A stretch of DNA of 64,000 nucleotides, taken from an uncultured Collinsella sp. (GTDB lineage Bacteria > Actinomycetota > Coriobacteriia > Coriobacteriales > Coriobacteriaceae). The notes beneath the pieces were generated by a model that saw only the letters and a list, made by a program, of their open reading frames with translations, was not told the DNA's origin and made no database searches. The stretch spans positions 6,215 through 70,214 of the forward strand of contig UQPI01000001.1 of assembly GCA_900542945.1 (NCBI GenBank). The letters are read 5' to 3'. Positions 1-64,000 of this stretch are shown piece by piece (position 1 is the stretch's first letter; each line of letters begins with the position of its first letter). The position numbers and the translations under genes were made by a program.

Positions 1-3000
1 CCCAACCCGTTTTATTGGACGAGTGACGGCTACGGCGTACTCCGAAACACGTTTGCAGAGGGTTCCTACGACTTCGGTTCCACGGACTCATCGACGGTCA
101 CGACTTTGCACAGCGAGAATGAGTTTGATGCCTACTACTTCGTGGCGACCAACGAGGGCGCTTCGAACGTGGCAACCGAGATGCTGCGGGACTACTACAA
201 GGTGACCGGTAACCCGGTACTGCTGCCCGAGTACGGGTTCTACCTTGGTCATCTTAATGCCTATAACCGTGACGGCTGGTCAACGACCTCGGGTCAAAAG
301 AAGTGGGAGACCAAGGGCAGCAAGTCCTCGAGCGAGAAGGGCGACGTTAAGTACGAGTCTGGCATGTCGACGGGCTACAAGCTCGACGGCACACTTGCGG
401 CCGAGACGCTCAACGGTGAGGGCCCTACGGTTGATACCGAGAACATGAAAGCGACCGATTTCGACCGCCAGTTCTCTGCTCGTCAGGTTATCGATGACTA
501 CGAGGACAACGACATGCCGCTCGGTTGGTTCCTGCCGAACGACGGCTACGGCGCCGGCTATGGCCAGAACGGTTACTACAAGACCGGCGGCGTCAACTCC
601 GACGGAACGAGCTCGGCTGACCGTCTTAACGCTGTGCGTGCCAATGTCGACAACCTTAAGAAGTTCACCGAGTATGCCAACTCCAAGGGTGTGAGCACGG
701 GCTTGTGGACCCAGTCCAACCTTGAGCCCGACAGCAACTCCGAGACCCCGTGGCACCTGCTTCGCGACTTCGACGCCGAGGTCAAGACGGGAGGCATCTC
801 TACCCTTAAGACCGACGTCGCCTGGGTTGGATCTGGCTACTCCTTTGGTCTTAATGGCATCAAGACAGCTTATGACACGGTGACGACCGGCGCCAACAAG
901 CGCCCCAACATCATCACACTCGATGGTTGGGCCGGCACGCAGCGCTTTGGCGGCATTTGGACCGGCGACCAGTATGGCGGTAACTGGGAGTACATTCGCT
1001 TCCATATCCCCACGTATATCGGTCAGAGTCTTTCAGGCAACCCCAACATCGGCTCCGACATGGACGGCATCTTTGGCGGCGACCCCATCATCTCTGCGCG
1101 TGACTACCAGTGGAAGACGTTCACGCCCTCTATGCTCGACATGGACGGTTGGGGCACCTACCGCAAATCGCCCATGACACACGGCGATCCCTACACAGGC
1201 ATCTCGCGCTTCTACCTCAAGCTCAAGGCGCAGCTCATGCCCTATATCTACACGAGCGCGGCCTCGGCGGCCAACATCGACACGGGTAACGGCGATGCCG
1301 GCCTGCCCATGATCCGCGCCATGCTGCTTTCCGACAACTCCGAGTACGCCGCAAGCACTTCGACGCAGTACCAGTATATGTTCGGTGAGAACTTCCTAGT
1401 GGCACCGGTGTATCAGGATACCCAGGCAGACGAGAACGGCAACGACATTCGCAATGGGATTTACCTCCCCAACTACGGCACCGACGAGAATCCCACCATC
1501 TGGATCGATTACTTCTCGGGTAAGCAGTATCGCGGCGGCCAGGTTCTCAACAACTACGAGGCTCCGCTTTGGAAGCTGCCGCTGTTTGCGAAGGCCAACG
1601 CTATCGTGCCGATGTACGCCGAGAACAACAACCCCGAGGCCGTGAGCGACACCAACACCAAGGGTACCGACCGCAGCCAGCGTATCGTCGAGTTCTTCGC
1701 CACCGAGGGCGACGGCACCTTTACGCAGTACGAGGACGACGGCTCCTCCATCGAGAACAACACGACTGAGGACGATTCCTACGGTACGATCGACAATATC
1801 TCCTACGGTGAGCATGTGAGCACCGTCTACAGATCCAAGGCCGCAGGCGGCACCGCGACCTTCACCGCCGAAGCCTCGCAGGGTGGCTACAACGGCTACG
1901 ACTCCAATCGCACCACGACCTTCGTGGCCAACGTGTCCGCCAAGCCCATGAGCGTCGTCGCCAAGAACGGCGGATCCGCGCTCAACGTGGTTGAGGTCGA
2001 CTCGCAGGAGACCTTTGACACCGCGACCCCCGAGGCCGGCCAGGCGGTCTACTTCTACAGCGAGACCCCTAACCTCAACCACTACGGCAGCGATGTGGAC
2101 GGCACCGAGGCCGAGCGGGGCGAGAGCTTTAACAACACCAAGATCACCACGAACCCCAAGGTCTACGTCAAGTTCGCGAAGACCGATGTTGCTGCGGCGG
2201 CGCAGACGCTCGAGCTGGGCGGTTTCGTGAACGCCGACGCCACGCTCACAGCCGATCGCCTCAACGAGAACCTCTCCGCACCCACGAACCTTGCTGCCCC
2301 CGAGGACGTCACGACCCCAACGAGCATCAAGCTCACCTGGGGAAAGGTCGATGGTGCTACCTCCTACGACCTTAAGGTCGACGGCACTGTGTTTGCCGTG
2401 GGTGATGCGGCCGAGTTCACGCACACCGACCTCGCCTACAATAGCAAGCACACCTACCAGATTCGTTCGCGCAACGCCGAGGGTTACTCCGCCTGGAGCG
2501 ATGTGCTCGAGGCGAACTCCGCACTCGATCCGTGGCGGAACGTCCCCGACGCCGAGGAAATCACCTGGGAGGGCTCACTTTACGGCAGCCATAAGGCCGA
2601 GCTTGCCTTCGACCATGAGTTCCAGTCGGGCGACGGCGGTTTCCACTCCGGTGGCAACGATCTAGGCAAGGCGCTTACCGTTGACTATGGACGCGCTTAC
2701 AAGCTCGATAAGCTCGAGTACTATCCGCGCGATGACGCCGGCAACGGCACTGTGACCAAGATGCGTGTTGAGACGAGTCTCGATGGCGTCCACTGGACGA
2801 GCCAGGAGGTCGATTGGGCACGTTCCGCTGATTGTAAGACGGTAGCGTTTGACGGCACCGTGGCCGCCCGTTACGTGCGCATGACACCGCTCGCCTCGGT
2901 CGGCAATTTCTTCTCCGCGTCCGAGATTGCCATCTACAAGACCGACGGCACGGATGGCTTCGCCGTGGGCTCCAACCTCAACAAGGCCACGATCTCCGAC

Positions 3001-5790
3001 GGAGACTACTCCAACATGAAGAACTATCTGGGCCTCGAGAACCGCGAGCCCGATACCCCGACGTTCGGTTCGCAGATCCGCGACCACTTCGCCGACCTCA
3101 ACGATAACGGCGTTTACGACGTCTACGATTACTCGTTCACCATGGCGGGTCTTGACGGCGGCACTAAACAAAAGGGCAAGGTCGCAGGTTCGCTCGCGGT
3201 GATTCCGAGCAAGACCGAGGTCGAGGCCGGTGATGAGATCACCGTTGATGTCTATGCGGCCGACGCCAAGAACGTCAACGCCCTGGGCGCTCTCGTCAAC
3301 TTCAAGAGCGACCAGTTCGAGTTTGTGTCCGAGAGCATCGCGCAGGACGGCTCGACTGCCGGCATGGAGAACCTGTCTCGCGAGAAGGTCCAGTTCGCGG
3401 ACAGAACGCAGACTATCAATCTCGCCTTTGCCAACCGCGGCGATGGCAAGCTCTACAACGGTACCGGCGCGGTGGCGAGTTTCAAGCTCAAGGCCAAGAC
3501 CGCCGGCAAGGTCGAACTGCCCTCGACATCTTGGCTCATCGGTCCGGCATGCGACGCACTTGAGTTTGCGAGCGACGGCACGGTGACGATACCGGATGTT
3601 CCTCAGCCAACGGTCGCCGAGTACGGTCAGGATGCCTTCAACATCACGATGACCAACGATGAGCTCACGACCGACGACGGGACCAACGTCGAGAAACTTA
3701 TCCAGCAGAAGAGCTATAACGCGCTGTTCGATAATAACGAGGGCGACAACGGCTTTGAGTTCCTATGGAACTGGAGCGGCAACTGGGACAGCGAGGGTAA
3801 GCTTCCGAGTTACGTGAAGCTTCCCACCACGATGACATTCGCATTTAAGACGCCGTCGAAACTCGATAGTGTCGAGGTCGTTAACCGCAACGGTGGCAAC
3901 GGAACCGTGCAGAAGATCAAGGCTGTCGTGACGTTCGAGGATGGCTCGACCCAAGAGTTCGCGGGCGGGGAGTACGATTCCTTCCGGGCTCGCTACGCCT
4001 TTGGCCTCTCTGCCGAGAACAAGGGCAAGAAGGCGACCAAGGTCGAGGTCACGCCGCTTGAGGCATCGGGTGACCAGATGCTCACACTGCGTGAGGTCAA
4101 CTTCAACTACACGCAGGGTGTCGAGGCCATCGAGGGTGTCGAGCTAGGCAAGAACCAGACCGAGTTCTTTGAAGGCGACGTTACGCTCGTCGACGCCAAG
4201 GCCACGCCTGAGAGCGCCGGCTACCCCTATGTGACGGTCGAGAGCTCCGACCCCTCTGTGGTAAGCGTCTCCGCTGTTCAGGCTGGCGATAGCGTGAGCT
4301 ACTACCTGCGTGCCAACAAGGCCGGCAAGGCAAAGATCACGGTGGCGTCGGTACTCGACCCCTCCAAGACCGCATCCTATGAGGTCGAGGTCAAGGCTGG
4401 TGTCGATACCTCTGCGCTCGTGGCAGCGCTTTCCAAGGCCGCGGGCTACAGCGAGTCCGTCTACACTAAGGATTCCTATGCAGCTCTCACCACTGCGGTC
4501 GAGGCGGCTCAGAAGCTCCTCGACGGCGGCCAAGGCAGCTATAGCAAGAAGGATGTCGCAGACGCCACAGTCAAGATCGAGAAGGCAATCGACGGCCTCA
4601 AGATGCGCCCTGTCGATGAGAAGATTCTCATCAACACGCCCGAGAACCGCAAGAACGTCAAGGTGGCCCGCTTCTCGAGTGAGGCCGACTACGAGGGCAG
4701 CAACGCCGTCAACGCTCTCGACGGCGACGAGCGGACGCTTTGGCACAGCGACTGGGCCCATGGGACCGGTATGCCCCAGTATCTGAGTGTCGACCTGGGC
4801 CGCGACTACGATCTCACCGACGTTACATTCCTGCCGCGCCAGGACGGCGGCACTAACGGCGATATCTTCGAGGCCGAGATACTGGTCTCCGACACTGCCG
4901 ACGGTTATGAGATGGGCACCGCCGCGTCGATGGGTACGTTCGCCTTCGACAACGACGGCCGCGTGCTCACCGACCGTGGCGACTGGAAACAGATGAGCTT
5001 TGGCGCCGCGCGCGGTCGCTACGTGACCGTCAAGGTGATTCACGCCGGCGGAGGCGACGTTGATGCCTACTGCAGCATGGCAGAGCTCAAGTTCTACGGT
5101 ACGGCCGTCCCCGATCCGGTGGCGAAGGATGATCTCGCTACCGCGATCGAAAAGGTTGATGCCGAGGTTGCTGCCGGCGACCTCAAGGCCGGTGACTACA
5201 CCGAGGCCTCCTGGACGGCGCTCGAGAACGCCCTGGCGAGCGCCCGCGCCATCTTGAGCGACGAGAACGCCACGCAGGACGAGGTCGACCATGCGCTCAG
5301 AGCGCTCGAGAGCGCCCGCGGCGCGCTCGAGAAGACCCCGGTGGCCCCGGTCGAGAATCCGACTAAGAAGCAGCTCAAGGCCCTGGTCAAGCAGGCGAAG
5401 GAGACTGACACCAGGGGCAAGACGGCCGAGTCTGTCAAGGTCCTGACGGATGCCATTACCTACGCCGAGGACGTCTTGGGTGATGAGAATGCTTCCGACA
5501 CCCAGATCCAGGCGGCCTATGGCCAGCTCAAGCTGGCCATTGAGAGCCTCAAGGATGCCGATTCCGGCAACCAGGGCGGCTCGGGCAACCAGGGTTCCGG
5601 CAATGGCTCGAACGGCGGCAACCAGGCGGGCAAGCCCGCAGGCGACAAGGCCCAGGGCAGCAAGAAGAACGGTTCGGCGATTCCCAATACCGGAGACCAG
5701 ACGGCGGCGACCGTCGCGACCGTCGGTGGTCTTGGCGCCATCATCGCCGCAATCGGCGCTTTCTTCCATCGTCGCAGCAAGGCTAAGTAG
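1..5790 (+). CDS. Large cell-wall-anchored multidomain glycoside hydrolase, 5' partial (GH31-like, possibly alpha-N-acetylgalactosaminidase type), with FN3, two F5/8-type-C (CBM32-like) and FIVAR modules and an LPXTG-like IPNTG sortase anchor
   Basis: Frame 1 is open from base 1 with no signal peptide at the first Met, so the gene continues upstream of the window. The motif GGIWTGDQYGGNWEYIRFHIPTYIGQSLSGNPNIGSDMDGIFGG fits the GH31 acid/base region (HWTGDN...GxDIxGF). F5/8 discoidin signatures are present (NALDGDERTLWHSDW...). An FN3 module is present (LTWGKVDGATSYDLKVDG). FIVAR-like helical repeats are present. The C-terminus is IPNTG, then a hydrophobic stretch, then RRSKAK, a sortase sorting signal. 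Confidence 0.7.
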   Translation, partial: PNPFYWTSDGYGVLRNTFAEGSYDFGSTDSSTVTTLHSENEFDAYYFVATNEGASNVATEMLRDYYKVTGNPVLLPEYGFYLGHLNAYNRDGWSTTSGQKKWETKGSKSSSEKGDVKYESGMSTGYKLDGTLAAETLNGEGPTVDTENMKATDFDRQFSARQVIDDYEDNDMPLGWFLPNDGYGAGYGQNGYYKTGGVNSDGTSSADRLNAVRANVDNLKKFTEYANSKGVSTGLWTQSNLEPDSNSETPWHLLRDFDAEVKTGGISTLKTDVAWVGSGYSFGLNGIKTAYDTVTTGANKRPNIITLDGWAGTQRFGGIWTGDQYGGNWEYIRFHIPTYIGQSLSGNPNIGSDMDGIFGGDPIISARDYQWKTFTPSMLDMDGWGTYRKSPMTHGDPYTGISRFYLKLKAQLMPYIYTSAASAANIDTGNGDAGLPMIRAMLLSDNSEYAASTSTQYQYMFGENFLVAPVYQDTQADENGNDIRNGIYLPNYGTDENPTIWIDYFSGKQYRGGQVLNNYEAPLWKLPLFAKANAIVPMYAENNNPEAVSDTNTKGTDRSQRIVEFFATEGDGTFTQYEDDGSSIENNTTEDDSYGTIDNISYGEHVSTVYRSKAAGGTATFTAEASQGGYNGYDSNRTTTFVANVSAKPMSVVAKNGGSALNVVEVDSQETFDTATPEAGQAVYFYSETPNLNHYGSDVDGTEAERGESFNNTKITTNPKVYVKFAKTDVAAAAQTLELGGFVNADATLTADRLNENLSAPTNLAAPEDVTTPTSIKLTWGKVDGATSYDLKVDGTVFAVGDAAEFTHTDLAYNSKHTYQIRSRNAEGYSAWSDVLEANSALDPWRNVPDAEEITWEGSLYGSHKAELAFDHEFQSGDGGFHSGGNDLGKALTVDYGRAYKLDKLEYYPRDDAGNGTVTKMRVETSLDGVHWTSQEVDWARSADCKTVAFDGTVAARYVRMTPLASVGNFFSASEIAIYKTDGTDGFAVGSNLNKATISDGDYSNMKNYLGLENREPDTPTFGSQIRDHFADLNDNGVYDVYDYSFTMAGLDGGTKQKGKVAGSLAVIPSKTEVEAGDEITVDVYAADAKNVNALGALVNFKSDQFEFVSESIAQDGSTAGMENLSREKVQFADRTQTINLAFANRGDGKLYNGTGAVASFKLKAKTAGKVELPSTSWLIGPACDALEFASDGTVTIPDVPQPTVAEYGQDAFNITMTNDELTTDDGTNVEKLIQQKSYNALFDNNEGDNGFEFLWNWSGNWDSEGKLPSYVKLPTTMTFAFKTPSKLDSVEVVNRNGGNGTVQKIKAVVTFEDGSTQEFAGGEYDSFRARYAFGLSAENKGKKATKVEVTPLEASGDQMLTLREVNFNYTQGVEAIEGVELGKNQTEFFEGDVTLVDAKATPESAGYPYVTVESSDPSVVSVSAVQAGDSVSYYLRANKAGKAKITVASVLDPSKTASYEVEVKAGVDTSALVAALSKAAGYSESVYTKDSYAALTTAVEAAQKLLDGGQGSYSKKDVADATVKIEKAIDGLKMRPVDEKILINTPENRKNVKVARFSSEADYEGSNAVNALDGDERTLWHSDWAHGTGMPQYLSVDLGRDYDLTDVTFLPRQDGGTNGDIFEAEILVSDTADGYEMGTAASMGTFAFDNDGRVLTDRGDWKQMSFGAARGRYVTVKVIHAGGGDVDAYCSMAELKFYGTAVPDPVAKDDLATAIEKVDAEVAAGDLKAGDYTEASWTALENALASARAILSDENATQDEVDHALRALESARGALEKTPVAPVENPTKKQLKALVKQAKETDTRGKTAESVKVLTDAITYAEDVLGDENASDTQIQAAYGQLKLAIESLKDADSGNQGGSGNQGSGNGSNGGNQAGKPAGDKAQGSKKNGSAIPNTGDQTAATVATVGGLGAIIAAIGAFFHRRSKAK

Positions 5791-5807
5791 CCCCAGCAAC
5801 AGCTAAG

Positions 5808-5851
5808 CAAGCGTGCCCGCCGTCCCACCCAAGGACGGTGGGCACGCTTTT
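5808..5851 (+). terminator. Rho-independent terminator of the glycosidase gene
   Basis: GC-rich hairpin AAGCGTGCCC...GGGCACGC followed by TTTTT. Confidence 0.7.
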
Positions 5852-6007
5852 TGAATGTAGGCGGAAAGCTCCGACCCTTCGGCCTTAATCTCGCAAAGCG
5901 TTCCGTCTCCCGCCGAACACATCAGCATCGGCGGCTATACTTGAATTATTTGCAGTTAAGGGTCGCGGATTCGCCGCGTCACCGCTCTCAACAGGAGGTC
6001 TTTGTTT

Positions 6008-6472
6008 ATGGCAGATCAAAAGCCGGTTGTCGGGATCATCATGGGCTCCAAGTCCGATCTGGGTGTTATGGAAGGCTGCACCGCCGAGCTCGAGGCGCTC
6101 GGTGTGCCCTATGAGCTCGTCATTGCGAGCGCACACCGCACGCCGGCGAAGGTCCACGAGTGGGCCTCGACTGCCGCCGATCGCGGTATCAAAGTGATTA
6201 TCGCCGCCGCCGGCAAGGCTGCTCACCTGGGTGGTGTCGTGGCTGCCTTTACGCCGCTGCCGGTTATCGGTGTGCCTATGAAGACGAGTGACCTGGGCGG
6301 TATGGATTCGCTGCTGTCGATGGTGCAGATGCCTTCGGGCGTACCCGTGGCCTGCGTTGCCATCAACGGCGCCAAGAATGCCGCCATCTATGCCACGCAG
6401 ATCTTGGGCGCATGCGACCCCGAGTACCGCAAGGTTATCGAGAAGATGAAGCAGGAGATGGCTGACGCCTAG
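6008..6472 (+). CDS. purE: N5-carboxyaminoimidazole ribonucleotide mutase
   Basis: VVGIIMGSKSDLGVMEGC...IAAAGKAAHLGGVVAAFTPLPVIGVP are PurE signature segments. AGGAGG lies 9 nt upstream of the ATG at 6008. The ORF track begins at the TTG at 6002. Confidence 0.9.
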   Translation: MADQKPVVGIIMGSKSDLGVMEGCTAELEALGVPYELVIASAHRTPAKVHEWASTAADRGIKVIIAAAGKAAHLGGVVAAFTPLPVIGVPMKTSDLGGMDSLLSMVQMPSGVPVACVAINGAKNAAIYATQILGACDPEYRKVIEKMKQEMADA

Positions 6473-6507
6473 GCGTTCCGCCGTTTCACCGCAGTATAAG
6501 GAGAGCC

Positions 6508-7506
6508 ATGTCCGACTATCAGGGAAAACGATTCAAGGCTTCTCAGATTCCCGATCCGTCGAAGCCGGGTGCTGCCCATGCGGCACAGCAGGGTCGGACA
6601 TCCTCTCCTCAGCAGCCGCGCACGCCGCGCCCCGTGACACCGGCGACGCATCGTCGACAGGACGCGCCGGCCGCATATCGACCTTCATCTTATAGCACCG
6701 CTAAGAAGCCGCCCCGGTCTTCATCGCATGCCACGCCGTCGGATTACACCGAGTCGCCGCGTAAAAAGCGCCGCTCCATCATTCCTATTCTGCTCATCAT
6801 CGTGGGCATCGGTCTGATTGTTGCCGCCGCTGCCATCTTTATCAATGCCCAGATTGGCTATAAGCAGGCGAGCGATTCGTATCAGAAAATCGAGAAGCAA
6901 TATGTAAGCGATAAGGACGCCAGCGGCGTGCCGATTATCGACTTTGATGCACTTGCTCAGACGAACCCCGAGATTGTGGGTTGGATTTACGTGCCGGGAA
7001 CCAACATCAACTATCCCGTGGTGCAGACCAACAACAACTCCAAATACCTCAACACGCTGTTCGACGGAACGGCTAACGCGTCCGGTGCCATTTTCCTGGA
7101 TAGCGATGACACCGCGCCGGGAATGGTCGACCAGCAGACCACGATCTACGGCCACCATATGAACGACGGATCGATGTTCAACGTGATTTCGGACACCACT
7201 GATCAGGCGACGTTCGATAGCATCGAGTTTGTGTACTACATCACGCGCGATGCGACGTATAAGCTGCGTCCGCTGGCGACCAAGGTGGTCGAGGACACGT
7301 ATGCCAAGGCGCGCACGACCAATTTTGAGGGCGACGACGGACTCAAGAACTACCTGTCCGAGATGCTCGACGGCGCTTCCGCCGTGGCGAGTGATGCTAC
7401 CGATCGTGCCGCTTCGGCAACTAAGGTTGTAACGCTTGTGACCTGTCGTTCGCTGTCGCTGAGCAACACACGCGCCGTCATGGTGCTCACGCCGGTCGAG
7501 GAATAA
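6508..7506 (+). CDS. Class B-type sortase with proline-rich cytoplasmic tail and N-terminal TM anchor
   Basis: VGWIYVPGTNINYPVVQTNNNSKYL, IYGHHM and the catalytic TLVTC motif match SrtB-family architecture. RBS AAGGAG is present. Confidence 0.75.
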   Translation: MSDYQGKRFKASQIPDPSKPGAAHAAQQGRTSSPQQPRTPRPVTPATHRRQDAPAAYRPSSYSTAKKPPRSSSHATPSDYTESPRKKRRSIIPILLIIVGIGLIVAAAAIFINAQIGYKQASDSYQKIEKQYVSDKDASGVPIIDFDALAQTNPEIVGWIYVPGTNINYPVVQTNNNSKYLNTLFDGTANASGAIFLDSDDTAPGMVDQQTTIYGHHMNDGSMFNVISDTTDQATFDSIEFVYYITRDATYKLRPLATKVVEDTYAKARTTNFEGDDGLKNYLSEMLDGASAVASDATDRAASATKVVTLVTCRSLSLSNTRAVMVLTPVEE

Positions 7507-7545
7507 GTTGTTCGAGAGTAGCTAATTTGGGACGGTAAGGGAGAA

Positions 7546-7965
7546 ATGATGCTTGAAAGTGGCAAATCGATGCCTTCGGTCGATTCGTGGCTGCGCGAAG
7601 CTAAGGCCGATGCTTCGGCGGCTGGCTGCGGCATGTACCTGACACACAATGGCGTGGTGCGCGCAACGCCCAAATCCGAGGCACGCGGCATCGAGACCGA
7701 TGGCGTGGCGCCTGGACACAGGGTGGGCGGCATGGTGTTTGGCTTCGATGCCGAAAAGGTGCAGGCCGCTATCGAGGCAACGCGCGCGATGCCGGGTATT
7801 GGCTATGTGCGCGTGTGGCTGGCGAGCGGCGAGCTTACCGTGGGCGACGACATCATGCTTGTGCTCATTGGCGGGGACATTCGCCCGCACGTGGTCGATG
7901 CGCTGCAGGCGCTCGTCGGTACCATCAAAAATGAGTGTGTGAGCGAGGTCGAGCGCGAGGCATAG
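7546..7965 (+). CDS. MoaE-like protein (molybdopterin synthase catalytic subunit-like)
   Basis: Pattern G.VR near the N-terminus and GELTVGDDIMLVLIGGDIRPHVVDALQ...IKNE resemble the MoaE core (GEL..GD.IV.V....HR). No moaD is adjacent. Confidence 0.4.
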   Translation: MMLESGKSMPSVDSWLREAKADASAAGCGMYLTHNGVVRATPKSEARGIETDGVAPGHRVGGMVFGFDAEKVQAAIEATRAMPGIGYVRVWLASGELTVGDDIMLVLIGGDIRPHVVDALQALVGTIKNECVSEVEREA

Positions 7966-8075
7966 GCTCCGACCGTCGCAAGCCATCGATAGGAAGCATG
8001 GGCCCGCTGGCAGCTCAGGATGAACTGCCAGCGGGCTTTCTTATGCATGGGGATGATTTGAGCCGGTGTTGGACA

Positions 8076-9305
8076 CTACACGCGGGTGGCATCCTTGGGA
8101 CTCATGGTCATACTCTGGAAACGGTTTTCCATGTACTCGTTATCGAAATACTTGCCGTAGAACTGCGCGACGGGAATATCCGGCTCCGTGCCGTTGACGC
8201 GCTGGTACCAGTAGTCGAGCGACTGCAGCGTCATGACGCCGTCGACCAGCATAATGACGGTAAAGATGACGGTAGCCGAGTAGCGGCTCTTCCACGGAAT
8301 CATGTTGATGAGCTTGAGCAGCCTCGGCAACAGCAGCTTGATCCAGATAAGGCCACCCAGGCCCCACAGGCAGGCAAAGCCCGTGCAGGTGCGTCCGCCC
8401 GTAAGGACGGCGAGTGGGTCGGGCATGCCGAACAGCTTCATGTGCGAGTAGCTCCACGAGACCACGCCAAATGAGGTCTGCATAAACCAGCCCACGAACA
8501 CCTCAAAGCTCGCGCCGAGCACAGCGCTTACCAGGAAAATGATGATGGGGTTCTTTTTATAGAAGCGGTTGAGCACCATGGTCATGAGTACGGCGCCAAA
8601 GCCATAGATGGGGCTGAAGGGACCAAACAGCATGCCGGCGCGGTTCTGGTAGACGCCCGGGTCGTCGACTGTCATATGCCAGATGTCCTCGGCGATCAGG
8701 CCGAGCACGCAGCAGACGAAGAATACCCAGAACAGGTTGAAGTAGTTGAGCTTGATGTAGCCCTCGCCGGTTTCATCGCGGCCGAGCATGCCCTCCGCCG
8801 CGGCGTCACGGTCGAGCATCTCCTGCAGGCGGCGCTGCAGTTCGCGCTCCTGGCGCAGCGTGGGGTCGACGGTTGCCGAAAGTGCAACGAGGATGCCGAG
8901 CTGGATCGCAGGACGCAGCAGGAAGGGCCCGATGCCCTGGAGCATCACGTCGACCAAAAGCTCGACGACGGTGAATGCAATAAGGATGTAGGACAGGCGG
9001 GCGGCGTTGCGGCGCTGGTTTTTGATAAGGTCCAGGCCAAAGATGATCAGGATGACGGCACTTGCCGCAGAGAGCATGATGCCGGCGACGATGAGTCCAA
9101 CCGAGACCAGCATATTGTCGCCGAGCTTTTCGGCGGCGTTGCCGTTGATGAGCGCGGTGATGACCTGCCACATAAAGGCAGCGACCGACGGGAGTGTGCC
9201 CACGCCGGATAGGATGCACAGGACGGCGTACACCTTAATGATGAGGGGGATCTTCTTGACCTCCGTGGCGCTGGGGACGCTGGGGTCGAGTTCGTTTCGA
9301 TCCAT
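8076..9305 (-). CDS. Polytopic membrane protein; C-terminal half resembles the putative ABC-transporter type IV family (PF06541-like)
   Basis: Multiple TM helices. The FWVFFVCCVLGLIAEDIW segment fits the F..YSF.GW..E hallmark of PF06541. Confidence 0.4.
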   Translation of the reverse strand: MDRNELDPSVPSATEVKKIPLIIKVYAVLCILSGVGTLPSVAAFMWQVITALINGNAAEKLGDNMLVSVGLIVAGIMLSAASAVILIIFGLDLIKNQRRNAARLSYILIAFTVVELLVDVMLQGIGPFLLRPAIQLGILVALSATVDPTLRQERELQRRLQEMLDRDAAAEGMLGRDETGEGYIKLNYFNLFWVFFVCCVLGLIAEDIWHMTVDDPGVYQNRAGMLFGPFSPIYGFGAVLMTMVLNRFYKKNPIIIFLVSAVLGASFEVFVGWFMQTSFGVVSWSYSHMKLFGMPDPLAVLTGGRTCTGFACLWGLGGLIWIKLLLPRLLKLINMIPWKSRYSATVIFTVIMLVDGVMTLQSLDYWYQRVNGTEPDIPVAQFYGKYFDNEYMENRFQSMTMSPKDATRV

Positions 9306-9590
9306 ACAGAACCTTTCTCGCTTTGTTGTCGGTTATAAGGATACGCCGCCGACCTGCCAAAAGACAGGACGAACGTCCCAATTGCAACTTTGTAATCCCC
9401 AACGGCGGACGCGGCGGCCATCTGGGGGCGCGGGCGCTTGCGCTGGACAGACCGATAAAATGTTTGGCCGCAAAACGGATTATTAGCTCGGTGGGCTTTT
9501 AAAAAGCGCTGCTCATGCGCTGGGGAGCGCGTCGCACCGTGCGTATAATAAGGCGGGTAACGCCAAAATACGAGGCTCTGAGGGGATGCC

Positions 9591-11261
9591 ATGTCTCAAG
9601 AAACCATCCGCGCGGCCGAGCGTGCCGCGGGACAGGTGAACGCCATGTCGACGTATGATCCGGACTCCGACCAGCTGCATGAGGAATGCGGCGTTTTTGG
9701 TGTCTGGGCGCCCGATCGCGACGTGGCTCGACTGACGTACTTTGGCCTGCGTGCACTGCAGCACCGTGGCCAAGAATCGGCGGGAATCGCCGTGGGTGAC
9801 GGCGGTACGGTTATGGTCCGCAAGGATCTGGGCCTGCTCGACCGCGTGTTCTCCAATGCCGACCTGTCGACGCTCTCCGGTCAGCTGGCCGTGGGTCATG
9901 TGCGCTACGGCACCGCCGGCGCCAAGAGCTGGGAAGCCTCTCAGCCGCACCTCTCTACCATCAATAGCGTCATTATCGCGCTCGCGCACAACGGTACCCT
10001 CGTCAACACCGACGAGCTGCGCCGCCAGCTGATCGAGCTGGGCGTGCCGTTCCTCTCCAATTCGGATTCCGAGGTCGCGACCAAGCTCATCGGCTACTTT
10101 ACCCAGCGTACGGGTCACCTGCGCGAGGGCATTCGCAAGACCATGGAGCTCGTGCGTGGCGGTTATGCCATGACGCTCATCAACGAGCAGGCGCTCTACG
10201 CCTTCCGCGATCCGCATGGCATTCGCCCACTGGTGTTGGGCAAGCTGGTGGACGAGGGCCTGGACCAGGCCGATACCGCATCCGTTTCGCAGCTGCCGTC
10301 GCAGGACGGCGCCGCGACGGTTGACGTTGCCACCCATGTCACCCGCGCCGGCGGCTGGGTCGTCGCCTCCGAGACTTGTGCGCTCGACATTGTGGGTGCC
10401 GAGTACGTCCGCGACGTCCGTCCCGGCGAGATTTTGCGCATCAGCGCCGAGGGCCTTGTGTCCGAGCAGGGCGTGCCTGCCGCCGAGGAGCCTGCTAACT
10501 GCATCTTTGAGCAGGTCTACTTCGCTCGCCCCGATTCCATCATGAACGGCAAGAGCGTCTACGCCTGCCGTTATGACATGGGTCGTCAGCTGGCACATGA
10601 GGAGCCCGTCGAGGCCGACCTGGTCATCGGCGTGCCCGACTCCGGCCTGCCGCCCGCGGAGGGCTATTCGCACGAGAGTGGCATTCCCTTTGGTGAGGGC
10701 CTTATCAAGAACCGCTACGTGGGCCGTACGTTTATCGAGCCTACGCAGGAGCTGCGTGCCATGGGCGTGCGTATGAAACTCAACCCGCTGCGCGACAACA
10801 TCGAGGGCAAGCGCCTGGTCGTCATCGACGACTCCATTGTGCGCGGCACCACCATGGTGCAGCTCGTAAAGATGCTGCGCAACGCCGGCGCCAAGGAGAT
10901 TCACATTCGCATCAACTCGCCCGAGGTCATCTGGCCGTGCTTCTACGGTATCGATACCGACGTGCAGTCGCAGCTCATCAGCGCCAACAAGACGGTCGAT
11001 GAGATCTGCGAGTACATTGGCGCCGATTCGCTGGCCTTCCTTTCGGTCGAGGGCCTGCTGAAGGTCATGCCCAAGGGCGGCTACTGCGACGCGTGCTTTA
11101 CCGGCCGCTATCCCGTGGCGATTCCCGAGAGCTTTGGCCGTGACAAGTTCATGGAGGGCTTTAAGCCCCGCAACCTGGACAAGCCGCTGCACTTTGACGA
11201 CGACGCCGTGGTCGAGAAATATGTCGACCGCAGCTGGGAAGAGGAGCACGGCGAGGCCTAA
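9591..11261 (+). CDS. purF: Amidophosphoribosyltransferase
   Basis: Propeptide is followed by the CGVFGV N-terminal nucleophile. The PRTase motif VVIDDSIVRGTT is present. The C-terminal Cys cluster is present. Confidence 0.9.
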   Translation: MSQETIRAAERAAGQVNAMSTYDPDSDQLHEECGVFGVWAPDRDVARLTYFGLRALQHRGQESAGIAVGDGGTVMVRKDLGLLDRVFSNADLSTLSGQLAVGHVRYGTAGAKSWEASQPHLSTINSVIIALAHNGTLVNTDELRRQLIELGVPFLSNSDSEVATKLIGYFTQRTGHLREGIRKTMELVRGGYAMTLINEQALYAFRDPHGIRPLVLGKLVDEGLDQADTASVSQLPSQDGAATVDVATHVTRAGGWVVASETCALDIVGAEYVRDVRPGEILRISAEGLVSEQGVPAAEEPANCIFEQVYFARPDSIMNGKSVYACRYDMGRQLAHEEPVEADLVIGVPDSGLPPAEGYSHESGIPFGEGLIKNRYVGRTFIEPTQELRAMGVRMKLNPLRDNIEGKRLVVIDDSIVRGTTMVQLVKMLRNAGAKEIHIRINSPEVIWPCFYGIDTDVQSQLISANKTVDEICEYIGADSLAFLSVEGLLKVMPKGGYCDACFTGRYPVAIPESFGRDKFMEGFKPRNLDKPLHFDDDAVVEKYVDRSWEEEHGEA

Positions 11262-11416
11262 AACCTGCCATGTAGGGACAGGTTTATTTTGGTAGGTTTT
11301 ACCTGCTGTTTTGTTGATATGACGGCGCGTGCTGTTATGGCGCGCGCCGAAATGGCGCAACTATGAGCACCGTTTGGCGCCTGCTCGTCAGACGGTAGTG
11401 GGAGAGGAAGGCTCAG

Positions 11417-12520
11417 ATGAGCGACAGCAAGCATGTGACGTACGAGGACGCCGGCGTCGATACCGCCGAGGGCGGCCGCGCCGTCGACGCTATTAAGCAG
11501 ATGGTCAAGGACACCAACCGCCCCGAGGTCATCGGCGGCATCGGTGGCTTTGGCGGCCTGTTCTCGGCCGCCGCGCTTAAGGATCTGGAAGACCCGATCC
11601 TGATTAGCGGCACCGACGGCGTGGGCACCAAGCTCGTGCTCGCCCAGATCATGGACCGTCACGAGACGGTGGGCCAGGACTTGGTCGCCATGTGCGTCAA
11701 TGACATTTTGGCTTCGGGCGCCGAGCCGCTGTTCTTCCTGGATTACGTTGCCATCGGTCACATTGAGGCCGAGCACATGGCAAAGATCATCAAGGGTGTG
11801 GCCGACGGCTGCAAGCTCGCGGGCTGCGCGCTCGTGGGCGGCGAGATGGCCGAGCACCCGGGCGTCATGGCCCCCGCCGATTACGACCTCGCTGGCTTTA
11901 CCGTGGGTGTTGTCGATCGTCCCAAGATGCTCGACCCCGCGAACGTTCGCCCCGGCGACGTGATTCTGGGCCTGCCTTCCACCGGCGTGCACTCTAACGG
12001 CTACTCGCTCGTGCGCAAGGTCATCGGCGTCGACGGCATCAAGCCGGGCACGCCCGAGGCCGCCGCTAAGGCCGAGGAGCTGAGCCGCCCGCTCGAGGAG
12101 CTCGGCGGTGCATCGCTGGCAGACGCTCTACTGGCCCCCACGCGCATCTACGTCAAGCCGATCCTTGAGCTGCTGCGCGGTGGCGCCAACGTTCATGCCA
12201 TTGCCCACATCACCGGCGGCGGTATTACCGAGAACCTCAACCGCGCGCTTGCCGACGACGTCGACGCTGTGGTCACCCGCAACGGTGCCGAGATGGGCTG
12301 GGACGTTCCGCCCGTCATCACCTATGTGTCGCGCCAGGCCGAGCTTGCGCCCAACGAGGCATGCAAGACCTTCAACATGGGCGTCGGCCTGTGCCTGATT
12401 GTCGCCCCCGAGGACGAGGCTGCCGTGACCGAGGCCCTGGTCGCGCTGGGCGAGAAGCCGTTCCGCGTGGGCGAGTGCGTCGAGGGTTCCGGTAAGGTCG
12501 TGTACTCCGATGAGCGCTAG
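11417..12520 (+). CDS. purM: Phosphoribosylformylglycinamidine cyclo-ligase (AIR synthetase)
   Basis: IGGIGGFGGLF and GTDGVGTKL signatures. RBS GGGAGAGGAAGG is present. Confidence 0.9.
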   Translation: MSDSKHVTYEDAGVDTAEGGRAVDAIKQMVKDTNRPEVIGGIGGFGGLFSAAALKDLEDPILISGTDGVGTKLVLAQIMDRHETVGQDLVAMCVNDILASGAEPLFFLDYVAIGHIEAEHMAKIIKGVADGCKLAGCALVGGEMAEHPGVMAPADYDLAGFTVGVVDRPKMLDPANVRPGDVILGLPSTGVHSNGYSLVRKVIGVDGIKPGTPEAAAKAEELSRPLEELGGASLADALLAPTRIYVKPILELLRGGANVHAIAHITGGGITENLNRALADDVDAVVTRNGAEMGWDVPPVITYVSRQAELAPNEACKTFNMGVGLCLIVAPEDEAAVTEALVALGEKPFRVGECVEGSGKVVYSDER

Positions 12521-13208
12521 CGAGCAGATGGCTGCTGCCGAGGGCCTGGGCTTTGTGCCCTACACCCGTCCGACCGGCACCGATACGGCCGAGCCGCTCA
12601 AGATTGGCGTGCTTATCAGCGGTTCGGGCACCAACCTACAGGCGCTGATCGACCTTATCGCCGCCGGCAAGCTCAACGCCTCGATTGAGCTTGTAGTGTC
12701 GAGCCGTCCTTCGGCCAAGGGCTTGCAGCGCGCCGAGCGTGCGGGCATCCAGACGCTCACGCTGTCCAAGGATGTCTATGCCGACCCCATCGCGGCTGAC
12801 GGGATCATCGCGCACGAGCTGCTCGAGCGCGGCTGCGAATACGTGGTGATGGCCGGCTACATGCGCATGGTGCACACGCCGCTGCTGGCGGCGTTCCCCA
12901 ATCGCGTGGTTAATCTGCATCCGGCGCTGCTGCCGAGCTTTACCGGCGCGCATGCGATCGACGATGCCTTTGTCCGCGGCGTTAAGGTGACCGGTGTGAC
13001 CGTGCACTTTGCCAACGAGATCTACGACAACGGCCCCATCATCGCCCAGCGCGCGCTGGCTGTCGAGGAAGGCTGGGATGTCGACATGCTCGAGGAGCAC
13101 ATCCATGCGATCGAGCATGTGCTGTATCCCGAGGTCGTGCAGATGCTCGCCGACGGTCGCGTCCACGTGCTGGAGAGCGGCAAGGTCGCAATTGATCCGG
13201 CACGCTAG
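12510..13208 (+). CDS. purN: Phosphoribosylglycinamide formyltransferase
   Basis: IGVLISGSGTNLQALID, VVMAGYMRMV and NLHPALLPSFTG motifs. The start overlaps the purM stop. Confidence 0.85.
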   Translation: MSASEQMAAAEGLGFVPYTRPTGTDTAEPLKIGVLISGSGTNLQALIDLIAAGKLNASIELVVSSRPSAKGLQRAERAGIQTLTLSKDVYADPIAADGIIAHELLERGCEYVVMAGYMRMVHTPLLAAFPNRVVNLHPALLPSFTGAHAIDDAFVRGVKVTGVTVHFANEIYDNGPIIAQRALAVEEGWDVDMLEEHIHAIEHVLYPEVVQMLADGRVHVLESGKVAIDPAR

Positions 13209-13351
13209 TCGTGTGTAAGAGGGCTCATTGAGCGTTCTTTGGGACGTAAGCGATCTAGAAAATCTGATAGGGCCCTGTCCGTGCGCGGGCGGGGCCCTTT
13301 TGTGTGGTCTACTCTACTTGCTATACTGCTAGCAAGTAGAGAGGAGCCGCT

Positions 13352-13696
13352 ATGGGTACAGCAACGGTGCAGCTCAACACACGAATCGACCCTATGCTCA
13401 AGGCCGGTGGCGATGCGGTCCTGACTCGTAATGGGCTGGGGCCGAGTGACGCCATTCGTGCGCTTTGGACCTATCTTGCCGAGCATCAAACGTTGCCGGG
13501 ATTTATGGTGACGGATAAGTGCGAGACGCCCCGTGCGAAGAGTCTTGCCGAACAGGGGTGTGGTCTGGCTTTTTCCTCATTGGGGTTGAGCTTCTCAGAT
13601 TTTGCGCCAGGCGAATCATCGGCGGACAACTGGGATGCCGTACGCGATGATATGTATGACGCGATGATTGCCGACATAGAGGCGAATTGCCGATGA
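13352..13696 (+). CDS. RelB/DinJ-family antitoxin
   Basis: VQLNTRIDPMLKAGGDAVLTRNGLGPSDAIRALWTYLAEH is a typical DinJ/RelB N-terminal RHH domain. It overlaps the downstream PIN gene. Confidence 0.7.
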   Translation: MGTATVQLNTRIDPMLKAGGDAVLTRNGLGPSDAIRALWTYLAEHQTLPGFMVTDKCETPRAKSLAEQGCGLAFSSLGLSFSDFAPGESSADNWDAVRDDMYDAMIADIEANCR

Positions 13697-14160
13697 TTGA
13701 GGCAAAGCGGCTCTTGGTGGACACGAATGTTTGGCTTGATTACTACCTGCAAGAGGGCGCATTCGACAACGTGAGAAGATTGGTTGAACTGGCCGAAGCG
13801 GGAAAGATCGACCTTCTGTACGCGCCAACGACGGCAAAGGACGTGTTCTACATCTTGCCTCGGCGTCTAGCTCGACGGAATGTGAATGGGATTAACGCTT
13901 CGTTCGGTCCGGCTGCATGGGCATGCGTCGAGCATATGATGCAGGTGGCAACGGCTTCCCCGCTTTCGATGGCGGAGTGCGAGATGGCGCGCATGCTTGG
14001 CAAGCGCATGCCGGACCTCGAGGACAATCTCATTATCGCCTCGGGCGATACGGCGGATGTTGACTACGTAGTCACGAGCGACCGACGCATGTTGGAGACG
14101 ATGCCCGAGGTATGCTTGACGCCCGCGCGCGCACTCGAGCTCATCGGGATCCTCGGCTGA
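13693..14160 (+). CDS. PIN-domain toxin (VapC-like)
   Basis: LLVDTNVWLDYY is the PIN motif with conserved Asp. It is translationally coupled to the antitoxin. Confidence 0.7.
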   Translation: MIEAKRLLVDTNVWLDYYLQEGAFDNVRRLVELAEAGKIDLLYAPTTAKDVFYILPRRLARRNVNGINASFGPAAWACVEHMMQVATASPLSMAECEMARMLGKRMPDLEDNLIIASGDTADVDYVVTSDRRMLETMPEVCLTPARALELIGILG

Positions 14161-14225
14161 CCTTGCATACCCCGTTTCGCTATCATATTGAGCATTGTGG
14201 CCCTCATGCAACTTTGGAGGACGGT

Positions 14226-14690
14226 ATGGCGGATAACGAAGCACTGTTTACGCCTGAGCTGGTGTTTTTTGATTGGGAGTGCGCGACGCCCGCCGAGGTG
14301 TTTGCGCGACTCGAAGGCGAACTTGCCCCACGCGGCTACATTGGCACCGGTTGGCTCGACGCCGTCCGCACGCGCGAGGATGCCTATCCCACGGGGCTTG
14401 CCATGCCGGCGGCCAACATTGCCATCCCGCATACCGATCCGGGGTTTGTGGCTAAGCCCTACATCGCGGTGGTGAAGCCGGCCACGCCCGTGACATTCAA
14501 TGCTATGGCGGGCATGGGTGCCCCTGTGCCGGCGCAGATCGTCATCAATTTGGGCATTGCCGAGCCGGGCGGCCAGGTCGAGGCCCTGCAAGCGCTCATG
14601 AATATCTTTATGGACGCGGACGTCGCAGCCGATGTGCTCGGCCAGACCACGCCCCAAGGCATGGTCGACGCCATCCGCCGCCACTTTTAA
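14226..14690 (+). CDS. PTS EIIA type-2 domain protein (fructose/mannitol/Ntr-type)
   Basis: LAMPAANIAIPHTD contains the phosphorylatable His motif. The overall EIIA-2 layout is present. GGAGG RBS precedes the ATG at 14226. The ORF-track N-terminal extension is unlikely to be real. Confidence 0.6.
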   Translation: MADNEALFTPELVFFDWECATPAEVFARLEGELAPRGYIGTGWLDAVRTREDAYPTGLAMPAANIAIPHTDPGFVAKPYIAVVKPATPVTFNAMAGMGAPVPAQIVINLGIAEPGGQVEALQALMNIFMDADVAADVLGQTTPQGMVDAIRRHF

Positions 14691-14824
14691 AGCCGGCACT
14701 TGGGGACTGTCCCTAACTGCCGGCAGAAAAGGAACGTCCCCAAGTGCCAGGGTTGCCCCTTTGTCGCGGGGGCTGCGTTGTGACACAATGGCGTTTGTTC
14801 GATTCGTGATGCGAAAGGCCAACT

Positions 14825-16045
14825 ATGGCAAACAAGAAAAAGAACTCCGAGGCCGTACCGACGCCCGAGCAGCAGGCCCGCGCCGCGTCGAGCTCTCGTA
14901 AGAAGCAGCGCAAGACGTACGTGTCTAAGACCGTCAAGATCGTTCTGGTGGTCATCGGCGTGCTGGCGATGCTGCTTTCCGTCTCGGCCATGGCATGCTC
15001 CGGCCTTATGTCGCAGGCAGAGGATACCTCGGGCTACAAGCTTACCGGCGGTGTGGCTGCCACTATCAACGGCACCAACCTCACCGAGGACACCGTGACC
15101 AAGCAGATCATGAGCATGCGCACGTCCTACGGCTACACCAAGGACAAGGACTGGGCGCAGTATCTGGTCGACAACGACCTCACGCCCAAAAAATATCGCA
15201 AGCAGCTCATCGACTCCTACACGCAGCAGATTCTGCTTCAGCAAGCGCAGAAGGAAAACGGCGTGACCGTCTCGGACGAGGAGGTCGAGAAGGCCTGGAA
15301 GGACGCCTGCAAGAGCGCCGGCGGCGCCAAGGCCTTTAAGAAGACCCTTAAGACCTACGGCTATACCGAGGACACCTACAAAGACTCGCTCAAGGAGAAC
15401 CTGGCACAGCAAAAGCTTAAGGACGCCGTGGCGCCCACCAGCAAGCCCAAGGACAGCGAGATCGTCGATTACATCAACGAGAACCTGTCTAACTACAACG
15501 ATGCCCGCCGCTCGTCGAACATCCTGATCAAGGTTGATTCCGACGCATCTGACGAGGACAAGGCCGCCGCCAAGGCCAAGGCGCAGGAGTGCCTGGACAA
15601 GATCAACTCCGGCGAGCTGAGCTTTGAGGACGCCGTGGAGCAGTACTCCGACGACACCGGCTCCAAGGAGAAGAAGGGCGATGTGGGTTGGGATAAGCTC
15701 ACCACCTTCGTCGACAGCTACCAGACGGCGCTCGAGGGGCTCAACAAGGGCGATGTGAGCGACGTGGTCGAGTCGACGTACGGCTACCACATCATCAAAT
15801 GCACCGACTACTTCCACGTTGATAACCAGGTTGATGACATCAACCAGGTGCCCAAGGCCATCAAAAAGTACGTTTCCAACGTGGTGAAGACGCAGGCAGA
15901 GAGCACTGCGTACAGCGAGTGGCTGGAGCAGTACAAGAAGGACGCCGACATTACCGTCAACCCCATGCCCAAGGATGTGCCCTACAACGTGAGCCTGAAG
16001 GGCGTTACCAAGAGCTCGACCGACGATTCGTCGACGACTGAGTAA
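14825..16045 (+). CDS. Parvulin-type peptidyl-prolyl isomerase / foldase (PrsA/SurA-like) with N-terminal membrane anchor
   Basis: N-terminal TM segment. SurA-like chaperone region. Parvulin signature ...GDVSDVVESTYGYHIIKC. Confidence 0.75.
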   Translation: MANKKKNSEAVPTPEQQARAASSSRKKQRKTYVSKTVKIVLVVIGVLAMLLSVSAMACSGLMSQAEDTSGYKLTGGVAATINGTNLTEDTVTKQIMSMRTSYGYTKDKDWAQYLVDNDLTPKKYRKQLIDSYTQQILLQQAQKENGVTVSDEEVEKAWKDACKSAGGAKAFKKTLKTYGYTEDTYKDSLKENLAQQKLKDAVAPTSKPKDSEIVDYINENLSNYNDARRSSNILIKVDSDASDEDKAAAKAKAQECLDKINSGELSFEDAVEQYSDDTGSKEKKGDVGWDKLTTFVDSYQTALEGLNKGDVSDVVESTYGYHIIKCTDYFHVDNQVDDINQVPKAIKKYVSNVVKTQAESTAYSEWLEQYKKDADITVNPMPKDVPYNVSLKGVTKSSTDDSSTTE

Positions 16046-16099
16046 TCATGGGACGGTGCTCGTGCGAGTGCCGCCCGCGCTATTGAGGAGGATTTGCAG

Positions 16100-16543
16100 A
16101 TGACCAACGAAGAGCTGCAGCAGGAAATGATCGCCGCCATGAAGGCCAAGGATAAGGTTCGCCTGTCCATCATTCGCCAGGTTAAGGCCGAAGTGAAGAA
16201 CATCGAGGTCAACGAGCGTCGCGATGTGACCGAGGAAGACGTCAACAGCATGATCAAGCGTCTGATTAAGCAGACGAGCGAGACGCTGGAGATGTCCATC
16301 AAGGCCGGCACCGACCAGGAGCGTACCGACAACCTGACCGAGCAGGTCAAGATTCTGGAGAGCCTGCTGCCCGCGCAGGTTTCGGGCAAGGAGCTCGAGG
16401 CTCTGATCGAGCAGGTCATCGCCGAGCTGGGCGCCACGTCCAAGAAGCAGATGGGCCAGGTCATGGGGGCGCTCGGCAAAGCCACCGGCGGCAACTTCGA
16501 CAAGCCTGCGGCGGCAAAGATCGTCGGTGCCAAGCTTGCCTAA
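16100..16543 (+). CDS. GatB/YqeY domain protein
   Basis: Full-length YqeY-like sequence (LQQEMIAAMKAKDKVRLSIIRQVKAEVKN ... QMGQVMGALGKATGGNFDKPAAAKIVGAKL). Confidence 0.8.
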   Translation: MTNEELQQEMIAAMKAKDKVRLSIIRQVKAEVKNIEVNERRDVTEEDVNSMIKRLIKQTSETLEMSIKAGTDQERTDNLTEQVKILESLLPAQVSGKELEALIEQVIAELGATSKKQMGQVMGALGKATGGNFDKPAAAKIVGAKLA

Positions 16544-16617
16544 GGGCCGATCGACACATAGCTGATAGCGAGGGGCGCCGACCACGTGGTCGCGCCCCTT
16601 TTTTGATGGCAGCTGAA

Positions 16618-16705
16618 GGGCACTCATTGGGGACAGACTTAAATGAGTACCCAACGAGCGGGTACTCATTTAAGTCTGTCCCCAATGAACGCCAATGAGT
16701 GGGTG
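16618..16705. repeat. ~90-nt near-perfect palindrome (28-bp perfect stem, 7-nt loop, extended outer stem)
   Basis: CATTGGGGACAGACTTAAATGAGTACCC aacgagc GGGTACTCATTTAAGTCTGTCCCCAATG with flanking GCACTCATTGG / CCAATGAGTG complementarity. It lies between the yqeY terminator and the ABC operon. Confidence 0.8.
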
Positions 16706-16805
16706 GAAGATTGCGGGTTCTTTACGGGAATGCAGTGTGGGCTGCGGAAACGTGGTTCTTTCCGTACAATAGTGCAATTCGTGTAAGCGCAGGGAAGGGA
16801 CATTC

Positions 16806-17537
16806 ATGGCAGACATGATCGAGATCAAGCATCTCAACAAGTACTTTGGCGACCTGCATGTGCTCAAAGATATCAACCTCACCGTCAAGCGCGGCGAGAA
16901 GCTCGTAATGATCGGGCCCTCTGGTTCGGGTAAGTCGACGCTCATCCGCTGCGTCGATTATCTTGAGGAGCCTACGTCGGGTGAGGTCATCATCGACGGT
17001 ACGCCGCTCACCAAAAAGAACCACCTGGAGATGGCTCGCAAGTATAGTTCCATGGTGTTTCAGCAGTTCAACCTGTATCCCAACATGACGGTGCTGGGCA
17101 ACCTGACGCTCGCGCCCATCAAGCTGCAAAAGAAGAGCAAGGAGGAGGCGACCGAGATCGCCATCGCCGCGCTCAAGCGCGTCGGCATGGCGCATAAGGC
17201 CGGCGAGTATCCGCAGAATCTCTCGGGCGGTCAGCAGCAGCGCATCGCCATCGCCCGTGCCCTGTGCACCAAGCAGCCTATTATCCTGTTTGACGAACCG
17301 ACCTCGGCGCTCGACCCCGAGATGGTCCAGGAAGTCCTGGACGTTATGATCGAGCTTGCGCAGGAGGATATCACCATGATCTGCGTGACGCACGAGATGG
17401 GCTTTGCGCGCCAGGTGGCCGACCGCGTCATCTTTATGGAGGACGGCCGCATTCTGGAGGAGGGCACGCCCGAGCACTTCTTCGATAACCCCGAGAACCC
17501 GCGCTGCCGCGAGTTCCTGTCCAAGATTCTGCACTAG
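16806..17537 (+). CDS. Polar amino-acid ABC transporter ATP-binding protein
   Basis: Walker [18 protein letters not shown] signature and Walker [12 protein letters not shown]. Confidence 0.9.
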
Positions 17538-17542
17538 GCGCG

Positions 17543-18421
17543 GTGATGGACATGACGGATATGACGAGGGCGGCCGTGTCGCGCCGTCACTTTTTGCAGC
17601 TGGCGGGCGCCGGCATGCTTGCGCTGACGGGGACCGCGCTTACCGGTTGCGGCAACTCCACCAGCGGCGAGGGCTCCGACAAGGGGTCCAAGCTTGCGGC
17701 CATCAAGTCGCGTGGCCATCTGAATGCCGGCGTTAAGAAGGACGTTCCCGGCTACGGTTATTACGACACCGCCAAGGGCCGCTTTGAGGGCATGGAAGTC
17801 GATTTGTGCTACCAGATCGCCGCTGCCGTCTTTGGCGTGAGCTACAAGGAGGCCCGCGCCCAGGAGCTTGTCGAGTTTACCGACGTAACGCCCAAGACGC
17901 GCGGCCCGCTGATCGATAATGGCCAACTCGACGTGGTCGCGGCGACCTATACCATCACCGACGAGCGCAAGAAGAGCTGGGATTTCTCGACGCCGTACCG
18001 TACCGACTACGTGGGACTCATGGTCAAGAAGCGTTCGGGCTTCACCTCGATTGAAGACCTGAACGGCAAGGTCATTGGCGTGAGCCAGGGCGCCACCACG
18101 CAGGGCCTGATCGAGCAGATGATCAAGGACAACGGCTTTAGCTGCAAGCCCGAGTTTAGGGCCTTTAGCGGCTACCCCATCATCAAGAGTTCGCTCGACG
18201 CCGGCAATATCGACGTCTTTGCCATGGACCGCTCCACGCTGGCCGGATACATGAACGAGACCGTTGAGCTGCTGCAACCCGAGGTCAAGTTTGGCGAGCA
18301 GGGCTACGGCGTGGCGACCAAGAAGGGCTGCGACCTTTCGGCCGTGGTCGATCAGGTGATTTGCGATCGCCTGGCCGACGGCTGGCTCGACCAAGAGGTC
18401 AAGACCTGGGGTCTTGTATAG
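17543..18421 (+). CDS. Amino-acid ABC transporter substrate-binding lipoprotein (Tat/lipobox signal)
   Basis: SRRHFLQLAGAGMLALTGTALTGCGN is a Tat-like signal ending in a lipobox. It has a family 3 SBP fold. Confidence 0.8.
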   Translation: MMDMTDMTRAAVSRRHFLQLAGAGMLALTGTALTGCGNSTSGEGSDKGSKLAAIKSRGHLNAGVKKDVPGYGYYDTAKGRFEGMEVDLCYQIAAAVFGVSYKEARAQELVEFTDVTPKTRGPLIDNGQLDVVAATYTITDERKKSWDFSTPYRTDYVGLMVKKRSGFTSIEDLNGKVIGVSQGATTQGLIEQMIKDNGFSCKPEFRAFSGYPIIKSSLDAGNIDVFAMDRSTLAGYMNETVELLQPEVKFGEQGYGVATKKGCDLSAVVDQVICDRLADGWLDQEVKTWGLV

Positions 18422-18446
18422 GCACATCGTCCAAGGAAGGAATCAA

Positions 18447-19193
18447 ATGCTCGAAGGATTATTTGACGCCGACCGTTGGTCGACGACATTTCAAAACATG
18501 GGGCCCTTCTGGGAGGGCTTTGGCGTGACGCTGCAGGTGGTCGTTGCCGGCCTGCTGCTGTCGCTGGTGCTGGGCACGCTGCTGGGCGTGTTCTCGACCA
18601 CCCGTTCGCGCGTGCTGCGCGCCATCAGCCGCGTGTACGTGGAGTTTTACCAGAACACCCCGTTGCCCGTACAGGTGCTCTTTATGTACATGGCCGGTCC
18701 GCAGTTTTTGCAGGCCATAACCGGTGCCGACCAGCCGGTGCGCATCGCGCCGTTCGTGCTGGGCTTCTTGGGCGTGGGTCTGTATCACGCGGCCTACATT
18801 TCGGAGGTCATCCGCACTGGTATCGAGGCGGTTCCGCGCGGTCAGATGGAGGCGGCCCAGAGCCAGGGCTTCACCCGTGCGCAGGCCTACTGGTACATCG
18901 TGCTGCCCCAGACGTTCAAGATCATTTTGCCGCCGCTGTGCAACCAGGCACTCAACCTGGTCAAGAACACGTCGGTGCTGGCGCTCGTGGCGGGCGGCGA
19001 CCTTATGTACCGTTCCGACAACTTTGTGAGTCTGTACGGCTACCTGCAGGGATACATCGTCTGCTGCCTTATGTATTTCATCATCTGCTTTCCGCTCGCC
19101 ATGCTGGTGCAGTGGCTCGAGCGCCGCTCCAAGGAGCGTCCGCGCGGCGTGAGCCTGGCCGAGCTGGGGCTCGACAACGTAGAGGAGGCCTAG
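18447..19193 (+). CDS. Amino-acid ABC transporter permease
   Basis: His/Glu/Gln/Arg/opine-family permease with EAA-like loop. RBS AAGGAAGG is present. Confidence 0.8.
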   Translation: MLEGLFDADRWSTTFQNMGPFWEGFGVTLQVVVAGLLLSLVLGTLLGVFSTTRSRVLRAISRVYVEFYQNTPLPVQVLFMYMAGPQFLQAITGADQPVRIAPFVLGFLGVGLYHAAYISEVIRTGIEAVPRGQMEAAQSQGFTRAQAYWYIVLPQTFKIILPPLCNQALNLVKNTSVLALVAGGDLMYRSDNFVSLYGYLQGYIVCCLMYFIICFPLAMLVQWLERRSKERPRGVSLAELGLDNVEEA

Positions 19194-19196
19194 CGC

Positions 19197-19835
19197 ATGG
19201 AAATCTTCAACGCGACCAACCTGCTCTACATTTGGGGCGGCTTTGTTAAGACAATCGAGATCTCGGCGCTGTCGATCTTTTTCTCGCTCATCTTTGGCAC
19301 GGTGCTGGCGCTCGTTAAAAGCTATGCGCCTCGCCCGTTCCGTATTTTGGTGAGCGCCTATATCGAGCTGTTCCGTTGCACGCCGAACCTGCTGTGGATT
19401 CTGTTTATCTACTTTACGGTGCAGGGTTTGGACATTGTGATTTCGACCATCGCCTTTACGCTGTTTACCAGCGCCGTTATGGCCGAGATTGTGCGCGGCG
19501 GCCTCAACTCGATTCCGCGCGGCCAGTTTGAGGCGGCGCAGAGCCAGGGCTTCGGCTTCTTTGCCACCATGCGCTACATCATTCTGCCTCAGACGTTTAA
19601 GACAATCATTCCGGCGCTGTTTAGCCAGTGCACGACCGTCATCAAGGACAGCTCGTATCTTTCGGGTATTAACGTGGCCGAGCTCATGTACACGGCAAAC
19701 GTCGTGATGGCCCATGCGATCGACTTGTCGCAGGTGCTTATGCTCTACGGCCTGGTGTTTGCGATGTACTTTGTGCTCAACTTTGGTATCTCGCTACTAG
19801 TCCGAGCTTACCAGCGTCGTGTGGTAGCCGCATAA
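19197..19835 (+). CDS. Amino-acid ABC transporter permease (second)
   Basis: Paralogous permease with EAAQSQGF motif. Confidence 0.8.
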   Translation: MEIFNATNLLYIWGGFVKTIEISALSIFFSLIFGTVLALVKSYAPRPFRILVSAYIELFRCTPNLLWILFIYFTVQGLDIVISTIAFTLFTSAVMAEIVRGGLNSIPRGQFEAAQSQGFGFFATMRYIILPQTFKTIIPALFSQCTTVIKDSSYLSGINVAELMYTANVVMAHAIDLSQVLMLYGLVFAMYFVLNFGISLLVRAYQRRVVAA

Positions 19836-19881
19836 TGTGACAAAGGGACAGTCCCTTTGTCACATAGAGAAAGGAATCGCG

Positions 19882-20505
19882 ATGAGCGATCTGGAGAATA
19901 AGAAGAATCCTGTGGTCATTACCATCGCGCGCGATTTTGGTGCCGAGGGCCACGAGATCGGACGCATCCTCGCCAACGAGCTGGGGATTCCGCTGTACGA
20001 TAACGAGCTGCTGGTGCGCGCATCGCTGCGCGCGGGCGAGTCGCTCGATAAGATGGCCGCCTATGACGAGCGTCTGGCTGTGGAGAACATGGCGTTTCTG
20101 CCCGACCGCTACGATGCGCGTTCGTACTCGGACAAGCTGTTCCAAAAGATGAGCCAGGTGATTTTGGATTTGGGCGAGACCGAGAGCTGCATTATCGAAG
20201 GCCGCCTGTCCGATTATCTGCTTCGTAACAACCCCAACCACATTGCCGTGCTCGTGACCGCACCCTTTGAGGACCGCGTTGAGATCGTACGCAAGAAGCG
20301 TGGTCTTAACAAAAAGAAGGGCGCCAAGCTGGTCAAACAGCAGCAGAAGGCGCGCGAGGCGTTCTATAAGCGCTACAGCGCCGGCAAGTGGAAGATGACG
20401 AGCGGTAAGGATATCGTCGTCAACCGCGCCAAGCTGGGGCGCGAAGGCTGCAAAGACGTTATCGCCGCTGCCTACCGCTACAAGGTAGCGCAGCTCGAAG
20501 CTTAA
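19882..20505 (+). CDS. Cytidylate kinase-like family protein (PF13189-type)
   Basis: VVITIARDFGAEGHEIGRILANELGIPLYDNELL is a typical N-terminus for this family. Confidence 0.6.
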   Translation: MSDLENKKNPVVITIARDFGAEGHEIGRILANELGIPLYDNELLVRASLRAGESLDKMAAYDERLAVENMAFLPDRYDARSYSDKLFQKMSQVILDLGETESCIIEGRLSDYLLRNNPNHIAVLVTAPFEDRVEIVRKKRGLNKKKGAKLVKQQQKAREAFYKRYSAGKWKMTSGKDIVVNRAKLGREGCKDVIAAAYRYKVAQLEA

Positions 20506-20507
20506 CC

Positions 20508-20885
20508 GACCAAAACCACCACAAAGGGGACAGGCACCTTTGTGGTGGTTTTGCTTTAGGCCGAGGGAAAGGCCTTGGCGGCAGTGCCTATCCTCGGCTT
20601 TTGCATAGTCTCGATCTGTAACACCAAGCCAGCGAAAATGGCTCTAACTGTTACAGATTTAGATGAACCGTTCGGCCGTCAGCCCAACGTCTTGATCTGT
20701 AACACCAGGCGGCATATTTGGCCTCTAACTGTTACAGATTGAGATGCGGCGTGGGCGGCCGGCACAATATCTCGATCTGTAACAACTGCAGGGCTCAACG
20801 GACTCCAGCTGTTACAGATTGAGACAAAACGACCGGGCAAGTCCCAAACCACCACAAAGGTGTCTGCCCCATCGTGGTGGTTTGG
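20508..20885. repeat. Composite hairpin-repeat locus: two 40-bp outer hairpins in inverted orientation bracketing three tandem palindromic units (TCTCGATCTGTAACA - variable 20-26 nt - TGTTACAGATYGAGA)
   Basis: Units at 20607-20665, 20689-20748 and 20768-20826. Outer hairpins CAAAACCACCACAAAGGGGACAGGCACCTTTGTGGTGGTTTTG (20508-20548) and its relative at 20836-20885. Arms are inverted, not direct, so this is not CRISPR. Confidence 0.8.
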
Positions 20886-20964
20886 GCGGCCGGCATAGAA
20901 AAAGTCCCCGCCGGGCGTGTGCTCGACGGGGGCTTTGCCGTTTGATGGCTAGCACTACAGGTGA

Positions 20965-22374
20965 TTACTCGCCCAGCAGGCTCTTGGTGATGGAAGCGGC
21001 GGCCTTCTTGCCGGCGCCCATCGCCAGAATGACCGTAGCGGCACCGGTGACGATGTCGCCGCCGGCCCAGATGCGGGGATCGGTGGTCTGGCCGGTCTCC
21101 TCGTCGGCGACGATGTAGCCCCACTTGTTGAGCTCCATCTTGCCGCCGATCTTCTTTGCGAAGGGGTTGGCGTTGGTGCCGATAGCCGAGATCGCGACGT
21201 CGCAGGGGATCTCCTCGATGGCGCCCTCGATGGGCACCGGGCGACGACGGCCGGACTCGTCAGGCTCGCCGAGCTCCATCTTCTGGACCTTGACAGCGCA
21301 CACGGAGCCGTCCTCGCCAGCGACAAACTCGAGCGGGGAGACGAGCGGCAGAACCTCGACGCCCTCGGCCTTAGCATGGTGCAGCTCGGCGCGACGGCAG
21401 GGCATCTCGTCCTCGGTACGGCGGTAGGCGATGATGGCGTGCTCGGCGCCCAGGCGCTTGGCGGTACGGACGGCGTCCATAGCCACGTTGCCGCCACCAA
21501 AGACGACGACGTTCTTGCCGTGCTTGGTGGGGGTGTCGTACTCGGGGAACTTGTTGGCCTTCATCAGGTTCACGCGGGTGAGGTACTCGTTAGCGAAGAA
21601 GACGTTGGGCAGGTTCTCGCCGGGGACGTTGAGGAACTTGGGCAGGCCGGCGCCGGTTGCCACGTAGATGGCGTCGAAGCCCTGCTCGAACAGCTCCTCG
21701 GCCGTGGCCATGTTGCCCACGACGGAGTTGTACTCAAACTTGACGCCCATGTCCTCCAGGCCGTCGATCTCGCGCTTGACGACTGCCTTGGGCAGACGGA
21801 ACTCGGGGATGCCGTAGACCAGCACGCCGCCGCCGGTGAAGAATGCCTCGAAGACGGTGACGTCAAAGCCGTTGCGGGCGAGCTCGCCGGCGCAGGTGAT
21901 GCCGGACGGGCCGGAGCCGACGACGGCGACCTTCTTGCCGTTCTTGGGGGCCATCTTGGGCGTGGAGGCGAGCTCGGGGCGGTCACCCAGGAAGCGCTCG
22001 AGCTGGCCGATGGCCACGGGCTCGGACTTCTTGCCGCGGATGCACTTGCCCTCGCACTGGTTCTCCTGCGGGCAGACGCGGCCGCAGATGGCGGGAAGCA
22101 TGGAGTCCTCGCGGATGGTATCGAGGGCGCCGCCGAAGTCCTTCGCGCGGATCTGCTCGATAAAGCGGGGGATGTTGATGTTGACGGGGCAGCCCTCAAC
22201 ACAGAACGGCTTCTTGCAGTTGAGGCAGCGCTCGGCCTCGGCCAGCGCCATCTCCTCGGTGAAGCCCTTGTCGACGGGGCGGAAGTCGCAGGCGCGCTCG
22301 GCAGCCGGCTCCTCGTTATCGGGGGTGCGGGGCGACTTCATATCGGCAACGAAACGACCGTTAACTAGTGGCAT
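20965..22374 (-). CDS. nfnB: NADH-dependent reduced ferredoxin:NADP oxidoreductase subunit B / glutamate synthase small-subunit-like
   Basis: N-terminal Cys-rich region (CLNCKKPFC...CPVNINIP). FAD/NAD Rossmann motif VAVVGSGPSGITCAG. It is paired with the upstream nfnA. Confidence 0.8.
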   Translation of the reverse strand: MPLVNGRFVADMKSPRTPDNEEPAAERACDFRPVDKGFTEEMALAEAERCLNCKKPFCVEGCPVNINIPRFIEQIRAKDFGGALDTIREDSMLPAICGRVCPQENQCEGKCIRGKKSEPVAIGQLERFLGDRPELASTPKMAPKNGKKVAVVGSGPSGITCAGELARNGFDVTVFEAFFTGGGVLVYGIPEFRLPKAVVKREIDGLEDMGVKFEYNSVVGNMATAEELFEQGFDAIYVATGAGLPKFLNVPGENLPNVFFANEYLTRVNLMKANKFPEYDTPTKHGKNVVVFGGGNVAMDAVRTAKRLGAEHAIIAYRRTEDEMPCRRAELHHAKAEGVEVLPLVSPLEFVAGEDGSVCAVKVQKMELGEPDESGRRRPVPIEGAIEEIPCDVAISAIGTNANPFAKKIGGKMELNKWGYIVADEETGQTTDPRIWAGGDIVTGAATVILAMGAGKKAAASITKSLLGE

Positions 22375-23204
22375 GCGCAGCTCTTTTCCTCATAGGCCTT
22401 GAGGGACTCGCCCTCTTCGGAACGGTAAGCGGCCTGGCGGGCACGAAGGTCATCCCAGTCGACCAGGGTGGCATCGAAGTCGGGGCCGTCGACGCAAGCG
22501 AACTTGGTCACGCCGCCCACCTCGACGCGGCAGCAGCCGCACATGCCGGTGCCGTCAACCATGATGGGGTTGAGCGACGCGGTGATGGGGGTGTCGTACT
22601 TCTGGGTGGTGAGGGTCGAGAACTTCATCATCGGAACGGGGCCGACGCAGAAGACCTGGCTCACGGCCTTGTCCTGCAGCAGACGCTCCAGCGGAGCGGT
22701 GACAACGCCCTGCTCGCCGTAGGAGCCGTCGTCGGTGGTGATGTGGATGTGGTCCTCGTCGAGGAGCTCGCGGAACTGGTCCTCCATGAGCAGGAGGTCC
22801 TTGGTGCGGGCGCCCATGATGGCGTGCACCTCGTGGCCGGTCTCGACCAGGTGCTTGGCGACCGGGAAGGCAATTGCCAGGCCGACGCCGCCGCCAATGA
22901 CGGCGCAGGGGCCCTCGGCCATCTCGGTGGGAACGCCCAGCGGGCCCACGACGTCGCGCAGCGACTCGCCGGCCTCGTAGGTGGACAGCATCTCGGTGGT
23001 CTTGCCGATCACCATGAAGATGAACTCGACCCAGCCCTCGTCACCGTTCCAGCCAGCTAGGGTAAACGGGACGCGCTCGCCCGTCTCGTTGGCGCGAACC
23101 ATGAGGAACTGTCCAGCGTGCGCATGCTTGGCGATTGCGGGCGCCTCGATGCGGAACTTGAACACCTTCTCCGAGAACTGCGTCTTCTCCAGGATCTTAT
23201 ACAT
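22365..23204 (-). CDS. nfnA: Ferredoxin-NADP reductase-like subunit A (sulfide dehydrogenase SudB-type)
   Basis: FNR-like FAD/NAD domain plus C-terminal 2Fe-2S Cys cluster CGCCRVEVGGVTKFACVDGP. It overlaps nfnB. Confidence 0.75.
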   Translation of the reverse strand: MYKILEKTQFSEKVFKFRIEAPAIAKHAHAGQFLMVRANETGERVPFTLAGWNGDEGWVEFIFMVIGKTTEMLSTYEAGESLRDVVGPLGVPTEMAEGPCAVIGGGVGLAIAFPVAKHLVETGHEVHAIMGARTKDLLLMEDQFRELLDEDHIHITTDDGSYGEQGVVTAPLERLLQDKAVSQVFCVGPVPMMKFSTLTTQKYDTPITASLNPIMVDGTGMCGCCRVEVGGVTKFACVDGPDFDATLVDWDDLRARQAAYRSEEGESLKAYEEKSCACH

Positions 23205-23578
23205 AGAACCCCTCTCTTGTTAGGGCGGCCGAACCGTGCCTCCACGGAAATGGACGGCAGCCCGAATAAAACCGTACGCGCACAGGCGTTGTGCAGACAT
23301 ACGGTGCAAATTATACCCTCATGGGCATGTCACTTACGTGTATCTTCGGCAGGTGGGAAAAGGGTTTATCCCGTCTGGCCTGCCAAAAAGGGACAGGTTT
23401 ATTTTGGTCGGTTTTATCAGGCAAAACGGCAAAAGGAGCCGGCTTCGCGCTTTGGTGAGGCCGGCTCCTTTTGAGGCATTGCATATGTATGGCGGCGCAG
23501 GGTTTATTGCGGAGCCGCCACTGTGGCGTTTCCGCAGATAAAACCTGCCAAAAGAAACCTGTCCCTAAATGGTAGGTT

Positions 23579-24208
23579 TTAGTGCTTGCCGTTGGCGGAG
23601 GCGGCACCGTTGACATGGTCGCGGGCATAGACCACGCCGTGCACGATGGCGAGGCCGGCGGCGTCGGCCGCGCGGGCGCAGGTGTCCTGGAAATCCTCGG
23701 CCTCGCGGGCGCGCAGCTGCTTGAGCACGTAGTCGGCCACGGCCATCTTGCCGGGAGGGTTGCCGATGCCGGTGCGGATGCGGCTAAAGTCGCGGCTGCC
23801 CATCTTGTCGATGATGGAGCGCAGGCCGTTGTGACCGGCATGGCCTCCGCCCACCTTGACGCGCACGTCACCGGCGGGAATGTCGAGCTCGTCGTGGATG
23901 ACGAGCAGCTCCTCGGCCTTGATCTTGTATTCGTGGCAGAGCTTGGAGATGGGGCCGCCCGAGGTGTTCATGTACGACTGCGGCTTGACCAGCACAATTT
24001 GGCGCTTGCCGCCCTCTTCCTCGGCATCGTTGATATTGATGAGCGCGACCTCGGCGCCGGCCTGGTTTTTCCAGTACGTGACGCCGGCCTGACGGGCCAG
24101 CTCGTCAATCGCCTTAAAGCCGGCGTTGTGGCGGGTCTCGGCATATTCCTCGCCCGGGTTGCCAAGCCCGGCAACCATGCGAATCTTAAGCGGCTGTGCA
24201 GCTGCCAT
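23579..24208 (-). CDS. pth: Peptidyl-tRNA hydrolase
   Basis: RMVAGLGNPGEEY...TRHNAGF...GGHAGHNGLRS signatures. An RBS precedes the second in-frame ATG. The ORF-track N-terminal extension is unlikely to be real. Confidence 0.85.
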   Translation of the reverse strand: MAAAQPLKIRMVAGLGNPGEEYAETRHNAGFKAIDELARQAGVTYWKNQAGAEVALININDAEEEGGKRQIVLVKPQSYMNTSGGPISKLCHEYKIKAEELLVIHDELDIPAGDVRVKVGGGHAGHNGLRSIIDKMGSRDFSRIRTGIGNPPGKMAVADYVLKQLRAREAEDFQDTCARAADAAGLAIVHGVVYARDHVNGAASANGKH

Positions 24209-24323
24209 GTTCATCCTTTCGTTGATTTGTCGCCTGCTATGGTGAGCGACCCTGTTGCCGCTGTCAAATGGAGGGCAATTGAGGTTGTTTGGGGGCGTTT
24301 GGACGGCCGTCAAAATCCGAGGT

Positions 24324-24525
24324 GGACAGGTAGTTCAGATACGTATAAGTTCTGAGGACTCGAAGTACTTAATTCGATGCCGATACGTTGTTTTGGAGCT
24401 TTAATTGGTCCATATGACGCTGTTTTGAAGTCTACCCTGCCTTCAAATAGGGCGAATGGTATAGAGATAACTGCAAAACAGTCTAATTCAATGTGTCCAT
24501 TTATACGTATTTGAACTAACTGTCC
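24324..24525. mobile_element. MITE-like element 1 (~200 bp) with 26-bp terminal inverted repeats GGACAGGTAGTTCAGATACGTATAAG
   Basis: Left TIR at 24324-24349. The reverse-complement copy (3 mismatches) is at 24500-24525. Confidence 0.7.
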
Positions 24526-24559
24526 AGCCCTGCTCGACGGCGCACGGGTGATTCGCCGT

Positions 24560-25687
24560 TTAGACCGGCGCGAGGCCGATTCCGGCCCGCAGAGCGTTGA
24601 GCCAAGCGGCCTGACGTTTGCGATAACCCTTGATGCGATAGCGGAACCGAACCCCAGTAAGTCGATGCATCGTCTGGGCGAAGGCTTCGAGCGCAACAAG
24701 GTCTTTCATTTGGTCGCGATTGATAACCAGGACGTGGATACCCATGGCTTTAAGGCCATTGTTGCGATTGCCATCGTGGATGCGAGCATTTTGAAGCTCA
24801 TGCCCAATTCCGTTGTATTCGTTGTCGACTCCTGCAGCTGGGCAATATAAGTCGCAGATGGCATAGGGGATGCCGGAGGACATGTTGACCGCAAGAGTGT
24901 CGAAGTCGATTCGATGGTTGAGTAGCAGGCCTCCCATGGGCAGGCTGCAACATCCGAATCCGCCAAAGCGCATGGGCGCTCCGAGAACGGCAAACATTAG
25001 GGATTCGGCTGGGGATGCAGATCCGGGTCGGGCGAGATTGACTGCCGTGCGAAACGAGGCGTAGGAGCTACTTTTGGCAAACTGTGCGACTGCTTCGAGC
25101 TCATTTATGGTTGTGGCAGGCTCGCATTTGTAGTGCGCCTGTTCGTAGCGGGTTTCGGTCTGCTGTTCGGCCGCCGACTGGTCGCCCCGGCAATCGAGGT
25201 CGTCCATCGCTTCGTAGCCATCGCCCTTGGGCCAGATGTCGTCATAGGCAATGGGGTATGTTGCCCCGGGAGGAAGGGAGTAGGTTCCGAGCAGTTCCAT
25301 GAGAAGCATCAAGGTTTTGGCGACTGATTCATTTTTGGAACAAAGCATGGCTGTCATGGCAGGAGACGTTGCGTAGATGTCGGCCTCGACGTGCATAATT
25401 GCACCTTCAGGAAGCGGAGCGGAGAGAATATGCTGAAGAAGTCGCTTGTCGGGGCGTCTGTTGTCTTCGTCTGAAACGAGAAGATCGAGCAGTTCGGAAT
25501 CAGCTTCATTCCAGGCATCGAGTATCGAAAGTGCGCCAAAGTCTATCGCGTCATTATTGGGAATGCAGCTAGCCAAGGCCTGTGCTTGCTGTTCACTATC
25601 AACGGAGTCCCAGGGTAGGGCAGAGTACGCCCGTCGTGCGCGACGAATTGCGCGGAGGGCGGAGAGATGTGAAATCACGGTCGTCAT
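24560..25687 (-). CDS. Hypothetical protein (375 aa) with no recognisable domain, inserted between pth and prs
   Basis: Long ORF with consistent codon usage. No family assigned by inspection. It is bracketed by the two TIR elements. Confidence 0.55.
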   Translation of the reverse strand: MTTVISHLSALRAIRRARRAYSALPWDSVDSEQQAQALASCIPNNDAIDFGALSILDAWNEADSELLDLLVSDEDNRRPDKRLLQHILSAPLPEGAIMHVEADIYATSPAMTAMLCSKNESVAKTLMLLMELLGTYSLPPGATYPIAYDDIWPKGDGYEAMDDLDCRGDQSAAEQQTETRYEQAHYKCEPATTINELEAVAQFAKSSSYASFRTAVNLARPGSASPAESLMFAVLGAPMRFGGFGCCSLPMGGLLLNHRIDFDTLAVNMSSGIPYAICDLYCPAAGVDNEYNGIGHELQNARIHDGNRNNGLKAMGIHVLVINRDQMKDLVALEAFAQTMHRLTGVRFRYRIKGYRKRQAAWLNALRAGIGLAPV

Positions 25688-25851
25688 AGCTATAACGTAC
25701 TAAGTTGGCGGCAGAATGCGACCGCCATACCGTTCTTTTCGCTCAGCGGGGCGCTGCGCGCCATGAACGGCTGGGTGTTATGAAATCGGTGGAATCGGTT
25801 GAGGGGATTGCAGGAAATTGAGCTCTGCCGCGAAGGTTGACGATAGCTACT

Positions 25852-26061
25852 GGACAGTTAGTTCAGATACGTATAAGGCGGCGGGCGTTCGAGGCGTTTC
25901 TAAGGGGCTTCGAGGGCGATTTGAGGGTAAATATGCGGCGGTTGTACTCGAAAACGATGAGCATTGGGCGGCATGGCATCCGCCGGGGAGCTCAGAACGC
26001 TCCGAACGGCCCTTTGGGGCTTTAAAAAAATACGTATCTGAACTAATTGTCCAGGGAAGGT
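25852..26061. mobile_element. MITE-like element 2 (~210 bp) with the same 26-bp TIRs and unrelated internal sequence
   Basis: GGACAGTTAGTTCAGATACGTATAAG at 25852-25877. Its reverse complement is at 26036-26061. The internal sequence differs from element 1. Confidence 0.7.
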
Positions 26062-26139
26062 TGGCGAGGGATAGAAAAAGGGTCGGAAGCGAGCTTCCGA
26101 CCCTTTAAAAGCATCAAAGATGATGCGATGCGCGTTGGA

Positions 26140-27126
26140 TTACAGTGCGAAGTCGCCGCCGACGAGCGTGGAGACGGGCTCCTCGTGGTAAACGGCGGAG
26201 ATGGCCTGAGCGAACTCCTCGGCGACCGAGATGGTCTTGATCTTGCCGCCGACCTCGACGGGGATGGCGTCGGTGACGACGCACTCGACGATGGGGGCAT
26301 CGTTCAGGCGCTCGATGGCCGGACCGGAGAAGATGCCGTGGGTGGCGCAGACGTAGATGTCGCCGGCGCCCATAGCCTTGAGCTCCTTGACGTTGGCGCA
26401 CAGGGTGCCAGCGGTGTCGATCATGTCGTCGTTGATGATGCAGGTCTTGCCCTTGATGTCACCGATGATGCCCATGACCTCGGCGGCGTTGTGGCGCGGA
26501 CGGCCCTTGTGGGCGATGGCCAGGTCGCAGCCGAGCATGTCGGACAGCTTCTTGGCGGCCTTGGCGCGACCCACGTCGGGGGAGACGACAACCAGGTTGT
26601 CGGTGTCGAAGTGCATGTCGTTGTAGTACTGGCCAAACAGCGGCAGTGCGGACAGGTGGTTAACCGGGATATCGAAGAAGCCCTGGATCTGACCCTGGTG
26701 CAGGTCGAGGGTGATGATGCGGTTGACGCCGGCGCGCTCGAGCAGGTTGGCGACGAGGCGGGCGGTGATGGGCTCGCGCGGGCCGGCCTTGCGGTCCTGG
26801 CGGGCATAGCCGTAGTGGGTGATAACGGCGGTGATGGAGCGGGCGGATGCGCGCTTGGCAGCGTCGGTGGCGATGAGCAGCTCCATGAGCATGTCGTTGA
26901 CGTTGCCGCCGGCCACGGACTGAATCAGGAAGACGTCGGCGCCGCGGACGGTCTCGTCGTAGCGGGCGTAAATCTCACCATTGGCGAACTGCTTTAGCGT
27001 AAGGCCCGAAAGCTCGACCCCAAGGTACTCAGCAATCTTCTGAGCGAGGGGACGGTTGGAGGAACCGGAATACACGCGGATGGACTTGCGCATATTCTCC
27101 GACTTCTCGGGATCATTAATCGGCAT
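26140..27126 (-). CDS. prs: Ribose-phosphate pyrophosphokinase
   Basis: RVYSGSSNRPLAQKIAEYLG start. PRPP-binding loop VLVDDMIDTAGT-like (IINDDMIDTAGT) is present. Confidence 0.9.
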   Translation of the reverse strand: MPINDPEKSENMRKSIRVYSGSSNRPLAQKIAEYLGVELSGLTLKQFANGEIYARYDETVRGADVFLIQSVAGGNVNDMLMELLIATDAAKRASARSITAVITHYGYARQDRKAGPREPITARLVANLLERAGVNRIITLDLHQGQIQGFFDIPVNHLSALPLFGQYYNDMHFDTDNLVVVSPDVGRAKAAKKLSDMLGCDLAIAHKGRPRHNAAEVMGIIGDIKGKTCIINDDMIDTAGTLCANVKELKAMGAGDIYVCATHGIFSGPAIERLNDAPIVECVVTDAIPVEVGGKIKTISVAEEFAQAISAVYHEEPVSTLVGGDFAL

Positions 27127-27317
27127 TACCCTTCTCCTTTATATCGAATGCCATATAGATGCCTTGTTGCATTGTAACCGCGCGGCGGGGTTTATCGAGT
27201 CTTGATAACGTCTTTACCGTCAACGGACACGAACCGACCACTCATCCGGCCGCGCAGGTCAGCATAGAAAAAGGAGCCGTCCCCATGGGAACAGCTCCTT
27301 AGATGCTTGGTAAAACG

Positions 27318-28730
27318 TTATACCTCGTCGTCCTCGTGCAGACGGCGGCGATAATCGGCGGCCCAGCCCTCAATATTTACCTGACGGGCGCGGCCCAGTC
27401 CGAGCGCGTCTGCCGGGACCGGCTCGGTGATGACGGAGCCGGCGGCCACGAGCGCGCCGTCGCCGATCTGGGCGGGCGCGACCATCATGGTGTCGGAACC
27501 GATGAAGGCATCCTTGCCGATGACGGTCTTGTGCTTGTGCACGCCGTCGTAGTTGCAGGTGATGGAGCCGGCACCCACGTTGACGCCGGAGCCCATGGTC
27601 GTGTCACCGATGTAGGACAGGTGCGGCACCTTGGAGCCCTCGCCGATCGTGGACTTCTTGATCTCCACGTGCGTGCCGGCCTTGGAGCCGTCGAGCATGT
27701 GGGTGCCCGGGCGCAGGTAGGCGCGCGGGCCGCAGTCGACGCCGTTCTCGATGACGGCGTCGATGGCGATGGTCTCATCGATGGTGCAGCCGCTGCCGAC
27801 GGTGGTGTCGGTGAGGCGGCTGTTGGGGCCGAGCTGGCACTCCTCGCCCACGGTGACGTGGCCGATCAGGTGCGTCTGCGGCCAGACGACGGTGTCGCGG
27901 CCGATGGTGGCATCAGGGCCGATCCAGGCCTGCGTGGGGTCGATGAAGGTAACGCCCTCGGCCATCCAGTGCTCGTTGATGCGGTCGCGCGCGATGGCGG
28001 TAAGCTGTGCGAGCTGGATGCGGCTGTTGACGCCCAGGCCGTCGCGGTAGTCGTCGCAGTGGAAGATGGAGACTGCCTGGCCGTGGCCCTTGAGGATCTC
28101 GAGCATGTCGGGCAGATAGTACTCGGACTGCGCGTTGTCGTTGCCGATCTCGTCGATGTGGGCGGCGAGCTGCGCGCCGTCGAAGGCGTAGCAGCCGGCG
28201 TTGCACTCCAGCAGTGTGGCGGCCTGCTCGGGCGTGCAGTCCTTCTGCTCGATGATGCGCTCGATCTGACCATCGGCGCCCAGCTTGATGCGGCCGTATC
28301 CGAAAGGATCGGGCGGGGTCATGGTCATGACGGTGCAGGCGAGCTCGCCGGTGGCGACGGTTTGCGCGAACTTGGCGACGGTGTCGGCGGTGATGAGCGG
28401 CAGGTCGCCGTTGAGCACGACGACGGGGCCTTGCGTGATGCCACAGGCCTCGAGCGCGACCTTCACGGCATGACCGGTGCCCAGGCGCTCGGTCTGCTCA
28501 ACGCACTCGACCTTGGTGGCACTGGTGGCGTAGGCGCCGTCGATGAGGGCGCGCATCTCGTCGGCGTGGCTGCCGATGACGACCACGACGCGGCTGCAGC
28601 CGGCCTTGATGGTAGCGTCGACGATCCACTGGACCATGGGCTTGCCCAGGATCTTGTGCGAAACCTTGCAGTGGTTCGACTTCATGCGGGTGCCCTCGCC
28701 GGCGGCGAGGATAATTGCGGTTGCGTCCAT
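27318..28730 (-). CDS. glmU: Bifunctional UDP-N-acetylglucosamine pyrophosphorylase / glucosamine-1-phosphate N-acetyltransferase
   Basis: AIILAAGEGTRMKS nucleotidyltransferase motif. C-terminal left-handed beta-helix hexapeptide repeats are present. The start is placed at the internal Met MDATAII. The ORF-track N-terminal extension is unlikely to be real. Confidence 0.85.
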   Translation of the reverse strand: MDATAIILAAGEGTRMKSNHCKVSHKILGKPMVQWIVDATIKAGCSRVVVVIGSHADEMRALIDGAYATSATKVECVEQTERLGTGHAVKVALEACGITQGPVVVLNGDLPLITADTVAKFAQTVATGELACTVMTMTPPDPFGYGRIKLGADGQIERIIEQKDCTPEQAATLLECNAGCYAFDGAQLAAHIDEIGNDNAQSEYYLPDMLEILKGHGQAVSIFHCDDYRDGLGVNSRIQLAQLTAIARDRINEHWMAEGVTFIDPTQAWIGPDATIGRDTVVWPQTHLIGHVTVGEECQLGPNSRLTDTTVGSGCTIDETIAIDAVIENGVDCGPRAYLRPGTHMLDGSKAGTHVEIKKSTIGEGSKVPHLSYIGDTTMGSGVNVGAGSITCNYDGVHKHKTVIGKDAFIGSDTMMVAPAQIGDGALVAAGSVITEPVPADALGLGRARQVNIEGWAADYRRRLHEDDEV

Positions 28731-28980
28731 GTGATCTCCTGTTACGTTATAGAGACGTGTGTTTGGAAACGATACACGGCGCAATATGATACCGCAGGCA
28801 TATGTTGAGCGCGTAGCGATTGGTTTGCGGCGGTTGAGGCTTGCGCCGCCGGCGTGGCGTTTGTGCTGCTTGCGTGCGGCGTTGGCGGTGCTGCGGAGCT
28901 GTCGTTTGAGCGAGGGGACGGGGGTGCCCGTGGACAACATACAAGAGGAGTTTGGCGGCGAGCCCGTCGCGGCATTCTCG

Positions 28981-29817
28981 ATGTCGCATCCGGCTGTGCC
29001 GGCCCTCTACATGGTGCTGACGCTGGGGCTCACCATGTTCTCGATGCAACCGGTGCTGATCGCGCTGTCGCTTGCGGGCGGGCTGGCGTATGGATTTGCG
29101 ACGCGTGGGGCTGCCCGCACGCTGGGCGCACTCCGCTGGCAGCTGCCGGTGATTTTGATCGTTGCGGTGCTCAATCCGCTGTTTAGCGCCTCGGGCTCGA
29201 CGGAGCTGTTCCGTATTGGTATGCGCGCAGTGTATCTGGAGAGCATGGTATACGGTCTGTGCATGGGCGGGCTGTTTGTGGCGAGCGTGCTGTGGTTTGA
29301 GGCGGCGGCGTCGATGCTCGAATACGATAAGGTGCTCGCGCTGCTGGGTAATACCGCACCGGTGATTGCGCTCATGATCTCGATGTGCATGAGGCTTATC
29401 CCGCAGTTTTTGCGCCGCGGTCGTACGGTGCTGGCGGTGCAGGATGCGATTGATGTGCCGGGCCGCGCGCCGGCCGACCCCGTACGCTCGCGCCTGCGGG
29501 CGTCGAGCGTGTTGATGGGCTGGGGCATGGAAGATTCGCTGGAGCGCGCGGACGCGATGCGCTCGCGCGGGTGGGGTGCCGCGACGCGTCGTACGACGTA
29601 TGCGCGGTATCGACTGGGGCGCAGCGACGTTGCCGCGCTGGCCGGGCTCGCACTGTTTGGTGCTGCCGCGGTGGCGGTGGCGTGGACCGCGACGACGCAG
29701 TATTCGTTTTATCCGCAGCTCTCGGTGCCGGCGCCGTGGCTGGGCTATGTCGTGTACGCTGCCTGGATGATGCTGCCTTGCGCGTTGCACGCGATTGATG
29801 AGAAGAGGTTTGGCTGA
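28981..29817 (+). CDS. ecfT: Energy-coupling factor transporter transmembrane component
   Basis: CbiQ/EcfT-like multi-TM protein immediately upstream of ecfA. The start is placed at the Met before the first TM helix. Confidence 0.6.
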   Translation: MSHPAVPALYMVLTLGLTMFSMQPVLIALSLAGGLAYGFATRGAARTLGALRWQLPVILIVAVLNPLFSASGSTELFRIGMRAVYLESMVYGLCMGGLFVASVLWFEAAASMLEYDKVLALLGNTAPVIALMISMCMRLIPQFLRRGRTVLAVQDAIDVPGRAPADPVRSRLRASSVLMGWGMEDSLERADAMRSRGWGAATRRTTYARYRLGRSDVAALAGLALFGAAAVAVAWTATTQYSFYPQLSVPAPWLGYVVYAAWMMLPCALHAIDEKRFG

Positions 29818-31460
29818 TGGCTCGGTTGGATAGGGGCCCGGTGTCGGGCGCGGCGTGCGGCCCGGATATTCCGGCGATTGAGGTGCAGGGCCTTGGTTTT
29901 GCCTATCCCGGGGCCGAGGCACCGGTGCTCGAGGGGCTTGATTGGCGTGTTCCCCAAGGTGCATTTGCGCTGCTTGTTGGCGGTACCGGTTCGGGTAAGT
30001 CGACGCTGCTGTCGCTGCTCAAGCCCGAGATCGCTCCGGCGGGCGAGCGCACTGGCGATACGCGCGTGCTGGGCGAGAACGTTGCCGACATGGACGTCCG
30101 GGCGTCCGCGGAGCGCGTGGGCTATGTGTTCCAGGATCCCGAGAACCAGATCGTGTGCGAAACCGTGTGGCACGAGATGGCGTTTGGCCTGGAAAACTTG
30201 GGGCTAGCACGTGATGAGATGCGCCGTCGCGTAGCTGAGACCAGCTATTTCTTTGGTCTGGAGGACTGGCTTCATCGCGATACCGATACGCTTTCGGGCG
30301 GCCGCAAGCAGCTGCTGTCGCTTGCCGCCGTCCTGGCGCTGCGTCCGCGTGTGCTGCTACTCGACGAGCCCACGTCTCAGCTCGATCCCGTTGCCGAGAA
30401 GAATTTTCTGCACGCGCTGTTTCGCGTGAACCGTGAGTTGGGCTGCACGGTTGTTGTGGCTACGCATCAACCGCGCCCAATGCTCGAGTATGCGACGTGT
30501 GCGTACCGGATTGAGGACGGTCGCGTGCGCGAGGTGGCGGATATGGCTTCTTTGGGACGCCGAGAATCACTGTTTTCCGACGACATGTTGGGGTGGGGTG
30601 CCGTCCGATGTGCAAAAAACGGAGTATTCAGCAGGCGTGAGGACAATTTGGGCTCTCTGGAGCCGCCCGGGGACGTATCGAGCGCGAAAAAAAGTTCGAA
30701 ATTGGACAAATCGTCCGAATTTGTGGCGCAAACGTCGCTCGAGAACGGCTCGGAAGCCTTCCCGCGCACGGATGGGAGCAGAATACTCCAAAAAATGTAC
30801 GGCGGGTCGGCTACCACCCTGGCAGGGAGCTGGTTTCGCTACGATCGCGCGGGCGGTTGGGTGCTGCGCGGGCTCGACGTGGCGTTTTCGGCCGGTGCGG
30901 TGCATGCGATCGTGGGCGGCAACGGATGCGGTAAGTCGACGATGCTTTCGGTGCTGGCCAAGACTGCCAAGCTGCAACGTGGTCGTATGGTGCGCGGGGC
31001 GGCCTCGGCTGCGCTGCTGCCGCAGAACCCCAAGGCCCTGCTGGTTGCCGAGACGGTGCGCGACGAGCTGATGGAATGGGCTTCGGCCTGCGGGTACGAC
31101 GAGGCTATGGCGCGGGAGCGCGCGGCGAGTCTGGGGCTCGCGGACTTGGGGGAGCGCCACCCCTATGACCTTTCGGGCGGACAGCGTCAGCTGCTTGCGT
31201 TGGCAAAGCTGCTGTTGATCGGCCCCGAACTGCTATTGCTCGATGAGCCCACCAAGGGTTTGGACCTGGCCAGCCGCCGCATCATCGCCCGCGCCCTGCG
31301 CGACCATGCGCAGGCTGGCGGCACCGTCGTCATGGCGACGCACGACCTAGACTTTGCCGAGCAGGTTGCCGATGACATTTCCATGATGTTTGATGGCGAG
31401 ATCGCCTGCATGGAGCCGCCGACCGACTTCTTTGCCGACAACGTGTTTTATAGGGCGTGA
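29817..31460 (+). CDS. ecfA: Fused duplicated ECF transporter ATPase (EcfA-EcfA')
   Basis: Two ABC cassettes with Walker A GGTGSGKST and GGNGCGKST and two LSGG signatures. Confidence 0.85.
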   Translation: MARLDRGPVSGAACGPDIPAIEVQGLGFAYPGAEAPVLEGLDWRVPQGAFALLVGGTGSGKSTLLSLLKPEIAPAGERTGDTRVLGENVADMDVRASAERVGYVFQDPENQIVCETVWHEMAFGLENLGLARDEMRRRVAETSYFFGLEDWLHRDTDTLSGGRKQLLSLAAVLALRPRVLLLDEPTSQLDPVAEKNFLHALFRVNRELGCTVVVATHQPRPMLEYATCAYRIEDGRVREVADMASLGRRESLFSDDMLGWGAVRCAKNGVFSRREDNLGSLEPPGDVSSAKKSSKLDKSSEFVAQTSLENGSEAFPRTDGSRILQKMYGGSATTLAGSWFRYDRAGGWVLRGLDVAFSAGAVHAIVGGNGCGKSTMLSVLAKTAKLQRGRMVRGAASAALLPQNPKALLVAETVRDELMEWASACGYDEAMARERAASLGLADLGERHPYDLSGGQRQLLALAKLLLIGPELLLLDEPTKGLDLASRRIIARALRDHAQAGGTVVMATHDLDFAEQVADDISMMFDGEIACMEPPTDFFADNVFYRA

Positions 31461-31464
31461 TGGG

Positions 31465-32178
31465 ATGACGGATTATCGCGTCGCGCGCCTGCTCGCAAAA
31501 CTGGAGATACCGCTGCTGCTGGCGGTGCCAGCCGTGATGGCTGCGGCGTTGCTGGCGGGCGTTGAACAGGCGGCGCTTGCCATGCTTGTCGTGGTGGCGC
31601 TGGTGCTCGCGCTGTTCTTTGCGGGCTACGAGGCGTCGCGCCCGGGCTTACGCCAGATTGTGCCAACGCTGGTTCTGGCGGCGTTGGCTGCGGCGGGGCG
31701 CATTCTGTTTGGCCCCATTCCCGACTTTAAACCGGTGAGCGCCATCGCCATTATCGCGGGGGCGACGCTTGGTTGCCGCAATGGTTTTATGGTTGGCGCG
31801 CTGGCGGCGCTGACCAGCAATTTCTTTTTTGGACAGGGCATGTGGACGCCGTGGCAGATGTATGCCTGGGGGCTCGTGGGATACGTTGGCGGTGCGTTGG
31901 CGCATGCCGGCGCTTTTGATCGCGCCGATGGCACCGTGCGTATGCCGGCGCTGTTGATCTACGGCTTTGCTTCGGGTTTGCTGTACGGCGTTGTGATCAA
32001 CGCGTATGACATCATTGGGTTTGTACAGCCGCTCACGTGGGCGGGTGCCATGGCGCGTCTTGCCACCGCCGTACCGTTCGATATCACGCACGGCCTTGCG
32101 ACCTGCGTGTTTTTGGTCGCCCTGTACAAGCCTTGGTGTCGCCGCATCAACCGAGTCGTCGTGAAATACGGGCTGTAG
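31465..32178 (+). CDS. ECF transporter S (substrate-capture) component
   Basis: Small 6-TM protein directly following ecfA. The start codon overlaps the ecfA stop. Confidence 0.55.
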   Translation: MTDYRVARLLAKLEIPLLLAVPAVMAAALLAGVEQAALAMLVVVALVLALFFAGYEASRPGLRQIVPTLVLAALAAAGRILFGPIPDFKPVSAIAIIAGATLGCRNGFMVGALAALTSNFFFGQGMWTPWQMYAWGLVGYVGGALAHAGAFDRADGTVRMPALLIYGFASGLLYGVVINAYDIIGFVQPLTWAGAMARLATAVPFDITHGLATCVFLVALYKPWCRRINRVVVKYGL

Positions 32179-32179
32179 G

Positions 32180-32714
32180 GTTGGTTACGCCGGGGCGGGA
32201 ATCAATACTGCCGAAGTGCCATTTCAAAACTATGCCGGTTTACGGGGCTAGATTAGCGCGGGCCGACCATACCAGCATTTTTCGAAATAGGGCACACCGT
32301 CTACCTGCGATTTTATTATCTCGGAATTGCGTATGGTTAGGGGTTCGCGATTCAGCCCCGTAAACCGGCAAAGTTTTGGAATGGCCGGCTGAGATGACGG
32401 GCATCGTGGCCCTCAGAGAGCCAAATTGATCCATTTTCTTCCGTCCCCAGATGTCCCCAGGGAATCAGTTGACGGCGCTTGCCACGAAACTGGCCCATCT
32501 ACTACGTTTAGCTTGATGCCCCCGACAATGTTCGCGTTTTATGAAAAACCGCAGGCTTTCTACCTGCGGTTTTCTTTTGGCGTTGTTCGCTGTGGTTGAG
32601 GGTGGTGGCTTAAACGTAGTAGATGGGCGTGTTTCGTGGCGGATGGGTCACACGGATACCCTCACGAGGCCCAAAATGATCCGTTTTCCTCCGTCCCCAG
32701 GGGATCAGTTGGGG
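32180..32714. repeat. Repeat-dense convergent intergenic region (25-bp inverted repeat pair, ~45-bp direct repeat pair, 18-bp inverted pair, central hairpin)
   Basis: CAAAACTATGCCGGTTTACGGGGCT (32222) vs its reverse complement (32353). CAAATTGATCCATTTTCTTCCGTCCCCAG... (32422) is repeated at 32672. CCATCTACTACGTTTAGC / GCTTAAACGTAGTAGATGG. Hairpin AAAACCGCAGG...CTGCGGTTTT at 32542-32575. Confidence 0.7.
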
Positions 32715-33533
32715 CTAGGGCTCTAGCGTGAGGGTGACGGGGCAGTGGTCGCTGCCAAAGATGTCGCTGCGGATGCCGGTGTCGCGTACGTTGTCGGCGA
32801 TTGCGTCGCTTACCAGGAAGTAGTCGATGCGCCAGCCTGCGTTGTTCTTGCGGGCATTAAAGCGATAGCTCCACCAGCTGTAGACGCCCTCGACGTCGGG
32901 GTTTGCCGTGCGCCAGGTATCGGTAAAGCCGGCGTTGAGCAGCTCGGTAAACTTGCCGCGTTCTTCGTCCGAAAAGCCGGCGTTGCCGCGGTTGGACTTG
33001 GGGTTCTTAAGGTCGATTTCCTCGTGCGCCACGTTAAAGTCGCCGCAGGTCACGACGGGTTTGCCGGTCTCGCGCTCGAGTGCGTTCAAAAAGCCGCGGT
33101 AGGCATCGTCCCAGGCCATGCGCACATCGATGCGCGCGAGCTCATTTTGGGCGTTGGGCGTATAGACGTCGACAAACCAGAATTTGTCGAACTCCAGCGC
33201 GCAGACGCGGCCCTCGGTCGCGGCTTGGGCAACGAGCTCGGCAGCCTCGCCTTCGTCGGCGTAGGGTAGCAGCGCGTCGGCGTGCAGCACGCGCAGCGGT
33301 TCCTGGCGGCTAAAGACCGCAGTGCCCGAATAGCCTTTACGCTCGGCGTAGCTCCAGGTTTGGTGATAGCCGGGCAGGTCAATATCGACCTGGCCTTCTT
33401 GCAGCTTGGTCTCTTGCAGCGCCAGGATATCGACGTCGAGTTCTTGCGCGATCTGGATAAAGCTCGGGTCCTTTTTGAGCACGGCGCGCAGGCCGTTGAC
33501 GTTCCACGAGGCGAAAGTGTAAGTCTGAGGCAT
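32715..33533 (-). CDS. xth: Exodeoxyribonuclease III (AP endonuclease)
   Basis: FASWNVNGLRA...ILALQETK...SDHCPV motifs. Confidence 0.9.
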   Translation of the reverse strand: MPQTYTFASWNVNGLRAVLKKDPSFIQIAQELDVDILALQETKLQEGQVDIDLPGYHQTWSYAERKGYSGTAVFSRQEPLRVLHADALLPYADEGEAAELVAQAATEGRVCALEFDKFWFVDVYTPNAQNELARIDVRMAWDDAYRGFLNALERETGKPVVTCGDFNVAHEEIDLKNPKSNRGNAGFSDEERGKFTELLNAGFTDTWRTANPDVEGVYSWWSYRFNARKNNAGWRIDYFLVSDAIADNVRDTGIRSDIFGSDHCPVTLTLEP

Positions 33534-33647
33534 GGTGTCCTTTCGACGGGGTTGGCAGGCTTAAGATTAGCGCAACAGGGGCGGGGCGGGCCCCGCGGAC
33601 GACGGCGCAATCGCAGTCGCCCCGATCAACAAGGACGGAGGGCTCAT

Positions 33648-34400
33648 ATGACGCAGGCAATATCGGATCCCAAGCAGGCCTCCGCCGCGCTGGCGGAGCT
33701 TTTTGATACCCACAAGCGCGTGGTCTTCTTTGGCGGCGCGGGTGTTTCCACGGCAAGCGGCATTCCCGATTTTCGCAGCGTGGACGGCCTGTATCACCAG
33801 CAGTTTGCCTATCCGCCCGAGACCATGCTGTCGCACAGCTTTTACGAGACACATCCGGCGGAGTTCTTCGACTTTTACCGAACCAAGATGATCGCGCTTA
33901 ACGCTAAGCCCAACCGCTGCCACACCAAGCTGGCCGAGCTGGAGCGCGTCGGCAAGCTTGATGCCGTGGTGACGCAAAACATCGACGGCTTGCATCAGAT
34001 GGCGGGCTCGCAGCGCGTGTTTGAGTTGCACGGATCGGTCCATCGCAACATTTGCCAGTCGTGCGGAGCGGTCTATAGCGCCGAGTGGATTTGCTCGCGC
34101 GAGCACGAGGACGCCGCGGGCGTGCCCGTGTGCCCCGCGTGCGGTGGTCGCATCAAGCCCGATGTGGTGCTATACGAAGAGCCGCTCGACGAGCATGTGC
34201 TGACCGGCGCCGTTGCCGCCATCGCCGCGGCCGATGCCCTCATTGTGGGCGGGACCTCGCTCGTGGTGTATCCGGCGGCGGGCCTTACGCGCTACTTTAC
34301 CGGCGATACGCTGGCCATTTGCAATCTAGCTCCCACCGATCAAGATGCAAATGCCGACCTGCTGATTTCTTGCGACATCGCGGCCGCGTTTGCGTTCTAG
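33648..34400 (+). CDS. cobB: NAD-dependent protein deacylase (sirtuin)
   Basis: GAGVSTASGIPDFRS Rossmann motif, QNIDGLH, and zinc ribbon CQSCG...CPACGG. RBS AAGGACGGAGGG precedes the ATG at 33648. Confidence 0.85.
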   Translation: MTQAISDPKQASAALAELFDTHKRVVFFGGAGVSTASGIPDFRSVDGLYHQQFAYPPETMLSHSFYETHPAEFFDFYRTKMIALNAKPNRCHTKLAELERVGKLDAVVTQNIDGLHQMAGSQRVFELHGSVHRNICQSCGAVYSAEWICSREHEDAAGVPVCPACGGRIKPDVVLYEEPLDEHVLTGAVAAIAAADALIVGGTSLVVYPAAGLTRYFTGDTLAICNLAPTDQDANADLLISCDIAAAFAF

Positions 34401-34494
34401 CCCGTGTGCGCGGATACAATAGAAAGACTGATTGCAAAGCGACCCCGCCGCCTGCGCCCGAGCGCGGCGGCGCGGGCATTTGAGGAGGATGTTC

Positions 34495-36237
34495 ATGGCG
34501 AACGATAGCAAGACATGGCGGTGCGGAAAGTACGAGCTCAGCTTTGACCGTCCGCGCATCATGGGCGTCCTCAACGTGACGCCCGATTCGTTTAGCGACG
34601 GCGGGGAGCACTTCGACCCGGATGCCGCAATCGAGTACGGCCTGGCGATACTCGACGCCGGCGCCGACATCATCGACGTGGGCGGCGAGTCCACGCGCCC
34701 TGGTTTTACCCCGGTCAACCCCGACGAGGAGGCTCGCCGCGTGCTGCCCGTGGTGCGCGCGCTGGCCAAAGAGGGTGCCATCGTCTCGATTGACACGCGC
34801 CACGTGGCGGTTGCCAAGGCGGCCGTGCGCTGCGGCGCCTCTATTGTCAACGACGTGACGGGCTTCACCGACCCCAAGATGGTCGAGTTTGTTAAGACGA
34901 GCGCCTGCGGCGTTATCGTGATGCACGCCGGCGAGGTCGCCGCCCCTGCTCGTACGCACGCGACGGTGCAGCTTGATACCTCGGCTGCGGCGTTTGTTGC
35001 CGAGAAGGCACGCGAAGCGGCCGCCGAGGCCGCGCGCGAGGCCGAGAAGCCAGCCCGTCGCCGTCGCGGCAAGTTGCTGGGCGAGCCTAAGCCGGAGGCC
35101 AAGCTTCCGGGTGGCGTGGTGCAGCCCTCGTTGCCGTTTGGCGAACCTGAGCCCGCGACCGAGCCTGCAAGCGAGCAGGAGACGCCTGCCGCCGAGCAGG
35201 CTGCTGCCGCCGAGACCGTCGCGCCCGCGCCCGAGGCCGCGCCCGCAGCCACCGAGGCCGCATCGGAGCCCAATGATCACCTGGCGGCCATGATGCGCCG
35301 CAGCGCCCGCCGCGAGGAGGCCTACGTGCCCACCTCTCAGCTCCGCCGCTTCACCCTGCCCGATTCGGCGCCCATCATGCGCCGCGTTATGGGCTTTCTG
35401 TCCGACCAGGCCCGCACGCTCATCCACGCCGGCGTGTCGCGCGACCGCATCTGCATCGATCCTGGCCCGGGCTTTGGTAAGTCGGCTAACGAGGACATCG
35501 TCATCCAGCGCGAGACTGCCAAGATGGCGTCACTGGGCTATCCGCTCATGTGCGCCGTATCGCGCAAGCGCTTTGTGGGCGCCGTCTCGGGCGTGACCGA
35601 GGCCGCCGAGCGCGATGCCGCTACGTTTGGCGTGTGCCTGGGCGCCATCCAGGCCGGTGCCAACATCGTGCGCGTGCACGACGCCGCGGGTTTTGCGCAG
35701 TTCCTGAACGGCTACTGGGCGGTTGCCAAGCCGCAGCCGCGCCGCGCGTTTGTGGCCGTGGGCTCCAACCTGGGGCATCGCTGTGACAACATCCGCGCCG
35801 CACGCGACATGATCGCCGAGATTCCACTCACCTGCGTGTCCAACTCCTCCAAGATCTACGAGAGCGAGCCGGCCTACGAGACGCGTCAGGACGCGTTTGC
35901 CAACGCCGTCATCGAGATCAAGACCGAGCTGGCGCCGTTGGTGCTGCTCGACGAGCTCATGAAGATCGAGGCCGAGCTGGGCCGCGACCGCTCCAAAAAG
36001 GCCAAGGCCAACGGCCCGCGCACCATCGACCTGGATCTGCTGTGGATGGACGGCGAGACCCACGGGGGCAAAAAGCTGCGCCTGCCGCATCCGCTGATCG
36101 GCGAGCGCGACTTTGTGCTGGTGCCGCTCGAGGATCTGATGCACGATCCGGCGCGGTTCTTCCGCTACAACGGCGTCGAGGTCAAGGGGCCCGAGGACCG
36201 CGTGGGCCATATCGTGGGCGAATTGGGGCGCATGTAG
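34495..36237 (+). CDS. folP/folK: Dihydropteroate synthase - HPPK fusion (FolP-FolK) with ~110-aa Ala/Glu/Pro-rich low-complexity insertion inside the DHPS domain
   Basis: DHPS motifs GVLNVTPDSFSDGG, DIIDVGGESTRPG and ICIDPGPGFGK are split by the EAAREAEKP...APAATEAA insert. C-terminal HPPK motifs AFVAVGSNLG and RTIDLDLL are present. Confidence 0.85.
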   Translation: MANDSKTWRCGKYELSFDRPRIMGVLNVTPDSFSDGGEHFDPDAAIEYGLAILDAGADIIDVGGESTRPGFTPVNPDEEARRVLPVVRALAKEGAIVSIDTRHVAVAKAAVRCGASIVNDVTGFTDPKMVEFVKTSACGVIVMHAGEVAAPARTHATVQLDTSAAAFVAEKAREAAAEAAREAEKPARRRRGKLLGEPKPEAKLPGGVVQPSLPFGEPEPATEPASEQETPAAEQAAAAETVAPAPEAAPAATEAASEPNDHLAAMMRRSARREEAYVPTSQLRRFTLPDSAPIMRRVMGFLSDQARTLIHAGVSRDRICIDPGPGFGKSANEDIVIQRETAKMASLGYPLMCAVSRKRFVGAVSGVTEAAERDAATFGVCLGAIQAGANIVRVHDAAGFAQFLNGYWAVAKPQPRRAFVAVGSNLGHRCDNIRAARDMIAEIPLTCVSNSSKIYESEPAYETRQDAFANAVIEIKTELAPLVLLDELMKIEAELGRDRSKKAKANGPRTIDLDLLWMDGETHGGKKLRLPHPLIGERDFVLVPLEDLMHDPARFFRYNGVEVKGPEDRVGHIVGELGRM

Positions 36238-36939
36238 ATGATCGAGATGAATGCTGTTGCCGCCGGCACCGAGCTCGACGCGGCGCGTGACGCGGGCCGC
36301 GAGGGCGTGTCCGCGGGCTGGTGCGCGTGGAGCGCGGGCGATGCTTCGCTGACGTTTTCGCTGGTCGTTCGCCCCGACGTGAACATGCACGCCTTCCACG
36401 GTCTTCCGTTTGTGGCCGCGATGGGCATGATGGACGCGCTCGTGGGCACGACGTCGACGCCGGGCCTGGGCCTTGCCGGTAAGGTGGGTATCCAGTGGCC
36501 GAGTGACATCGTGTGCGGTGCGCCTGCGTTTGAGACGTCACTCGCGCGTGTTGCCGTGAACGGCGGTGCCGGTGCTGCGGGCATGTTTGCCGCGGTGACG
36601 GTTGATATTGAACGTGCGGCGCTGGGCGAGCTTGGCGTGGATATGGCCGACGAGGTGCTGGTCGAGGCATTGGCCACCGCCGTGCTGACCCGCGTGGACA
36701 CCTGGGCGGTTGCCGCCAACACACCACAGGGCGCTGCCGGCCCGCTGGCTCCGGTGCTGGGTGAGTACTTCGATATGGTGCCGCTGCTGGGTCGTCAGGT
36801 TGCGGCGGTGTCGCCCAACGGTTTGCCGCTTGCGGTCGGTGTGTTTGCGGGCCTGGACATCTGGGGCCGCGCGACCATCAAGACCGATGCCGGCGAGCAG
36901 GAGTTTCCGCCCGAGGCCGTGCGCATTCGCGGTCTGTAG
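36238..36939 (+). CDS. BPL/LPL-family protein (degenerate biotin-protein-ligase-like)
   Basis: The layout DAGREGVSAGWCAWSAGDASLTFSLVVRP resembles the BirA GRGRRGR.W.S..G..L.FSL.L.P region, but the canonical GRGRRG is not conserved. Confidence 0.4.
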   Translation: MIEMNAVAAGTELDAARDAGREGVSAGWCAWSAGDASLTFSLVVRPDVNMHAFHGLPFVAAMGMMDALVGTTSTPGLGLAGKVGIQWPSDIVCGAPAFETSLARVAVNGGAGAAGMFAAVTVDIERAALGELGVDMADEVLVEALATAVLTRVDTWAVAANTPQGAAGPLAPVLGEYFDMVPLLGRQVAAVSPNGLPLAVGVFAGLDIWGRATIKTDAGEQEFPPEAVRIRGL

Positions 36940-37037
36940 CGCGGGGCGTTCGCGTCCAAAGACAACAATGACAACAAGACCCTCCTCGGCCTGTGCCGGG
37001 GAGGGTTTCGCCTATCTGGGGAATGGGTTGCCAGCGC

Positions 37038-37166
37038 CCTATTCCTCAAAACTGAAAATCTTTCGATTTTGAGGAATAGAATTAAGCCAGCTCGGCCTTT
37101 AACGAGGTATACTCGTTGCAGAGTCTATTCCTCAAAACTGAATAATTTTCGTTTTTGAGGAATAGC
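37038..37166. repeat. Two palindromic hairpins CTATTCCTCAAAACTGAA-N-TTTTGAGGAATAG upstream of the ATPase cassette (third copy at 38393-38441)
   Basis: Near-identical inverted repeats at 37038-37081, 37124-37166 and 38393-38441 bracket gene 37192-38388. Confidence 0.8.
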
Positions 37167-37191
37167 GATAGAAGACCACAGGGAGGCACCA

Positions 37192-38388
37192 ATGAAACTC
37201 ATCAATAGAACGTCATATATGGACACGTTGACGAGCCTTATTGGCGTACCGGACATCAAGGTCATAACGGGCATTCGCCGTAGCGGTAAGTCAAAATTGC
37301 TCGAGGCCCTCCGCGATTACGTGGAGGCAAATCTGTCCAATTCGAATGTCATCCATATCAATTACAACCTCGACGAGTTCGAGGGCCTGCTCGAATATCA
37401 TGCCCTGCTCGCCTATGTGAAAGAGCATCGAGTGTCCGACAAGCAAAACTCCCTGCTTATCGACGAGGTTCAGATGTGCGACGGCTTTGAACGCGCGATC
37501 AACAGCCTCCATGCATCCGAGCAGTACGACATCTTCATCACCGGATCGAACGCCTTTTTGCTGTCGAGCGATCTGTCGACGCTCTTTACGGGGCGCACGT
37601 TCGAGATCGAGGTTTTCCCATTCTCGTTTGAGGAGTATCGCCTCTATAGTGACGAGGGCGAGGTCGATCGCGACTTCGATGAGTACGCGAGAACCGGCGG
37701 TATGTCCGGCTCTTACCCTTATCCACTGCAGGAGCAGCGCTACCAATATCTCTCCAATGTCTTCAAAACGCTCATCGTGAGGGATATCGTGCAGCGGCAT
37801 AACGTGAGAAACGAATCGGCACTGCTGCGCATTGCCGATTACATGATGGACAACGTCTCCAATATAACGTCGGCACGCAACATTACAGATGTTTTGAATG
37901 CGGATGGGCTAAAGATTACGAACAAGACGGTCGGCACGTACATGGGGTACCTGTGCGATGCGTTTGCCTTCTATAAAGTTCGTCGGTACGACATTCGCGG
38001 CAAAAAATACCTTAAGAGCGGCGAGAAGTATTACCTGGCAGACCACGCGTTCAAATACGCACTGCTTGGTACACGTGATATGGATTGGGGACGCGTATAC
38101 GAGAACATGGTGGCCATCGAGCTGCTGCGCCGCGGATACGAGGTATACGTCGGTGTGCTCTATAAAAAGGAAATAGACTTTGTAGCAATCAAGCGAAGCG
38201 AGAAGCTCTACATTCAGGTGAGCGACGACATCAGCTCGGATAAGACGTTTGAACGCGAGATTTCGCCACTGCTGAGCATTGGCGATGCGTATCCCAAGAT
38301 GATTCTTGCCCGCACGCATCACGAGGCCACGGATCGCGATGGGGTGCAGATCGTGGACCTGGCGAGGTGGTTGTGCGGCGAGGCTTAG
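37192..38388 (+). CDS. AAA-family ATPase with DUF4143-type C-terminal domain
   Basis: Walker A GIRRSGKSKLLE in an AAA_14-like N-terminus, typical of the ATPase/DUF4143 family. Confidence 0.7.
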   Translation: MKLINRTSYMDTLTSLIGVPDIKVITGIRRSGKSKLLEALRDYVEANLSNSNVIHINYNLDEFEGLLEYHALLAYVKEHRVSDKQNSLLIDEVQMCDGFERAINSLHASEQYDIFITGSNAFLLSSDLSTLFTGRTFEIEVFPFSFEEYRLYSDEGEVDRDFDEYARTGGMSGSYPYPLQEQRYQYLSNVFKTLIVRDIVQRHNVRNESALLRIADYMMDNVSNITSARNITDVLNADGLKITNKTVGTYMGYLCDAFAFYKVRRYDIRGKKYLKSGEKYYLADHAFKYALLGTRDMDWGRVYENMVAIELLRRGYEVYVGVLYKKEIDFVAIKRSEKLYIQVSDDISSDKTFEREISPLLSIGDAYPKMILARTHHEATDRDGVQIVDLARWLCGEA

Positions 38389-38474
38389 CAAAAAAATCCT
38401 ATTCCTCAAAACTGAAAAATTTTCGATTTTGAGGAATAGGATTGGCGGCTGGTTGCTGCGACCTGGCGTTTACT

Positions 38475-39248
38475 CTATCCCAGCTCCTGCATGCGGCGGT
38501 AGATTTCGCAGATGCCCTTGATGGTGAGTTGCCCGTCGACCACGTCGAAGGCATCGGTCGAATCGGCGACAATGCCGGCGAGACCGCCCGTGGCGATAAC
38601 GGTGGCATCCTCGCGGCCCAGCTCGCGCTTCATGCGCGTGACCAGGCCCTCGGCCATGGCGGCGGCGCCCATCACGGCGCCGACCTTGATGCACTCTTCG
38701 GTGTCGCGACCGATGGCGTGTTCGGGCGCCTCGAGCGGCACGCTGGCGAGCTTGGCGGCACGGGCGGCAAGCGCGTCCATGGAGATGCGGATGCCCGGCG
38801 CAATCGCCCCGCCAATGTAATAACCGTCCTCATCGATGACGTCGATATTGGTCGCGGTGCCAAAGTCCACCACGATTGCCGGCGCGCCGTAGAAAGTCTC
38901 GGCCGCAACGGCGTTGGCGACGCGGTCGGCACCTACGGCTTGGGGGCGCGCCGCGCGCAGCTTGGTCACGGCAGCCGTCTGCGGCCCGATGACGATGGCA
39001 TCCGCCGCGATGCGGTCGGCCACGGCGTGCCACTCGCGCGAGAGCTGCGGCACCACGCCCGCAAAGGCGATCGCATCGACCGCATCGAGCGAGAGGCCGT
39101 ACATCTTAAAGAAACCCATCAGGCGCACGTGGATCTCGTCGGCGGTATAGGAGCGGTCGGTGGGCATGCGCCACGACTGCACCAGCTCGTCTCCGTCAAA
39201 CAGGCCCATGGCCGTCTGCGTGTTTCCCATATCGATAGCGAGCAGCAT
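38475..39248 (-). CDS. coaX: Type III pantothenate kinase
   Basis: MLLAIDMGNTQT start and DFGTATNIDVI...GGAIAPG motifs. The ORF-track extension to 39590 reads across the tRNA gene and is an artefact. Confidence 0.85.
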   Translation of the reverse strand: MLLAIDMGNTQTAMGLFDGDELVQSWRMPTDRSYTADEIHVRLMGFFKMYGLSLDAVDAIAFAGVVPQLSREWHAVADRIAADAIVIGPQTAAVTKLRAARPQAVGADRVANAVAAETFYGAPAIVVDFGTATNIDVIDEDGYYIGGAIAPGIRISMDALAARAAKLASVPLEAPEHAIGRDTEECIKVGAVMGAAAMAEGLVTRMKRELGREDATVIATGGLAGIVADSTDAFDVVDGQLTIKGICEIYRRMQELG

Positions 39249-39444
39249 GTCTACTCCCGGTGTCGGCATAAAAGGACGCGCACCATTGTATACGTGCCAT
39301 CGACGGCGCTCGGCTGTGATTCGTTTACGGTGATAAGGGCTGAGAGGTTTAAATATGAAGGAATTATGCTCTACGAGATTTTCCTTGCCGTTTACCGAAC
39401 TCCCACGTAATATTCTTTCTTGCGCACATGAGGCGCCCAGACAT

Positions 39445-39521
39445 TGCGGGGTGGAGCAGTCTGGTAGCTCGCCGGGCTCATAACCCGGAGGTCGTAGGTT
39501 CAAATCCTGCCCCCGCGACCA
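39445..39521 (+). tRNA. tRNA-Met (CAT), initiator-like
   Basis: GCGGGGTGGAGCAGTCTGGTAGCTCGCCGGGCTCATAACCCGGAGGTCGTAGGTTCAAATCCTGCCCCCGCGACCA is almost identical to canonical bacterial tRNA-fMet. It has three G-C pairs in the anticodon stem and encoded CCA. A hairpin plus T-run terminator follows at 39530-39565. Confidence 0.9.
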
Positions 39522-39611
39522 AGAACTTGCAGCTCGTCGGCCTAGCCGGCGAGCTTTTTTGTTATTCCGGGACCGTGTTTTTCGGTCCAATTCTCAGCCT
39601 CTCAAACAAAA

Positions 39612-39748
39612 TCTCGATCTGTAACATCTAGACCCGATTTGGGCGGCTAGGTGTTACAGATCGAGATGTTGAGTCCCCGCCTGGACGGTTTGTCTAAATC
39701 TGTAACACGAGGGATGGATTTTGCCGAGTAACTGTTACAGATCGAGAC
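39612..39748. repeat. Two further copies of the TCTCGATCTGTAACA...TGTTACAGATCGAGA hairpin unit
   Basis: Units at 39612-39672 and 39688-39748 have the same 15-bp arms as the 20.6-kb locus and different spacers. Confidence 0.8.
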
Positions 39749-39889
39749 AAACCGACGGGCCGCCCCGCCCCATCCACCTGCCGCTACCTGCTGTCTGCCG
39801 ATTTCCGTTGCACCACTGTGCTCCCATGCCATATCCTCTAGACAACTACGCGGCACCATCGCCGCCGCGCCTACAAGAGAGGAATGTCC

Positions 39890-41920
39890 ATGACCGCACC
39901 TGCATCCAAGCTGCTCCAGCCCATTACGGTTGGCCCCCTTGAGCTCAAGAACCGCATTATGTTCCCGCCGCTAACCACCGGCTACGAGGAGCGCGACGGT
40001 TCCATCGGCGAGCGCAGCCTGGCTTTTTACGAGCGCCTGGCCCGTGGCGGCGTGAGCTACATCGTCATCGGCGACGTCGCTCCCGTTATGACCGCAAGCC
40101 CCACGCCCAAGCTGGCGACCGACGCTCAGATCCCCACGTTTAAGGCGCTGGCCGACGCCGTCCACAAGCACGGCGCCAAGATCGCCCTGCAGCTGTTCCA
40201 CCCCGAGTACGACGTGCCCGGCGTCGGCCGCATGGTCATGGGCTCCATGGCCGCTGCGAAAGCTGCTCAGGAGGCAAAGGCCGCCGGCGACGAGGAGACC
40301 TTTGCCGCCAAGATGGCCGAGTCCAACGAGATCCGCAAGCAGGCCTACGCCAAGCTGCACCACGACATGCAGCACTTTGTGAACGAGGCCAGCGTGGAGC
40401 AGCTCGCCCAGATCAAGGAAGCCATCGCCGCCTCGGCCGCTCGCGCACAGCAGGCCGGGATCGACGCCATCGAGGTCCACGGCGACCGCCTGGTGGGTTC
40501 GCTGTGCTCGGCCATCCTCAACCAGCGCACCGATGAGTACGGCGGCTCGTTCGAGAACCGCGTCCGCTACGCGCTCGAGGTCGTCGCTGCCATTAAGGAG
40601 GCCGCGCCGCAGCTGATGGTGGAGTACAAGCTCCCCGTGATCATGGAGAACCCCGACGGCACGCCGCGCGGCAAGGGCGGCCTGCAGCCCGACGAGGCCT
40701 GCGAGTTTGCCAAGCTGCTCGAGGGCGCGGGCATCGATATGATCCAGGTTGCGCAGGCCAACCACACCGGCAACATGGGCGACACCATTCCGCCCATGGG
40801 CGCCATGCCCTACAACTGGACGCTGCCCGTGGCCGAGCGCGTCAAGGCCCTGGTCTCCGTGCCGGTGGCCACCGTCGGCCGTGTTGTCTCGGTCGAGGCC
40901 GGTGAGAAGATTCTGGAAGACGGCTCGGCCGACATCATCGCCTATGGCCGCTCGCTCATGTGCGACCCCGACATTGCGCTGAAGGCCGCCACGGGTGAGC
41001 CCATCCGCGAGTGCCTCAACTGCAACAAGGGCTGCGTCGACGCGATTCAAAACCGCAAGTACATCTCGTGCGTGCTCAACGCCGAGAACGGCGACGAGGC
41101 GACCATCGCCATTAAGCCGGGCGAGGGCGACAAGAAGATCGCCGTGGTGGGCGGCGGTATTGCCGGCCTGGAGGCCGCGCGCGTGGCGGCCAAGCGCGGC
41201 TACGACGTGACCGTCTACGAGGCGAGCGATCATCTGGGCGGCCAGATTGTGCTGGCGGCTGCGCCCCCGCGCAAGGACGAGATCATGCGTTCGGTCGAGT
41301 ATTACGAGAAGATTCTGCCCGGCCTGGGCGTGAAGGTTGAGCTCAACCACGCCGCTACGGCCGAGGACCTCAACGCCGCCGACGCCGCGATTGTGGCTGT
41401 GGGCGCGCACGACGTGGTCATCCCCGTTCCGGGCGCCGACTCGGAGAAGGTCGTCTCGAGCTGGGACGTGCTGGCCGGCAAGGTGGAGCTTACGGGCCGC
41501 GTCGCCGTCATCGGCGGCGGCCTGGTGGGCACCGAGACTGCCGAGTACCTGCTGCAGCACGGCTGCGAGGTGGCGATTGTCGAGATGCTCGACAAGATTG
41601 CCGCGGGCGAGTCCGAGACCATTCTGCCGCTGATCATGAGCGACTTTGCCGAGCACAACGTGGAGCAGCACGTGAAGACCCGCCTGACCGCCATTACCGA
41701 CGAGGGCGTGGAGGCCATTCACACCACCGAGGACGGCACCGAGGAGCCGGTGAGGATCGCCTGCGATTACGTGGTGATGGCCGTGGGCTCCAAGGCCAAC
41801 GCGTTTGACCTGGATGGCGTGACGGTGCCCGTGACCTGCGTGGGCGACTGCTCGGGCGAGCGTACCGCCGATATTGCGAGCGCCATTCGCACGGCGTATC
41901 ACGCGGCCAACGAGCTCTAA
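39890..41920 (+). CDS. NADH:flavin oxidoreductase (Old Yellow Enzyme / 2,4-dienoyl-CoA reductase-like) with C-terminal FAD/NAD(P)-binding domain
   Basis: N-terminal OYE-like TIM barrel (LKNRIMFPPL...GVSYIVIG), 4Fe-4S Cys region (CLNCNKGC), then Rossmann KKIAVVGGGIAGLEAA. Confidence 0.8.
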   Translation: MTAPASKLLQPITVGPLELKNRIMFPPLTTGYEERDGSIGERSLAFYERLARGGVSYIVIGDVAPVMTASPTPKLATDAQIPTFKALADAVHKHGAKIALQLFHPEYDVPGVGRMVMGSMAAAKAAQEAKAAGDEETFAAKMAESNEIRKQAYAKLHHDMQHFVNEASVEQLAQIKEAIAASAARAQQAGIDAIEVHGDRLVGSLCSAILNQRTDEYGGSFENRVRYALEVVAAIKEAAPQLMVEYKLPVIMENPDGTPRGKGGLQPDEACEFAKLLEGAGIDMIQVAQANHTGNMGDTIPPMGAMPYNWTLPVAERVKALVSVPVATVGRVVSVEAGEKILEDGSADIIAYGRSLMCDPDIALKAATGEPIRECLNCNKGCVDAIQNRKYISCVLNAENGDEATIAIKPGEGDKKIAVVGGGIAGLEAARVAAKRGYDVTVYEASDHLGGQIVLAAAPPRKDEIMRSVEYYEKILPGLGVKVELNHAATAEDLNAADAAIVAVGAHDVVIPVPGADSEKVVSSWDVLAGKVELTGRVAVIGGGLVGTETAEYLLQHGCEVAIVEMLDKIAAGESETILPLIMSDFAEHNVEQHVKTRLTAITDEGVEAIHTTEDGTEEPVRIACDYVVMAVGSKANAFDLDGVTVPVTCVGDCSGERTADIASAIRTAYHAANEL

Positions 41921-42012
41921 GCAAGAAAGCTATCGCGTATTGAGTGGGCGGGGAGTGCCGTATCGGTGCTCCCCGTCTTTTTGCCAATAGAGTGTCCCTG
42001 ACCAGCGGGTTC

Positions 42013-42100
42013 AGAAAATCCGAATCTTTAGAACATGAAAATCCGAATTATATAAATACGAAAATCCGAATCACAACCACCCGAAAATCCGAATTTGCTA
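42013..42100 (+). repeat. Five direct iterons GAAAATCCGAAT spaced ~12 nt, upstream of the second DUF4143 ATPase
   Basis: cagAAAATCCGAATc...tGAAAATCCGAATt...cGAAAATCCGAATc...cGAAAATCCGAATt. Confidence 0.8.
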
Positions 42101-42153
42101 CAGTGGAATAGAGGAATCAGAAAGCAGGAACTGGAAATCTGCGGGGGTGGCTC

Positions 42154-43458
42154 ATGGCGGGCGAGAGGCTACATCGGGACGGATACATCCCACGTATCGT
42201 GGATGCGCAAATCGAGCGCTACCTTCGTGTCTTTGGCGCGGTCGAGATTGCGGGCACCAAGTGGTGCGGCAAGACGTGGGCCGCGCTCGAGCACGGGGCG
42301 TCCGTCTCGTATGTCGACGAGAATCTCGACCTCGCGCGTGCCGACCCGGCGATGATGTTGCTGGGTGACCGTCCGCATATTATCGATGAGTGGCAGCGCG
42401 TTCCCCAGATTTGGGACTACGTTAGACACGAGGTTGACCGCACCCGGGGCACGCGCGGCGCCTATATCCTCACGGGTTCCGCCACGCCTGCGTTTGGCTC
42501 AAAGGCGGAGGCGCCCGCGCATAGTGGAGCCGGCCGCATCGGCCGCGTCCGCATGCACCCCATGACGTTTGCCGAGACAGGTGAGTCCAACGGCAAGGTG
42601 AGCCTGGCGGGCTTGTTTGAGCATCGTTTTGAGCCCTGCCGGTGCGATGGCGATACGCCGGGGCTTGTCGAAGCCGCCTGCCGCGGCGGCTGGCCCGAGG
42701 CGATCGATATGGTTTCGGCTGACGCCCAGCTCATCGCCCGCGAATATCTCAACACCACATTTTCGAGCAGCTTCCCGGCGGTCGGTCTCGACCCCGATAT
42801 TGCTCGTCGAGTCTCCGCATCGATCGCGCGCAATCTGGGACAGGCAACCACGTATAAAACGATTCTTATGGATATGTTCGGTGCCGAGGAGGAACCCGCA
42901 GCGTTTGCCGACGAGACCAAGGTGCGTAGGTACCTGGATGCCCTCAAAGGCATGTTCATTCTCGAGGAGGTCCCCGGTTGGGTTCCCGCCGCGCGCGACA
43001 AACGGCGCTTTACCGTCAAGCCCAAGCGCTATCTGGCAGATCCGAGCCTTGCTTGCGCCTTGCTAGGTATGTCCTTGCAGGCGCTGCTTGCCGACTGGCA
43101 GACATTTGGTCTGGTGTTTGAGAATTTGGTCATACGCGACCTTTCGGTCTACGCACGTTCGCTCGACCTGCTGGATAGCACGCCCGTGCGCTATTATCGC
43201 GACGATTCGGGCCTTGAGTGCGATGCTATCGTGCAGCTAGCCGACGGACGGTGGGCCGCCTTTGAGATTAAGGTGAGTGAAGATAAAGCGAGCGCCGGCG
43301 TCGAGAGCCTCAAGCGCGTTCGCAAGAAGGTCTGTGGAAATCCCCGTTCACGCACACGCGAACCGGAGTTTATGGCCGTGATTGTGGGGGTGGGTGAGTA
43401 CGCCCGCGAGGTCGAGGACGGTATCTACGTGATACCCGTGCGCGCGTTGGGGTGTTAA
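42154..43458 (+). CDS. AAA-family ATPase with DUF4143-type C-terminal domain (second copy)
   Basis: Walker A GTKWCGKTWAALE. Same architecture as 37192-38388. Terminator hairpin at 43463-43490. Confidence 0.7.
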   Translation: MAGERLHRDGYIPRIVDAQIERYLRVFGAVEIAGTKWCGKTWAALEHGASVSYVDENLDLARADPAMMLLGDRPHIIDEWQRVPQIWDYVRHEVDRTRGTRGAYILTGSATPAFGSKAEAPAHSGAGRIGRVRMHPMTFAETGESNGKVSLAGLFEHRFEPCRCDGDTPGLVEAACRGGWPEAIDMVSADAQLIAREYLNTTFSSSFPAVGLDPDIARRVSASIARNLGQATTYKTILMDMFGAEEEPAAFADETKVRRYLDALKGMFILEEVPGWVPAARDKRRFTVKPKRYLADPSLACALLGMSLQALLADWQTFGLVFENLVIRDLSVYARSLDLLDSTPVRYYRDDSGLECDAIVQLADGRWAAFEIKVSEDKASAGVESLKRVRKKVCGNPRSRTREPEFMAVIVGVGEYAREVEDGIYVIPVRALGC

Positions 43459-43534
43459 GGGGCAGCACGCCGTGTGTCCGCTGCCCGGTGCTACGGATCA
43501 GTGCAAGGGGGTCAGGCTTGTTTGCACCAAGGGT

Positions 43535-43735
43535 TTGACATATGGGGGGGGGAGGCCGCTGGCGCTAACGAGGGCGTGTTAAGGGTGCTCGACTGGCTTA
43601 AACGCACCCTTAACCTCATCTTCACCTCAAATGAGGCTAAGATGAGGTTAAGATGAGGCAAGCAAACAACTGGGCAAATGCTGAAAATAGGGTGCTGTTA
43701 ACCTCAAAATGAGGTTAAGATGAGGCAAAGCTCGA
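43535..43735 (+). promoter_or_regulatory. Candidate regulatory region: TTGACA followed by a G9 homopolymer, then nested palindromes including a 21-bp perfect palindrome TTAACCTCAAAATGAGGTTAA
   Basis: TTGACA 43535-43540. G-run 43544-43552. Hairpins GTTAAGGGTGC...GCACCCTTAAC and TTAACCTCATCTT...AAGATGAGGTTAA. Duplicated AAGATGAGG motifs. Lies ~350-550 bp upstream of the SipW-type operon. Confidence 0.4.
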
Positions 43736-44079
43736 AGGGGTGTGCGAACCGTTCCGCGGACAATGCGCGCCTTAAGCCAACGATGAGCCTGGGTCGATTT
43801 TCGATTTCAACGCAACACCTGAGCCTTTCCCCTGCACCACGTTGGCGCAAACTAACCTGTCCCCCTCGCACCAAGCCCTTGGCGCGCGGGACAGGCTGCT
43901 GCTTGTAATCTTTAAGACATCATTAAGGCTTGCGCTGTGGAGCAAACCGCAGGTCAATGCTATTCTTTTACCTTATCGTATGGTGTTGTATTCTGCCTGA
44001 ATTCTATGCCTACGAGCAACGGATTGATCGCGACCAAGCGGAAAGGATGGCACGCCCGCTAGCAGGGCAAACGTAAACG

Positions 44080-45132
44080 ATGAGTGGCATGGACCGACAT
44101 AGCGAGCTCCAGCAGCACAAGACGGTGGCCGAGTACCGCCAAGCTGCCGACGAGCACGCGCGGACCCTCAAGGATTTCTGGAAAGATTTCCTGGTGAGCG
44201 GTCTGTTTGTGCTGGCCGCCATCGTTGCCATCTTTGCATGCCTGGCCTGGTTTGCCGCGAATAACCGAGTGAGCGCCACGGGGAGCACGATCGGGGCGAA
44301 GGGTCCGCGGTTTGTGCTCTCGGGAACGCAGGGCGGCACGGCGGGCAAGTACGACGCCCAGGACAACTACGCGTCGGACAGTACAAGCCTTGCCGTGAAC
44401 AATCTTTTCAACCTCAATAACATGAGTGCCGATGGCAGTCTCTCTCCGGGGTCGGCTGGTCAGCTCCAGCTCAACGTCAAGCCGCTCTGTAATGACCTGC
44501 GTGATATCACGGTGGAAATGACCTGGGAAATCTCTGTCCAGACGAGCGCTGCGGGCACGGGCGGCACCGCTACGGACGCATCGAAAAACGAAGAGATCAT
44601 CAACTCGCTTAAAAATCTGGTGCGCGGCCATATCCTGGTTTTCCAGGGCAAAGACGACTCTGGCTTTTACTCGAATCCGCTGGTCCCCACGACCACCACG
44701 GTGACCCAGGACGGGGCCAGCGTCACCGTCATTACGCAGAGCTTTACCATCCCGGCGCGGAGCTTTTGCGCTGAGGGCTCAAATAGCACGACAAGAACCG
44801 TACCCAAAACCCTCTACTGGATTTGGCCGGAGCAGTTTAAGAGCTATGTTCGCACGGGTAATGCCGGCTACGGCGGCAACCTTTTTGCAAGCACAGACGC
44901 CGGTTACACTGCCCTCGTCGGCGACATCAACAATAACCACGCGCGCTATTTCCGCGCCGACAGCACGAGCGTTCCGGGCCAGGCGCCCAGCGAGGTTCCG
45001 CCTGTCAAGGCCGGCATGTCCTCTGCATTTGTGGAAGCCTGCGCCGGCTATTACAACAACGCCGACGAGGTTATCGGCAAGAATATCAAGTACATTCGCG
45101 TGCGCTTTACCGCCAAGGAGGCGGATAAATAA
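44080..45132 (+). CDS. TasA/camelysin-like protein with SipW-cognate-type signal peptide (paralog 1)
   Basis: Cytoplasmic N-tail, one TM/h-region, then LAWFAANN and SATGS resembling the A.F.D / AAGTLDL motifs of SipW substrates. Beta-rich extracellular region. No sortase motif. Confidence 0.5.
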   Translation: MSGMDRHSELQQHKTVAEYRQAADEHARTLKDFWKDFLVSGLFVLAAIVAIFACLAWFAANNRVSATGSTIGAKGPRFVLSGTQGGTAGKYDAQDNYASDSTSLAVNNLFNLNNMSADGSLSPGSAGQLQLNVKPLCNDLRDITVEMTWEISVQTSAAGTGGTATDASKNEEIINSLKNLVRGHILVFQGKDDSGFYSNPLVPTTTTVTQDGASVTVITQSFTIPARSFCAEGSNSTTRTVPKTLYWIWPEQFKSYVRTGNAGYGGNLFASTDAGYTALVGDINNNHARYFRADSTSVPGQAPSEVPPVKAGMSSAFVEACAGYYNNADEVIGKNIKYIRVRFTAKEADK

Positions 45133-45951
45133 ATGGACGAGCAGCTTAACGCCCGCGAGCAGGGCGATATCAAGCACAACGAAGAAGTGGTGAACTCCGG
45201 CGACGACGGGTTCGGCTCGCACGGCGAGGCGCGTCCGGCTGGCCGCATCGAGCGCATCGAGACTTGGGTGAGCGGCCACCGTCGCGAATCCCTTGCCATC
45301 ATGGGCCTGGTGGCCGTGCTTCTCGTGTTGCTGGGATTGACGCTCGGATGGTTTGTCGATGCCAATCACGGCTCCACCGTTGGTAAGATCAAGGAGCCGG
45401 CGGAGCTCAAAGTGCTGGGCCCCAACGCTACGGCAACAGAGCAGATCGACCTGAGCTACAACCCCGAATACGGCGATACCAAGACCGGTAACACGGTGAC
45501 GCTCATGCGCCCGTTTTGCGTGCAGACGGGCGGCGATGGGTTTGAGCTGCAGCTTGCGAATACGACCAACATTGAAGGTCTCACTATCGAGCTGTATAAA
45601 GCCGAGAATCCGGGCCCAGGTGATACTTCCGACGTGAGCGGCACTGCGGGCGGCAAGCCCTATAGCTGGAAAATGTCTGAAACGGATCTGCTGAAGGACT
45701 TTAAGCTCATTAAGACCGAGCCGGTCCCCGGTGCAAACGACCCTACATTCAAGGACTACCAAAAGGTCCAACGCAACGCGCGTCCGCTCTACCGTTTCAA
45801 GGTGTTCAACAAAGACGAGCTCAATGCCAAGACGCTCGACGGCTCGACTGGCAACGACACGCTTAACTTCATCATCAAGCTTTCGTGGGACGAGAGCGCC
45901 AAAGAGACCGACGTGATCTATGTGATCGCGCGCAACACGAGCGGTATGTAG
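45133..45951 (+). CDS. TasA/camelysin-like protein with SipW-cognate-type signal peptide (paralog 2)
   Basis: Same architecture (…LLGLTLGWFVDANHGSTVG…). Strong AAGGAGG RBS. The start abuts the previous stop. Confidence 0.5.
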   Translation: MDEQLNAREQGDIKHNEEVVNSGDDGFGSHGEARPAGRIERIETWVSGHRRESLAIMGLVAVLLVLLGLTLGWFVDANHGSTVGKIKEPAELKVLGPNATATEQIDLSYNPEYGDTKTGNTVTLMRPFCVQTGGDGFELQLANTTNIEGLTIELYKAENPGPGDTSDVSGTAGGKPYSWKMSETDLLKDFKLIKTEPVPGANDPTFKDYQKVQRNARPLYRFKVFNKDELNAKTLDGSTGNDTLNFIIKLSWDESAKETDVIYVIARNTSGM

Positions 45952-45965
45952 GAGAGGGGGCGCAC

Positions 45966-46910
45966 ATGGAGAAGCAAGGGAGGCAGCAGGATGCCGAGCG
46001 CGAGCAGCTGGCAAAAGGCAAAAGCCTAGTCAAGAATAAGCTGGTTGTGGCGGCAATCGCACTTGTTTGCGCCGTGGCGCTCGTGACGGGTGGTTACTTT
46101 ACCTATTCCGCCTACACCGCCAACGGATTTCTAAAGTCCGTCGCCGCAACGGGCACCGCGCAGAACCTGTTTGCGAGCGATTTGCTCACGGGCTATATGA
46201 GTGCGCCCAGCAACGACGACCTCGACCGTGCCCAGCGCTCCGTTACGGTGTATCCCAGCGGCGGACAGTGCAGCTTCACCTTTAGCATCTACAACTATTT
46301 GCTGAGCAATAGCAACTTCTGCAACGACAAAAACGTGACGTACACCTTAACGGTCGAGGGGCATGGGCTCGATGATGCCACGTGGAGTTATGCGCCCCAG
46401 CCCAGCGGCAGCGTCACACTTCCGGAGAATCAGCCCACCAAGCACGACTACACCGTGACGTTCCCTGAGGACAAGTTGGGACATGCCTACTTTGTGATTA
46501 GGGCGACGGTTGTTTCGGACAAGAGTCCCGGCACCGAGCTCACCTGTCTGGCGGCGAAAGTCGTGCCGTCAAAGAGGGCCGAGGTCAAAACCGCTGCGGT
46601 TGAGGGCGCGCTTGTTGATGAGGCTGGCGAGTTTGCTGATTACGCTGCGTACAACTACCGCGTGACGGTTACGGGCGCACCGGCAAACGTCACGCTCACG
46701 TGGGGGGAGAACGCGGAGATCGACCCGTTCTTCAAGATCAACCATGGCGCGACGGTGAATGTTGAAAAACACAAGGCTACGTTCACCATGGAGCCGGGTT
46801 CGATGGTCGTCAACTTCTATCGAGCGGACGGCAAAACGCCCGATTCCTGGGGTGACCTGGGCATTAGCGTGAGTGGAACCACCCAAACGGGTACGACGGA
46901 GACTCAATAA
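45966..46910 (+). CDS. TasA/camelysin-like protein with SipW-cognate-type signal peptide (paralog 3)
   Basis: KNKLVVAAIALVCAVALVTGGYFTYSAYT closely follows the SipW-cognate pattern (KK.L..A..LGLALVGGGT.A.F.D). RBS GGAGAGGGGG is present. 15 bp after the previous gene. Confidence 0.55.
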   Translation: MEKQGRQQDAEREQLAKGKSLVKNKLVVAAIALVCAVALVTGGYFTYSAYTANGFLKSVAATGTAQNLFASDLLTGYMSAPSNDDLDRAQRSVTVYPSGGQCSFTFSIYNYLLSNSNFCNDKNVTYTLTVEGHGLDDATWSYAPQPSGSVTLPENQPTKHDYTVTFPEDKLGHAYFVIRATVVSDKSPGTELTCLAAKVVPSKRAEVKTAAVEGALVDEAGEFADYAAYNYRVTVTGAPANVTLTWGENAEIDPFFKINHGATVNVEKHKATFTMEPGSMVVNFYRADGKTPDSWGDLGISVSGTTQTGTTETQ

Positions 46911-46949
46911 CTCTGGCAGCAGAGTTTTAGGATAAGAGGTACGGAATCG

Positions 46950-49900
46950 ATGAGAACGGTAAAGCGCATACTCGCAGAGTTCATGACGGTGGTCATGGTG
47001 CTCCAGGCATGCTCGCCCACGGTGGCCGCCGTGGCGGCCGGCTGGCAGAACATTTCGAGCGAGATTGCCGCCGCGTCTGCGGAGGCATCGGATGCAGCCG
47101 AGAGCGGTGAGACCAACGGCGACGCCGCGAATGGGTCTGGGTCGAGTGATATCGGCGCCGCGGGTGACGGTGCCGAGGATGGTGCTGCGAAGGACGACGC
47201 TGCAACGGGCGATACTTCCGATAGTGCTACGGGTTCCGATTCTACGGGCGACCAGACGGAAGGCGATGATACTGCTGGGGATGCCGCCGCTGATGATGCC
47301 GATCAAAATGCTGGTGATGAGGCTTCGGAAGACACTGCGGCCCAGGCGGGTGCGACGATCACAGATTTGAATAAGCTTGTCGAGCTGCTCAGGGCTAATG
47401 GTGCGGAAAACGTCGAGCTCAAAGACGACGGGAGCGGAATCCGAAGCCTCGATGTCAAGTCGTCGGAGGCGTTCGCCGTCCTGTCTAACGCCGACGCTTC
47501 GCTTTACTATGATGCGCAGATCAAGGTTATCATCACGGGCGATGCGAAGCTCACCGAGTCGGCTAAGAACGGCATGTCTTTCCAGGGCCTTGGCAGTGAT
47601 GAGCATCCGTTTGAAGGCAAAATCTATAGGTCGTTGAATGGCGTTGATAGCCCTGTTGAGCTTACGTCTAACCGGACGGTTTTCAATAACTTCAAACTGA
47701 CTGACCAAAACAATACGGTCAAGATAAAGTGGATAGGCGCAACTACCTATAGCGCGCCGATGGTCGCTACGAAGGTCAGCGGTGGGGGCAAGACGCTCAA
47801 CGCTGTGGTCAACATCGCAGATCCCGTAGGCACCGGCGGGACGGATACGACTTCCGCTCTGACGGCGCCCCTTTTGGGTGAGGCGATGGGTGACCTTACT
47901 ACAGAGGTCACCTATGGCCCTGCCGGTTCTCTCGAGAAGCTCAACGTAAATGCAGCGGGAAACATCGGTCTTTTAGCGAATACAGTCAAGAGCGGAACCT
48001 TTACGGTGGGGTCTGTTAAGTTTCCCGATAGCCTTGCCGCGGGCGGTGTCGTCAAGACGAGCTCCGGTAATGCCGGTCTGCTCGTAGGCACGGTCGAGGA
48101 TGGCGCGACTCTAAACGTCGGCACCCTTAATGTTCCCGCTGTTACCGTTCAGTCTGAAAGCGGTTCCGCCGGTGGCGTCGTGGGCCTCGTCGGTTCGAAC
48201 ACAGGCGCCACAGTCAAGGTCACGGAGGCTCTCGACCTGCACATGCTCACCGTCAAGGGCACCACCGCCAGTGGCGGCTTCATCGGTAAGGCGACCAAGC
48301 TCGCGCTGGGCGCGGACAACAAGAAGTTCACCTGTCCCGCCAACGTCGGCGATAAGAACAGCAAAAGTTCCGGCGGCTTCATCGGCGACGTTAGTTTTGC
48401 CGGCCCGGTCGAGTTTGCCAACAACGACCAAATCGATACGGGCGAGGGCGTGAATCTTGGCCAAAGTGGGGACACGGGCGCGGGCGGCGTGTTCGGTCTC
48501 CTGGACACAACGAACGGCGATGTCGCAATATCAGGTGGCTTGTATACTAGCAAACTGGTGACGGGCTCCAGCTCCATCTATGGCGGTCTGGTCGGTAGAG
48601 TTCAGGATGTGACCAACACAGAGAAGTCGAACAACACCCTTCATATAAAGACGGGTGCCGCGGGCAACCGCTGTTCGGTTGATACTACATGCAGCGTCGC
48701 GCCACGACTGGCAGGAGGCCTGGTCGGCTGGGTGGCAAAGAGCAACAATACTGGAGGCGTTGTAATCGTTGACGGCGCGGACGTCACGTGCCATTCTCCA
48801 AAAGCCAATGGAAAGAACTGCGGGTTTGGCGGTGTTGTTGGCGCCTTGGATAGCGGCTATAGCGTGGGCGGGCGTTCGCGTTTTGGAATTCTGGACTGCG
48901 GGGACGTTCGCGTTGAAACTGATAAAAACGAATCAATCGCATGTGGTGCCGGAATTGTGGGTTCGGCATGGAACGGCGTCTTGCGCTTGCGTGGGACTAC
49001 CGATTTATCCGATTGCAAGCTCGAGGCCAACGGTAATACCAGCCAAATTCTTAGATCCTTGGATGGATGCGCCCCATTGGTGTTTGCTCTAGGTTCAGGC
49101 TCGGATGCTGAGGCAACGAACGATAATTATTGGCTTTACAAACGTCCTGCTGCGGCGAGGATCGATGACCTGACCTATAACCAGGTTATCCGCCTGACCG
49201 GAGAGGAGGGCAAGCTCAGCAAGGATCTTATTAAACTTGATGAAAGCACCTTTTATCAGCCGTTGTGCAATCTGAGTGGTGCTCCAGATGCTGGCAGCAG
49301 TGCTGGCTACTCTTGGGGTAAGCAGCTACGGTCCCAAAATGGTGACGGGAAGTCGGGTACATACCTCATTAATGATGCGGATACATTCGCATGCATTGCC
49401 ATGACGGTCCAAACGAACGGCTACTTTGGCGGTCTATTCGGCATCGGCACGGCTAACATTACGAGCTGGTATGGTAATAGTGGGAATGCTATCTCAATTA
49501 CTTCCGACATTGACCTGCGAGGCACAGGCCTTGAAGGTCTTGCATGTGATGGGTCCGGGCGAGTTAACGCTTTCGTAGGGGCTGTCGAGGGAAACCATCA
49601 TACCGTTACCTTGGCGATTGGCGAACCTTACGGTACGCGCAACGGCAATGCGCTTGGCGCAAACGATTCGACTGAAGGGAACGGCAAGATTTACCGTCAC
49701 AGCCGTCTGGGCCTCTTTGCCGCTATCGGCGGTGGCGCGACGGTGAATAACCTTACCGTCGATGGCGTTATGAAGTTCGATAACGGCTTAGGCGTCGACG
49801 CTGGCTCGCTTGCGGCAACTATCACTGGCAAGGCAACACTCAACGGCGTTACGTGCAAGCCGAAAATCACCTGCGATGATACGTTCGGCAACGATGTCAA

Positions 49901-52900
49901 CATTGGCGGCATTGCTGGTAGCGTGAGGGGTGGTGGAACCGTTACTTTCGGCAGCAGCAACATAAGTGGCAGCACGAAGGCGCAAGCGACCGTCAAAACG
50001 GGCGCTACCCTCAACGGCAACACGCGCATTGGCGGCGCTATCGGTTATGTGGCGGACGTTGTCGCTATCGTCAACGTGACGAGTCTCGAGGTCGGTGACG
50101 CGACGACGAGCGAAAATGCGATTACCGCGGGCGACAGCGCGAGCAATAAGAAATCCCAGGTCGGCGGCTTCATCGGCTGCATCGCTCAAGGGACGCAAGA
50201 GAAACACGTCAACATCACGGGCCTTTCGTTCGACTCGTTCAGCATGACCGTTGGCAAGAACGGTGACGCGAAGAACGGCGCCGGTGGTCTTCTGGGCTAT
50301 AGCTGGGGCAATACTGTTGTCACCATCGGGGATAGCAGCAAAAACACCAGCGTTAGCACGTATGCCCTCAAGACAACCAACGCTTCCATAACCGCTAATA
50401 GCTCAAGTGAACTCGGCGGCCTCGTATACGCCGCTAGTGGCCAATGGATCATCAACGACTATGCGATCGATCTTTCGAACGCAACCATTAATGCCGATAA
50501 GGTAACGGTACTTGGTCTGCTCATCGGTCGAGGCGGTAGGACGGAGAATTCCACAACATATGGAGTGGAAACTTATAGCGGCTTGTATCTGGAGAACAAG
50601 GCGGGTTGGGACACTGCATATAAGATCAATGGTGTTGCTGCGGGCAATGGCGTGAAAATCAACAACACGGCAATCAAAAGCAACGACAATGCTACTTCGT
50701 TTGATGAATGGGTCGGCAACAGCACGAGGCCTGCCTATGGAAATAAAGACGCCAGCAAACTCATGGACGGCGAATGGAATGTCGTCGTTTCGCTTCATAC
50801 CAAAGACGGCGTTAATGACGGTAAGCTCGACATGAGCGGAGAGCCGGGAAACGACAACAGCTATCGCAACCGTTCCGATTTCGGCAAGAACCACAACACG
50901 AATGCCTGGACGAGGTATTACTACAACCTCGACAAAGCCTATGCGGCACTTGGGCAAGGCAGCTCCAAAATTAGCAAAATCGATACGGCGGAAAAGCTGC
51001 TCTTATGGTCCGCTTACCGCTATGCTCCAGCCGCAATTCGCTCGATGATTGTGCCGCAAGCGTTCAACGACGCCGTGGCCATCGGCGGCGAAAGCGGCAG
51101 AAGCGTCGAAATTGATTTGACGGGCTATAGTTACTATCCCACCCAGCCGAACGGAAAGGTGACGGTTGGTAATGCGACCATCACCTTCCATTACTCCGAC
51201 ATCAAGGCCGAGCAGAAAGGCAACAAGCTGAACTCTGCTGCTACCCAGCACGAGAACATGCACTGCGGTCTTTTCCGAACGGTGGCAAATGGCGATCTTA
51301 CGGTGAACGCCGTCACTTTGGGTGGCACTGTTGGGCCCGTTGTCAATGACGGGAGAAGCAAGAATGATATTGCCGCCGCGGGTGGAAGCTCTTCGGGCGC
51401 GCTGGTGTGTCGCTACGTGTATGGGTCTAACAATGGCACGACCACCACTATTAGAAAAATCTCGATTGATGGCCTTACGTTCAACAATTTGACCGTCGAT
51501 GGCGCTAGTGAGGCCACGGGCGCTGATGCTTATATGCCTCTGCTTATAAACGAGATGCAGACGTACGTGAACCTGAGCGCGAAGAACATCACGGCCACGG
51601 GATACGGCCGCAACACCAAGGTGGCAACCTCACTTTTTGGAAGACTGGGCGTGGGTTCGAGTGCCGACCAGGTTACGGCGACGTTTGGTACCATCAACGT
51701 GCCGAGTGCTACGAACAACGCCATCTTTACCCGTGCAAGCTTGCTTGAGAGCTTTGGCTACGGCGAGGGGAAGACCGGCTCGGCGGTGTATACCTTTATA
51801 AAGGATGACCAGACAAACGATAAGGTCACATTCGGCAGCGAGATCGACTCGAAGGGCGAATACTCTGGTAAGCAACTCTGGTACTACAACGAGAGCACCT
51901 ATGGGACCCGCGCTGGCCTCGTCACCGTTGACAACAAAGAGGCAAATGCGGGTACTCCGCAATTCGGCGGTTATCTCCCGTATGTGAAAAAGGGCAATGT
52001 CAACGAAAACAAAGTCCAATACCACGAAATCAAAGTTAACCAGCGTGTGCCCAAGCTTACGACGGGCTGCGGTACCTATGGCGATCCCTATGCCATAACT
52101 AAAGCATCAGAGCTCAACACGGTTGCTGAGTATATCAACACGCAAAATGCAATCGACGGTTGGGAAGTAACGATTGCCGCCAATCAGGAAGAGCTATGTC
52201 AGCGTCGTTCGTCCAGTGAGAATACTGAAAACGAAGTGACGTACATCTACAAACAGGCGAACAAAACATGGGAGAGGAAGACGGAGGATAACACCACCGA
52301 CTCTGGGGATTCGCTTGACGATGCGACGATGCACCGCTATCTCCAAAGCGCCTACTACAGTATCGAGCCGGTTGATAGCGAGGGAAATAGGACCGATACG
52401 CTTGTGCTCGATACCACCGCTTTCCAGGGTTTGGGCAATCAGAGCAACCCGTTCAGGGGGGTTGTTGTTGGCAATCTGAGGGACGGCGGTTTAGCGACCA
52501 TCAAGATTGACAAGCCCGAAGGCGCAAGCGCGCTTTCCGGATTGATCCCGTATAGCTACGGCAGCGTTGTGAGCAATCTGAATATTGAATACTCGGGCAC
52601 GGCAACCTCAATTGCATATAAGAGTAAAGATACATCTGGTGTGCCTGGCGCTTTTTTTGGCGGTGTGATCGGTTGCATCATGGGCGGTGACAATATCATC
52701 GATGGCGTGTCGGTGAATGCGGATGCCGGCTTTAGCGTTGCTGGGGCGGCAGGCGATAATGGCGGCGGCGCGCACCTTGTGCCCGTTGGCGGCTACGTTG
52801 GTGCTGTTGCGGGTGGCGGCGTCATCTTCCGCAACTCTTCGCGCGGCGACGGTGCCCTTAACCCCTGGCATGGCGCCGGTACTTCTCTCTATGACAACCC

Positions 52901-55900
52901 GTATGTTGGCCGCGTGATTGACGGCTATGCGTTCAGCGAGCTTACCGATGGTAGGAGTCTCGACAACACTGATCGCAACTACAAGGTGAACAATCTGGAT
53001 ACTTCGAAGACGGGGTGCATCAAGACGGATGCGACGCAGGGCCGCTATAGGGGAGACGACGCCAATAGCTCTGCGATAACCACAACCGTCAATGACTCGC
53101 AGGGACTGCTCGTACTCTCGGCCATCATCAGCAGCGGTGCGGCCGGCGGTTCGGCGAATACGAATACCACGAACGATGCGTATGGAACGTATGCGGGCTC
53201 GCGTGCCTACATGGGCGGCAACAACGCAAAGGGAGTGTACCAATTCGGCAACAAGCAATACGGCAAAGTTCGCAATGCGAGCTATGCATCCGTTGGAAAG
53301 CCGGGGAGTGCCGACAGCGATTTTGCCGATGCGAAAAACGATGACATGAAAAGCCCCGGTATCCAGTGGGAGGGTAACGCGCTCGACTACACAGGCGATG
53401 GTTCGGGCGTTAACTCCCCCTACCTGATAAAGAAATACGCGACGTGGCAGACGGGCTACGTCTGTGCCGCGCAGGTCTCGGGAATGGATTTGCGGTTCGT
53501 GAACACGAACAAGGACATTGATCCGGACAAGGACATTGATTATGACATGACGCCTTACGGTACGGGTTACACGGGTCTTTCGGGCCGCTACTACTCAAAC
53601 GCATGCGCATCCGGTAAGGGCGCCGACCGCGATCGCATCGTGCCGCTTGTTGCGTGCATCAACGGCGACGACGGTGCAAAAATTAAGGTCGGTAGCAAGA
53701 AGGCCAACAAGGTATATGGGGTCACGGAGTACGCCGACGATAATTACAAACTCACCGGATTGGGCGCTCTCTTTGGCACCGTAACGTACACCTCGACCAA
53801 CGTGTCGGGGAGTATCGGCACTCCGGCAACGGACGGCGCTGCTGCTACGGGCAACGGCGGCTATACCGTCCAGAACCTAAAGTTCGATGACTGCAATATT
53901 TCTCTTACGTATATCAATGCAGCCGGCGCCCCCAGTGGTTCGGGTAATGAGCAGGTTGGCGTCGGTCTGCTTGCGGGTACTACGGCGAACGCGAGCTCGC
54001 TGGCAGATTACGGCAAATATGCAGGAATTACCATGGATAACTGCAGGGTGAATGGCCCCAATAACGTTGGCGGATTGCTCGGCGCATCCGGCTATGGTAG
54101 CCGCAGGACTGACAAAGATGCAACTTTGCTGGTGAATCGTAACGATGAATCACAAGCGACAACGCGCTATTCTCCGGTCAAACTTTACGATTGCTCTTAT
54201 AGCAACATGGACATTTCTGGCGTGCAAAACGTCGGTGGCTTCGTCGGCAAGCTGAACAAAAATTCCGCTGGTGGCGTTTGGACAAAAACGAACATGTCTA
54301 TTGCCAAGAATTCCACGATTATGTCAACTGCTTCTAACGCAAGGACCGGCGGTGTCGTGGGTCTTGCTGGAGGTGGTTTCCTGGTGAACACCGATGATGC
54401 TGGAACGCCTTCGCAGGGTGCCGGAAAGGCGGAGATCAGCAATGTCACGCTTCAGCCGGCAGCATCGAGCGCGACCGAGGGGACCGGCGGCCTTATCGGA
54501 AGGTCCGAAAATGGAATCGTGTCTGTCTACAATCTGTGCATCCAAGGCGACGTGCAGAGTAAAACGGTATTTGGTGTTAGAGGATCGAATAATCTTAAGT
54601 ACGTTGCTGGTGCAGTTGGCGAAGCGGCTTCGGGCGGTGCATTTAAGTTCGATAGCTGTGTAATAAAAGACATCTATCTTGGTGCTCGTGAGTGCTCTGC
54701 CGGTTTAATCGGTGATCTGAAAGGTGGGTGTGCCCTCGAGGTCAAGAATTCAACTATCACTGGACTGGTCGTCGATGGTTCGTATTCTGGTAGTGTTGTT
54801 GGCTCGATCGGTAACACGGCGAACTCTGTCACGCTTTTGAATTCGACCATTGGCGAGAATAACTTTACCGGTAGCAAGAACGCTGCATGGAACTCATCGC
54901 TGGGAAATTGTTCTGGTGGCGTGTCTGGCGATGGCCGTGGCTCATTTAGGCTCGTAAACGTGCTCATGGATCGCAATATCTTTGGGGCGCAAACTAGCCA
55001 GGGATATTTGTTCGGAAATAGTTCATCCGCTGATCTTGTCAACGTTTTTGTCGCAGGAATTGCCATTAGACCAAACAGTGCGAGTGAATCGCTCAAGCTG
55101 ATGCGCAATTCTTCCGGCACCGACGACCTTAAAAAAGTGAACAAAAAGTCATACATCGCATTTGCTGCCTATGAAGACAAGCTTTCCGATGCCAAGGGCG
55201 CGACACTGTATGGCAACGATGCTGCGAACGGCAATGTGACGCCGGCCGTTTCGCCCTACGTGACTACGAGTCCGGTGAGCGAGCTGGCGGTGCGTGCCTC
55301 CGACAACGACACCACCGATCGCCATCTGTTTGGCGACGGCATGAACGTTCCTGGTGCAGCGACTATCAAGGACCAAGCGGGGACCAACGTCACCAACCGT
55401 TATACCTACACCAATATCGGTGGCATCGATAAAGACGGCGCCTATCAAAATACCTCGAGCTACGATGCCTCATCCGTGGCGAGTAAGTTCAATTCGAATA
55501 ATGATACAAGCAACAACCAAGCCACAACGGATTTCCCTGTTTTGGTGATCTCTGGCAACGACAACACGACGGTCAAGAGCTATCTAAACATCATCACGAA
55601 CGGCGGCTTCTCCGACGCTTGCAGATTGAATAACGAGAATGGCACCAATCCGCACGTGACGGCCAAAGCAGAGGTTTTCCAACTCAAGGATGGTGTGTTC
55701 GTTAAGGACGATGACGCGTCGAACAATCCCACGCTTCGCGTAGTGAACAACGGCAAGAACAATATGTCGTTTAGCCCAAGCTCCGATTGGGACAACGGCA
55801 AAGGTCGCTTTACGCTCCTGACCGTTACCTTTACCGAGGCGGGTCAGAGCTACAACGTTCAGGTGCCGATCATCGTTAAGCGCAAGCTCGAGATTGATTT

Positions 55901-57857
55901 CACTGCAACATATGATTACGGCACCAACTTTAAAGAAAGTGATTACGCTAACCTTGGAAAAGATGCACACGTGCTTACGAGCTTTGGCGAGCCGATGACG
56001 GGTCTGCTTACCTGGACATACAATTCTGCCAATGGGAAGGAAGTCGACTTTGGCTGGGACAGCTATATGGCTGCTGGCGGCTCGATGAAGGGGCTTGGCA
56101 AGAGCATCCTCTTCAATGGTGCCGACGGAAGGTTGCCCCAAGGCACCCAGCTTACGCTCATCGATGCGAACGTTGATGGCAAAGCCGGTGGCAGAGAGTA
56201 CCACTATACGGTGGGCGAAGGCGGAGCAACGAGCGTTTCCCTGAGCGGAAATGCGGGCTTTGAGGATTCTGCGGGCAATCCATATCAGGAGCGATGGCTG
56301 AGCGAGATTTTGGATGTGTATGCCGAAAAGGATGGCGCCGGCACATGGGCCGAGTGTAATAACGAGGCAGAGGCGACCGCTAAGGCGAAACTCGGAGATA
56401 CGTGGAAGCTGTTTAAGGTTGCAGGCGCTGACGTTCCCAGCAAAAGTCGCTATACGCTAAAGGTACCTAAGGAGGAGAAAACCGGCAGGGAGCAGCGTGC
56501 GTCGGAGAGCGTCTACCTAGTTGTCAACGTGCCCAAGTCGGGCGACGGCATGACGCAAGCTAATATCAACGGTTTTACGGCTTCGTCTATTGACTCGAAT
56601 TCTTCGGGTGCCCGCATATCTTGGAATCTGCATCACGTCTTGCGCACCGGTGGCGAAGATAATCAAAACAGTACGGCATCGACATACAGCATCTTGTCCA
56701 ATTATGAGCAGAGTGTAGTCGACAATAAAAATGCGGCGCGCATTCCGGTTTCAAAGTCGGAGGACGGTGCCGCCTATGTGCTTTCTCTTGACGTCAAAGA
56801 TACGGTTACGTTTAGCCCGAGCCAATACTATACAGAGAGTGACCATCTGTTCTATCAGCTCGATACATCGCTGTGTCGCTATGGCGCCAACAACAACCTA
56901 ATGGGAGTAAGTAGTTTCCCGAGCGGAACCTCGGCAATTGCGAAGTTTTATGTTGCCATCGGCGGTCAGAACTACAGGTGGAATGGCGGCGATTGGGAGC
57001 CGTGTGACGCTTCGACGCCTGCGTTCACGCAGACCGTGACGGATACAGGCGATGATTCGTTGAAGCTCAAGCTCGATTATGACCTCGCCGGAATCCGCAA
57101 GATCGCAACGGACGGATCCTTTACCGTGCGTACGGTGGTGGAAGAGATTCGCCTTACGCCGGACGGCTGCAACAAGGTTATCTCCCTGTCCAAGCAGTCT
57201 GGCGAGGACGCCTGTACCAAGATGTCCTATACCGCCAAGCTTTCGACGCGTAAGGAAGGTCTTAATACCTCGAGCCTGACGCAGACGAAGCCCGGTAACG
57301 TCGGATACTATCGCATGGACACGGGTGATACGACCATTACGCTTTCTGCGCCAGATAAGTCGCAGCTTGGTATTAACGTGGACGACCTACGTCCGATCGC
57401 GAATGGCACGATTGGTCTGGGTGCCACGTATGAACTGGGTGGTCTTAGCAATGCCGCCGAGGCAATCGCGAACGCCGACTCTGTTGTGTACACGCTCGCG
57501 CTTCAGCGCCGCGGAACCGACGGCACGTATGAGAGCGTAACGGATGATATCTCCAACTACGTAACGGTGACGGAGAGTAAGCTTGCCGCGGCCGCTCCCT
57601 CCGGTAGCACGATCACCTTCACTGACTCGAAGGAGAATGGCAAGTTCAAAACGCAGAACGGTGACACTACGTTTAGCCTGCCCTTTACCGTTAAGGTCAA
57701 CACGCAGGTTGAACAGCGTGAGCAGTTCTACGCGAACTATCGATTGGTAATGAGAGCGAGCCTGGTTAAGGGTGACGTGGCGAGCGCAAAGCCTCAATCG
57801 CCCGACTATGTGACCTATACGCTCACGAGGGTGAACCTCAACGGCATCGACCACTAG
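46950..57857 (+). CDS. Giant secreted protein (3635 aa): Sec signal peptide, ~100-aa acidic low-complexity linker, then very long beta-helical region packed with GLUG-type motifs (GGLVG/GGVVG/GGFIG) and a second module opening with GCGTYGDPYAI
   Basis: N-terminal MRTVKRILAEFMTVVMVLQA...AAVAAGW signal. Dozens of GG[LVFI][LVI]G repeats across the whole length. G.G..DPY.I module start at about aa 1700. No LPXTG or other anchor at the C-terminus. RBS AAGAGGT is present. It lies 40 bp after paralog 3, consistent with one operon. Confidence 0.8.
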   Translation: MRTVKRILAEFMTVVMVLQACSPTVAAVAAGWQNISSEIAAASAEASDAAESGETNGDAANGSGSSDIGAAGDGAEDGAAKDDAATGDTSDSATGSDSTGDQTEGDDTAGDAAADDADQNAGDEASEDTAAQAGATITDLNKLVELLRANGAENVELKDDGSGIRSLDVKSSEAFAVLSNADASLYYDAQIKVIITGDAKLTESAKNGMSFQGLGSDEHPFEGKIYRSLNGVDSPVELTSNRTVFNNFKLTDQNNTVKIKWIGATTYSAPMVATKVSGGGKTLNAVVNIADPVGTGGTDTTSALTAPLLGEAMGDLTTEVTYGPAGSLEKLNVNAAGNIGLLANTVKSGTFTVGSVKFPDSLAAGGVVKTSSGNAGLLVGTVEDGATLNVGTLNVPAVTVQSESGSAGGVVGLVGSNTGATVKVTEALDLHMLTVKGTTASGGFIGKATKLALGADNKKFTCPANVGDKNSKSSGGFIGDVSFAGPVEFANNDQIDTGEGVNLGQSGDTGAGGVFGLLDTTNGDVAISGGLYTSKLVTGSSSIYGGLVGRVQDVTNTEKSNNTLHIKTGAAGNRCSVDTTCSVAPRLAGGLVGWVAKSNNTGGVVIVDGADVTCHSPKANGKNCGFGGVVGALDSGYSVGGRSRFGILDCGDVRVETDKNESIACGAGIVGSAWNGVLRLRGTTDLSDCKLEANGNTSQILRSLDGCAPLVFALGSGSDAEATNDNYWLYKRPAAARIDDLTYNQVIRLTGEEGKLSKDLIKLDESTFYQPLCNLSGAPDAGSSAGYSWGKQLRSQNGDGKSGTYLINDADTFACIAMTVQTNGYFGGLFGIGTANITSWYGNSGNAISITSDIDLRGTGLEGLACDGSGRVNAFVGAVEGNHHTVTLAIGEPYGTRNGNALGANDSTEGNGKIYRHSRLGLFAAIGGGATVNNLTVDGVMKFDNGLGVDAGSLAATITGKATLNGVTCKPKITCDDTFGNDVNIGGIAGSVRGGGTVTFGSSNISGSTKAQATVKTGATLNGNTRIGGAIGYVADVVAIVNVTSLEVGDATTSENAITAGDSASNKKSQVGGFIGCIAQGTQEKHVNITGLSFDSFSMTVGKNGDAKNGAGGLLGYSWGNTVVTIGDSSKNTSVSTYALKTTNASITANSSSELGGLVYAASGQWIINDYAIDLSNATINADKVTVLGLLIGRGGRTENSTTYGVETYSGLYLENKAGWDTAYKINGVAAGNGVKINNTAIKSNDNATSFDEWVGNSTRPAYGNKDASKLMDGEWNVVVSLHTKDGVNDGKLDMSGEPGNDNSYRNRSDFGKNHNTNAWTRYYYNLDKAYAALGQGSSKISKIDTAEKLLLWSAYRYAPAAIRSMIVPQAFNDAVAIGGESGRSVEIDLTGYSYYPTQPNGKVTVGNATITFHYSDIKAEQKGNKLNSAATQHENMHCGLFRTVANGDLTVNAVTLGGTVGPVVNDGRSKNDIAAAGGSSSGALVCRYVYGSNNGTTTTIRKISIDGLTFNNLTVDGASEATGADAYMPLLINEMQTYVNLSAKNITATGYGRNTKVATSLFGRLGVGSSADQVTATFGTINVPSATNNAIFTRASLLESFGYGEGKTGSAVYTFIKDDQTNDKVTFGSEIDSKGEYSGKQLWYYNESTYGTRAGLVTVDNKEANAGTPQFGGYLPYVKKGNVNENKVQYHEIKVNQRVPKLTTGCGTYGDPYAITKASELNTVAEYINTQNAIDGWEVTIAANQEELCQRRSSSENTENEVTYIYKQANKTWERKTEDNTTDSGDSLDDATMHRYLQSAYYSIEPVDSEGNRTDTLVLDTTAFQGLGNQSNPFRGVVVGNLRDGGLATIKIDKPEGASALSGLIPYSYGSVVSNLNIEYSGTATSIAYKSKDTSGVPGAFFGGVIGCIMGGDNIIDGVSVNADAGFSVAGAAGDNGGGAHLVPVGGYVGAVAGGGVIFRNSSRGDGALNPWHGAGTSLYDNPYVGRVIDGYAFSELTDGRSLDNTDRNYKVNNLDTSKTGCIKTDATQGRYRGDDANSSAITTTVNDSQGLLVLSAIISSGAAGGSANTNTTNDAYGTYAGSRAYMGGNNAKGVYQFGNKQYGKVRNASYASVGKPGSADSDFADAKNDDMKSPGIQWEGNALDYTGDGSGVNSPYLIKKYATWQTGYVCAAQVSGMDLRFVNTNKDIDPDKDIDYDMTPYGTGYTGLSGRYYSNACASGKGADRDRIVPLVACINGDDGAKIKVGSKKANKVYGVTEYADDNYKLTGLGALFGTVTYTSTNVSGSIGTPATDGAAATGNGGYTVQNLKFDDCNISLTYINAAGAPSGSGNEQVGVGLLAGTTANASSLADYGKYAGITMDNCRVNGPNNVGGLLGASGYGSRRTDKDATLLVNRNDESQATTRYSPVKLYDCSYSNMDISGVQNVGGFVGKLNKNSAGGVWTKTNMSIAKNSTIMSTASNARTGGVVGLAGGGFLVNTDDAGTPSQGAGKAEISNVTLQPAASSATEGTGGLIGRSENGIVSVYNLCIQGDVQSKTVFGVRGSNNLKYVAGAVGEAASGGAFKFDSCVIKDIYLGARECSAGLIGDLKGGCALEVKNSTITGLVVDGSYSGSVVGSIGNTANSVTLLNSTIGENNFTGSKNAAWNSSLGNCSGGVSGDGRGSFRLVNVLMDRNIFGAQTSQGYLFGNSSSADLVNVFVAGIAIRPNSASESLKLMRNSSGTDDLKKVNKKSYIAFAAYEDKLSDAKGATLYGNDAANGNVTPAVSPYVTTSPVSELAVRASDNDTTDRHLFGDGMNVPGAATIKDQAGTNVTNRYTYTNIGGIDKDGAYQNTSSYDASSVASKFNSNNDTSNNQATTDFPVLVISGNDNTTVKSYLNIITNGGFSDACRLNNENGTNPHVTAKAEVFQLKDGVFVKDDDASNNPTLRVVNNGKNNMSFSPSSDWDNGKGRFTLLTVTFTEAGQSYNVQVPIIVKRKLEIDFTATYDYGTNFKESDYANLGKDAHVLTSFGEPMTGLLTWTYNSANGKEVDFGWDSYMAAGGSMKGLGKSILFNGADGRLPQGTQLTLIDANVDGKAGGREYHYTVGEGGATSVSLSGNAGFEDSAGNPYQERWLSEILDVYAEKDGAGTWAECNNEAEATAKAKLGDTWKLFKVAGADVPSKSRYTLKVPKEEKTGREQRASESVYLVVNVPKSGDGMTQANINGFTASSIDSNSSGARISWNLHHVLRTGGEDNQNSTASTYSILSNYEQSVVDNKNAARIPVSKSEDGAAYVLSLDVKDTVTFSPSQYYTESDHLFYQLDTSLCRYGANNNLMGVSSFPSGTSAIAKFYVAIGGQNYRWNGGDWEPCDASTPAFTQTVTDTGDDSLKLKLDYDLAGIRKIATDGSFTVRTVVEEIRLTPDGCNKVISLSKQSGEDACTKMSYTAKLSTRKEGLNTSSLTQTKPGNVGYYRMDTGDTTITLSAPDKSQLGINVDDLRPIANGTIGLGATYELGGLSNAAEAIANADSVVYTLALQRRGTDGTYESVTDDISNYVTVTESKLAAAAPSGSTITFTDSKENGKFKTQNGDTTFSLPFTVKVNTQVEQREQFYANYRLVMRASLVKGDVASAKPQSPDYVTYTLTRVNLNGIDH

Positions 57858-57860
57858 TTC

Positions 57861-57915
57861 CGAAGCCAACTAGCTTCGCAAAGGGGGCGGCAACCACCCG
57901 GTGGCCGCCCCCTTC
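57861..57915 (+). terminator. Terminator hairpins after the giant gene
   Basis: AAGGGGGCGGCaaccacccggtGGCCGCCCCCTT plus small hairpin GAAGCCAACTAGCTTC. Confidence 0.65.
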
Positions 57916-57920
57916 AACTC

Positions 57921-58036
57921 CCCACCATCTTTCCAGCTTTCCACTTAACTTAACACTTAAGGTGGAAAGCTGGGTAGAAAGCTGGAAAGTTAGGTGGAAA
58001 GCTGGTAAGTTAAGTGGAAAGCTGGAAAGTTGGGAG
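57921..58036 (+). repeat. ~115-bp repeat A: palindrome CCACCATCTTTCCAGCTTTCCAC..GTGGAAAGCTGG followed by tandem GTGGAAAGCTGG(A/T)AAGTT iterons (direct copy at 59549-59644)
   Basis: About 90% identical copies flank gene 58044-59513 in direct orientation. Copy B lacks one iteron. Confidence 0.85.
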
Positions 58037-58043
58037 GTTCGGC

Positions 58044-59513
58044 ATGAACGAGGAATGGTTGGCGCAGGTCATTCATCACCTGCGAACAATAGGAAACGAC
58101 ACCCAGCAGTACGAGGTAAAAGAAGCCAAGGGAGCGCTTCCAAAGAGCATCGTCGAGACGCTCTCGGCATTTTCCAACGCGCAGGGCGGCTTTATCATCC
58201 TCGGCATTTCCGAAAAGAACGGGTTTACGCCTGTCGATGGTTTCGATGCTCGCAAGATGCAAGACGCTCTCTCTTCTGCGTGCGAAAAGCTGACGCCCGT
58301 TGTGAGGCCGGATATCCAAGTGGTTCCCTTTGAGGGAAAACTGGTGCTTTGTGCTCGCATCAAAGAGATGCATCCGCGCGATAAGCCCTGCTATATCACG
58401 GCGCGTGGAATGTACGATTCGTCCTTCCTCCGTACGGGCGACGGCGACCGGCGTATGACTCCCTATGAGGTCGACCGCTTTATGGAGGAGCATGTTCAGC
58501 CCACATACGATGACGAGCCAGTCGAAGGCGCCACGCTCGAAGATCTTGACGCCGATCTTCTGCAAGGGTTTATAAAACGCCAGCGCGAGCTGCATCCTAG
58601 GATTTTGGGCGCCAGAAGCGATGAGGAGATTCTCCTTGACCTGCATGTGACCAAAAAGGTGGAGGACGCAATCGTGCCGACGCTTGCTGCTATTGTTGCG
58701 ATGGGACGGTTTCCGCAAAAGTTCTTCCCACGTCTCAATGTGACCTTTACGGCGTATCCCGGGACCACAAAAACGCAGCGAGTAAGCGACAACAAGCGTT
58801 TTCTGGATTCGCAGACCATTTTGGGGCCGATCCCTTTCATGATTGAAGACGCGCTTGCCGCCGTTGCAAGAAACACCCGAAACGCTGCGGTGATTGAGGG
58901 GGCATTTCGGAAAGATGTGCCCGACTATCCGCCCGTGGCACTGCGCGAGGCAGTGGCGAATGCGCTCATGCATCGCGACTACTCTTCCGCCGCGCGCGGC
59001 TCACAAGTGCAGGTCAACCTGTATATCGACCGTGTCGAGATTCTCAATCCCGGAGGACTGTACGGCGATGTCACAGTCGATTCGCTGGGAACTTCTGGAG
59101 TTTCGTCATCCAGAAACCAGTTTCTTTCAAATATCCTCGAGACCACGCCGTACCCAGGCGGTGGCTACGTGGTCGAAAACCGTGGCACCGGTTATCAGGA
59201 GATAGGCGAGCAGCTTGAGCGTGCAAACATGTTGCCGCCCAAACCAAAAAACTCGACGGTTTCTTTTTCTCTGACGTTCGATAAGCGAAAGATAATGCAG
59301 GCGGAACAGGCGACCTCCGTAGGGCATGTGGACGAGGCAATCTTGGGTTACCTGGCAACGCATTCTTCGGCTTCGGCCAAGGAGCTCACGGAGGCTTCGG
59401 GTTTGAGCAGGAGCGCCGTTTCCAACCACATAAAAGGTTTAATTGGCGCGGGCAAGATTGAACCCATGGAGCCACCGCGCAGCCCGCGACAACGGTATCG
59501 ACTCGCGCGGTAG
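58044..59513 (+). CDS. COG2865-type putative transcriptional regulator (Schlafen/AlbA_2 divergent-AAA domain + HATPase-like + C-terminal wHTH)
   Basis: YEVKEAKGALPKSIVETLSAFSNAQGGFIILGISEKNGFTPVDG is the hallmark AlbA_2 N-terminus. C-terminal HTH-like LSRSAVSNHIKGLIGAGKI. RBS GGGAGG precedes the ATG at 58044. Confidence 0.75.
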   Translation: MNEEWLAQVIHHLRTIGNDTQQYEVKEAKGALPKSIVETLSAFSNAQGGFIILGISEKNGFTPVDGFDARKMQDALSSACEKLTPVVRPDIQVVPFEGKLVLCARIKEMHPRDKPCYITARGMYDSSFLRTGDGDRRMTPYEVDRFMEEHVQPTYDDEPVEGATLEDLDADLLQGFIKRQRELHPRILGARSDEEILLDLHVTKKVEDAIVPTLAAIVAMGRFPQKFFPRLNVTFTAYPGTTKTQRVSDNKRFLDSQTILGPIPFMIEDALAAVARNTRNAAVIEGAFRKDVPDYPPVALREAVANALMHRDYSSAARGSQVQVNLYIDRVEILNPGGLYGDVTVDSLGTSGVSSSRNQFLSNILETTPYPGGGYVVENRGTGYQEIGEQLERANMLPPKPKNSTVSFSLTFDKRKIMQAEQATSVGHVDEAILGYLATHSSASAKELTEASGLSRSAVSNHIKGLIGAGKIEPMEPPRSPRQRYRLAR

Positions 59514-59548
59514 GGCTGTTCGTTGTTCTTGCTTCGGCTTTCCGGCTT

Positions 59549-59644
59549 CCCACCATCTTTCCAACTTTCCACTTAACTTAACACCTAAGGTGGAAAGCTG
59601 GGTGGAAAGCTGGAAAGCTAGGTGGAAAGCTGGAAAGTAAACGG
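59549..59644 (+). repeat. Repeat B, direct copy of the iteron-containing repeat
   Basis: See repeat A. Followed by a G9 tract at 59671-59679 and an AT-rich stretch. Confidence 0.85.
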
Positions 59645-59918
59645 AAGACTGACATGCTAGCTCGGAGGCTGGGGGGGGGTTAATAATTGCACAAACCATA
59701 CCAAGCCAAACAAAAAGATATCAATCTGGTTGGTAAAACACCCTCACTGAGCTGCGAGCTAACTAGCTGCGTAAATAGAACGTAAAGAAATGTCGCAAAT
59801 AAATGGCAAATGCCCAGATGCCGCCGTTGCTATTTTCAATTAACTGCTACGCGCGAACAGCAAAATGCTACTATCTAACATGCACGTAAGAAAGCAGATT
59901 AACGGTTAAGGCTAAGAA

Positions 59919-60323
59919 GTGGCAGGTATGTCGGAAGCAACTAGGACTCGCACGCATGCGCCCGAGGTTAGGCAGCGCGCCGTCGAGATCCTCCAAGAGG
60001 GGGTCGGCCATCGCGCCCTCGCCGCGGAGCTTGGCATTCCCCAGGCCACGGCTCGTCAGTGGGCCCGCGCATATGCCGTGGGCGGTGCCGATGCTGTTCT
60101 CAACGCCGGTTCGCATCATCACACCTATTCGTACGAAGTTAAGCTCGCCGTGGTCAAGGACCGCTTGGAAAACGGCTTAACGGTTCGCGAAGCCATGATC
60201 AAGCACAAGATTCCCAGCGAGTCTTCGGTCAAGGCTTGGTGCCGCCAGTATCGCGAGAGCGGTGAATCCGCGTTGGTCGATAAGCCGCGCGGTCGCAAGC
60301 CGCGCGTTAAAAAGACGGAGTAA
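59919..60323 (+). mobile_element. Solo IS3-family transposase OrfA (HTH) remnant; no OrfB
   Basis: VRQRAVEILQEG...LGIPQATARQWARAY and ...TVREAMIKHKIPSESSVKAWCRQYRESGESALVDKPRGRKPR match IS3/IS150-group OrfA. The next gene is a hydrogenase subunit, so the IS is truncated. The preceding 59.65-59.9 kb is markedly AT-rich. Confidence 0.7.
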
Positions 60324-60579
60324 CGAAAACGTGCGCCTATGGGGCGCATTTTTTCTATCGCGATGCCCCTCTAAGGGCTCTTTCGGATCGGATAAGGCTG
60401 CCGTGGAGTGGGGCGCGCCCTGCACTGCCGCGACGGGGCCCCATATTGCTCTAATACGGACAAGCTCCTTGCCCCGCACGTCCAAAGTCCCACAGTTGGC
60501 CGAAAGCCCGCCATCAGGTGCTCAAATTAGCGCTATAACGTAATACATGTATAGCGTTTTTGCATGGGGGAGTGATGGT

Positions 60580-63462
60580 ATGACGCTACTGTATTTCCTT
60601 ACCCTGTTTCCGCTGGTACCGGCGCTGGGCATGCTGCTTGCGCGCGGTGACCGAGCCCGCGACGCGGTGGGGCTCATAGGCTCCGGCATCATTATGGCGG
60701 TGACGGTTGTAGTCGCCGTCATGTTTTTTGGCACGGGTCCGCAGAGCTTCGAGGTGGCACCGGGCACCTCGCACATGCTCTCCGTCATCAGCTCCGTCAT
60801 CGACGTCATCCTGTGCGCCGTCATCCTGTACAACGCGTACAAATATAGGAACGCGCTCACCACGGTGCTCGGCATAATCCAGCTGGTGGGCTCGCTCGCC
60901 TTTGCAGCCATGACGCTGCCCGCGGCCGAAGCCGTCACGGCGACGCCGCTCTACCTAGACTACATGAGCGTGATTATGGTCCTCGCCGTCGGCATCGTCG
61001 GCAGTCTGATCTGCGTGTATGCCTTGGGCTACATGAAGGACTTCCAGGCGCACGACGAGCACGAGGCAGCGCTGCGCGGGCAGACCGCGCCCGACCGTCG
61101 CCCGCAGTTCCTGGCGCTTATGTTCCTGTTCCTCTCGGCCATGTTCGTCATCGTGACGAGCGATAACCTGGAGTGGCTGTTCTGCGGTTGGGAAATCACC
61201 ACCGTGTGCTCGTTCCTTATGATTGGCTACACGCGCACGCCCGAGGCCATTAAAAACGCCTTCACCCAGATCATCCTCAACATGCTGGGCGGCATCGCGT
61301 TTTTGGCGGGGCTTATGTTCTTGCACGTTAACGGCATGCCGCTGACCATCTCGGGCATGATCGATCTTGCCGGCGCTGGTACCGCGCAATCTGCGCTACT
61401 GGTGATGCCAGTCGTCCTGCTGTCGCTTGCCGCGCTCACCAAGGCCGCGCAGATGCCGTTCCATACCTGGCTGCTCGGTGCTATGGTTGCCCCCACTCCT
61501 ACGAGCGCCCTGCTGCACTCGTCCACCATGGTCAAGGCCGGCGTGTTCCTGATGGTCAAGCTGAGCCCGCTTTATGCCATCTATCCCGTGACCGGCTTCA
61601 TGGTCACGAGTGTGGGCGCCATCACGTTTTTGCTCGCTGCCCTCATGGCCATCTCGCAGAGCAATGCAAAACGCGTGCTTGCGTACTCCACTATCTCCAA
61701 CTTGGGCCTGATCAGCGCCTGCCTGGGCGTCGGTGCGCCCGAGGCCGTCTGGGCTGCCATCTTCCTAATCCTGTTCCACACGGTGGCAAAGTCGCTGCTA
61801 TTCCTGTGTGTGGGCACGGCCGAGCATCATATCGGCAGCCGCAATATCGAGGACATGGACGGTATGTTCAGCCGTATGCCGCACCTGACGCGCCTGATGA
61901 TGCTGGGCATTATGGGCATGTTCGTGGCCCCTTTTGGCATGCTCGTGTCCAAGTGGGGCGCCCTGGTGGCGTTTGCGCAGACCGGCAACGTGCTCATGAT
62001 CATGGTGCTTGCCTTTGGCTCGGCCGCGACGTTCTTCTTCTGGGGCAAGTGGCTTGCCAAGCTTTCGGGCGTCGACCCCACGGCTCAAAACGTTGAAGTC
62101 AATGTCCATAAGACCGAATGGATGGCGCTCAACACCATCGCCGCGCTGCTGATTCTGTGCTGCGTGGCGTTCCCGGTTATCTCGAGCGGTCTGGTGTCGC
62201 CTTGCCTGGCCATGGTGTTTGGCCGCGTGCCGTACGTTATTGGCAAGGACTCCATGTATCTGATGGTGGTTATCGTGGCGTTTATCGCCGTGGTGCTGCT
62301 GACTTCATTCCGCGTGAGCAACAAACCGCACGTAAACGTATATCTTTCGGGCGTGGGAACCGACAAATATCGCCATTTCCGCGGCTCGATGGGACGCGAG
62401 GTGAAGGCCGAAAAGCGCAATTGGTACTCGGAGGACGCCCTTGGCGAGAAGCGTATTGGCCCCGCGGGCAGCGTCGTGTGCTGCAGCATTATCTTGTTTG
62501 CGCTGCTGTGTTGCGCGTGGATTGGGCCCGAGCGGCTTGCCATGAGCGCGCCCTCGGTGCTGCGCGGCAAGTATTTCGAAGGCTCGGGTGTCGTGGGTAT
62601 TTTTATTGGCACCGTGGTGTTTGCCCTGCTGGCGCCGCTTGTGGGCGGCCTGATCGACGGTCTTGACCGTAAGCTTTCGGCCCGCATGCAGGGCCGCGTG
62701 GGCCCGCGCTTGCTGCAGCCCTTCTACGACGTTGCCAAGCTGCTGCGCAAGGCTCCTGCCAGCGTAAACACCATGGACGATACCTACATGGCGTGCGCGC
62801 TCATCTTTACCGTGGTGGGCGGCGGCATCTTTGTGTCGGGCTCTAACACGCTGCTGTGCGCCTTCATGGTTACGCTCGCTGCAATCTTTGTGGTGCTGGC
62901 GTCCGCCTCGACGCAAAGCCCGTTTGCGCAGGTCGGCGCGGACCGCGAGCTGCTGCAGGTCATGAGTTACGAGCCCGCCGTTCTGCTGATGAGCGTGGGC
63001 CTGTACCTTGCCACCGATAGCTTCGACTCCATCGCCGTAACGGGGCAGTCGGCCCCCATCATCGTGTACAGCGCGCCCATTTTCCTTGCGCTGCTCGCGG
63101 TGCTTACCATCAAGCTGCGCAAGTCGCCGTTCGATCTTTCGTACTCGCATCACGCGCATCAGGAGATCGTCCAGGGCGTCGCCACCGAGATGAGCGGCGG
63201 CACGCTGGCCAAGATGACCCTTATGCACTGGTGCGAGACCGTGCTGTTTTTGATGTGGGTGGGCATGTTCTTTGTCTGGGACAACCCGGTGAGCTGGGTC
63301 GTAGCCCTGGTCGTGATGGCCGCGACGTATTTTGTCGAGGTGCTGATCGATAACACCTTCGCCCGTAGCACCTGGCGCAGCTGCTTTAAGCTCGGCTGGG
63401 GCGTGGCGCTGGTGTTTGGCCTGCTCAACCTTATGCCCATCCTCGTCGACGTGTTTATTTAG
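60580..63462 (+). CDS. Group-4 NiFe hydrogenase / formate-hydrogenlyase membrane subunit: fusion of NuoL/HyfB-like antiporter module and NuoH/HycD-like module
   Basis: PF00361-type motif MPFHTWLLGAMVAPTPTSALLHSSTMVKAGVFL. C-terminal GLIDGLDRKLSARMQGRVGPRLLQPFYDVAKLL matches NuoH/HycD. GGGGGAG RBS precedes the ATG at 60580. Confidence 0.75.
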   Translation: MTLLYFLTLFPLVPALGMLLARGDRARDAVGLIGSGIIMAVTVVVAVMFFGTGPQSFEVAPGTSHMLSVISSVIDVILCAVILYNAYKYRNALTTVLGIIQLVGSLAFAAMTLPAAEAVTATPLYLDYMSVIMVLAVGIVGSLICVYALGYMKDFQAHDEHEAALRGQTAPDRRPQFLALMFLFLSAMFVIVTSDNLEWLFCGWEITTVCSFLMIGYTRTPEAIKNAFTQIILNMLGGIAFLAGLMFLHVNGMPLTISGMIDLAGAGTAQSALLVMPVVLLSLAALTKAAQMPFHTWLLGAMVAPTPTSALLHSSTMVKAGVFLMVKLSPLYAIYPVTGFMVTSVGAITFLLAALMAISQSNAKRVLAYSTISNLGLISACLGVGAPEAVWAAIFLILFHTVAKSLLFLCVGTAEHHIGSRNIEDMDGMFSRMPHLTRLMMLGIMGMFVAPFGMLVSKWGALVAFAQTGNVLMIMVLAFGSAATFFFWGKWLAKLSGVDPTAQNVEVNVHKTEWMALNTIAALLILCCVAFPVISSGLVSPCLAMVFGRVPYVIGKDSMYLMVVIVAFIAVVLLTSFRVSNKPHVNVYLSGVGTDKYRHFRGSMGREVKAEKRNWYSEDALGEKRIGPAGSVVCCSIILFALLCCAWIGPERLAMSAPSVLRGKYFEGSGVVGIFIGTVVFALLAPLVGGLIDGLDRKLSARMQGRVGPRLLQPFYDVAKLLRKAPASVNTMDDTYMACALIFTVVGGGIFVSGSNTLLCAFMVTLAAIFVVLASASTQSPFAQVGADRELLQVMSYEPAVLLMSVGLYLATDSFDSIAVTGQSAPIIVYSAPIFLALLAVLTIKLRKSPFDLSYSHHAHQEIVQGVATEMSGGTLAKMTLMHWCETVLFLMWVGMFFVWDNPVSWVVALVVMAATYFVEVLIDNTFARSTWRSCFKLGWGVALVFGLLNLMPILVDVFI

Positions 63463-63473
63463 GAGGCGGCATC

Positions 63474-64000
63474 CATGGATCATAAAATGTCGCGCTCGCC
63501 GTGGGTTATTCATTACGACGGCTCGAGTTGCAACGGATGCGATATCGAGGTGCTGGCCTCGCTCACGCCACTGTTCGATGCGGAGCGCTTTGGCGTGGTC
63601 AATACCGGCAACCCCAAGCATGCGGATATCTTTTTGGTGACGGGTTCGGTCAATGCTCAGAACCTGCCTGTCGTGCGCCAGATTTACAACCAGATGCTCG
63701 AGCCCAAGTGCGTGGTGGCCTGCGGTATCTGCGCGTGCTCGGGCGGTGTGTTTCGCGATGCCTACAACGTGATCGGCGGCGTGGATCGCGCGATTCCCGT
63801 GGACGTGTACGCGCCCGGGTGCGCTATTCGCCCCGAAACGGTGATCGATGCCATCGTGGAGGCGTGCGGCATCCTGGACCAGAAGGAGGCCGTGATGCGC
63901 GCCGGCGGCGATCCGCTCACCGTGGGCGGTGCCGCAACCTGGGACGGCGGCGTTGGGCTGGGCGAGGACGGGTTTGTGGCTGCGGGGGCCGGGGCTGACG
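63474..64000 (+). CDS. NuoB-like NiFe hydrogenase small subunit (HycG/EchC-type), 3' partial
   Basis: Open frame from the ATG at 63474 to the window end. Cys motifs CNGCD, GSV, CGICACSGG and PGC are typical of NuoB-family small subunits. Confidence 0.75.

Follow-up and report, generated by a model that had tools for sequence, protein, structure and literature searches.

An interspersed Collinsella repeat family of inverted arms at fixed spacing, resembling BIMEs and REPINs

The five palindromic units observed in a 64,000-nucleotide stretch of DNA from an uncultured Collinsella sp. (hereafter the window, numbered from its first letter) belong to a repeat family that is real and, judged by the literature, previously undescribed: the arm sequence occurred in no paper found, and no such repeats were found described in Coriobacteriia. 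From comparison of the sequences, DNA and not structured RNA appears to be the form in which the family acts. The best explanation, to which we would give roughly an even chance, is a clade-specific interspersed DNA repeat of BIME/REPIN-like build, in which the arms would be putative protein half-sites and the hairpin a by-product.

Units and adjacent hairpins in the window

Each unit consisted of TCTC(G/A)ATCTGTAACA, a centre of 25 nt and TGTTACAGAT(C/T)GAGA, and the units were located at 20609-20824 and 39612-39747. When the 15-mer arm and its complement were searched with up to 2 mismatches, 10 true matches were obtained in the window, all of them in the five units, against an expectation of 0.10 in shuffled sequence; one stray match was found at 54802. 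The original prediction of five units at these two loci was therefore borne out. Its variable centre of 20-26 nt was replaced by a centre of exactly 25 nt in five of five window units, and the hairpin of about 60 nt proposed for each unit stood in that each can form one (z of the DNA fold between -1.8 and -8.4), though at a size of 55 nt. The start-to-start distances of the units were 81, 80 and 81 nt, with linkers of 25-26 nt.

Locus 1 was flanked by two convergent genes: the cytidylate-kinase-like one ended at 20505, and the other, on the minus strand (20965-22374, ending at 20965), encoded a gltD-like oxidoreductase. Unit 1 (20609-20663) was composed of TCTCGATCTGTAACA, 25 nt and TGTTACAGATTTAGA, with a DNA fold z of -4.5, and was followed by a G+C-rich 26-nt linker of non-conserved sequence (20664-20689). 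Unit 2 (20690-20744; TCTTGATCTGTAACA, 25 nt, TGTTACAGATTGAGA) was separated by a 25-nt linker (20745-20769) from unit 3 (20770-20824; TCTCGATCTGTAACA, 25 nt, TGTTACAGATTGAGA). Units, linkers and bracketing hairpins carry no strand assignment.

Locus 2 started 91 nt 3' of tRNA-Met (CAT; 39445-39521, plus strand), its upstream neighbour, with an NADH:flavin oxidoreductase gene on the far side. The intrinsic terminator of the tRNA gene (39531-39555, plus strand) had an 11-bp stem followed by TTTTTTGTT, and the array was positioned downstream of it, so that the predicted recurrence of the family after tRNA-Met was found as two units beyond the terminator. Unit 4 (39612-39666) had two perfect arms, the centre TCTAGACCCGATTTGGGCGGCTAGG and a DNA fold z of -8.4, and an orthologous unit was present in 8 other loci. 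The next linker (39667-39692, 26 nt) had a sequence unlike that of its positional counterparts in other strains, and unit 5 (39693-39747) read TCTAAATCTGTAACA, 25 nt, TGTTACAGATCGAGA.

The two inverted hairpins that had been predicted to bracket locus 1 were both present, 44 nt each. The left copy, H (20510-20553; CCAAAACCACCACAAAGG-GGACAGGCA-CCTTTGTGGTGGTTTTG), started 5 nt past the stop codon of the cytidylate-kinase-like gene, its 17-nt arms were 100% complementary, and its DNA fold was -20.2 kcal/mol (z = -7.0). The right copy, H' (20843-20886; DNA fold z = -4.1), was inverted relative to the left one, the loops of the two being mutually inverted as well (25 nt, 92% complementary), and orthologous copies of it were found in two other loci, L082 and L111. 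A second hairpin with a T-run (20559-20604, plus strand; GCCGAGG...CCTCGGCTTTTGC) lay between H and unit 1, and its 3' half (..ATCCTCGGCTTTTGCA) was kept at the same place in L111 despite a different upstream gene. Another hairpin with a T-run, also conserved in L111, was located 3' of the gltD-like gene (20900-20940, minus strand). Both looked terminator-like by eye; a strict terminator scan called neither.

Further, hairpins of the bracketing type (AAACCACCACAAAGG-GGACAGGCA-CCTTTGTGGTGGTTT) were found about 10-70 nt from arrays in 38 of the 120 listed loci, often on both sides, with the loop oriented towards the array in all cases but one. They started at or just after stop codons and had an A-run before the stem and a T-run after it. 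This family was not called by the strict terminator scan either, because its loop was 9 nt. We read the bracketing hairpins as a separate, recurrent family of probable bidirectional terminator-like hairpins of the flanking genes rather than as a composite element's two ends, because their distance to the first arm was not fixed and because the left copy was absent at locus 1 in strains with a different upstream gene.

Architecture, distribution and inheritance

The pattern ATCTGTAACA-N15-35-TGTTACAGAT was scanned for in one genome per bacterial or archaeal species and was found at 120 or more loci. Among the matches listed, the family comprised at least 351 units (collected with three mismatches allowed per arm) at at least 120 loci in about 110 assemblies. 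Nearly all of the listed loci were named Collinsella, the few exceptions being unnamed bins or probable mis-binnings, and the family is, as far as these sequences indicate, specific to Collinsella (aerofaciens clade).

The family consensus was ttTG-TCTC(G/A)ATCTGTAACA-nCTAGnnnnn-AAAA-nnnnnTCTAgn-TGTTACAGAT(C/T)GAGA-CAaa. The presumed functional stretch was the 15-bp arm, or about 19 bp when the flanking TTTG/CAAA was counted; the flank consensus directly outside TCTC was WWWR, mostly TTTG. The centre conserved no more than its length, an A/T tract in the middle and, weakly, a CTAG...CTAG dyad. Among the matches listed, the centre was 25 nt in 252 of 253 exact matches, and convergent arms (+/-) were separated by 25 nt in 351 of 354 pairs. 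Divergent arms (-/+), whose gap corresponds to the linker, stood 25 nt (n = 134) or 26 nt (n = 90) apart. The arrays thereby formed a lattice of one arm per 40-41 bp in alternating orientation, with a unit period of 80-81 bp and with 1-5 units per array by strict chaining or up to 8 by length (618 bp). Between paralogous units the arms were 91% and the centres 45% identical, against a random expectation of 26%. When units were oriented by the central A/T run, A was recorded at 83-94% of positions 26-28; the orientation of this tract was random along the arrays (the same in 93 pairs of neighbours, different in 80). The linkers were G+C-rich and alike at their ends only. There were almost no single arms in the listed loci and no gene bounded by isolated arms, and a crude gene-context tally placed none of the arrays within a called ORF.

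Among the matches listed, the 144 arrays made up no more than 25 orthology groups with 1-11 members each, so that a genome probably carries the family at tens of fixed intergenic sites (about 25-30) and not at hundreds. The Chao1 richness, worked by hand from the orthology-group sizes, was about 29 sites and perhaps 70 units per genome, an extrapolation and not a census. The predicted dispersed family was thus recovered at 120 or more loci of Collinsella assemblies and at about 25 conserved sites, not as a mere two loci without conservation in relatives. The window held 2 arrays in 64 kb. Ten matches with a 25-nt centre were recorded in viral contigs.

Orthologous arrays of equal length diverged by 1.5% in the arms, 5.6% in the flanks, 7.2% in the linkers and 10.5% in the centres, with at most 4% at centre positions 26-28, the A/T tract. 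The arm estimate was biased somewhat low, as an exact 10+10-nt arm pattern had been used to collect the loci; at the outer five positions of the arm, left unconstrained by that pattern, divergence was still only about 2.7%. This distribution of changes points to arms and an A/T tract that are held by purifying selection. Selection must also act on spacing, because the centre stayed 25 nt long despite a sequence divergence of about 55%. The only common variable arm position was G/A at 4 and C/T at 50, a CpG decaying to CpA in about 45% of arms, and it varied independently in the two arms.

The lengths of orthologous arrays were stepwise (55, 135, 216, 296, 377 and 618 bp), and strains differed in copy number by whole units. 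At the tRNA-Met site 2, 3 or 4 units were found across strains, the indel being exactly one unit plus its linker and the deletion end points lying inside the repeats. Aligned with the 3-4-unit arrays found in other strains, unit 5 matched their unit 2 in its left part and their last unit in its right part and flank; on this alignment, unit 5 is evidently the product of a whole-unit deletion. Unequal recombination between identical arms, or slippage from one to another during replication, could account for such growth and shrinkage.

The comparison of orthologous loci, which shared their centres, showed vertical inheritance of the arrays at about 25-30 fixed intergenic sites. Arrays with unrelated flanks were also observed to share centres and even linkers (for example loci L065 and L021), which shows past copying of units or array segments from site to site. 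Of 351 centres 303 were distinct, the commonest occurring 5 times (6 with the reverse complement), and there was no master sequence among them. Subfamilies were found at unrelated sites, the listed close centre pairs differing by 1-4 of 25 nt. In species whose CoaX was 76-87% identical to that of the window, tRNA-Met was still located beside coaX; no array followed it there, and the downstream DNA was unrelated. In these more distant species the whole downstream region differed, and insertion boundaries were unreadable. A clean empty site or target duplication was rejected, the sole candidate (locus L093) having kept a degenerate unit.

According to a crude gene caller, the arrays were placed in 39 convergent, 30 divergent and 36 tandem contexts (n = 105), among housekeeping genes. 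Terminator-like hairpins within 120 nt of the arrays faced inward in 54 cases and outward in 24 (244 flanks), and the arrays, including those of both window loci, often appear to lie beyond terminators. No promoter excess was recorded at arrays, and no cas, transposase, integrase or recombinase genes were found among their neighbours. The 30 arrays in divergent promoter regions leave room for a possible effect on transcription.

Candidate modes of action

We proposed that the arms are sequence-specific half-sites on double-stranded DNA for a putative trans-acting protein, transposase-derived or architectural. The half-sites would be inverted and held exactly 25 bp apart, the A/T tract midway would help the DNA to bend, the hairpin potential would be a by-product of dyad symmetry, and the arrays would grow or shrink by recombination or slippage between arms. 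Protein recognition of double-stranded DNA is suggested because the arms were invariant save for independent variation, the spacing was fixed, the centre was free and the symmetry was strand-blind. Phased A-tracts were considered and dropped, the arms themselves holding A/T triplets out of phase.

The selection for structure that had been suggested for the centres was not recovered by covariation analysis. When helices of the flank, arm, CTAG and inner regions were modelled on 72 non-redundant units, 79.3% of cells paired (79.4% in shuffles), and the same units had a covariation score of 0.137, as compared with 0.136 for the shuffles. For symmetric centre pairs the Watson-Crick frequency was at or below the expectation from column composition, and in oriented units a weak pairing excess was left in an offset 3-bp stem only. 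Column-shuffled sets folded as well or better: the centres gave -3.08 kcal/mol against -3.55 when shuffled, and whole units -22.8 against -23.6. Selection for hairpin structure in the centres was therefore rejected. The predicted internal complementarity was present in individual window units (1, 2 and 4) but not family-wide, where there was no excess over the palindromic consensus, and in those three units it is, judged from the alignment, what a decaying palindromic consensus would give by itself. A mechanism based on single-strand hairpins was weakened by the missing covariation only in part, because an enzyme that reads hairpins would tolerate one mismatch in a 15-bp stem.

A role at the RNA level, in which 3'-UTR or intergenic hairpins would block exonucleases, terminate or attenuate transcription or be processed into small RNAs, was judged rather improbable. 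The hairpins were stable (RNA fold -15.6 to -36 kcal/mol), many arrays followed gene 3' ends (the 39 convergent and 36 tandem contexts), and E. coli REPs stabilise upstream mRNA. The real units, however, showed no covariation and folded no better than column-shuffled ones. In tandem contexts, transcribed sense, 22 A.C mismatches equalled 20 G.U (G.T) wobbles, so that a strand-specific RNA signature was rejected, and the A or T tract had no strand preference (44 against 32). The structured small RNA array offered by the original prediction had no Rfam match at E<=10 other than spurious microRNA-hairpin matches, only tRNA reaching the gathering score, and there was neither a strand-specific G.U bias nor a promoter excess. 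Many arrays were moreover distal to intrinsic terminators, both window loci included, and 30 were placed between divergent genes. A functionless relic, that is, an old 81-bp tandem repeat dispersed long ago whose arms stayed alike by gene conversion and not by selection, would account for centres and linkers that drift at or above the flank rate, for array segments common to different sites, as ectopic conversion would give, and for stable, vertically inherited sites. Conversion tracts of 15 bp that spare the adjacent 25 bp at hundreds of units are nevertheless implausible; an exact 25-nt centre at about 55% divergence needs selection on length, and the central A/T tract was conserved in both orientations. 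We consider this origin distinctly improbable.

It is unlikely, in our estimate, that the family is a true REPIN, whose 55-nt unit would fold as a single-stranded DNA hairpin during replication and be cut and pasted by a single-copy REP-associated tyrosine (Y1/HUH) transposase encoded elsewhere. Two conserved inverted repeats with a less conserved spacer, tandem clusters and vertical inheritance were all found as in REPINs (PMC3116915). The hairpin potential was strong in every unit, units had been copied between unrelated sites, and Y1 transposases exist in related Coriobacteriia. Against this, the arm was not itself a palindrome and had no 5' GTAG/GTGG motif, the stem was not maintained by compensation, there was no master sequence among mostly distinct centres, and a hairpin has no need of a strict 25-nt loop. 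No Y1 transposase (RAYT/IS200) was detected by tblastn (E>0.5) in 1.08 Mb around 144 arrays, which counts weakly, as the RayT and IS200 TnpA queries were approximate. One Y1 gene was met near coaX in a relative; it was a frameshifted classical IS200 gene in a species without an array at that locus and had no homologue in array-bearing loci, and a RAYT/IS200 association through it was rejected after a database search gave ordinary IS200 transposases only, with no array link. Were the arms targeted by a site-specific recombinase, as 25-bp segments that invert, as attC-like sites of integrons or as cassette boundaries promoting gene exchange, this would explain a short segment flanked by inverted repeats, some single genes with arrays on both sides and the variable region past tRNA-Met in relatives. 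All 585 orthologous centres were direct and none inverted, which eliminated an invertible centre, the outer ends had no GTTRRRY/RYYYAAC, and no integrase or recombinase gene was nearby. Synteny breaks (one-sided flank matches) were recorded at 13.5% of arrays and at 19.5% of array-free intergenic gaps; a within-gene control had hinted at an enrichment that this intergenic control removed, and arrays as gene-replacement hotspots were rejected. An uncharacterised gene of about 356 aa had arrays on both sides in 9 loci, yet these were orthologues of one site, in line with groups of typically 5-11 members, and no enrichment of an array-associated gene family was seen. The recombinase targets that had been listed among the candidates are largely refuted and in our estimate very improbable. 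Lastly, the arrays could be binding lattices for a predicted Collinsella-specific protein, a chain of dimers coating or wrapping 55-620 bp at about 30 fixed intergenic sites and serving, between one transcription unit and the next, as chromosome architecture or insulator and not as selfish DNA; we regard this as doubtful.

Collinsella aerofaciens is among the commonest human-gut actinobacteria and GTDB divides it into species-level groups numbering in the hundreds. A family whose sites are fixed and whose copy number varies by whole units among closely related genomes is a ready VNTR-type marker for strain typing in metagenomes, and the arrays are a likely cause of assembly breaks. On the half-site explanation, which we favour, the conservation pattern (invariant arms, fixed length, free centre, no covariation) points to predicted double-stranded DNA recognition at a fixed spacing. 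Identifying the predicted binding protein would tell whether arrays of this kind have independent origins as protein-binding lattices, and the interest of the family would rise if that protein proved to be something new. Current views are not overturned: the kind of element is familiar, and its DNA-level conservation pattern is unusually clean.

Comparison with known systems

The original prediction that the units were not CRISPR was upheld. The repeats alternated in orientation, the centres shared a degenerate consensus and were conserved between orthologues, and the neighbours were housekeeping genes with no cas genes nearby. A MITE was rejected, as the bases outside the arms were mutually complementary (TTTG...CAAA) and not a direct target-site duplication, and there were no isolated arms bounding genes and no clean empty site. 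Integron attC sites were likewise rejected: AAC/GTT stood at the inner arm ends, and the 80-81 bp unit spacing left no room for ORFs.

The MIRU/VNTR loci of mycobacteria resemble the present arrays in being intergenic tandem units of 50-100 bp at fixed loci of an actinobacterium, with whole-unit differences between strains. MIRUs, however, are direct, nearly identical within a locus, non-palindromic and sometimes translated, whereas here a dyad with a divergent interior was found. In the NIMEs of Neisseria, dRS3 repeats bracket variable RS segments. They share with the Collinsella arrays a short conserved repeat at intervals, variable sequence in between, an intergenic position and differences by strain. 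In contrast, dRS3 is a 20-bp palindrome and an integration target, and the intervening NIME segments are 50-150 bp and variable in length; the synteny-break test moreover revealed no link to gene exchange here.

REPINs consist of two inverted REPs and a less conserved spacer, form hairpins, occur in tandem clusters and have a long vertical inheritance (PMC3116915). The present units agreed with them in arms better conserved between paralogues than centres (91% against 45%), hairpin capability, tandem clustering and vertical inheritance. They differed in that REPIN clusters are nearly identical tandem copies, while the centres here were about 55% different with no master sequence; covariation was missing, the spacer was much shorter and fixed in length, and a RAYT link was not found in the 1.08 Mb searched. 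As compared with REP and BIME elements, the arm (15 bp, or 19 bp with TTTG) lacked an internal dyad and only the arm pair made a palindrome, whereas a REP copy of about 20-40 nt is itself an imperfect palindrome forming a stem-loop. The foot of the hairpin carried mostly TTTG in place of GTAG/GTGG, the RAYT recognition element. The sites numbered tens per genome by extrapolation, not the hundreds of BIMEs, whose family exceeds 100 copies in a genome, and the host was an actinobacterium (Coriobacteriia) with no RAYT found around the 144 arrays. Known REP/BIME elements serve as binding sites for IHF, DNA gyrase or DNA polymerase I.

The architecture itself was closest to that of BIMEs, in which REPs follow one another at regular intervals with alternating orientation (PMC2817692). 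Among the three candidates originally offered, the REP/BIME-like one fitted it, with alternating conserved repeats, fixed spacing and intergenic arrays. Like the BIMEs of E. coli and other proteobacteria, the family had short, conserved, alternating repeats at regular spacing in intergenic arrays, and its linkers, each of set length, alternated between two types, in the present case 25 nt (head-to-head) and 25-26 nt (tail-to-tail). A further shared feature was the A/T-rich element that separates inverted copies, reminiscent of the IHF site in BIME-1/RIP elements, and the frequent position past gene 3' ends and the taxon specificity were shared too. The family thus presents a BIME/REPIN-like architecture outside the proteobacteria, without the usual REP stem-loop or a visible RAYT. 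Because there was no arm stem-loop, no GTAG, no master sequence and no RAYT found, we would not file it as a REP; we would say that, on this comparison, it works like a BIME.

Arm and centre variants of the repeat unit

Among all arms, the sole common polymorphism was the decay of a CpG, which was recorded in approximately 45% of them. The decay converted TCTCG to TCTCA or, on the complement, CGAGA to TGAGA, as exemplified in the window by the arms at 20730-20744 and 20810-20824. TCTTG, the alternative product of CpG decay, was far less common than TCTCA. Because the bias of the decay was orientation-specific, it was suggested that position C3 of the arm is under tighter constraint than G4.

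Further, a sub-family of units with a centre ending in GGTCTCTATC was identified in the collected loci L003 (4538-4592), L009, L022, L043, L108 and L120. In this sub-family, the end of the centre and the next arm together read as a nested palindrome of 23 nt (TCTCTATCTGT-T-ACAGATTGAGA), which looks as though the centre contained an additional half-arm. Units with the 25-nt centre were also present on ten IMG/VR contigs classed as viral (L121, L123, L124, L129, L131-L133, L135, L137 and L138), and on three of these ten contigs the units were found in arrays of 2-3.

Two further families of hairpins

The H hairpin, which brackets the array of locus 1, constituted a second repeat family of the form AAACCACCACAAAGG-GGACAGGCA-CCTTTGTGGTGGTTT. 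Its copies were located in the window at 20510-20553 and 20843-20886 and elsewhere in L010, L014, L039, L055, L075, L096, L112, L120 and other loci. The stem carried an A-run on the 5' side and a T-run on the 3' side. Among the matches listed, H hairpins were found at gene 3' ends, and 38 of the 120 loci had them beside arrays; where they stood beside an array, the loop was oriented towards it almost without exception. The H hairpin looks like a dispersed bidirectional terminator.

A third family, with the hairpin AAAACCTGCC...GGGACAGGTTTATTTTGG(C/T)AGGTTTTA, was represented in the window by three copies against 0.04 expected (11262-11305, 23375-23425, 23536-23570, minus strand) and occurred in the flanks of L003, L025, L094 and L112. 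The hairpin lay immediately 3' of stop codons, with runs of A and T, and had GGGACAGG in common with the H hairpin's loop. The search of this family against Rfam gave no match.

Genes neighbouring the arrays

Locus 1 was preceded by a cytidylate-kinase-like gene (19837-20505), itself preceded by amino-acid ABC transporter genes. This gene had no counterpart in L082 and L111, in which the gltD side was 97-98% identical, and a different gene ended at its place in L111. The array of locus 1 is located at a junction that varies between strains.

Locus 2 had a gene for an AAA_14 + DUF4143 ATPase on either side, one 1.2 kb upstream (37192-38388) and the other 2.4 kb downstream (42112-43458). In more distant Collinsella, the DNA downstream of tRNA-Met is an integration hotspot; it contained an IS3-type HTH_Tnp_1 gene in L139 (1858-2268). 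In L143 (6786-7600) it carried a gene for an SLFN/AlbA_2 ATPase, together with an IS200 transposase bearing a frameshift and a second, incomplete copy of the 3' end of tRNA-Met.

A hitherto uncharacterised ~356-aa gene (5028-6095 in L013; orthologues in L019, L041, L054, L056, L072, L076, L088 and L103) was flanked on either side by an array 12-28 bp away, and these arrays included some of the longest (up to 5 units). In L025 and L049 a paralogue, 36% identical, was situated ~0.9 kb from arrays; in L044 and L086 its distance from them was greater. The product of the ~356-aa gene had no match in Pfam, NCBIfam or PDB; its C-terminal motif E..VD..ELDGK..VLRFT is one that we take to be similar to DUF559-type nuclease folds.

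What the first reader, a model, noticed from the sequence alone, without database searches (positions are those of the whole stretch)
24324..26061. Unknown gene flanked by two MITE-like elements inserted into the conserved glmU-prs-pth housekeeping locus
In most bacteria prs is followed by rplY/ctc and pth. Here a 375-aa protein with no recognisable domain sits between prs and pth. It is bracketed by two ~200-bp elements that share 26-bp terminal inverted repeats (GGACAGKTAGTTCAGATACGTATAAG) but have unrelated internal sequences, one AT-rich and one GC-rich. Shared TIRs with different cargo suggest a recombinase- or transposase-recognised end family. The whole unit looks like a composite insertion.
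Basis: seen in the sequence. Interest (0 to 1): 0.7.

Follow-up and report, generated by a model that had tools for sequence, protein, structure and literature searches.

The report
Nuclease gene bracketed by curved-DNA repeats
An optional 1.9-kb cassette between two housekeeping genes of the gut bacterium Collinsella carries a DNA-cutting enzyme gene flanked by two ~200-bp elements, each probably a pre-bent DNA loop closed by two matching binding sites; further copies lie elsewhere in these genomes, and no repeat family I know of is built this way.

Summary
Four copies of a 26-27-nt sequence form two ~203-bp inverted-repeat elements, A (24323-24526) and B (25851-26053). They bracket a 375-aa gene, X (24560-25687, minus strand), between prs and pth.

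X is not domain-less. It has a Vsr/DUF559-type nuclease domain like that of homing endonuclease I-Bth0305I, plus an N-terminal part resembling AbiEi. It is under purifying selection (dN/dS 0.11).

The intergenic block is an optional cassette. Five of ten Collinsella contigs encoding the identical Prs have prs directly next to pth, with no arms.

The arms are not unique to this locus. At least seven other intergenic loci in Collinsella carry the same arms. Diverged X homologues down to 29% identity, and paralogues Y and Z, each have their own arm sequence.

The elements are not ordinary MITEs. They have no target-site duplications, their interiors are not copies of each other, they sit at fixed orthologous loci, and none was seen flipped.

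Element lengths fall in steps of 10.6 bp. The "unrelated" interiors share AA/TT tracts phased at 10.5 bp and locked to the arms.

Best reading (inferred): X binds both arms and closes a pre-curved DNA loop, in a REPIN/RAYT-like nuclease-repeat partnership. Its biological role is unresolved.

The parts
24209..26139 (-). Whole accessory cassette: the complete prs-pth intergenic block (element B, X, element A, with its own prs terminator and pth leader)
   Evidence: Homology between X+ and X- alleles stops exactly at the prs stop codon and resumes at the pth ATG. X- alleles have only 224-243 bp here.
25851..26053 (.). Element B (203 bp, TGG...CCA), upstream of X on the prs side; arms at 25851-25877 and 26027-26053; interior 60% GC with A/T tracts about every 10.6 bp
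   Evidence: Family c0 sits at the same position in 43 loci. AA/TT periodicity z = 8.7.
24560..25687 (-). Gene X, 375 aa: N-terminal part resembling AbiEi (residues about 1-150), disordered linker 155-180, helical middle part, C-terminal Vsr/EDxHD-type PD-(D/E)xK nuclease (about 245-330; D278, E289, H295, D304, R307)
   Evidence: dN/dS 0.11.
24323..24526 (.). Element A (204 bp), 34 nt downstream of the X stop codon and upstream of pth; arms at 24323-24349 and 24500-24526; AT-rich interior
   Evidence: Family c1 occurs in 41 loci. A downstream element is the most conserved partner of X homologues. AA/TT periodicity z = 5.3.
26077..26106 (-). prs terminator hairpin belonging to the X+ haplotype (14-bp perfect stem)
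   Evidence: I5. X- alleles carry different, much longer hairpins.
57915..57921 (.). Empty site of solo element family c5 in this same genome: 7 bp where L019 has 276 bp including the 203-bp element

Best explanation
The prs-pth intergenic region holds an optional 1.9-kb cassette, element B - X - element A. X is a two-domain, sequence-specific nuclease. Its Vsr/EDxHD-type catalytic domain is of the kind used by homing endonuclease I-Bth0305I. Its N-terminal part resembles the inverted-repeat-binding antitoxin AbiEi.

The 26-27-bp arms are most likely the cognate half-sites of X. Each ~200-bp element is a shape-encoded DNA loop. Its length is restricted to whole helical turns. Its interior carries A/T tracts phased at 10.5 bp in a fixed register with the arms. 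The DNA is therefore pre-curved, and the two inverted arms lie on the same face, close together. An X dimer can then clamp both arms and close a loop of about 150-190 bp, with the nuclease domains at the base of the loop.

Solo elements with the same arms at other intergenic loci would be further X sites. The partnership is inherited mostly vertically. It persists for long periods, as REPIN/RAYT systems do. It is gained or lost as a whole allele by homologous recombination through the conserved flanks prs and pth. X-induced breaks at arms would explain arm homogenisation and the occasional capture of DNA next to arms.

Shown: the anatomy, the fold of X, the cassette polymorphism, the dispersal of the arms, lineage-specific arms, length quantisation, and phased curvature signals.

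Inferred: that X binds the arms, that a loop forms, that X cuts there, and what the system is for.

For: Cognate link. Homologues at 87, 79, 54, 53, 39, 34 and 29% identity, whether at the same or different genomic sites, all carry an inverted-repeat-bounded element 20-100 nt after the stop codon, and often a second one upstream. Each has lineage-specific arms fitting a deep consensus TGGC(A/G)...ATATG(T/A)AC. Paralogue Y has its own element, with 10 BLAST places in one 900-kb C. aerofaciens record, where the X-type arm has none. Paralogue Z has its own palindromes on contigs that also carry an X-type solo element.

Dispersal. X-type arms occur at 7 or more other orthologous intergenic loci. 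The second lineage's arm occurs at X-flanking and X-free loci in human gut metagenomes.

Geometry. TGG...CCA lengths cluster at about 172.5, 182.5, 194, 204 and 215 bp. The best period is 10.6 bp (R 0.69, Rayleigh p about 2e-6, 0 of 5000 random sets). AA/TT periodicity at 10.5 bp has pooled z 23. It exceeds z 3 in 16 of 25 independent elements against 3.8% of control windows. Its phase is 0.62 turn from either end (R 0.85, p about 1e-8) and survives trimming by 28-45 nt.

Optional cassette. There are 5 X- and 5 X+ contigs with the identical Prs. AbiEi binds inverted repeats (PMC7319586). I-Bth0305I is a homodimer with a footprint of about 60 bp (PMC3239194).
Against: There is no direct evidence that X binds or cuts the arms.

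In some genomes (L031, L070) the A-element arms carry CG>TT in both arms while the B-element arms keep CG. Arms therefore co-vary within an element more tightly than between elements. This needs arm-arm homogenisation or pairing, not just one shared protein.

The window genome is X+ yet lacks solo element c5, so individual elements are dispensable.

I could not test whether X- genomes keep or lose solo elements.

A PD-(D/E)xK nuclease cannot by itself rejoin or transfer strands, so any mobility needs host repair.

Fixed positions and conserved shape at solo loci suggest a host-level function that this reading does not name.
Confidence: 0.5

Rival explanations
1. Looping operators of a regulator. 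X acts mainly as a DNA-binding transcription factor, like AbiEi-type autoregulators. It represses or insulates neighbouring genes (itself, pth, ligA and others) by closing small loops. The nuclease domain is secondary or inactive on these sites. This shares the binding-and-looping step of the best explanation and differs only in purpose.
For: Helical phasing and curvature are the classic signatures of repression loops. There is an AbiEi-like fold hit, and AbiEi binds inverted repeats (PMC7319586). Solo elements sit at fixed intergenic positions, often upstream of a gene, for example ligA. X is under strong purifying selection.
Against: Catalytic-type residues are invariant across the family. 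No sigma-70-like promoter lies in or next to A or B. Many homologues have only the element downstream of their own stop codon. The whole system is optional, and the neighbouring genes share no functional theme.
Confidence: 0.2
2. Invertons. Each ~200-bp element is a phase-variable invertible segment flipped by a global invertase encoded elsewhere, as in the Bacteroides Mpi regulon. X is merely one of the genes next to such switches, or flips itself between the inner arms.
For: The architecture matches dispersed invertons: 26-bp inverted repeats around ~150 bp and the same repeat at several loci. Phasing and bending would also help synapsis of two close sites. X is inverted relative to prs and pth in one lineage, L134. 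DUF559 and 'endonuclease domain-containing' proteins are enriched among predicted inversion targets (PMC9881135).
Against: The interior orientation relative to the flanks was flipped in none of about 115 comparisons across about 100 genomes. In every lineage-1 locus that also holds prs or pth, X has the same orientation as they do. No recombinase lies at the locus, and no promoter-like site lies inside A or B. The arm sequence tracks the X, Y or Z lineage rather than the host.
Confidence: 0.12
3. Ordinary MITEs or a composite transposon. The elements are non-autonomous transposons moved by a transposase elsewhere in the genome, and X is passenger cargo trapped between two copies.
For: The elements have terminal inverted repeats, a small size and intergenic positions. 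The unit is a presence/absence polymorphism. The ends start with TG...CA, as in many DDE elements (my own knowledge).
Against: No target-site duplications are seen. Copies share no interior homology. Each family sits at one orthologous locus across dozens of species. X+ and X- alleles differ over the whole intergenic region, with no footprint. The element-gene linkage persists down to 29% protein identity with changing arm sequences, which a passenger model does not predict. MITE transposition does not explain a phase-locked A/T pattern.
Confidence: 0.06
4. RNA-level hairpins. The arms pair in transcripts to form 26-bp stems (RNase III sites, stabilisers or small RNAs) flanking the X mRNA.
For: Arm changes within an element are compensatory at 5 or more stem positions. 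The three common arm mismatches are G-T on one strand. Vsr-like RAP/FASTK domains act on RNA (PMC11879112).
Against: The interiors have no significant fold (z -1.1 and -1.3) and no Rfam match. A 10.6-bp length quantum and 10.5-bp AA/TT phasing locked to both ends are properties of duplex DNA and are not expected of an RNA loop. The G-T wobbles lie on the strand antisense to the operon, and they amount to only three events.
Confidence: 0.05
5. Integron-like cassette sites. The elements are attC-like recombination sites for an unidentified recombinase. 'X plus one element' is a cassette that integrated into a pre-existing solo element, giving two elements in direct orientation.
For: The arrangement [site]-gene-[site] has sites that are themselves imperfect palindromes conserved in structure rather than sequence. 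Cargo lies next to or between arm copies in L016 (32-nt duplicate of arm plus flank) and abuts the element in L081.
Against: No integrase lies at the locus. The arms have no R-box-like core (my reading of the sequence). The X- allele has no solo element. X was never seen at another solo locus. attC sites act as folded single strands, which does not predict duplex helical phasing.
Confidence: 0.05

Closest known systems
REPIN-RAYT systems (Bertels & Rainey 2011, PMC3116915)
   Same: A single-copy nuclease-type gene is flanked by inverted doublets of a short repeat. The same doublets are dispersed in intergenic DNA. Each gene lineage or paralogue has its own repeat sequence. The system is inherited vertically over long periods.
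   Different: X is a Vsr-type PD-(D/E)xK nuclease with an AbiEi-like N-terminal part, not an HUH/Y1 transposase (no Y1_Tnp hit). Copy number is low: two flanking elements plus a few solo ones, judged from per-assembly locus counts, never from a complete genome. The spacers are about 120-165 bp of duplex-shaped, phased DNA rather than a short hairpin loop. The copies are not homologous to one another.
EDxHD/Vsr-like homing endonuclease I-Bth0305I and free-standing homing endonuclease genes (Taylor et al. 2011, PMC3239194)
   Different: X is not in an intron or a phage. No cleavage site was identified in the empty allele. The gene is bracketed by, and associated with, dispersed copies of its presumed sites, which is not a feature of homing endonucleases.
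MITEs with architectural sites (Neisseria Correia elements; E. coli BIME/RIP REP-IHF-REP units) - from my own knowledge
   Same: These are small intergenic elements bounded by ~26-bp inverted repeats, with a bent or bendable centre.
   Different: Those families have many near-identical copies and, for Correia, TA duplications. Here there are few copies, the interiors are unrelated, there are no duplications, lengths are quantised, and a cognate gene is present.
DNA-looping operator pairs (AraC, GalR/HU, LacI) - from my own knowledge; AbiEi operators (Beck et al. 2020, PMC7319586)
   Same: Two sites must lie on the same helical face, so spacing is periodic. The intervening DNA is curved. A winged-helix protein recognises ~23-bp inverted repeats.
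   Different: The sites here are dispersed, travel with the gene as a cassette, and the protein carries an apparently active nuclease domain.
Dispersed promoter invertons (the Bacteroides Mpi regulon, PhaseFinder-type invertons) - from my own knowledge
   Same: Several ~170-200-bp segments are flanked by the same inverted repeat.
   Different: No flipped copy was seen in about 115 comparisons. There is no recombinase and no promoter-like site. The arm sequence follows the adjacent nuclease lineage.

Membership tests
MITE / composite transposon | Terminal inverted repeats and small size | tested here: met
   26-27-nt arms, elements of 203-204 bp.
MITE / composite transposon | Target-site duplications at the ends | tested here: not met
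   The flanks of A, B and of 11 solo representatives show no direct repeat. X+ and X- alleles show no footprint.
MITE / composite transposon | Multiple homologous copies derived from one another, at variable sites | tested here: not met
   Interiors fall into about 9 unrelated families, each at one orthologous locus.
MITE / composite transposon | Autonomous partner encoding a known transposase with the same ends | tested here: not met
   X has no transposase domain. The only transposase seen, an IS256-type gene in L083, is an unrelated insertion.
REPIN/RAYT | Gene flanked by inverted repeat doublets that are also dispersed in the genome | tested here: met
REPIN/RAYT | Associated gene is an HUH/Y1 (IS200/IS605-like) transposase | tested here: not met
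   No Y1_Tnp hit; the fold is Vsr-like.
REPIN/RAYT | Doublet forms a compact hairpin; tens to hundreds of copies | tested here: not met
   Spacers of about 120-165 nt without significant fold. Only a few loci per genome by estimate.
Pfam DUF559 (PF04480) | Score above the gathering threshold (20.6 bits) | tested here: not met
   X scores 12.5 bits, E 0.14. 12 of 40 relatives hit at E < 0.01, best 1.3e-7. Several score 18.6-19.9 bits.
Vsr/EDxHD PD-(D/E)xK nuclease fold | Structural match to Vsr, DUF559 and I-Bth0305I catalytic domains, with conserved acidic/His residues | tested here: met
Homing endonuclease gene | Presence/absence polymorphism at a conserved site | tested here: met
   5 X+ and 5 X- contigs with the identical Prs.
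Homing endonuclease gene | Enzyme cleaves the empty allele at or near the insertion point | not testable with these tools
   No arm-like sequence occurs in X- intergenic DNA. A cleavage assay is needed.
AbiE type IV toxin-antitoxin (AbiEi) | AbiEi_4 domain and an adjacent AbiEii nucleotidyltransferase toxin | tested here: not met
Inverton | Both orientations of the segment occur | tested here: not met
   0 flipped in about 115 comparisons of assembled genomes. Read-level minority orientations were not tested.
Inverton | Site-specific recombinase and an internal promoter | tested here: not met
   No recombinase lies in the neighbourhood. The scan found 0 promoter-like sites, but it covers sigma-70-type promoters only.
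Protein-mediated DNA loop (operator pair) | Site spacing restricted to integral helical turns | tested here: met
   Period 10.6 bp, R 0.69, p about 2e-6, 0 of 5000 random sets.
Protein-mediated DNA loop (operator pair) | Intervening DNA curved or bendable, in register with the sites | tested here: met
   AA/TT period 10.5 bp, pooled z 23; phase 0.62 turn from both ends, R 0.85.
Protein-mediated DNA loop (operator pair) | Identified protein that binds both sites | not testable with these tools
   X is inferred from linkage and co-variation only.
Known RNA family | Rfam covariance-model match or a significant conserved fold | tested here: not met
   No relevant Rfam hit at E <= 1. Interior z-scores are -1.1 and -1.3.

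The most novel reading that the evidence does not exclude
X and its relatives form a large uncharacterised family of about 320-370-aa proteins (1541 clusters at 50% identity with E <= 1e-3). They may define a new class of nuclease-repeat partnership. In this class each gene maintains a small set of 'shape-encoded' elements in its genome: two inverted half-sites joined by a length-quantised, A/T-phased, intrinsically curved DNA loop whose sequence is free to drift. This would be a second, mechanistically independent counterpart of REPIN/RAYT. It would also be a repeat family in which selection acts on DNA geometry rather than on sequence.
Probability: 0.35. Interest if true: 0.85.

Novelty: new variant of a known kind. 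Interest (0 to 1): 0.75.

Why it matters
If X really clamps these pre-bent loops, three things follow.

First, a widespread family of 'hypothetical' or 'endonuclease domain-containing' proteins gains a concrete DNA target and a testable mechanism. The family has 1541 clusters at 50% identity.

Second, these elements are bacterial repeats whose conserved property is duplex shape (helical phase and curvature) rather than sequence.

Third, it would be a second example, independent of RAYTs, of a nuclease gene that persists for a long time together with its own intergenic repeats. That bears on the open question of whether such systems are selfish, domesticated or mutualistic.

Practically, the arms combined with the X+/X- polymorphism are strain-resolving markers in an abundant human gut genus. 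The predicted tight DNA loop is directly testable by gel shift, cyclisation assay and cryo-EM.

Tried and rejected
- Pfam, NCBIfam and PADLOC scans and a PDB sequence search with X alone gave nothing usable. Only the family profile and the predicted structure resolved the fold.
- The Rfam scan, single-sequence RNA folds and the promoter/terminator scan of the region were all negative.
- The inverton test (interior against flank orientation) found no flips.
- 'Cargo swapping' at one locus (c1, c7, c9) was rejected. The interiors align and are simply diverged orthologues.
- The idea that X hops between solo elements was tested. Lineage-2 loci were checked for prs/pth, and lineage-1 loci for the clpB/luxS context. 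No support was found.
- G-U strand bias in arm mismatches rests on only three events and is uninformative.
- Phage origin: no relative was found in viral contigs. The search with the alignment failed, and the single-protein search was negative.
- I tried to use the 900-kb C. aerofaciens record NZ_OY725717.1 to test whether X absence goes with arm absence, and to find empty solo sites. prs and the c2, c3, c5, c6 and c8 loci are not on that record.
- The AlphaFold-database fold library was unavailable.
- Per-genome copy number could not be measured.
- GC3-based gene calling around solo elements was too noisy, so I used Pfam on the long ORFs instead.
Full report
**1. The observation**

The window is from a Collinsella-type genome (Coriobacteriia). 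The organism names come from homologues and from the genome scan.

On the minus strand the gene order is glmU (from 27318), prs (26140-27126), a 375-aa ORF X (24560-25687) and pth (23579-24208).

Four copies of a 26-27-nt sequence form two inverted pairs. Element A is 24323-24526, with 152 nt between its arms. Element B is 25851-26053, with 155 nt between its arms. The arms are 92-96% complementary. Shuffled sequence gives no match, and there is no other copy in the 64 kb.

**2. What X is**

X alone hits nothing except DUF559, and that hit is below threshold (12.5 bits, E 0.14).

X belongs to a large family: 1541 clusters at 50% identity reach E <= 1e-3, and 364 reach 1e-10. Most members are proteins of about 320-370 aa.

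A 40-sequence alignment has invariant E130, S224, E227, G241, G242, E289, D304 and R307. D278 and H295 are nearly invariant. The profile built from it hits the DUF559 structure 3hrl and the catalytic domain of homing endonuclease I-Bth0305I. Twelve of the 40 members hit DUF559 on their own.

The AbiEi and Rv2827c matches must lie in the N-terminal part, because those proteins have no nuclease domain. That placement is my inference.

AbiEi proteins bind ~23-bp inverted repeats (PMC7319586). I-Bth0305I is a homodimer with a separate DNA-binding part and a footprint of about 60 bp (PMC3239194).

X is under strong purifying selection, with a median dN/dS of 0.11 over 42 pairs. No defence-system model and no viral relative was found.

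**3. The cassette is optional but old**

I looked up contigs that encode exactly the window's Prs protein. Five contigs have X. Five have prs followed by pth after only 224-243 bp. One of the five is a 2.31-Mb contig, CP024160.1. These X- alleles have no arms, only a long hairpin terminator.

Homology between X+ and X- alleles stops at the prs stop codon and resumes at the pth ATG. The whole intergenic block (window 24209-26139) is therefore an alternative allele, with no footprint and no target duplication.

The X+ state is nevertheless ancient. Homologues at 87, 79 and 52-57% identity lie between prs and pth, or directly upstream of pth. In one lineage X lies between prs and pth but is inverted relative to them (L134). 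In two others the module is at a different genomic site (L132, L133).

**4. The arms form a family tied to the gene**

Nearly all arm hits form pairs, 144 in total, and 130 of them are 200-203 bp long.

Clustering by interior sequence gives about nine families:
- two flank X (c0 corresponds to B, and c1 to A)
- the others (c2-c6, c8) sit in X-free intergenic regions, for example between an htrA-like gene and ligA, between GH4 and MFS genes, and near hypD, rmuC and nuo/mrp

Each family occupies one orthologous locus. The interior is never flipped relative to the flanks (0 of about 115 comparisons). No target-site duplications are present.

Families c7 and c9 lie at the same site as c1. They are simply fast-diverged orthologues: the arms are conserved, while the interior is only about 50% identical.

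Diverged homologues keep the architecture, each with its own arm sequence:

| Locus | Arm sequence |
|---|---|
| L004 | TGGCAGGTTTTTACGGATATGAATGATT |
| L132 | TGGCATAATGATTCAGATATGCACGA |
| L133 | TGGCTAAAAATGTCGATTT |
| L131, L130, L134 | own variants |

The pattern holds down to 39, 34 and 29% identity (L215, L214, L216).

The L133-type arm occurs in human gut metagenomes both next to its X homologue and at X-free loci. It falls into three or four families there.

Paralogue Y is 30% identical to X and lies on a 900-kb C. aerofaciens record. It has its own element 30 nt after its stop codon, and that element has 10 BLAST places in the record. The X-type arm has none there.

Paralogue Z (345 aa) lies on contigs that also carry the X-type solo element c2. 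It is bracketed by its own tight palindromes of 65-77 bp.

The arm sequence therefore follows the adjacent nuclease lineage. This is the main argument that X, Y and Z are the cognate proteins of their arms.

**5. The interiors are not cargo**

I measured each element from the outer TGG to the outer CCA. The 27 independent lengths cluster at about 172.5, 182.5, 194, 204 and 215 bp. The best-fitting period is 10.6 bp (R 0.69, Rayleigh p about 2e-6, 0 of 5000 random sets).

The interiors share no sequence and range from 41 to 80% GC. Even so, they carry AA/TT dinucleotides with a 10.5-bp period:
- Pooled z is 23.
- 16 of 25 independent elements exceed z 3, against 3.8% of control windows.
- AA/TT frequency swings from about 0.05 to 0.32 with helical phase.
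- The phase is fixed relative to the ends, 0.62 turn from either end (R 0.85, p about 1e-8).
- The result is robust to trimming 28-45 nt from each end.

These are duplex-DNA properties: helical phasing of the two arms, and intrinsic curvature in register with them. The interiors have no significant RNA fold, no Rfam match and no sigma-70-like promoter.

**6. Mechanism**

Shown: the anatomy, the fold, the optional cassette, the dispersal, the lineage-specific arms, and the geometry.

Inferred: X binds the arms as a dimer and closes a pre-bent loop of about 150-190 bp, with its nuclease domains at the base of the loop. Paralogue Z's tight palindrome would be the unsplit version of such a site.

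Several observations fit occasional breakage and repair at arms:
- All four arms change together in L007.
- Compensatory changes keep the two arms of an element matched.
- In L016 a 1.23-kb insertion is bounded by a 32-nt duplicate of an arm plus its flank.
- In L081 and L097 a 1.77-kb insertion abuts a solo element.

The purpose is unresolved. Selfish persistence, regulation by looping, or a REPIN/RAYT-like mutualism are all possible.

Some facts do not fit a simple protein-site model. In L031 and L070 the arms of one element co-vary with each other but differ from the arms of the other element in the same genome. The X+ window genome lacks solo element c5, with 7 bp where L019 has 276 bp.

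**7. Rivals**

- A pure regulator role shares the looping step of the main reading.
- Invertons fit the architecture and the phasing, but no flip was seen, no recombinase is present, and the arms track the nuclease lineage.
- Ordinary MITEs, RNA hairpins and attC-like cassettes each fail on tested features (see the membership table).
- Milman et al. (PMC9881135) list DUF559 and 'endonuclease domain-containing' proteins as enriched among predicted inversion targets. The inverted repeats described here may explain that enrichment.

**8. Novelty**

Full-text searches found no paper linking DUF559-type genes to flanking or dispersed repeats, and none on MITEs in Collinsella.

The closest known systems are REPIN/RAYT, free-standing Vsr-like homing endonucleases, and looping operators. 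The combination seen here matches none of them: a Vsr-type nuclease with an AbiEi-like N-terminal part, its cognate arms, and length-quantised curved interiors.

I rate it a new variant of a known kind. There is a substantial chance (0.35) that it defines a new class.

Noticed in passing
L080:1602-2914 (also L124:5701-7005, L072:6968-7028): A third family member, Z (345 aa, L080:1711-2748, minus strand), is bracketed on both sides by its own tight palindromes. The arms are 26-33 nt with an 11-13-nt spacer, and the arm reads GGCAGACCATCACAACATTCGA. Z lies about 5 kb from the X-type solo element c2.
   Followed up: partly
L227 (NZ_OY725717.1 785690-792667): CDS 2962-3984, element 4014-4240: Paralogue Y (30% identical to X) in C. 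aerofaciens TSDC17.2-1.1 has its own inverted-repeat element 30 nt after its stop codon. That element has 10 BLAST places in the 900-kb record. The other places were not located.
   Followed up: partly
window 57915-59659: The orthologous site of solo element c5 is empty in this genome. Next to it lies a 499-aa gene with SLFN_AlbA_2, HATPase_c_4 and winged-helix domains (58014-59513, plus strand). It is flanked by ~96-110-bp direct copies (57918-58033 and 59546-59641) of a palindromic GGAAAGCTGG-rich sequence. This is the same [palindrome]-gene-[palindrome] layout with an unrelated gene.
   Followed up: partly
L016:226-1694: At the c5 locus of another Collinsella, the solo element is followed by 1.23 kb of cargo (an XRE-like fragment plus a DUF4143 ORF at 714-1595). 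After the cargo comes a 32-nt duplicate of the right arm plus flank (405-436 matches 1663-1694).
   Followed up: partly
L081:1316-3085 and L097: A 1.77-kb insertion with small ORFs (one gives a weak DUF2975 hit) directly abuts the c2 solo element between the htrA-like gene and ligA.
   Followed up: no
L134:7830-8897: In one lineage (P0116, 53% identity) X lies between pth and prs but is inverted relative to both. It keeps only the element downstream of its stop codon (8923-9103).
   Followed up: partly
window 24560-25687 vs 26140-27126: Synonymous divergence of X (dS 0.56-1.6) is 5-9 times that of the adjacent prs (0.12-0.17) for the same genome pairs. Either the cassette alleles are much older than their flanks, or prs is homogenised or codon-constrained.
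   Followed up: no
L222:5020-5085, L226:5010-5120: X- alleles of the prs-pth spacer carry unusually long hairpins, with stems I read as about 25-45 bp. The hairpin sequence differs between X- alleles.
   Followed up: no
window 30500-30900: There is a strong 10.5-nt AA/TT periodicity (z up to 12) inside the coding region of the 547-aa ABC ATPase gene (29817-31460). It probably reflects amphipathic-helix codon periodicity rather than DNA curvature.
   Followed up: no
P0084-P0095 (278 aa); L096:2325-3420: Many database entries are N-terminally shortened 278-aa versions of X (91-98% identical, several with dozens of member sequences). One genome, L096, has X split into two pieces. Some X alleles may therefore be decaying or use another start codon.
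   Followed up: no
window 46950-57857: A single 3635-aa ORF on the plus strand ends just before the c5 site. Its composition (my reading of the translation) suggests a giant surface or repeat protein.
   Followed up: no

Follow-up and report, generated by a model that had tools for sequence, protein, structure and literature searches.

Layout of the locus

Within the window (the whole 64-kb stretch of DNA that was analysed), a gene encoding a DUF4143 ATPase is enclosed by copies of a 41-nt palindrome, and the resulting cassette (37039-38439) sits between the convergent BPL-like and coaX genes. An exact search of the window located three near-identical palindromes at 37039-37079, 37125-37165 and 38399-38439, two upstream and one downstream of the gene, precisely as the first-pass annotation had described them. 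Within the 64-kb window, CTATTCCTCAAAA and its reverse complement are confined to 37039/37067, 37125/37153 and 38399/38427; 0.58 matches were expected per shuffle, and the observed count was reached in 0 of 100 shuffles. A repeat search returned a 46-nt repeat in three copies, with spacings of 86 and 1274 nt. The features of the region are listed below.

36238-36939, + strand: left flank gene, BPL-like, 233 aa (Pfam BPL_LplA_LipB_2, 1.2e-5, 25.4 bits, just under the 27-bit cut-off)
36980-37008, + strand: G+C-rich, terminator-like stem-loop CCCTCC..GGAGGG followed by TTT, read from the sequence; belongs to the BPL-like gene
37011-37027, unstranded: remnant of an older collapsed hairpin, CCTATCTGGGGAATGGG, resembling a hairpin left end fused to a right arm
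37039-37079, unstranded: palindrome 1, with 13-bp arms and a 15-nt A/T-rich centre, upstream of the putative promoter
37080-37124, + strand: spacer 'O', 45 nt, putative cassette promoter with a -10-like TATACT at 37109-37114, by eye only
37125-37165, unstranded: palindrome 2, ending 26 nt 5' of the ATG
37180-37186, + strand: Shine-Dalgarno-like AGGGAGG, read from the sequence
37192-38388, + strand: ATPase gene, 398 aa, AAA_14 plus DUF4143, PADLOC PDC-S01 (Pfam and PADLOC profiles)
38390-38396, unstranded: A7 tract; on the minus strand a T7 right after palindrome 3, possibly terminator-like for coaX transcripts
38399-38439, unstranded: palindrome 3, 10 nt past the stop codon; extended palindrome 38395-38443
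38475-39248, - strand: right flank gene coaX, type III pantothenate kinase, 257 aa (Pfam Pan_kinase, 3.6e-59)
42014-42094, + strand: iterons outside the cassette, four copies of GAAAATCCGAAT with a 23-nt period
42154-43458, + strand: second DUF4143 ATPase gene, 434 aa, product 22% identical to the first, with canonical D..ExK

The GC fraction across the ATPase gene region is 0.44-0.55 versus 0.64-0.69 in the flanks. On the left, the BPL-like gene adjoins the spacer in all related loci and its stem-loop is present in every spacer allele, with no + strand terminator flagged by a scan around 36980-37008; on the right, coaX is also annotated as 257 aa on an identical public contig. Spacer O was found in every occupied allele. 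A sigma-70 scan of the window region returned no + strand promoter and did not flag the TATACT of spacer O; the centre of palindrome 2 was rejected as the place of a -10 element, TANNNT occurring in just 9 of 62 copies. Single-strand folding of the palindromes gave -12 to -17 kcal/mol (z -5 to -8). Their stems are A/T-rich rather than G+C-rich, none of the three was flagged by an intrinsic terminator scan, and a T7 tract follows the stem only for palindrome 3 on the minus strand. The sole match in an Rfam 15 search was mir-553 at chance level (22.9 bits against a gathering score of 82), so that the search gave no known RNA family for the hairpin.

The ATPase matches AAA_14 (7.8e-29, 100.7 bits; cut-off 27) and DUF4143 (8.1e-18, 65.1 bits; cut-off 28.1), both above the curated cut-offs, and the PDC-S01 model PADLOC PDLC04787 over its full length (3e-146, residues 1-396), as expected of a PDC-S01 family member. 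Its P-loop AAA+ motifs are intact (Walker A GIRRSGKS, Walker B LLIDEVQ), with G32, K33, D91 and E92 conserved in 118-123 of 124 clade representatives. In the nuclease-like domain E327-x-D329 is conserved; this clade differs from the family in that the (D/E)xK position of the PD-(D/E)XK superfamily is Y340-x-Q342 in 118-119 of the 124 representatives. Since polar residues of the domain are conserved, a variant active site is possible. The predicted fold resembles DNA-binding initiator and clamp-loader AAA+ proteins, with low TM-scores (about 0.2-0.26), and the model suggests a Cdc6/ORC/clamp-loader-type AAA+ protein in which a winged helix is predicted and the C-terminal domain is PD-(D/E)XK-like. 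A sequence search for solved structures and searches of NCBIfam and PHROGs returned no match.

The family comprises 11,167 clusters at 50% identity. Passages of published work describe it (as COG1373) as a very abundant ATPase fused to a PD-(D/E)XK-superfamily domain (PMC12988326; bioRxiv 10.1101/2024.01.29.577857; PMC3424549), and passages of one survey place PDC-S01/DUF4143 ATPases fourth by frequency among prokaryotic defence candidates (PMC12988326). In such passages PDC systems are listed as defence candidates only (bioRxiv 10.1101/2024.01.29.577857; PMC12988326), and the literature passages on the names DUF4143, COG1373 and PDC-S01 make no mention of cis-elements of these genes.

Presence and absence of the cassette in Collinsella

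Among 154 related BPL/coaX spacers, 63 were occupied by the cassette, 61 held one hairpin, 19 held two and eight held none. This distribution agrees with the first-pass annotation, which had called DUF4143 ATPases often accessory and had taken the hairpin-bounded unit to be a cassette splitting the BPL-like/coaX neighbourhood. Across strains the spacer contains the ATPase, a PstI-type restriction-modification system, IS elements or nothing; the PstI-type system was seen in one relative and is a circumstantial pointer to the candidate defence role.

In the C. aerofaciens group the cassette was present in one copy per genome and always at the same site, among the matches listed. Likewise the hairpin occurred at one locus in each of three single-contig genomes of 2.26-2.45 Mb (L033, L052 and L083), and all but two of the Collinsella hairpin matches listed were at the BPL/coaX locus, with two extra solo sites among roughly 100 genomes; the underlying scan required exact 10-nt arm cores, and these counts apply to the matches listed. 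Two genomes had a solo copy upstream of a DnaB-type helicase gene, and L107 had one, at a cassette-less site, upstream of a serpin gene. The five hairpin matches in viral contigs were due to chance, as the arms do not extend; plasmid collections contained no match to hairpin or cassette, and phage records gave two partial matches to the cassette (~69%) within the coding region only.

These data bear on the idea that the hairpin is an independent REP- or MITE-like repeat or a generic host terminator, with the ATPase as a passenger between two copies. Solo copies without the gene at three kinds of site would agree with it, as would the imperfect extension of the palindrome into the flanks in some haplotypes. 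Yet the many copies at unrelated loci expected of a REP/BIME or MITE were not seen among the matches listed, and the hairpin is co-inherited with the gene family across contexts and phyla, with lineage-specific arms. We consider this explanation very improbable. Generic terminators had been named as an alternative by the first-pass annotation; with one locus per genome among the matches listed and palindromes that move with the gene family, a generic terminator or dispersed repeat was ruled out. Palindromy extending into the flanks was also discarded as a constraint, most one-hairpin alleles pairing non-complementary flank types. The same annotation had set against its own view the prospect of relatives with the ATPase at the same site: Collinsella carriers do all have it here, but many relatives have no ATPase, and homologues of 78-92% identity outside the group lie elsewhere.

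The empty alleles differ in origin. Those without a hairpin are deletions that join the remnant at 37011-37027 to the right arm of the hairpin after it, and the junction exists in three versions. All 19 two-hairpin empty alleles contain a different 44-nt spacer in place of spacer O, which rules out simple deletion of the present cassette; this 44-nt spacer is probably an old decayed promoter module. Among 27 pairs of loci whose flanks share at least 98% identity, none differed in allele state. Cassette turnover is thus slow, and fast switching or excision was ruled out. An attC, dif or CRISPR-like repeat was likewise rejected on sequence and geometry, and because spacer O is promoter-like and conserved.

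Some of these observations could instead reflect a dedicated mobility, in which the palindromes are recombination sites where the nuclease-like domain of the ATPase, or a recombinase acting in trans, cuts or exchanges at hairpins or cruciforms. The cassette would then be self-mobilising or of homing type, and the solo hairpins its empty target or excision sites. Consistent with this, solo hairpins mark cassette-less sites in two contexts (BPL/coaX and, in L107, serpin), with a third solo near DnaB; the switch between flank haplotypes falls precisely at the hairpin, and each of the three right-flank haplotypes was seen with every allele state; hairpin centres resemble left/right hybrids of CTG..CAG and TCG..CGA types; the spacer holds a decayed older hairpin; and the arrangement hairpin-promoter spacer-hairpin was absent from all 88 empty sites. 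Against it stand the single fixed site in the C. aerofaciens group among the matches listed, the slow turnover and the replacement of the canonical ExK by Y-x-Q across the clade. Moreover, homologous recombination or slippage between 41-bp repeats suffices for the deletions. A search of the proteins encoded between 32.7 and 46.9 kb found no recombinase domain (on the identical contig L001 the product of 32715-33533 is an Exo_endo_phos protein), and no excision product of the cassette was found.

Palindromes that accompany the gene

The same palindromes accompany homologues of 92, 88, 83, 81 and 78% identity, which lie in at least four further chromosomal settings: following a tRNA gene, together with neighbouring island genes and adjoining a serpin gene; NeuB/RelB; transaldolase/HAD; HAD/gatC; and adjoining NERD. 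Similarity of these cassettes to the window stops within about 2 nt of the outer palindrome edges, giving at least eight coincident homology breakpoints across contexts, and the distance from palindrome 2 to the ATG is 26-27 nt across five contexts. The palindromes are cis-elements of the ATPase gene and not of the host locus. A BirA-type repressor from the BPL-like neighbour was rejected as their binder, because the 233-aa product has no HTH domain that could be found and a sub-threshold Pfam match, and also because the palindromes follow the ATPase into contexts without a BPL-like gene. The exception is a 76% homologue (L215), at which no palindrome was found.

For dedicated mobility, the breakpoints at the palindrome edges in every context are favourable evidence, as are the att-like direct repeats of 40-60 nt that flank the gene in L133 and L219. 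The mobility suggested by the first-pass annotation stands in a weak sense only: at least five contexts hold the unit, but no state difference was seen at flank identity of at least 98%, and neither a recombinase (between 32.7 and 46.9 kb) nor an excision product was found.

Arm sequence is under constraint. Synonymous sites are saturated between the window gene and its homologues (dS 1.2-3.1 and dN/dS 0.04-0.07 for those of 78-92% identity; dN/dS 0.04-0.10 against homologues overall), and by hand count 76 of 78 positions in the 13-nt arms match the 92% homologue. Arm diversity in occupied alleles is 0.003, versus 0.11-0.19 at 4-fold sites of the flank genes and 0.135 in the hairpin centre; in the solo hairpins of cassette-less alleles it is 0.022, versus 0.12-0.22 at neutral sites. 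The centre varies as much as neutral sites do; inner stem and loop drift freely while the arm sequence is frozen.

At 45-63% identity, homologues keep the order palindrome-promoter-palindrome-gene with different arm sequences. The 63% homologue has 17-bp arms, a scan-detected TTGATT-17-TATAAT (10/12; 0.2 expected) that overlaps the right half, and a downstream copy at the stop. In the 52-55% homologues two upstream palindromes about 46 nt apart bracket a promoter-like site, detected by the scan in the 52% homologues, where the second palindrome overlaps the ribosome-binding region. The 50% and 45% homologues carry a 15+15+15 palindrome and three half-sites, adjoining an extended -10. Candidate operators that overlap or bracket a promoter-like site are scan-supported in the 63% and 52% homologues, and in the window a by-eye -10 lies between palindromes 1 and 2. 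Upstream palindromes exceeded mononucleotide shuffles (at most 5 of 300) in 9 of 11 loci. A downstream copy may be retained in degenerate form in the 50% homologue (L227); none was recognisable in the 52-55% homologues or in a 60% homologue (L231), where the gene is consequently not bounded. This counts further against dedicated mobility, which we regard as unlikely overall.

Three residues at the N-terminus of the predicted recognition helix, T243-N244-K245, track the arms: TNK goes with TTCCTC, SPK or NHK with TT(a/t)CcC, NDR with TTtCgC and NHV with TTTC(G/A)AAA, across about seven lineages in which this covariation is confounded with overall divergence.

An RNA-level role was also weighed, in which the palindromes act as a 5'-terminal stem-loop and a 3' hairpin in mRNA stability, two-way termination or translation gating, with no sequence-specific DNA-binding protein. 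Beyond the strong predicted folding, a transcript begun from the by-eye -10 would open with palindrome 2, whose 26-nt distance to the ATG is fixed; palindrome 3 comes straight after the stop codon, with T7 next in the minus-strand reading; the ribosome-binding region is overlapped in the 52% homologues; and a few arm changes are compensated on both sides. However, it is arm sequence and not pairing alone that is frozen over saturated synonymous divergence, palindrome 1 lies upstream of the putative promoter, and the -35 of the 63% homologue lies inside a palindrome, so that this copy cannot be fully transcribed. With A/U-rich stems, no terminator flagged and no Rfam match, a purely RNA-based explanation appears improbable.

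We regard the following as established: the anatomy of the cassette, its polymorphism, the co-transfer of the palindromes with the gene, selection acting on the arm sequences, and retention of the same design among distant homologues.

Candidate operators, related systems and a neighbouring iteron array

Taken together, these results lead us to favour, with some confidence, a model in which 37039-38439 is a self-contained, probably autoregulated single-gene cassette whose palindromes serve both as operators and as gain/loss breakpoints. The 'tight autoregulation' proposed by the first-pass annotation is the reading preferred from sequence comparison; co-inheritance, arm selection and helix covariation lend indirect support to binding of the palindromes by the gene product. 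The predicted winged helix of the encoded protein would bind the palindromes as operators and the gene would be autorepressed; binding, repression and the defence role are all inferred. Palindromes 1 and 2 would bracket the gene's own promoter region, and the copy past the stop codon could be a third operator and a two-way insulator against convergent coaX. Because the candidate operators are direct repeats, they may also act as gain/loss breakpoints: recombination among the three would delete the gene or the promoter module and leave one or two solo hairpins, and the same repeats mark the edges of the unit wherever it lies in other genomes.

Several observations sit less well with operators. 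The arms of solo hairpins are still of low diversity, although an operator with no other function would be expected to decay once its gene is gone; recurrent re-derivation of solos, or a second role for them, would account for this. The half-sites have their centres 28 bp apart, not a usual spacing for a repressor that binds as a simple dimer. The lack of a + strand sigma-70 scan promoter in the window, the DnaB-type solos and the palindrome-less L215 also count against them. A bolder proposal makes the palindromes the working substrate: the AAA+ protein would load on the arms, open the A/T-rich centre and extrude a cruciform, which the variant nuclease-like domain would nick or resolve. We consider this a long shot. 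If true, DUF4143/PDC-S01 genes would be self-targeting homing-type cassettes, a class of mobile element without transposase or integrase, with solo hairpins as landing pads, and the link with defence loci would be accounted for by a like action on phage or plasmid DNA that contains palindromes.

The autoregulated cassette can be set beside several known systems. Restriction-modification systems regulated by C proteins have palindromic C-boxes and a separate small HTH protein as regulator. The resemblance is to a horizontally moving (here candidate) defence unit with its own promoter (here putative) overlapped by palindromic operators (here candidates), so that expression would be self-limiting wherever the unit lands. 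In contrast, the only co-transferred protein here is the large ATPase itself, and C-protein systems are not known to have an operator copy past the stop codon or to leave solo operators, whereas palindromes of both kinds are present here. Orc1/Cdc6 and DnaA initiators have inverted recognition boxes around an A/T-rich region beside their own gene; similarly, an initiator-clade AAA+ protein with a predicted winged helix is here encoded next to inverted repeats flanking an A/T-rich centre. At 15 nt, however, the centre falls far short of the length of an unwinding element, the protein has an extra nuclease-like domain, and the structural similarity is low, as noted above.

Like integron cassettes with attC, the unit is a single gene delimited by palindromes, and empty sites keep a copy. 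However, CTATTCCTCAAAA..TTTTGAGGAATAG has no RYYYAAC/GTTRRRY boxes and is near-perfect at 41 nt, versus 57-141 nt with extrahelical bases in attC. Furthermore, the cassette comes with a putative promoter of its own, stays at a single site in each genome (among the matches listed) and turns over slowly, and no intI integrase or attC array was found across 32.7-46.9 kb. In the minimal mobile elements and intergenic mosaic elements of Neisseria, exchange is by transformation and flanking homology, and the repeats are not known to be tied to the cargo gene. Strain-variable cargo in a spacer flanked by conserved genes and short repeats at module boundaries are common to both, but the repeats of this cassette are specific to the ATPase gene family.

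The comparison describes one large DUF4143/PDC-S01 clade with a conserved cis-architecture, in which lineage-specific palindromes bracket the promoter and closer relatives add a post-stop copy. This architecture provides the first concrete, testable candidate DNA partner for DUF4143/PDC-S01 proteins, and the homologues supply a natural set of arm and protein specificity variants. In a common human gut bacterium, Collinsella, the alternative states (cassette; two, one or no hairpins) form a clean natural polymorphism, usable for asking how single-gene defence cassettes come and go without a recognisable mobility gene.

The second DUF4143 ATPase of the window matches PADLOC PDLC04790 (1e-53) and carries a canonical ECD..FEIK. 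Upstream of it the first-pass annotation had counted five iterons; there are four exact copies of GAAAATCCGAAT, at 42014, 42037, 42060 and 42083, with a period of exactly 23 nt. It had also joined the array to the second ATPase as one unit, and proposed a common DNA-binding partner for iterons and hairpins from a shared AAAATC/GATTTT core. Relatives without the second ATPase gene keep the array (four copies; one in L183), so the iterons are not tied to that gene and are not supported as its cis-site. Compared with plasmid-type iterons or an oriV, the 23-nt period agrees and the tie to an adjacent initiator gene does not. AAAATC is present in just 13 of 62 upstream-1 and 9 of 62 downstream hairpin copies; because this core falls in the hypervariable hairpin centre, it is not a conserved hairpin feature, and a common partner is not supported. 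Viral contigs contained neither the iteron array nor relatives of the second ATPase. Iteron number varies among relatives, with five in some and one in one relative, and the second ATPase is itself an insertion/deletion polymorphism.

The ATPase cassette and its flanks

The cassette lies between convergent neighbours, with a folP-folK fusion and the BPL-like gene on the left and coaX on the right. Its features are as follows.

36980-37008: the BPL-like gene's own G+C-rich stem-loop, then TTT (read from the sequence)
37011-37027: CCTATCTGGGGAATGGG, 11 nt to the left of hairpin 1 and apparently the decayed remains of an older hairpin that has collapsed
37039/37067, 37125/37153 and 38399/38427: CTATTCCTCAAAA and its reverse complement, the arms of hairpins 1-3
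37192-38388: ATPase ORF, 398 aa, AAA_14 and DUF4143 (Pfam)
right flank, minus strand: coaX

The three palindromes that the first-pass annotation had described at 37038-38441 were confirmed by position and by a repeat search, which returned three 46-nt copies at spacings of 86 and 1274 nt. No further CTATTCCTCAAAA pair occurs elsewhere in the 64-kb window; 0.58 matches are expected per shuffle, and the observed count was attained in 0 of 100 shuffles. As single strands the palindromes fold at -12 to -17 kcal/mol (z-scores -5 to -8). A generic terminator or dispersed repeat was excluded, within a genome scan limited to exact 10-nt arm cores. The GC content of the ATPase ORF is 0.44-0.55, compared with 0.64-0.69 on either side. 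The host belongs to the aerofaciens group of Collinsella; identical contigs come from human gut metagenomes, and the genome matches listed were nearly all Collinsella. The fused folP-folK gene (Pterin_bind and HPPK, 601-aa ORF, 34432-36237) is directly upstream of the BPL-like gene and is preceded by a Sir2-family gene (33282-34400), a gene order kept across all related loci.

The encoded protein is a full-length match to PDC-S01, a PADLOC candidate (3e-146). PDC-S01 is presented as a candidate defence gene from 'guilt by embedding' (bioRxiv 10.1101/2024.01.29.577857; PMC12988326), and DUF4143 is listed as a PD-(D/E)XK family (PMC3424549); the available excerpts of the literature on DUF4143, COG1373 or PDC-S01 yielded no mention of flanking palindromes. 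The family comprises 11,167 clusters at 50% identity (E <=1e-3). Walker A and B are intact and E304, E310 and E327-x-D329 are conserved, while the superfamily (D/E)xK position is Y340-x-Q342 in 118-119 of 124 clade representatives, down to 33% identity. Sequence search found no relative with a solved structure. Foldseek against the PDB returned Cdc6/ORC subunits, clamp loaders, DnaA, STAND NLRs and Cdn1, with TM-scores that are low because the model's multi-domain orientation is uncertain.

Allelic states of the BPL-coaX spacer

Two samples of related loci, the majority from metagenome-assembled genomes, were compared. A genome-collection scan requiring exact 10-nt arm cores gave at least 120 stretches, the matches listed being nearly all Collinsella and nearly all in the BPL-coaX spacer; this sample is biased, since it was retrieved via the hairpin itself. 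An unbiased sample of 80 metagenome loci retrieved via coaX gave 69 complete spacers.

Alleles of the BPL-coaX spacer (allele: length; unbiased sample; pooled samples)
No hairpin: 151-153 nt; 8/69; 8/154
One hairpin: ~200 nt; 28/69; 61/154
Two hairpins: ~287 nt; 13/69; 19/154
Full cassette: ~1540-1566 nt; 20/69 (plus 4 truncated); 63/154
Other, all with extra insertions: pooled 3/154

The proposal that the gene forms a hairpin-bounded cassette splitting the BPL-like/coaX neighbourhood is borne out, the cassette being present in 63 of 154 pooled spacers. Spacer lengths are modular: a hairpin plus spacer adds 85 nt, and leader, gene and hairpin add 1273 nt. One genome carries hairpin-gene-hairpin without the promoter module. 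The hairpin-less alleles are deletions running from the remnant at 37011-37027 to the right arm of the next hairpin, and their three different junctions indicate at least three independent events. All 19 two-hairpin alleles contain a 44-nt spacer unlike that of occupied alleles; on this sequence comparison they appear to go back to an older module rather than to the present cassette.

Three unrelated right-flank haplotypes start exactly at the hairpin edge, with every state found on each and strong linkage. All 27 pairs of loci with >=98% identity in the flanking genes agreed in allele state, and the most similar pairs that disagreed had flanks ~97.5-97.8% identical. Cassette turnover is slow.

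Two of the three other alleles (L080 and L058) carry an IS, IS110-like and IS3-like, directly left of hairpin 1. The third (L107:1315-7445) holds a 6.1-kb insert with a PstI-type restriction-modification system (Eco57I-like methylase and BsuBI/PstI endonuclease), a 409-aa ORF without a Pfam match, a solo hairpin, a serpin gene and an ATP-grasp gene; its serpin block is 96% identical to one beside the cassette in C. bouchesdurhonensis. Judging by this allele, the spacer resembles a small hot spot at which accessory and defence cargo collects.

Palindromes at other sites and in distant homologues

The identical protein was found at the BPL-coaX site only. Homologues of lower identity sit at other sites, most with the same palindromes.

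Homologues at other sites (identity: related loci; context; palindromes)
92%: L123-126, C. bouchesdurhonensis; after a tRNA gene and neighbouring island genes, before serpin; 2 upstream, 1 downstream
88%: L127-129; context homologous to L123; 1 upstream, 1 downstream
83%: L220; transaldolase / HAD; 2 upstream, 1 downstream
81%: L130-132; NeuB / RelB; 1 upstream, 1 downstream
78%: L221; NERD follows; upstream only
78%: L133; HAD / gatC; upstream only
76%: L215; none

The C. bouchesdurhonensis cassette lies ~120 nt downstream of the tRNA gene.

Similarity between the window and these homologues begins at CTATTCC and stops at GGAATAG, to within ~2 nt. Synonymous divergence is saturated (dS 1.24-3.1; dN/dS 0.04-0.07), yet the window agrees with the 92% homologue at 76 of 78 arm positions (hand count). 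Arm diversity among occupied alleles of the unbiased sample is 0.003; the hairpin centre reaches 0.135, and four-fold sites in the adjacent genes 0.11-0.19. Taken together, these values indicate that the arm sequence itself is under strong selection, and the ATPase gene is the only thing co-inherited with the arms across contexts. Compared across 168 distinct copies, the hairpin keeps one anatomy: 13 outer pairs that hardly vary, then on either side two hypervariable positions that are mostly unpaired, an inner stem GAAA(A)/(T)TTTC and a variable centre. Some arm changes are matched by a compensating change in the opposite arm (CCATTCC/GGAATGG, CTGTTCC/GGAACAG, TTATTCC/GGAATAA and CTATTACCC/GGGTAATAG).

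More distant homologues (45-63%) share the geometry with other arm sequences.

63%, L230: 17-bp arms CTATTTCCCAAAATCG; the downstream copy overlaps the stop
60%, L231: arms CTATTTCGC
52-55%, L232-234 (GC 0.35-0.40): upstream, a pair of palindromes (CCACTTTCAAAAA, 15 nt, TTTTTGAAAGTGG) spaced ~46 nt and bracketing a promoter-like site; 9 nt separate the second one from the ATG
50%, L227 (visibly G+C-rich in its coding sequence): CATCGGTTTCGAAAC and GTTTCGAAACCGGTG with 15 A/T-rich nt between them, ending 14 nt ahead of the ATG
45%, L228: three half-sites beside TGATATACT

Upstream palindromes exceed shuffles that keep mononucleotide composition only (<=5/300) in 9 of 11 such loci but not in L229, which is very A/T-rich, or in L215, where the palindrome is absent. 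The L230 promoter, detected by a tool, is TTGATT-17-TATAAT (10/12, against 0.2 expected), with its -35 inside the right half of the palindrome. An RNA-only role for the palindromes is unlikely, because it is the sequence and not the pairing that is conserved, because one copy precedes the window promoter called by eye, and because this -35 element falls within a palindrome.

These data favour a self-contained, insulated and probably autoregulated gene unit, in which operators lie on both sides of the promoter and again after the gene. The most economical candidate for binding them would be the ATPase itself. In an AlphaFold model (pLDDT 73), residues 243-245 begin the third helix of a winged-helix-like unit, and these residues co-vary with the arms: TNK with TTCCTC in six lineages, SPK or NHK with TT(a/t)CcC, NDR with TTtCgC, and NHV with TTTC(G/A)AAA. 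The NHV group spans a more G+C-rich and an A/T-rich host with the same residues and inner arm sequence. The covariation is suggestive only, since lineages are few and it is confounded with overall divergence. Being direct repeats of one another, the 41-bp operators would also serve as the unit's deletion sites, leaving solo copies, and would delimit its edges wherever it is installed.

A role in mobility seems rather improbable to us, although several observations sit badly with a pure operator. At least eight context breakpoints coincide exactly with palindrome edges, solo hairpins occupy cassette-less sites in two contexts, solo arm diversity (0.022) is still 5-10x below neutral, hairpin centres look hybrid, and the spacer holds the decayed hairpin. 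In two Collinsella genomes a solo hairpin (L087:7095-7135, L108:6665-6705) precedes a DnaB-type helicase gene by ~400 nt, with no ATPase gene nearby and an indel directly beside it; one of the two has compensated arms (CCATTCC/GGAATGG). Non-hairpin direct repeats of 40-60 nt (~75-85% identical) flank two more distant homologues (L133:3850-3920 and 5215-5280; L219, about 2510-2570 and 4105-4165) and resemble attL/attR cores or a target duplication. A dedicated mechanism is disfavoured by a copy number of one per genome, the slow turnover, the lack of a recombinase among the genes examined (32.7-46.9 kb) and the non-canonical nuclease motif.

The second ATPase and other features of the window

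The second DUF4143 gene (42154-43458), at only 22% identity to the first, encodes a canonical D..ExK motif. Five iterons had been reported upstream of it; the sequence shows four exact GAAAATCCGAAT copies with a period of exactly 23 nt, and relatives carry 1, 4 or 5. The gene is a present/absent polymorphism (window 41921-43560; loci L010, L020, L083, L102, L153, L183 and L213), with three alleles after a flavin oxidoreductase gene: the repeat array and second ATPase; the array without the ATPase, then a membrane-protein gene; or neither, with unrelated sequence containing an HTH gene and a large membrane protein. Since the array is kept in relatives without the gene, it is not a component of that gene's unit. 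Nor did the AAAATC core said to link both repeat types hold up: it falls in the hairpin centre, which is as variable as neutral sites, and is present in a minority of copies.

Just upstream of the second ATPase, GGAATAGAGGAAT (42106-42120) contains two hairpin right-arm motifs (GGAATAG, AGGAAT), possibly by chance. A tRNA-Met (CAT) gene (39445-39521) lies between coaX and the flavin oxidoreductase gene. Four consecutive ORFs at 44080-57857 (350, 272, 341 and a giant 3635 aa) have no Pfam match. A 1894-aa ORF (106-5790), in which a GH31 glycosidase is joined to F5/8 type C, FIVAR, Ig-like and fn3 domains, probably encodes a large glycosidase anchored at the cell surface.
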